NCBI GenBank assembly: GCA_000934665.2
Contig: JYFJ02001671.1
Coordinates: forward strand, 53,090-73,089
Reading direction: 5' to 3'
Source of the DNA: Catajapyx aquilonaris
Lineage: Eukaryota
Length of the DNA stretch: 20,000 bases
Positions 1 through 20,000 of the stretch are shown piece by piece. The notes beneath the pieces are model-generated. The model worked only from the letters and a program-made list of their open reading frames with translations. It did not search any database and had not been told where the DNA came from. The first letter of the stretch is position 1. Each line of letters begins with the position of its first letter. Position numbers and translations under genes: made by a program.

Positions 1-205
1 AAGCTTTTCTTTCAGCTTTCCAACTTTCCTGGTCAGACGAAATGCAATTTTAAAAAGCCATGATGATGTCGCATTTGTTAATGCAAAAGAAATTAAACTT
101 GCATTCATGATGGTTCATGTGGAGTACAAATAATTAACATGAGCCCCTGGGGCCGATGTTTCTTTTCCCCTTTTCCATTCCAATCCTCTCCGTTTTGCGA
201 AACAG

Positions 206-409
206 TTCTGAACATCACGCTGATCGACTTGCCGGGTCTGACCAAAGTCCCAGTTGGTGACCAGCCTGTGGATATTGAGGCACAGATCAGGGACATGCTC
301 ATGCAGTTCATTACCAAGGAGACTTGCCTTATTCTGGCTGTCACTCCTGCCAACACTGACTTGGCCACGTCTGATGCCCTCAATCTGGCCAAAATGACGG
401 ATCCTGATG
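206..409 (+). CDS. shi: Dynamin GTPase-domain exon, copy A (G3/switch II), candidate mutually exclusive exon
   Basis: acag|ttctg...gatg|gtaaaa; 204 nt, phase 1-1; encodes (V)[67 protein letters not shown](G). Confidence 0.9.
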
Positions 410-3400
410 GTAAAATAGGACAAGAAGCAGTCAGGGGGGCGGTTTTCGTTTTGCATGAAGATCAGTGTTGCGTACATGTTTCCCTTTGATGTTTCCGCAC
501 AGTCAGGTTACGTTAGCATTGTCAATGCCTGACGTCTCGAAGAGTTATTTTACTCGCACAATTGTATTTTTCGTTTGCTGTGCCACCAGCTTGATACATT
601 GTCTTATTTTTTGTTCGTTTTTTTTGTTTCTATTGCTTTTCAGTCCTGAGCCTGACCCTCATTGACCTCCCAGGCATGACCAAAATCCCTGTAGGTGACC
701 AGCCTGCCGACATAGAGACCCAGATCCGCAACATGATATTGCAGTTCATCAAAAGGGACTCGTGTCTCATTTTAGCCGTGACCCCGGCCAATGCCGATCT
801 GGCCACTTCCGATGCCTTGAAAATGGCCAAGGAAGTTGATCCGCAAGGTATCTCTTTGCTTTTATTTTTTTGAACAATAAGGAAGAGTTTGAAAGGAAAT
901 ATAATAGTCAGATCACTAATTTAAAGGCAAAGTGAGACACTCTAATATCCCAATTGCGTATTCACTCGCAACTAACCGATCTTTTTCATGCCAAAGTGTA
1001 GTGTGAGGATAATGGTGATGTATTATTTACCCCCGCTTTGCATGAATGTCTCAAATTGCATGCTTTTAACACTTGAAGGGTCGCCCCAAATAATGTTGTA
1101 AGTGATTATTGTAACCCATGTCACTTACAACAGTATTCGGGGCGACCCTTCTTGTTGATGTTTTTATTTGTTCTGGGGTTGATTTCACGTCCGTCATGAG
1201 TTGTTGCCGGGATCGACTGACTTTGTGTCTGTGACAGGTATGCGGACCATTGGTGTGATAACCAAGCTTGATCTTATGGATGAGGGAACGGATGCCAGGG
1301 ATATTTTGGAGAACAAACTGCTCCCGCTGAGGAGAGGTTACGTAGGAGTTGTCAACAGGAGCCAGAAAGACATTGATGGTAGAAAAGACATTAAGGCGGC
1401 CTTGGCTGCGGAAAGAAAGTTTTTCTTGAGGTAAGTCGTACATCAAATTAAGATTTTCTCGAGTGTAATATTGTGCATCTCTCTCGCCTTTTAGCCACCC
1501 ATCGTACAGGCATATGGCGGACAAGTGCGGCACACCGTACCTGCAGCGGGTTCTGAATCAGCAGTTGACCAATCACATTCGGGAGTGCTTACCCAGCCTC
1601 AGAGATAAACTCCAGAAGCAGTACTTGCAGCTGGAGAAGGAAGTGGAACAGTTCAAGTATTTTAGGCCGGACGACCCTGCAATCAAGACTAAGGCTATGC
1701 TGCAGTAAGTTTTGTTTGGATCCGATGTTATGACTGTTGCAACCATGAGCACTGAGGATTGCCCTTTCCCTTCAACACAGGATGATCCAGCAGCTCCAGT
1801 CAGACTTTGAGAGGGCCATCGAGGGATCGGGCTCGGCCAACATCAACACGAACGAGCTGTCGGGTGGAGCCAAGATAAATCGCCTTTTCCACGAGCGGTT
1901 CCCGTTTTTGATAGTCAAGACAGAGTTCAACGAGAAGGAGCTGAGGAAGGAGATTGCCTTTGCCATTCGCAACATTCACGGTATCAGAGTCGGACTGTTC
2001 ACTCCTGACATGGCCTTCGAGGCCATCGTCAAGAAGCAGATAGAAGGCCTGAAGGAACCAAGCCTCAACCTTGTAGATCTGGTCGTTATTGAGCTGTGCA
2101 ACGTAGTCCGGTTCTGCACAGACAAGGTAATGCTATGACCTTCGTATGACCTTCAAGTGAACTATGAATAGTTAGGCGTTTATTAAATCATAAGTGCCTT
2201 TCGTGGGCATCACTTCTCATGAAATCTTCCCTCTTAGATGGCAAGGTATCCCCGCTTACGGGAGGAGACCGAACGCGTCATAACGACACACATCCGCGAA
2301 AGGGAGCAGATCTGCAAAGCACAGATACTTCTGCTCAATGACTGCGAGCTGGCCTACATGAACACCAACCACGAGGACTTTATCGGGTTCGCCAAGTGAG
2401 TAAACCGCCCTTTTTTCCATTTCCTGTCACTTTTTTATATATTCAAAGAGCATGCAGTTGTCGTTTTAGGTCATAGATCTTGTAGACGTGTATTGGGTTC
2501 GGGGGCAAAATTTTGGTAAGGATTTCAATGTTTTGCCATGGGGTTCAATCTAGTGAGTGATGAAATGGTCTGCCTCACCATGCCATCACGAGATTGTTAT
2601 GGCGTTTATTTTTTTTCAGTGTTACCATTTTTAACCGTTCCACCCCCCACTTTATAGGTACGATTTATTTGAGCCTGATACGATGGGGCCGGGGAAGATG
2701 ACCAGGCAGGCCAGTTGCACCGGGTGACTAAAAATAGATCTTAAAAAAAATAAACGAGCTCGTGTTTTGTGATAATTAAAAAGCTTGTTGCCATCCCCTC
2801 ACTCACTAAGATTGACTTTGCTGCTAACCCCGTATAGCCAAGCCTCATTACGGCTTCTATTTATTTTGGTGTGCAAGTATGAAGTGAAAGGGGGTGTGAA
2901 ACGAGGGAAAAAAAAAGAAAGGTGTGCCATGCTGACATCATTAATCAAAAGATTTGTAATTTCACAGTACCAAAGAGTTGCTTTTATATAATTTTTTTAG
3001 TAGTTATGTGTGGTTTTTTTTAGTGCATGGAGGAGTATTTTATTGGGTACAAAAATGACAGTTTGCTTTCGAGTGTGTCCGAGTGAAGGAACACTAGCGG
3101 CTTACATGAATACACCATTTATTTATCTGCTCCAACATGTGAACGCGTCGAGTAGTTTGTGATTCCGCAAGATAAATACCGACCATTTGCTCCCCAAAAT
3201 GCTCCTGCACAAAAAATATTTTAAAAAGGTATCGTGGCAAGATTAATGATGGTAACTTTAAGACTTGAGTTGCATTATTCCCAGTTAATGCATGACACAT
3301 CTATTTTAAGTAATATACCCTCATTGGACATTTGCTTTTTTTTTAAATTAAAAAAATAATAATAAACATACATCTCCCATTATTTTAAAACCCAAGACTT

Positions 3401-6400
3401 TTTTTTGGGGGGTAGGCTGGGTTTGGATTTAAGATTTATCCACTGAAGTTTTATCCACAAGTTTTGTATACACCTTTGGGGGAAATGGTGTAACGAGACT
3501 GTATCGCATTGTAAAGTAATGCTTTCACTTTAAAGGCTGCAAAGTTTCCATCCGGCGGACAGAACAGAACGGTCAGTTTACCCAAAGACCTCCTCTAGTC
3601 CAAGCATTTTTAGTTCTGCACAAAACTCTCATATATATTATAAACTATATCGAAAAGTCATTTGCTACTTGACTTTTTTCAAAAAAAGCACGAGGCAAGT
3701 TGTTCAGGACTGACGGCCATCCCATTTTTTTTTTTTTTTTCTCTCTCTCGCTCCTCCCATCCTTTTCGCTTCTTGATCGTTACGGAACAAACCCTGCCTC
3801 AGTGCCCAGCAGAGCAGTGAGAACGCAGCAAAAGCAGGCCGCAAGCTTGGCAACCAGGTGATCCGCAGGGGCTACATGTGCATCCACAACCTGGGGATCA
3901 TGAAGGGTGGATCCAGGGACTACTGGTTTGTTCTCACCTCGGAGAGTCTCTCCTGGTTCAAGGACGAAGAGGTCAGTTGGTCACGTATTTTTAATTGCAC
4001 ACTTGCGCTGGGTTAAGATTTTGGCAATTGCCCGGACCCCTCCGCCACGCTCGCTTCCTCTGCCATGAGGTTGCAAGTGCCAGTTTATGAACTCGAGGGG
4101 AAGATTAATCGCCTCTGTTAAGGAAGCACCTGATTTCGATTCAGATGGAATGTGGGTGTGCCGTAAACAGTGGGACAGATCAGGCACCTCTTATGTCTCG
4201 GTGTGAAAAGTATGATTCCTTTTGGGAGACATGAAGTAATACTTTTTTTTACCGCGTTTGCAGGAGAGAGACAAGAAGTACATGCTTCCTCTTGATGGCC
4301 TTAAATTAAGAGACATCGAGCAAGGGTTCATGTCTCGAAGGCACACATTTGCCATTTTCAATCCAGAAGGGCGAAATGTTTATAAGGTAAGAACCATTTT
4401 TGCCGCCCCCACCTTTTTAAAGTTACGACTTAAATGCAACGTTTGAAATTTGCAGGACTACAAGCAACTCGAGCTCAGCTGCGAAACTGCGGAAGATGTC
4501 GACTCTTGGAAAGCTTCGTTTCTCAGGGCTGGCGTTTATCCCGAGAAGGCTTCGGATCAGCAGAACGGAGACGAGGTCAGTTCGAAATTATCGCTTGGCA
4601 ATGAAAACCAGGGTTTGCAAAGTCCTGTGTTGTTTATGACAATGTGCGTAACTAACACCTTGTCTCTTTGCCCTCTTTTGTTATAGGGAACGGTAAGTGT
4701 TTAAAAATGGGGAAACCTAACTCCAAACAGTTACGACCTAACCTCCCTCCCCACTCAAAAAAGAAAAGGTGAGGTTGATCAGATCCAGTTTGTAGTTGCA
4801 ATTTTAGTTCTGTTTTTTTTGGCAGGCTGGAAACCTTATCCTCTTGATACAGTATTGCTGGGCTCAGTTTCGTTTTGCAAGGGGAGTGGTGTTTGGTTGC
4901 TTTATTTTCCCATGTATCTTTGCGTCGTACATTTTGGTTGGGTGCTCTTGATTTACTGTTACACATTGCTTTACTTAGTTGGAAGCGATGCAGTCCGACT
5001 GGCTATTTTTTATTTACGTTGTTGCACCTCACTATTGCCTGTGTACAAAATAAGTGCACCACATTGTACTCGAATTGATGATCAATAGGTTTTGAATATA
5101 ACTGGGTAAAGTTAAACGATAGTTACTCGATCACTGCGGCAGACCAGATTGAATTGAGCGATGTTATGCCATACTAATGCGGAAATAGGTCACGTAGTTG
5201 TTGATATTTTTCTATGGCAGTGTCTTTACATGGTTTGCAGCAGTATTGCAGCTGCATTGTACTCAATAACTTCGTACAGTTTTGCTCTTTGAACTTGGGG
5301 AAAGGGGTTGCTGCCCTCATTCCGCAAACATGATGAAGATATTAATTAGTGCGAATATGCCAGAGTTGATGGAAGGAGGGCAGTGTGTGCCACGGTGTCC
5401 TTTTGTGTACATACAAATATTTTCACGCCTGATGAGCATCGAATGATGGGAGTGCGAGCTACTTGTCCCTCCCTGATCTTCGATGCTCCTTGCAAATATG
5501 TTTTTGTGTTGTTTTTTTCCCTTCAATGTGCTTTCCCTAAACCATGTTTCTTCTTTCCAAAAATGGCCAAAAATGCTGGTTTCTACAGAATGAGGTGTGT
5601 TCTGCTTAAATGAAATTATTGGTGCATGCAGTGCATTTTGATTTGTGTTTTCTTGCTGCCTGTGCACGGATCTCTTAGCGAGTACCTCGGAGCTTAAATT
5701 GTGCAACTCACATTTGCTGCGTCTGTGTATTTTTGCAGCCGATTTTACACCTTTGTTTTTATCACACGAAACAAATTTTAAGTAGTAGGAAAACGGGAAT
5801 TAGCTCTTTTGTTGCATCTGTCAATAACTACAATTACCTGCCAGTTTCTTCGAGAAATATTTTTGCCAAATTGTAAGTCACTTTTCGAACTATTGCGATA
5901 ATGTTTGATGAAGGTTGTGTTCCAATCCATCCTTTACCCTGGAGTGCGCATGAAAGTAGCCTGTGTTGAGAACCTTTGCACTTGCAGTTGGTTGACATAT
6001 ACTTCCCATGAGCTTACTTGATTACCGCTGGGATTAGTCCGCTGCCTAATCGCAGGCTGGCAGAAATTATGTGAAAGTGACGCATGGACTATCGATTAGC
6101 AGTCGCAGTACCAAGTAAGATTTTGCGGAGGTATGTTAGTGCTCATTCAACACTGGATGTGAAATAGCGTGTTAGGCATACACTGTCGTGTGAGTGTATT
6201 TTATCTGGTGTGCCTTCTTCTCCACCTTTCCCTTTGCCTTTATCGACTTTCTCAGTACATTTGGCGTAGTTTGCATGGATGGGAAGCCTAATGGAAATGC
6301 ATTTTCTTTGCGCTCCCAACCACCCAAAGCAGAGTGGCGGGGACACGTCATCCCTGGATCCTCAACTGGAACGCCAGGTGGAGACGATACGCAACCTGGT

Positions 6401-9400
6401 GGACTCTTACATGAAGATTGTGACCAAGACCACCCGTGACCTGGTGCCCAAGTCAATCATGAACCTTGTCATCAACGATGGTAAGGACTTCATCAACGGG
6501 GAGCTGCTGGCCCAGCTCTACGCCACGGGCGACACGGTCAGTAGCGTCACTTTGGCCTGAAGCTAGGAGAAGCCTGACTCAATGGGGCTTCACTCTTTCA
6601 GCAAGCGATGATGGAGGAGAGTCAGGAGGAGGCGCTTAAGCGAGAGGAGATGCTGCGGATGTACCATGCATGCAAGGAGTCTCTCAGAATCATCGGGGAC
6701 GTCTCCACGGCCACTGTCTCCACCCCACTGCCGCCTCCAATCAGAGGAGGAGACGACCAGTATCTTAGGACAGGTTCAGAGAGTCCCAGGTACGGTAGAG
6801 GTTTGCAGATTGCATCGTGTCGGGCATGACTCCCATTAGCATCAATGCGTTGTTGTGGATGCTGCTTGGTTCCCACTAAAGAGAGGCAGTTGATTCTGCG
6901 GCTATGCTTATTCCCTGATAAGAAAATTGCAATTCATTATTGAAACACCTGTAAAAAAAATTTGAATAGTTGATATCCGCATTTTTAGAGCCACCAGTGT
7001 TTGGGAAGACGAGAAAGCCTAAATATTATCTGCATGTCTTGTCGCTTTTGGTGTGTAGTTACATTTGTCGTTTTTTTTTCTCTCCCCCTCCCTTACCAAC
7101 TCTCTCCGCATGCCCATTGTCGCCCTGTTCTCCTGCTTTTGGTTTTCCCGTCTCCTGTACCCCCTAACCGTATCCAGTCTCCCCAGGCAGCCTCCGTCGT
7201 CACCTGGTGGCCCAAGGAGGGGCCCTCCTCCCACGGCTCCTGCCGCAATGGCCCCAAGCGGAGGTGGGAGGGGCCCCCCTCCAGTACCACTCACCAGGCC
7301 TGCTCCGTCTGTGCCCAACAGGCCCACAGCAGGGGCCCCGCAGGGTGGTAGGCCAGGGGTAGGACTGCCCCCACCGCTCATCCCTTCGTAAGTACACTTT
7401 GTAACATTGCATGTTGTGTTTAAGGAGGTTAGAGGTACAACCAAAGGTACGACCATCTGTAAACGCAAACCAAATCATTGGCCGCAGTCATTAATTCATC
7501 AAGTGTGTATAGATGGTCATACTTTTCGTGTAGGATGCGTAGTGCTTTGGAGAACAAGTGTTTTGTGCATTAACCGTGGAAAGGTGCTTAGAAATTGTAC
7601 GAGCCAGCCAGCGTTTAGAACACAAGTACGTAAGCCGAAGTGACGTAAAGTCCATCCAATCATCAGTAGTGGGAAGTACATGTAGATTGAACTTATCCGC
7701 ACATTTTTGGACAATACCATTTGGCAAGTGTGATCAGAGTTTGTGTTAATCTTGTGTGGAAACATGTCTGCTGCGAAATCTGATAGAAATGTAGTTAATG
7801 TGGTTGTAGAGTAGTTATTCTCTGTCTTGATGATGGAGGCAAATTTGATATTAGCTTTTGTCGTAACCCGTGTGATAACAGGCAAAATTTTTAACCAGAT
7901 TTGGAAAAGGTGCAGTTCCATTTTGTGTAATGCTTCCCGATTCATCTAGTTGTGATTTTATTTGCAGGCTTGTTATTCATGATCCGTCTTACGTTGCCCA
8001 TAAGAAAAACGCCACGGTGTGATGTTTTGGCGGAGAAGTTTGTGGCTGGTTTTTCCAAGCAGCACAGAGGCTCGTTATCGTGGCCCTAATAAAAACCCAC
8101 TTGTTTTCCCGCGCACTATGCATGTCATTAGACATAATTACCGTACTCTATCAGCAAGTGGACCTTTTTTTTTTCTTTTCCTATTTTGTATGATCTCAAT
8201 TCCTTCGAGATTGTCACCTCTGCACAAAATAACAATATTTAAACCCCTTCCCGAACTAAACAATAATAATAATAATTGTTTACTTCTAGAAGGGGTTTCA
8301 ATATTGTTATTTTGTGCAGAAGTGACAATCTCTCACTTTTCGGGTGTTTCTTTTGCCCTTCGAAAAGTGCGAGCGCAAGATGTGACTAGTGAAGGTTCCT
8401 TCACTAGTCACATCTTGCGCTCGCACTTTTTGCAGCTTTTGGAACCTATTGTTGTTCATTCAGCTCCATTGGTGCATGGCACTAACTTTTTTTCCGCATT
8501 GGGGGATATCACAGTGTTAACGCAATGCACCACTGGTCCAGTTTATATTTTTTGGTGTATTAAACGAGAAGTTGTCTTCCATACCTGGAGATCAGAGTTG
8601 GTTTTTTTTTTTACTCCTGTGTTTTTTGGTGTGCTTTGGAACAGGATGCTTCGAAAATAGTGTACTGGGCATCTCTGAATTGTTATATTTTGTACTGTCA
8701 AATTTGTGGTAGCGAGGCATCCTGCTACAGTCCGTCACACAGTAAATGCTTTACTGTGTGATGGACTGTAGTTGCTTGTTTTTCCGCGGTCATGTTAGAC
8801 CTGGGACGTAGCCAATTAACATGAACTTTCGTAACGATTAACCAGCATGCGAGTGTCCCAGATCTAATGTGCCCCGTGCACGTGATGCTTTCCGTAGAAC
8901 TAGTGAAAGATAAACAGTGGTGCATTTTCCAGTGCATTAAAAAAAAATTACATGCTTTTTGCTTTTTTTTGACTTCTTCCCCCAATTGGGTGTGTTCATA
9001 TAATTAATTCCCATTATTGCCCCCAACAAAACTGGTGGACAGGGTTTTGGCAAAGCCTTTATCTTTAATCTTCTTTTCTGTCGTCTCCTCCCCACTTTTT
9101 TTTTGTTCGTTCTCTTTCGCCAACTTGAAACAACAAGGCGCACCTCGCCCCAACCTCGTTGAGTGTGCACAAGGACAAAGCGGACTTGTTCTAGGTTTAG
9201 GTTCCACTTGGCACTTGATTGTAGGAGAAGGAGGAGGAGGAGGAAGGGGGGATTAAAAAAAAAAAGAGTAACAAAATGAGAAGAAGTGTGGCTTATATAG
9301 TTGTTTAAGAATCTACGAATCAAGCTCTCTCTTGGTCTCTCTCGTGTTGTTGTTAATTGCTACTAATCGCTGCAATAATGTCAAGTTTGGCAGCACTTTT

Positions 9401-12400
9401 CCCGGGGGAAAGGAAGCTCCGAAGGGGGGCCACAGTTTGCAATGTCGACTGCCTGGGGCCGTTGTTGTAAAAGCGGCAGTGGAAATTGCAAGCTGCTCGT
9501 ACTGTGTTTTTTTTGGCCTGTTTGCCGTTATAGATGTTTGCAAAAATAGTAGAAGAGAGAGGGGTCCAAATAATGTGGGTGTCAAAATGTGGAGGCGATA
9601 ACTATTGTCAAATTGGGCCATTTGCAGCCGGCAGGGGGGAATGCCCCCAATACCACAGCGGGTGCAGCAAGCCATGGGACAAGCGGTGGCCAATGCAGCG
9701 GTGAATGAGTTAATGGACATGTTCGGCAGTCATAAGTAAGCCCACCCCAGTGTGTCCCCCCCTTCAAAAAAATGCAATACAATCCAAATCCCCAAATCCC
9801 GTCCCCAAGAACGAAGCTCTCTTTAGTTGGTCTGTGTCTAATCAACTCTAAAAAAAAGAAATTCCGGGGAAACTGAGAAAAAAAGTGTGAATAACTTCCT
9901 AACCTCCCCCCGATTGTGTTGTGGTTTTTTAGTCAGTTTAAAACAAATAATCTGCCTTAGGCAGGAGCATGCTGGCTTCAGTGTTTTTGGGAAAGAGCAA
10001 AAAAAAAAAAGGCGGACACTGCAATGTAAGAGCTTTGTGGTGAGGGATCTTTCTCTTTTTGCGGTAGAGCTCATGCCAAACATCTCTCGCACTCAAAATT
10101 TTTAATTCCGATCAGTATTTAAATGCCGAGCTTGGCAGTTGCTTTTTTTTGGGGGTTTGGTTTTGTCCGTGCAGGCTTTGGGGATTTGTTAAAATGCAAG
10201 TGCGGGAAAGCACAGGTGTAATTTTAGTGCTCTCTATTGTAATGTGTATATAATAATCGGTATGTATAATGGACAAGTAAGACAACAACTCAAAAAAAAA
10301 GAGCAAAAAAAAATGGAAAAATATTTGCCTTGCACCCGTTGTTTTTTCTTTGTCCGCTAATTAGTAACATCAGTCAATTATTAACCCAAGTAATAATGCA
10401 CCTGTGCATTAAGTAGTTTTCACAATGTCATATTTATATTTTACTGTTGTAGATATTGTTAAATAACGTTAATGGTTAAGTGAAAAAAAAAGGAGACGTG
10501 GTTATGTAACGAGAGGCCCTCTCTCGATGTTAACTCCCCAAACGTTGATGTAAATTTTAAAAAGAAAAAAAAGCTTGTTGACTAATTAAGTGTGGGGGAT
10601 GATGTTGAAGAAATTTATTGCCGTTTGGTTTTTCTTTGCGATTAACCGAAGCGAATTAAAACATTCCAGCTGTGTTGTAGCCTCTGTGTTTTAGAGAGAA
10701 AAAAATAAAAAAAGTAAAATATGGGAAAACGGATAATGTGAGTAGCAAGTTTAAAAAGCAAAAGGCGTCTCGCACACAGTCTAAAATAGGCTCTTAGACT
10801 CAGTATTCATTCCAAGTTTTTGTGATGCGTGTTTGCACATGATGTCTTAGGTCTGGTGATCGTTACAGTTTTTAAATTACGGTTTTAATTATTTCAGTTA
10901 CCATTTTTAAAAACTCCCCCTCCCCCACGGGACATGAGATGTTTAAAAGGCAGGGATCTGTGCAAACTGTATATTCTTCAGTCCTCAAAGGCATTGAATC
11001 TATATTACTACGGTACATAATTATATTATATATTCCATGTATGACGTGTTATCGGAGGAGATTGTAAGATTTTCAGGGCGGGAAGGGGGGGAAATTAGCA
11101 ATGGAAGATAACATTTAAATGAAAAAAGCTTCCTTGGGTTATTGAATTGCCTCAGGATTAATTAAAGTCAATTTATTTTTTTCCCCCCGCAAATTTGGAT
11201 ACTCAGTAGGTGATATGCAATGTCATGTATAGCAGCGGAATTAATTTCTATAAGCCATCGGCTTTTTTTTTTCTTCAAATGCGGCAAGACTTCCGAGTCG
11301 ATGGTTGTACCTGAGAAAAATTTTGTTTTAAATAATTTTGTTCGTCGATCCTTCGTTACCATGTAGTGACTTTTAACTGTAGAAAAGCATAACGATGTAA
11401 TATTCACTCCTTAAAAAATCCAAGGCCTCAGTAATAGTGTGATATTAAACTGGCTGTTGAGTTGTGTGATTAGCGTTTTAGAATGTGCAAGTATTGCCTC
11501 CAAAAAAAAAAAGAAAGTCACTTGCGGTGTTTTTAAACGCACTGTTAGCGCATGGACGTCAAATTGTGTCGCAGTACTTGCATATTTGAGCACCAGGTCA
11601 CATGCGAACTGCTTTTTTGGATCATGTCATGTGTCACCTCTCGAGGGTCACATTATGCATTACTTCCCATGTCAGGGGGCAGGTGTATGTTAAGTAAAAC
11701 CACTCGAAGCAGAGTATGCTGCACATGTAAATTATTATTTTTAATATGTGTGAACCTCACGAGTGGGAGGTTGCTCTTTTTTTTTCTGGGAGTGTTTGTG
11801 TGGATATTTTATGTCCTCGACCCTTCCTCCCCTTTTCCCCGTTCAAATAAGAAAAAAATATCCTCCTCCCTCCCTTTTACCTCACACGTGTAAGTTAAGA
11901 TCCATATGTGTATGTGGGAGCTGCAGAATTAAATAAATGTTGCAGTATACAAGAGCCCAAAATTTTGCGTGAATTATACAAAATAATAATGGGTGCTGGT
12001 TTCTTCCGAAGAAAAAAATAGACACATGGTTTTGAACAAGAAAAATTACACCCAACGTTTCACACGCTTTTGCTCTGTCACGTAGTTTTTGTCACGTAAA
12101 TGTTTCGAGGTTTCAAAATAGCACCACGTTTTTAGCTTACATGTACATTATTTTTTTATTGCCGTCTCAGTGGTTTTAGTGTGTTCTGTGTGAGGCTGGG
12201 AAAAATTGTACAGTTCCATGTGGCATTACTGGCGTAAACTTCGAGTAGGGAATTATACTGAAACGAAAAAGGAGCTCCCCCGAAGCTCCGGTGGTTAGAA
12301 GTGGTCATTGCCACGGAAAACAAACAAAGTGGGCAAAATTGGTTGAAATAAAGTCTTCCATGTACAAGGCAAGGAAACCTTCATTGCTATTTATTTTCAC

Positions 12401-13196
12401 ACACAACATACATCCAGATAATGCCCTCTTTAAAAATATATATATATATATTTGTAGCGGTAAAGTTGAGTAAGTGCATCTGCGATTTGACAATAATGTT
12501 CATGTGCTCGGATCGTAACGATCGGCTCTTCATGCCGAAATGTTGTTTAACGAGGCAATTTCCATCTGCCAATTGGCACAATTAGTACTGAACATTTAAA
12601 TTACTTGAACCTTTAAAGTAATGTGGGATTGAAAAAAAAATTTCACTGCAGTTTGACCGGGTAAAAATTCTCGAGGCAATTTTGGCTGATCTTAATAATT
12701 GTAATTAGTGTGCGCTTGCTCTGCTTTACCTTACACAAGTTTTTAAGTGACAAGGCAAATTGTGGCGTGCTTTCTTAGCCGTGCTGCTGGTCCAGTTTTT
12801 TTTTAGGAGTGTTGTTGTATGTTTTATGCTTTGGTCTCTATAGTTCTGATTATTAATGTGAGGTAATCGATATGTTTTAGTTCATAGTTTTTATTACAGG
12901 TGCACCGCTTTGGCACAATAACTCCCTCCCCCAACACTAGCTCGGCATGTTAGTTGCATGATCTTGCAACTAACAGTTGACTAACCTTGCATGGCATCCA
13001 CCGTAATTAACACCACGTTAAAGTTGATTGCCACTGTCACAATATTTTGATGTTGACGCAACTTCCCAAAGACACAAAACAAAACCCGAAGAAACTTGAC
13101 AATTTCTTTTTACTGTTTTCATTTTTTAGGCGACCTGTACCCACGATCCCTCCTCGAATCCAGGACAGGCCTCCAGTTCCAGCCAGGCCAAACTAG
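206..13196 (+). CDS. shi: Classical dynamin GTPase (shibire/DNM-like), 5'-partial, multi-exon. Exons: [206-409 or 644-847], 1238-1430, 1495-1704, 1781-2126, 2238-2395, 3803-3971, 4264-4386, 4456-4575, (microexons), 6333-6536, 6602-6789, 7178-7387, then alternative 3' exons 9628-9739 and 13130-13196
   Basis: The spliced translation gives dynamin hallmarks: G3 DLPG, G4 [15 protein letters not shown], middle domain ([40 protein letters not shown]), PH domain ([26 protein letters not shown]...[13 protein letters not shown]), GED ([19 protein letters not shown]...[19 protein letters not shown]) and a Pro/Arg-rich tail. All introns are GT-AG with matching phases. The P-loop and switch I are not in the window. 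PH plus PRD indicates classical dynamin rather than Drp1/Vps1. Confidence 0.96.
644..847 (+). CDS. shi: Dynamin GTPase-domain exon, copy B (G3/switch II), candidate mutually exclusive exon
   Basis: tttcag|tcctg...caag|gtatct; 204 nt, phase 1-1; encodes (V)[67 protein letters not shown](G). Confidence 0.92.
1075..1151. repeat. Intronic inverted repeat / pre-miRNA-like hairpin
   Basis: gaagggtcgccccaaataatgttgtaagtga (1075-1105) pairs with tcacttacaacagtattcggggcgacccttc (1121-1151): 29 of 31 positions complementary, 15-nt loop. Confidence 0.85.
4687..4692 (+). CDS. Candidate 6-nt microexon (Gly-Thr) in the dynamin PH-GED linker
   Basis: Branch point taactaac (4649-4656), pyrimidine tract, then ttatag|GGAACG|gtaagt; phase 0-0 matches the flanking exons. 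Confidence 0.7.
5589..5594 (+). CDS. Second candidate 6-nt microexon (Asn-Glu) in the dynamin PH-GED linker
   Basis: About 125 nt of AG-free, pyrimidine-rich sequence upstream, then tgctggtttctacag|AATGAG|gtgtgt; phase 0-0; TGCATG at 5623-5628. Confidence 0.5.
8363..8430. repeat. Perfect 33-bp inverted repeat with a 2-nt spacer
   Basis: aaaagtgcgagcgcaagatgtgactagtgaagg-tt-ccttcactagtcacatcttgcgctcgcactttt; the arms are exact reverse complements. Confidence 0.97.
9628..9739 (+). CDS. shi: Dynamin alternative C-terminal exon (S)[36 protein letters not shown]
   Basis: tttgcag|c acceptor in phase 2 with the 7387 donor. It completes PLIPSR and resembles, from memory, the QAV..AAINEL-type tail of long insect shibire isoforms. 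An internal donor aa|gtaagc at 9735/9736 overlaps the stop. Confidence 0.8.
13130..13196 (+). CDS. shi: Dynamin distal terminal exon [21 protein letters not shown]
   Basis: Strong pyrimidine tract and ttttag|g acceptor, phase 2; Pro/Arg-rich peptide with PxxPxR SH3-ligand motifs typical of dynamin PRDs. Confidence 0.85.
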
Positions 13197-14244
13197 AGAA
13201 ATAATTTAAAAAAAGTGTGTGTGTGTGTGGGACGCTTTCGTGACCACAGTACGAACTGTGATGGGTAAGGAATAATAAGAGTCACAGCGGGCCACGTCTC
13301 GTCAGCAGCAGGAGTCGTCGAGGAGTTGCGGGGGAAAATACCAGGCAAGCCTTTTTTTTTTTACATGTTGCGGGCCCAATTGTGCGGTGCAAATAGTCAT
13401 TGCGTCTGCGCAGGGGTCCCCGAGCCTGATATTAGCCGGGGTTGCACTTGTTACCTGTACCGAGGGAAGCAAGCTGCTTTTACCAGCCAGGTGTGTGATA
13501 ATCCTTCCCATTTGAAATGTAATTGTTCTGAACAGTGACACAGTGGGTTCGAAGCCGTTACGGTTTCATGCAATTATTATTATTATTTTTTTGCCTCTTG
13601 GACACCTATTGTTTGAATCACCAACCAAGTAGTGTTGAATGTTTGTTTTTTCTTGTTGTTTGTGCGATCACTGTTGCAGTTAGGAACATTTTGTGTATAA
13701 AGTAGCCCCCCTCCCCCTGAGTACGATCACATCCTGTTAATTATTTTGTTTTGCCAAAGCCCAGCATTATAATTATTATTATAATAATATATATATTTTT
13801 GACATTGTAATGTGTACAAAACCCCCCCACACAATTGTTTTTCCTCAATAATTTGGTGCTTTTTAAACTATAGTAAAAAAGACACAACATTCCTGACCGG
13901 ATGCTCCTTTTGAAGCATTTCAGCAAATGAAAAAAGAAAGTACTGATTGTCTGAAGCTCTTTTTATTATTATTTGCATTATCCTCGTAGCTTTCTGTTGC
14001 AGTTTAATGAGGCGTTACGGTGTTTTTTTTAATGGTTTTAGCGGTAGAGCCAAAGCAACTATGGCTATTTGGCTATAAGAATATTCAAAGGTGGGACAGA
14101 TGGAGAGAGAAACGAAGAGGAAAAAGAAGAGAGGAAAGACTGGTATCTCTCTTAGTCTGTCTCCTATCCCAAAGACCTGTCCGACTTGGGCGGCCCTACC
14201 AGTAGACGAAGCTACCGCCGACATAGTTACGGCATGCAGGTATA

Positions 14245-14776
14245 CACTCTAAGAAATGTCCGGGTTAAATGTATTTATCCCGGAAAAAAGATCACTTTTG
14301 TCATGGTTATTTAACCCGAACATTTCTTAGTCATGGTTATTTAACCCGGACATTTCTTAGTCATGGTTAACCCGGACATTTCTTAGTCGTGGTTATTTAA
14401 CCCGGACATTTCTTAGTCATGGTTAACCCGGACATTTCTTAGTCGTGGTTATTTAACCCGGACATTTCTTAGTCATGGTTAACCCGGACATTTCTTAGTC
14501 ATGGTTATTTAACCCGGACATTTCTTAGTCATGGTTATTTAACCCGGACATCTCTTAGTCACGGTTATTTAACCCGGACATTTCTTAGTCATGGTTATTT
14601 AACCCGGACATTTCTTAGTTACGGTTATTTAACCCGGACATTTCTTAGTCATGGTTATTTAACCCGGACATTTCTCAGAATGTATACACTCTAACAAATG
14701 TCCGGGTTAAATAACCATGACGAAAGTGATCTTTTTTCCGGGATAAATACATTTAACCCGGACATTTCTTAGAGTG
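14245..14776. mobile_element. Two inverted copies of a short non-autonomous TIR element (CACT termini, TA-flanked; EnSpm/CACTA-like MITE): 14245-14682 with internal tandem expansion, and 14687-14776 (90 bp)
   Basis: Each copy has TIRs of the form cactctaagaaatgtccgggttaaat...atttaacccggacatttcttagagtg and is flanked by TA. The second copy is the near-exact reverse complement of the first about 85 bp of copy 1. No transposase ORF is present. The superfamily is inferred from the termini only. Confidence 0.7.
14300..14677. repeat. Tandem array of 13 units (10 x 30 bp and 3 x 26 bp), consensus gtcatggttatttaacccggacatttctta
   Basis: Counted directly; units abut with no spacers, and the 26-bp variants lack 4 nt (attt). 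Confidence 0.95.
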
Positions 14777-15074
14777 TATGAAACCATGTCAGCTGTAATA
14801 ACCTAGGCATGCTACAGCCAAATCGTATTCTTTTGAAACGAATACAGACGGTTAGCTGCCTGTGGTCTGTTTTAGCCGAGGTCAGATGGAAAAGGAGTCT
14901 GTTATATCATTCCGCGCCATTTTTTTTTTTCGAAATATTCGCCCGCCAGAGGGCCGTAGCAGTTATTTCTTTTGTCACATCCGCTGCTTATTAGTTCGTG
15001 CCAGAGCTGCTATGCTCGATTCGGTCGCCCCGATCCTCTCTGATTATTAGAGAGAAGAACAAGAGGAAGCGAAG

Positions 15075-17323
15075 ATGTCGGAGGTGGACCAGTGGATCGA
15101 GGTGGCCAAGGAGTGCAAGTACCTGCCTGAAAATGACCTCAAGGTAAGGAGGGAGGGAACACAATTGGGGGGGGTGGCCCCCGCCCCCCAAGCACCAGAT
15201 TTTGGGCAAGTAATTATTTGTACAACCCTCCCTCAAATTGAGCAGAAGCTGTGCGACATTGTGTGCGACCTTCTGTTGGAGGAATCGAACATCCAGCCCA
15301 TGTCCACCCCGGTCACCGTCTGCGGGGACATACACGGACAGGTCAGCGGGGGTCATATGGTGGGGGGGTCGTCGTAGGTTAAGGGGTTAACACGCTCTCT
15401 CCTTTTGTTAGTTCTACGACCTGGAGGAGCTGTTCCGCACGGGGGGCCAGGTCCCGGAGACCCACTACATCTTCATGGGGGACTTTGTGGACAGGGGGTA
15501 CTACAGCCTGGAGACCTTCACCAGGCTGCTGACCTTAAAGGCCAAGTGGCCAGAGAGGATCCTGCTGCTCAGGGGGAACCACGAGTCCAGGCAGATCACA
15601 CAGGTCTACGGGTTCTACGGTGAGGACAGAAGCCACTGGACTGGCTTAGTCACTTGCGAAAAGTTTGTACGTACAATGAGGCTCAAGCACGGTGCAAGAC
15701 CGGACAGGATTTGCACAGTCCGGCTGAATTACGGACAAAGTTCTTGAAATCCTTTTCAAGTCCTTCAAGTTCAGACAAAGTTTCAGAAGTCTTTTGAAGT
15801 CCGGACAAAGTTTGTGTATTCCTATTGAGATCGTTGAAGTCCAGACATAGCTTTTCAAGTCCTACTGAAGTTCAGACAACTGTCTGGACATAGTTTGTGA
15901 AGTCTGAACAACTTTGTGAAATCCTATTGAAATCCAGACAAAATTATGAAGTCCTATTGAAATCCAGACAAAATTATGAAATCCTATTTAAATCATTGAA
16001 AGCCAGACAAAATTATGAAGTCCTATTGAAATCATTGAAATCCAGACTAAATTATGAAATCCTATTGAAATCCAGACTAAATTATGAAGTCCTATTGAAA
16101 TCCAGACAAAATTACGAAGTCCTATTGAAATCATTGAAATCCAGACTAAATTATGAAATCCTATTGAAATCCAGACTAAATTATGAAGTCCTATTGAAAT
16201 CCAGACAAAATTATGAAATCCTATTTAAATCATTGAAAGCCAGACAAAATTATGAAGTCCTATTGAAATCATTGAAATCCAGACTAAATTATGAAATCCT
16301 ATTGAAATCCAGACTAAATTATGAAGTCCTATTGAAATCCAGACAAAATTATGAAATCCTATTTAAATCATTGAAAGCCAGACAAAATTATGAAGTCCTA
16401 TTGAAATCATTGAAATCCAGACTAAATTATGAAATCCAACTGAAGTCTGGACATAATTTGTGAAATCTGGCTGGAGTCTGCGACTAAATTTGTGAAGTCC
16501 TATTGAAATCCAGGCAAAGTGTGTGATGTCCGTCGTACACTATAGCATCAAGTGACTAACCCTTTGTCATAATCATGTGATCACGATGATTAATTACAAT
16601 AATTATGATTCCAGATGAGTGTCAAAACAAGTACGGGAATGCGAATGCGTGGAGGAACTGCTGCAAGGTGTTCGATCTGCTCACGATCGCGGCGGTAAGC
16701 TCTGTTGCGATACTAATTAAGGGGCGTAATTGACACCGGGTTTTTGAATCGCAGCTTATAGACGAGAAGGTGCTGTGTGTTCACGGCGGGCTTTCTCCAG
16801 ACATACGCACGTTAGACCAGATACGGACCATAGACCGCAATCAGGAGATTCCACACAAAGGTACACGGTTTGGTAAGTTCTGTCTGATAAAAGTACTGAA
16901 CATGTTTTGTCGACAGGTGCATTTTGCGACTTGGTGTGGTCCGATCCGGAGGATGTCGAGGGTTGGTCCGTTAGTCCCAGAGGCGCAGGTTGGCTCTTTG
17001 GGTCGAAGGTTACTCACGAGTTTATGGATATTAACAACCTCAAGCTGATATGTCGAGCGCATCAGTTGGTTCATGAAGGTACGATTGTGTCAGGTGCGTC
17101 ATGTATGATCTAATTGTCATCTGATTTTGCAGGGTACAAGTACATGTTTGACGACAAGCTGGTGACGGTGTGGTCCGCCCCGAATTACTGTTACCGCTGC
17201 GGTAACATCGCATCCATTTTGGCCTTCACAGACGCGGATACCCGCAGCCCGAAGCTTTTCCATGCCGTTCCAGACTCCCAGAGAGTCATACCTCCCAGGC
17301 AGACCACGCCTTATTTCCTCTGA
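15075..17323 (+). CDS. PPP6C: Serine/threonine protein phosphatase 6 catalytic subunit (PP6/PpV/Sit4), 303 aa; exons 15075-15143, 15246-15341, 15412-15619, 16615-16694, 16755-16860, 16917-17078, 17133-17323
   Basis: PPP motifs GDIHG, GDFVDRG, RGNHE, HGGLSP, RAHQ and SAPNYC; PP6-type N-terminus [23 protein letters not shown] and C-terminus TTPYFL. The exons sum to 912 nt (303 codons plus stop), all introns GT-AG. Confidence 0.96.
15918..16430. repeat. Intronic minisatellite (8 x 30-bp and 7 x 39-bp units) in PP6 intron 3, with degenerate flanking copies over about 15700-16530
   Basis: Unit gaa(a/g)tcctattgaaatccagac(a/t)aaattat; the 39-bp variant carries an extra 9 nt (tgaaatcat-like). It lies inside intron 15620-16614. 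Confidence 0.93.
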
Positions 17324-17693
17324 ATGAAATGCCCCCCCGCCATCTCGTTAATAATTTTTGATATACAGAAACTTGACAATGTGAGGCCAACAATTGCACG
17401 CGATTTAATCTGCAGTATTTGTGCGTCATGAGTGGATGTACATATAGCATTCCGAGTTGTTTTCAGTGTTCGGGGGAAAACATTAAAAAATGAACTGTTA
17501 GTTTTTACATTCGTATGAGTGTGGCGGACTGTGAATTTGCCTCTGATGAATTAATAATAAAAATGTGACCATACGCCCTGATAATTATTGCTTCGCTAGG
17601 TTTGCATGCGTAGGAAGTTCTGTTTGTCTTTTAGTATCGTGCGGAATAATGGTGATCAATATCATGGTGTACGTTGCAATGCAGTGCACAGCG

Positions 17694-19814
17694 ATGATTC
17701 GGTTGGTCATCGTAGCCGCAACGGTCTTCGGCTTGACCCCTGACCTTACACGTCGCGACGATGACACGGAGACTGAAGTGGTCACCAAATTTATTTCGCA
17801 CCTTTTAAAAGAAGTCGGTTGCAACACTCGTTTGTACCATGATTTCGACACAATTCCGGATTCGCTCCTGCGTTTCATACGAGATGTAGCGCCAATTGAA
17901 TTGCATGATGTACAGAGCATGCCGGATGTTACTTTACGTACAGCATATACGGATCAAGTACACAACTTCTTACCGCGATGGAAATGTCCCAGAAAGCTGG
18001 ACAAGCATGTGCCGCCGCCTCCTCAGCCGGAAGGCGGCTCCTGCGTGTTGCATGCAGTCTTAGCCGATAGTGGAGGCGTACAGAAGGTGGTCAGCACGCT
18101 CATGTACTTGTCAACTGCACGTACAGGCCAGTCGGTACAGCTGGACCATCACATGCTGCTTGTTTGGAACCGGGACGGTCGCCTCGAGGTCGCAGATGAC
18201 ATGCGGTTCAAGCTGTACCGTCAGATCAAACTTCAGCATGATCGTATCCAGCTGTATGGCATCGGTTGTAACGGTACGTAGCGATGATTAATAACGATGA
18301 ATGCTAATCGCAATATGCTTATAGATACGAGTCTTCACAACGTCTGCAATTTGACCACCGGGTTCGAACAGTGCGAACCGGTTTTTGCACGTCCGGCTTG
18401 CAAGTTCAACGGTGCCGCCCTGCAGATTCTGGTGCTGGTTCCGTTCGGAGGGAAATCTGGCAGAGCGCGATCAAGCATAAGCGAGACACATCCGTTCTAC
18501 ACGCCACCACATGTCGTACGATCCGTAGCGAGCATACTTGACTTCACGCCGAACATGACGTACGGCGGACTTCACTATTATTTTCATACGTACAGGAACG
18601 GAACTTGCGAGGTACAAATTGTCATCGCTGCAGCGATGAATTGAACGAACGTGACATATTTTCAGGGGTACGCTGGGTTCCTGTATGACCAATCGTACGA
18701 TGTCATATTCCACGTCGGGCTGCCCCAGATTCTAGGCACTTACGACAGGGTGGAATTGACCATCCCGTACTTTCACGACCACTACACTTTCTACGTCCTG
18801 AATCCACGAGTGTTGTATCCATGGAATTCGTTCATGCAACCGCTGCGAGGCGAAGTATGGTTCGCTCTAGTCGGCGCTTACGTATCAGCGTGCACCGTGT
18901 TGTGGTTGGCCAAACGGGTCGTGTCGCCTGGAGAGCCGATAAGTCGTTGCTTCCAGGACATACTTGGGTTGATCCTGGAGCAGTCGGTGAAGACCCCGAA
19001 GGCGGCGGTACTCCGGTTGTTCTTTGCTGTGTTCTTCGTGTCGTTTCTGATCGTCGTTTGGGGCTACAAGGGAAGGCTTGTGGCGTACCTGACCATGCCG
19101 AGACGGGAGTGGATACCGAGGTAAGTGGAACGAGTTTGAAAAGCGGCTGACCACCCTTGTAGGACTTTTCAGGATCTGTCCGAGAGCGACTACAGCTGGG
19201 TCTTCTTCGGGAATATCTTTCGTGACGGGCTGGCCGAATACGCTGCATTGCCAACAGTCAAGACGTTCCGAGCCATTCTGCCCAGAATAGACACTGCATT
19301 TGTACTTGTCGATGACGACATTACGTGCATCGGATCGTGCATGGCGTCCCCTAAGAATGCGTGTGTGGGCACCCGCTTCTTCATGGACCAAACAGTCCAG
19401 AAGCTGTACAGCGACCGGCTTGGCGACCACCTCCTGACGCACTCGGATGAGCAGCTGTTCATGTTCGGGTATGCTGCAGTCACTAGTCGCAAGTGGCCGT
19501 ACTCACACCTGCTGGCACAGGGAGTCTCCAGGCTATGGGAGACAGGCGTCATACCCTTCTTGTACACAACAATGAAGCGAGACACTTGGTTCTACAGCCG
19601 CCAGGGGAATGTGACCAAGGCCCTCAATTCATCCCTGGTGAACGAGTACGCCTGTGATCGGCCTATCAAATGGGACATGGTCGAAGGCGTGTTTGGAATA
19701 CTGTTGAGCGGGTACCTACTGGGATTCGTGGTCATACTGGCTGAACTTGCACGCTCAAGCATTAATAAGAAAGCGATGCACGGGGAACAGGACATGTACC
19801 AGTACGTGCCATGA
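17694..19814 (+). CDS. Divergent ionotropic receptor (variant iGluR, chemosensory IR family), about 657 aa; exons 17694-18273, 18325-18611, 18666-19120, 19163-19814 (start could be an upstream in-frame ATG at 17649, 17664 or 17679)
   Basis: Signal-like MIRLVIVAATVFG; FMQPLRGEVW followed by TM1; pore-like FQDILGLILEQS; TM RLFFAVFFVSFLIVVWGYKGRLVAYLTMP (degenerate SYTANLAAFLT); PRTFQDL; RLWETGVI; final TM VEGVFGILLSGYLLGFVVILAE. The exons sum to 1974 nt in frame. Confidence 0.85.
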
Positions 19815-19905
19815 AATGATTGGGCAAGAAAGTGGCGTCGGTTGAGCAGGATTGGATTATTGCAACAACAAGAAATTAAAACTAGTAAGTATTCTTATTG
19901 ATGTA

Positions 19906-20000
19906 CTAGCAGGTTACCCGGCGTTGCCCGGGTATGTTGGGGTGCTGGTAAAGGTAGGGGTACATATACAGTATTTTAGGAAGTGCATTTGTTTGTAAGA
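19906..20000 (-). mobile_element. Helitron-like 3' terminus (hairpin plus CTAG); the element may extend beyond the window
   Basis: The minus strand reads tacccgg-gcaacg-ccgggta-acctg-CTAG|T: a GC-rich 7-bp hairpin (19915-19934) a few nt before CTAG followed by host T, the canonical Helitron 3' end. The 5' end was not identified. Confidence 0.55.

What the first reader, a model, noticed from the sequence alone, without database searches (positions are those of the whole stretch)
206..847. Tandem duplicated, apparently mutually exclusive exons for the catalytic core (G3/switch II) of dynamin
Seen: two 204-nt phase 1-1 exons separated by a 234-nt intron. Both are open, have intact splice sites, encode the same 69-residue segment (50/69 identical by manual alignment) and differ heavily at synonymous sites. 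All downstream exons are single copy. Known: this segment carries the DLPG G3 motif, switch II and the loop used in G-domain dimerisation, whereas the classic vertebrate DNM1/2 mutually exclusive pair (exon 10a/10b) lies in the middle domain. Inference: the gene makes two GTPase-core variants ([15 protein letters not shown] versus [15 protein letters not shown]). Each exon is a multiple of 3, so double inclusion would not cause a frameshift and exclusivity must be enforced some other way. I cannot tell from the sequence whether a homologous pair is already annotated in other arthropod shibire genes.
Basis: partly seen in the sequence, partly recalled or inferred. Interest (0 to 1): 0.75.

Follow-up and report, generated by a model that had tools for sequence, protein, structure and literature searches.

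The report
Alternative catalytic-core exons in arthropod dynamin
This arthropod's dynamin gene carries two old, intact copies of the exon for the centre of its GTPase domain, apparently used one at a time, a widespread arrangement in arthropods that fruit-fly relatives seem to lack and that I found described in no paper.

Summary
Exons A (206-409) and B (644-847) are each 204 nt, share the same phase and have AG/GT borders. They are 50/69 residues identical, with saturated synonymous divergence and low dN. The only run found is a transcriptome of the same organism. It joins the upstream constant exon directly to B and B to exon 1238, skipping A. RNA containing A was not seen in this species.

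The pair is old and widespread. Ab initio models of cockroach, cricket, water flea, ostracod, isopod, copepod, centipede and spider carry both copies 68 residues apart. NCBI isoform models and 23 of 23 arthropod-like cDNA-type metagenome contigs carry exactly one. No A-type form appeared among holometabolous insects.

One addition: the intron that follows the A-type exon holds GCAUG, the Fox-1/Rbfox motif, in 9 of 10 two-exon lineages (1.4 expected). This suggests a factor-driven switch. No convincing competing RNA pairing was found.

This scan found the same pair before on another genome (e1-7589536). It is visible in public gene models. Eight literature searches found no paper describing it. 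I file it as a new member of a known kind, of moderate interest.

The parts
1..205 (+). 3' part of the intron upstream of exon A. The upstream constant exon lies outside the window.
   Evidence: No exon-like ORF here. The RNA contig's upstream part does not lie in the window (loose end before 643). No GCATG.
206..409 (+). Exon A, the A-type alternative G-domain exon (G3 DLPG, switch II, following helix and strand, trans-stabilising loop region). It has a weak acceptor, ...gcgaaacag.
   Evidence: It is 88-94% identical to A-type segments of other arthropods. It is skipped in the one RNA contig. Acceptor pyrimidines are 14/22, against 19/22 for B.
410..643 (+). Intron between A and B (234 nt, GT..AG), with a long pyrimidine tract before B.
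452..457 (+). UGCAUG (Fox-1/Rbfox-type motif). Its GCAUG core starts 44 nt after exon A's donor and about 190 nt before exon B's acceptor.
   Evidence: GCAUG in the intron after the A-type exon recurs in 9 of 10 lineages.
644..847 (+). Exon B, the B-type (generic metazoan-like) alternative exon. It is the form present in the RNA contig.
   Evidence: Joints: upstream exon to 644, and 847 to 1238.
848..1237 (+). Intron between B and the next constant exon.
   Evidence: Joint 845>1236 (cut +2), GT..AG.
1039..1062 (+). Two more UGCAUG motifs (1039-1044 and 1057-1062), 193 and 211 nt after exon B's donor.
1075..1151 (+). Strong intronic hairpin (31-bp arms, 15-nt loop). Any role in splicing is unknown.
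   Evidence: I1, 94% complementary.: -53.3 kcal/mol, z -11.3. No Rfam family. No other copy in the window.
1238..1430 (+). Next constant exon (G4 region, start of the Dynamin_M match).

Best explanation
Exons A and B are an ancient tandem duplicate of the exon for dynamin's G3 motif, switch II and trans-stabilising-loop region, and the mRNA takes one of them at a time. The gene can therefore make two dynamins that differ only in 19 residues of the catalytic core.

Shown: both copies are intact and conserved. The same pair occurs in many arthropods. In this organism an mRNA joins the upstream exon to B and skips A. Transcript-type sequences of other arthropods carry exactly one copy.

Inferred: B, with its strong pyrimidine-rich acceptor, is the default exon in this species. 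A, with a weak purine-interrupted acceptor, is a regulated exon. Its inclusion would be driven by a Fox-1/Rbfox-type protein bound to the UGCAUG 44 nt downstream of A. The same element lies about 190 nt upstream of B, where such proteins repress. One site could then both switch A on and switch B off, probably in nerve or muscle cells. The frame cannot enforce exclusivity, because 204 is 68x3.

The isoform differences sit mainly on the helix after switch II and the helix after the trans-stabilising loop. They probably tune GTPase or G-domain dimer properties and do not abolish them.
For: Anatomy and selection.

RNA of the same organism: one contig (2569 nt, 0 other letters over four listed exon pieces) runs from the upstream exon to 644-847 and on to 1238, through GT..AG joints.

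Conservation: 9 ab initio models have the two copies 68 residues apart or nearly so (Blattella, Gryllus, Daphnia magna, Darwinula, Armadillidium, Tigriopus, Strigamia, Stegodyphus; 79 in Notodromas). Nineteen metagenome loci carry two AG/GT-bounded copies. One-copy isoform models of the A type include Halyomorpha X4, Periplaneta X5, Schistocerca and Daphnia carinata X2. One-copy models of the B type include Gryllus longicercus and Lycorma X2/X3. All 23 of 23 arthropod-like cDNA-type contigs have one copy.

Orthology: window A matches other A copies at 55-60 of 67 residues and other B copies at 44-53. Three positions (132, 168, 196) share no residue between types in 9 lineages, and Asp158 and Glu167 are invariant in A. 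An A-type clade of 17 rows has support 95/75.

Selection in a Daphnia-like pair: dN/dS is 0.076/0.592 for A and 0.057/0.483 for B.

Switch: GCAUG occurs in the intron after the A-type exon in 9 of 10 two-exon lineages (expected 1.41; 0 of 200,000 simulations reach 9). After the partner exon it occurs in 4 of 10 (expected 2.06, P 0.095). GCATG is the top 5-mer by observed minus expected among 1024 (7 of 15 lineages against 1.06; the reverse complement scores 1). The A-type acceptor is poorer in pyrimidines in 7 of 10 lineages. The position rule for Fox-1 proteins, and their use at mutually exclusive pairs, come from passages of PMC2777236.
Against: No RNA containing exon A was seen for this species. 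Only one run was found, held as contigs, which drop rare variants; depth over 1-484 was 0.28.

The AU test does not reject a tree with window A and B as sisters (lnL 20.1 worse, p 0.15), so the 67-column alignment cannot formally prove old orthology.

The GCAUG lineages are not independent: six resemble Tigriopus and two resemble Daphnia. I formed the hypothesis on the window itself; without it the count is 8 of 9.

In the cockroach-like lineage the motifs lie 556-686 nt after A, nearer to B. One Tigriopus-like lineage (L006) has none. The window also has two UGCAUG after B (+193, +211), which by the same rule would favour B.

Some lineages have an A-type exon as their only copy (L005, L025, L029), so A-type is not everywhere a special-purpose form. 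No binding, tissue or enzyme data exist.
Confidence: 0.72

Rival explanations
1. Exclusivity and choice are set by competing RNA base-pairing (a docking site with selector sequences), as in Dscam1, 14-3-3zeta and Mhc and as proposed for human DNM1, and not by a GCAUG-binding protein.
For: The element at 449-459 is complementary to 78-88 upstream of A and to 985-995 downstream of B, over 10-11 nt at about 91%. Pairing with one would loop out A, pairing with the other would loop out B. The whole-region duplex of the upstream and middle introns is -77.6 kcal/mol, against -61.2+-6.2 for shuffles (1 of 200 as low). A background passage of the Kassiopeia paper cites Suyama 2013 for DNM1.
Against: The matches are short, AU-rich and one among 17 such pairs in 1300 nt. 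They centre on the near-palindromic UGCAUG, which pairs with its own kind. The middle-downstream and upstream-downstream duplexes are no better than shuffles (60 and 90 of 200). No close relative's genomic sequence was available for a covariation test.
Confidence: 0.15
2. In this species exon A is an unused relic and B is constitutive. The pair is only a remnant of an ancestral switch.
For: The only RNA contig has B and skips A, and depth over 1-484 is 0.28. Other lineages have reduced the cluster to one exon (holometabolous insects).
Against: A is open with AG/GT borders. It is 88-94% identical to A-type exons of distant arthropods, closer than B is to its own counterparts at 82-87%. Against B it shows 27 synonymous and 19 non-synonymous codon differences. 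A neutral relic this old would have decayed. The GCAUG element behind it is kept.
Confidence: 0.09
3. Both exons are included together, giving a dynamin with a duplicated 68-residue segment, as several deposited gene models show.
For: Double inclusion keeps the frame. Nine or more deposited models (for example Blattella germanica, Gryllus bimaculatus, Daphnia magna) contain both copies.
Against: Those are genome-derived predictions. None of 23 arthropod-like cDNA-type contigs has two copies, and this organism's contig has one. Two copies of the strand-G3-switch II unit would not fit the G-domain fold (inference).
Confidence: 0.03
4. The duplication is an assembly or chance artefact.
For: None found. 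The identical duplicated segments in the Tetraodon and Saccoglossus models show that such artefacts exist elsewhere.
Against: The copies are only 69% identical in DNA, with differences concentrated at third codon positions. The same arrangement recurs in independent assemblies.
Confidence: 0.01

Closest known systems
Arthropod dynamin gene models in public databases (NCBI 'dynamin isoform X..' of Halyomorpha halys, Periplaneta americana, Schistocerca spp., Daphnia carinata, Bemisia tabaci, Lycorma delicatula; two-copy ab initio models of Blattella germanica, Gryllus bimaculatus, Daphnia magna, Strigamia maritima and others)
   Same: The same exon pair at the same place in the protein: DLPG at residues 136 and 204 of the two-copy models. 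The A-type and B-type signatures are the same, and the order is A then B in insects, water fleas and the centipede.
   Different: No database protein is more than about 76% identical to this gene's constant exons, so this is a further lineage. Tigriopus-like loci carry a divergent upstream copy plus an A-type copy and no B. I could not open the protein clusters to see both isoforms of a single species.
Vertebrate DNM1/DNM2 exon 10a/10b mutually exclusive pair
   Same: Tandem-duplicated, equal-phase, one-at-a-time exons in a classical dynamin gene. That pair has tissue and developmental regulation (PMC2916854, passages read).
   Different: That pair lies in the middle domain, spans 46 residues, and by that paper is absent from invertebrates. 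Here the homologous exon (2238-2395) is single copy, and the duplicated exon encodes the catalytic G-domain core, dynamin-1 residues 130-195. The two pairs arose independently.
Fox-1/Rbfox-regulated mutually exclusive pairs (FGFR2 IIIb/IIIc, C. elegans egl-15 5A/5B, alpha-actinin NM/SM)
   Same: A (U)GCAUG element lies in the intron between or after the alternative exons. It enhances when downstream and represses when upstream (PMC2777236, passages). Here GCAUG follows the A-type exon in 9 of 10 lineages.
   Different: No binding, knock-down or tissue data exist here. The window also has motifs after exon B. The link is by motif position and conservation only.
Mutually exclusive clusters governed by competing RNA structures (Dscam1, 14-3-3zeta, Mhc; human DNM1 per Suyama 2013, cited in PMC3923563)
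   Same: Frame-neutral alternative exons need a mechanism other than frameshift and decay.
   Different: No convincing docking-selector pairing was found here.

Membership tests
Classical dynamin (shibire / DNM1-3 orthologue) | Dynamin_N G domain with the DxxG G3 motif | tested here: met
   Exons A and B each match PF00350 at 57 bits (cut-off 27) and carry DLPG. They align to dynamin-1 residues 130-195. The N-terminal exons lie outside the window.
Classical dynamin (shibire / DNM1-3 orthologue) | Middle domain, PH domain, GED and proline-rich tail in that order | tested here: met
   Dynamin_M matches on 4 exons and GED on 2. The three PH-region exons score nothing singly in Pfam, but they align to full-length dynamins that carry PF00169. 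A proline-rich exon lies at 7178-7387.
Mutually exclusive exons born by tandem exon duplication | Neighbouring exons of similar length, the same phase, intact splice sites and homologous sequence | tested here: met
   204 and 204 nt, phase 1-1, AG/GT at both, 50/69 residues identical.
Mutually exclusive exons born by tandem exon duplication | Exactly one of the exons in each mature mRNA, and each used in some mRNA | tested here: inconclusive
   In this organism a B-only contig was seen and no A form. In other arthropods there are A-only and B-only models and contigs, and 0 of 23 cDNA-type contigs hold two copies. I never saw both forms from a single species.
Vertebrate DNM1/DNM2 exon 10a/10b pair | Duplicated exon lies in the middle domain (about residues 399-444) | tested here: not met
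   The window's counterpart exon 2238-2395 has no second copy. The duplicated exon maps to residues 130-195.
Fox-1/Rbfox-regulated alternative exon | (U)GCAUG in the flanking intron, conserved across species | tested here: met
   UGCAUG lies 44 nt after exon A. GCAUG occurs in the intron after the A-type exon in 9 of 10 lineages, against 1.41 expected.
Fox-1/Rbfox-regulated alternative exon | Exon choice depends on an Rbfox protein and follows its tissue distribution | not testable with these tools
   No tissue-resolved RNA exists; the one run is held as contigs.
Competing-RNA-structure (docking/selector) clusters | A conserved docking site able to pair with one selector per alternative exon | tested here: inconclusive
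   Only 10-13-nt AU-rich matches were found. One of three region-to-region duplex tests beats shuffles (1 of 200), the other two do not. No relatives were available for a covariation test.

The most novel reading that the evidence does not exclude
Arthropods outside the Holometabola make a nerve/muscle-type and a general-purpose dynamin from one gene. They would do so by swapping the catalytic core of the GTPase under a conserved Rbfox-type GCAUG switch, an exon-level counterpart of the vertebrate split into neuronal DNM1 and ubiquitous DNM2. The two cores would differ in GTPase kinetics or in which G domains they dimerise with. Loss of the A-type exon in the fly lineage would explain why decades of shibire work never met it.
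Probability: 0.28. Interest if true: 0.65.

Novelty: new member of a known kind. Interest (0 to 1): 0.5.

Why it matters
Dynamin's GTPase core is usually treated as invariant. Known isoform diversity sits in the middle domain, the PH-GED linker and the tail. A pair of alternative core exons kept across mandibulate arthropods, and possibly all arthropods, implies that two catalytic flavours of the fission enzyme are worth keeping. It also offers natural variants that differ in only 19 residues, on the helices flanking switch II and the trans-stabilising loop, for structure-function work. The conserved GCAUG element makes the regulation directly testable. The apparent absence of the A-type exon in Holometabola warns that Drosophila is not a complete model for arthropod dynamin. 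In practice, gene predictors often include both copies, so many deposited arthropod dynamin models are wrong by 68 residues.

Tried and rejected
Whole genome of the window: not held. I could therefore not look upstream of position 1 for a further copy, and that question stays open.

RNA evidence: the look-up of sequencing runs listed one holder (X1, kind unknown, contigs, share 0.41) and no holder on record as RNA. Laying it showed spliced contigs. No part over exon A was listed (bin depth 0.28), which is not evidence that A is absent.

As a substitute I ran a third homology search with a cricket B-type segment and compared proteins and cDNA-type contigs pairwise. No same-gene pair with different exons turned up. 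The best flank identity was 0.98, and that was between different species.

Phylogeny: the 67-column tree leaves the B-type copies and the ostracod and spider copies unresolved (30 of 49 branches open). The AU test of window A and B as sisters gave p 0.15.

Competing RNA structure: see the rival explanation. It is not convincing.

U12/U2 spliceosome incompatibility and steric hindrance: considered from the sequence only. B's acceptor has a long pyrimidine tract, which is U2-type. The A-B intron is 234 nt, not too short. I saw no distant branch point, but none can be ruled out.

dN/dS among the six cockroach-like loci: too few differences (0-8 per exon) to be informative.

Rfam: no family anywhere in the window.

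Literature: eight full-text searches found no description of a G-domain exon pair in dynamin. The one held supplement of the Kassiopeia paper has no dynamin entry. Chappie et al. 2010 could not be opened under the id I recalled, so the residue range of the trans-stabilising loop (about 176-188) is from recall. I did not see the supplementary tables of the human and Drosophila exon catalogues or the Kassiopeia database itself, and they could list this cluster.
Full report
**What is there**

The window starts inside a classical dynamin gene on the + strand. Positions 206-409 (exon A) and 644-847 (exon B) are each 204 nt. Each is preceded by AG and followed by GT, and a 234-nt intron separates them. 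Both are open in the same phase.

The base that completes the first codon comes from the upstream exon, seen as the loose end of an RNA contig. It gives Val in both copies. The next exon gives Gly in both.

At the DNA level 141 of 204 bases agree. Of 67 whole codons, 21 are identical, 27 differ only synonymously and 19 change the residue. Differences by codon position are 18/6/38. dN is about 0.2, and dS is saturated (3.7 by NG86, 1.95 by LWL85).

Both copies match the same part of Pfam Dynamin_N (positions 102-156/157, 57.1 and 57.2 bits). Both align to residues 130-195 of human dynamin-1 in solved structures. That stretch covers the strand leading into the DLPG G3 motif, switch II and the following helix and strand. 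By my recall of the dynamin-1 structure papers it also covers the trans-stabilising loop.

Passages in two papers state that both switch regions and the trans-stabilising loop form part of dynamin's G-domain dimer interface (PMC5084822; PMC4774019).

None of the other ten exons seen in RNA has a second copy in the window (best off-target E 0.038). This includes 2238-2395, the counterpart of vertebrate exon 10a/10b.

**RNA in this organism**

No genome is held for the window. One public run holds the stretch (share of words 0.41, kind not recorded, contigs only). Laid on 1-14500, it behaves as a transcriptome of the same organism.

One 2569-nt contig lies on the exons with no differing letters over the four listed pieces (643-845, 1236-1428, 1493-1704, 1781-2124). 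It crosses eleven GT..AG joints. Its first 440 letters lie before 643 and end in sequence that encodes the conserved end of the upstream dynamin exon. This mRNA therefore joins the upstream constant exon directly to B and B to 1238, skipping A.

Depth over 1-484 is 0.28, and no piece over A was listed. Contigs drop minor variants, so this shows the B form exists. It says nothing firm about A.

**The pair is old and widespread**

I searched 5.8 billion proteins with each peptide. The top hits scored about twice the normal bit score because they contain the segment twice.

In nine genome-derived models the two copies lie 68 residues apart, or 79 in one case, exactly as read-through of both exons would give:
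- Blattella germanica
- Gryllus bimaculatus
- Daphnia magna
- Darwinula stevensoni
- Armadillidium vulgare
- Tigriopus californicus
- Strigamia maritima
- Stegodyphus dumicola
- Notodromas monacha (spacing 79)

I set four other double hits aside. The Tetraodon and Saccoglossus models repeat an identical segment, which looks like an artefact. The Steinernema and Medioppia models are two whole genes fused.

Models named as isoforms carry one copy. The A type occurs in Halyomorpha X4, Rhodnius X4, Planococcus X3, Periplaneta X5, four Schistocerca species, Daphnia carinata X2, Bemisia X2/X8/X10, three aphids or phylloxerans, Homalodisca X13 and Polyphemus. The B type occurs in Gryllus longicercus, Ephemera, Apolygus, Menopon, Timema and Lycorma X2/X3.

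Every named holometabolous protein in the lists is B type. These include beetles, moths with up to 13 isoforms, Hymenoptera and a lacewing. None shows the A signature. None appears among the 120 best A hits, where hemipterans at 87-91% identity do appear. This points to loss of the A-type exon in Holometabola. It rests on protein lists, not on genome searches.

**Genomic and transcript contigs of relatives**

A scan of metagenome contigs with A-type patterns gave 78 loci. I read each in three frames.

Twenty-three arthropod-like contigs are cDNA-type: the segment is flanked in frame by the upstream and downstream constant exons. All 23 carry exactly one copy. Thirteen are A-type, eight are a divergent type I call A0, and two are generic. 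I left out four further cDNA-type contigs (L062, L064, L066, L067) as other dynamin relatives, because their flanks and segments are much more distant.

Nineteen loci are genomic and carry two AG/GT-bounded copies:
- Nine cockroach-like loci have A then B, with an intron of 741-760 nt.
- Two Daphnia-like loci have A then B, with introns of 177 and 208 nt.
- Eight Tigriopus-like loci have A0 then A, with introns of 117-300 nt.

In the Tigriopus-like loci and two of the cockroach-like loci (L009, L013) both constant exons are present in the contig, so there the cluster has exactly two members. Three lineages (L005, L025 with L023, L029) have an A-type exon that is followed directly by the next constant exon. 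In L005 and L025 it is also preceded by the upstream one.

The history is thus more complex than a single A/B pair, and the window could have a further copy upstream of position 1.

**Orthology and selection**

I compared nine lineages with an A-then-B pair: the window, cockroach, cricket, a cockroach-like locus, four water-flea or water-flea-like sequences and the centipede.
- A copies agree with each other at 58.1 of 67 positions on average.
- B copies agree at 54.0.
- A against B agrees at 50.7.
- Window A matches other A copies at 55-60 and other B copies at 44-53.

Three positions share no residue between the two types: 132 (Ile against Leu), 168 (Thr against Ser/Asn/Ala) and 196 (Asp against Ala/Gln/Glu). 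Asp158 and Glu167 are invariant in A and mostly different in B. Lys188 is invariant in B.

A maximum-likelihood tree (53 rows, 67 columns) has an A-type clade of 17 rows that includes the centipede copy (bootstrap 95, SH-aLRT 75). B-type copies stay unresolved among the outgroups. An AU test does not reject placing window A and B as sisters (lnL 20.1 lower, p 0.15). The tree alone does not prove an old split; the shared diagnostic residues carry that argument.

Both exons are under purifying selection where divergence is informative. In the Daphnia-like pair L035/L038, dN/dS is 0.076/0.592 for A and 0.057/0.483 for B.

**How the choice may be made**

Because 204 is 68x3, neither double inclusion nor double skipping shifts the frame. 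The choice must therefore be made at splicing.

I found no convincing docking-selector pairing. The best matches are 10-13 nt and AU-rich. One of three region-to-region duplex tests beats shuffles, and two do not.

What does stand out is UGCAUG at 452-457. Its GCAUG core starts 44 nt after A's donor and about 190 nt before B's acceptor.

Across ten lineages with a two-exon cluster, the intron that follows the A-type exon contains GCAUG in nine. The expected count is 1.41, and 0 of 200,000 simulations reach nine. The intron after the partner exon contains it in four (expected 2.06, P 0.095). The motif tracks the A-type exon whether that exon is first (window, Daphnia-like) or second (Tigriopus-like).

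In an unbiased count of all 1024 5-mers in positions +7 to +135 after the A-type exon in 15 lineages, GCATG ranks first by observed minus expected: 7 against 1.06. None of 5000 shuffles reaches 7. The reverse complement scores 1, and the upstream control window scores 1. No GCATG lies in the 300 nt before the first alternative exon in any of 20 loci.

The A-type acceptor has fewer pyrimidines than its partner in 7 of 10 lineages. In the window the counts are 14 and 19 of 22.

Fox-1/Rbfox proteins bind (U)GCAUG. They enhance an exon from its downstream intron and repress it from its upstream intron, and they are known regulators of mutually exclusive pairs such as FGFR2, egl-15 and alpha-actinin (PMC2777236, passages). 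One element between A and B could thus turn A on and B off.

This is inference. The caveats are these:
- The lineages are related to one another.
- I formed the idea on the window itself.
- The cockroach-like motifs lie far from A.
- One lineage lacks the motif.
- The window also has two UGCAUG after B.

**Comparison with what is known, and novelty**

The kind of feature, tandem-duplicated exons used one at a time, is well known. Within dynamin the known pair is vertebrate exon 10a/10b in the middle domain. The fitful-mouse paper states that this pair is absent from invertebrates (PMC2916854, passages). The present pair is a different exon, in the catalytic core.

It is already present in public gene models. 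An earlier follow-up in this scan reached the same reading on another genome (e1-7589536). Eight full-text searches found no paper describing it. I did not see the large supplementary catalogues of mutually exclusive exons.

I file it as a new member of a known kind.

Noticed in passing
window 7387 to 9628 and 7387 to 13130: The dynamin mRNA ends in two alternative 3' exons joined to the same donor (depths 14.6 and 28). One gives a tail of about 37 codons. The other gives a 22-codon proline-rich tail. A UGCAUG lies 21 nt after the shared donor (7408-7413), and two more (12955, 12988) lie before the distal exon.
   Followed up: partly
window 1075-1151: A near-perfect 31-bp hairpin (-53.3 kcal/mol, z -11.3) sits in the intron after exon B. 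It matches no Rfam family and has no other copy in the window. It could be a foldback element, a small-RNA precursor or a splicing structure.
   Followed up: partly
window, whole: TGCATG occurs 27 times on both strands, against 13.9 expected (1 of 200 shuffles reaches 27). Several + strand copies lie next to alternatively used splice sites of the dynamin gene.
   Followed up: partly
window about 15050-17330 (+): Exons of a PPP-family serine/threonine phosphatase catalytic subunit lie here (PP6-like, by my recall of the sequence). Its introns hold long tandem repeats, seen as repetitive ORFs at 15894-16463.
   Followed up: no
window 14473-14694: A tandem repeat appears as an ORF of reiterated units of about 8 residues, just downstream of the dynamin 3' region.
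   Followed up: no
window 17550-19814 (+): Three long open frames lie in series (243, 159 and 224 codons). They probably belong to another gene. I did not examine them.
   Followed up: no
L004, L006-L008, L016, L021, L032, L036 (metagenome loci): Tigriopus-like dynamin loci carry a divergent upstream copy (A0) plus an A-type copy between the constant exons, and no B-type exon. Eight cDNA-type contigs use A0 alone.
   Followed up: partly
L005, L025/L023, L029: In these lineages a single A-type exon is followed directly by the next constant exon; in L005 and L025 the upstream constant exon is also seen. A-type can therefore be the only form.
   Followed up: partly
L003:1562-1762: An A-type exon is preceded by an intron acceptor but fused in frame to the next constant exon. 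This may be a partly spliced transcript or a processed copy.
   Followed up: no
P0006 (Tetraodon), P0010 (Saccoglossus), P0017 (Steinernema), P0020 (Medioppia): These deposited dynamin models hold the segment twice for other reasons: identical repeated blocks, or two whole genes fused. They are annotation artefacts, not exon pairs.
   Followed up: partly
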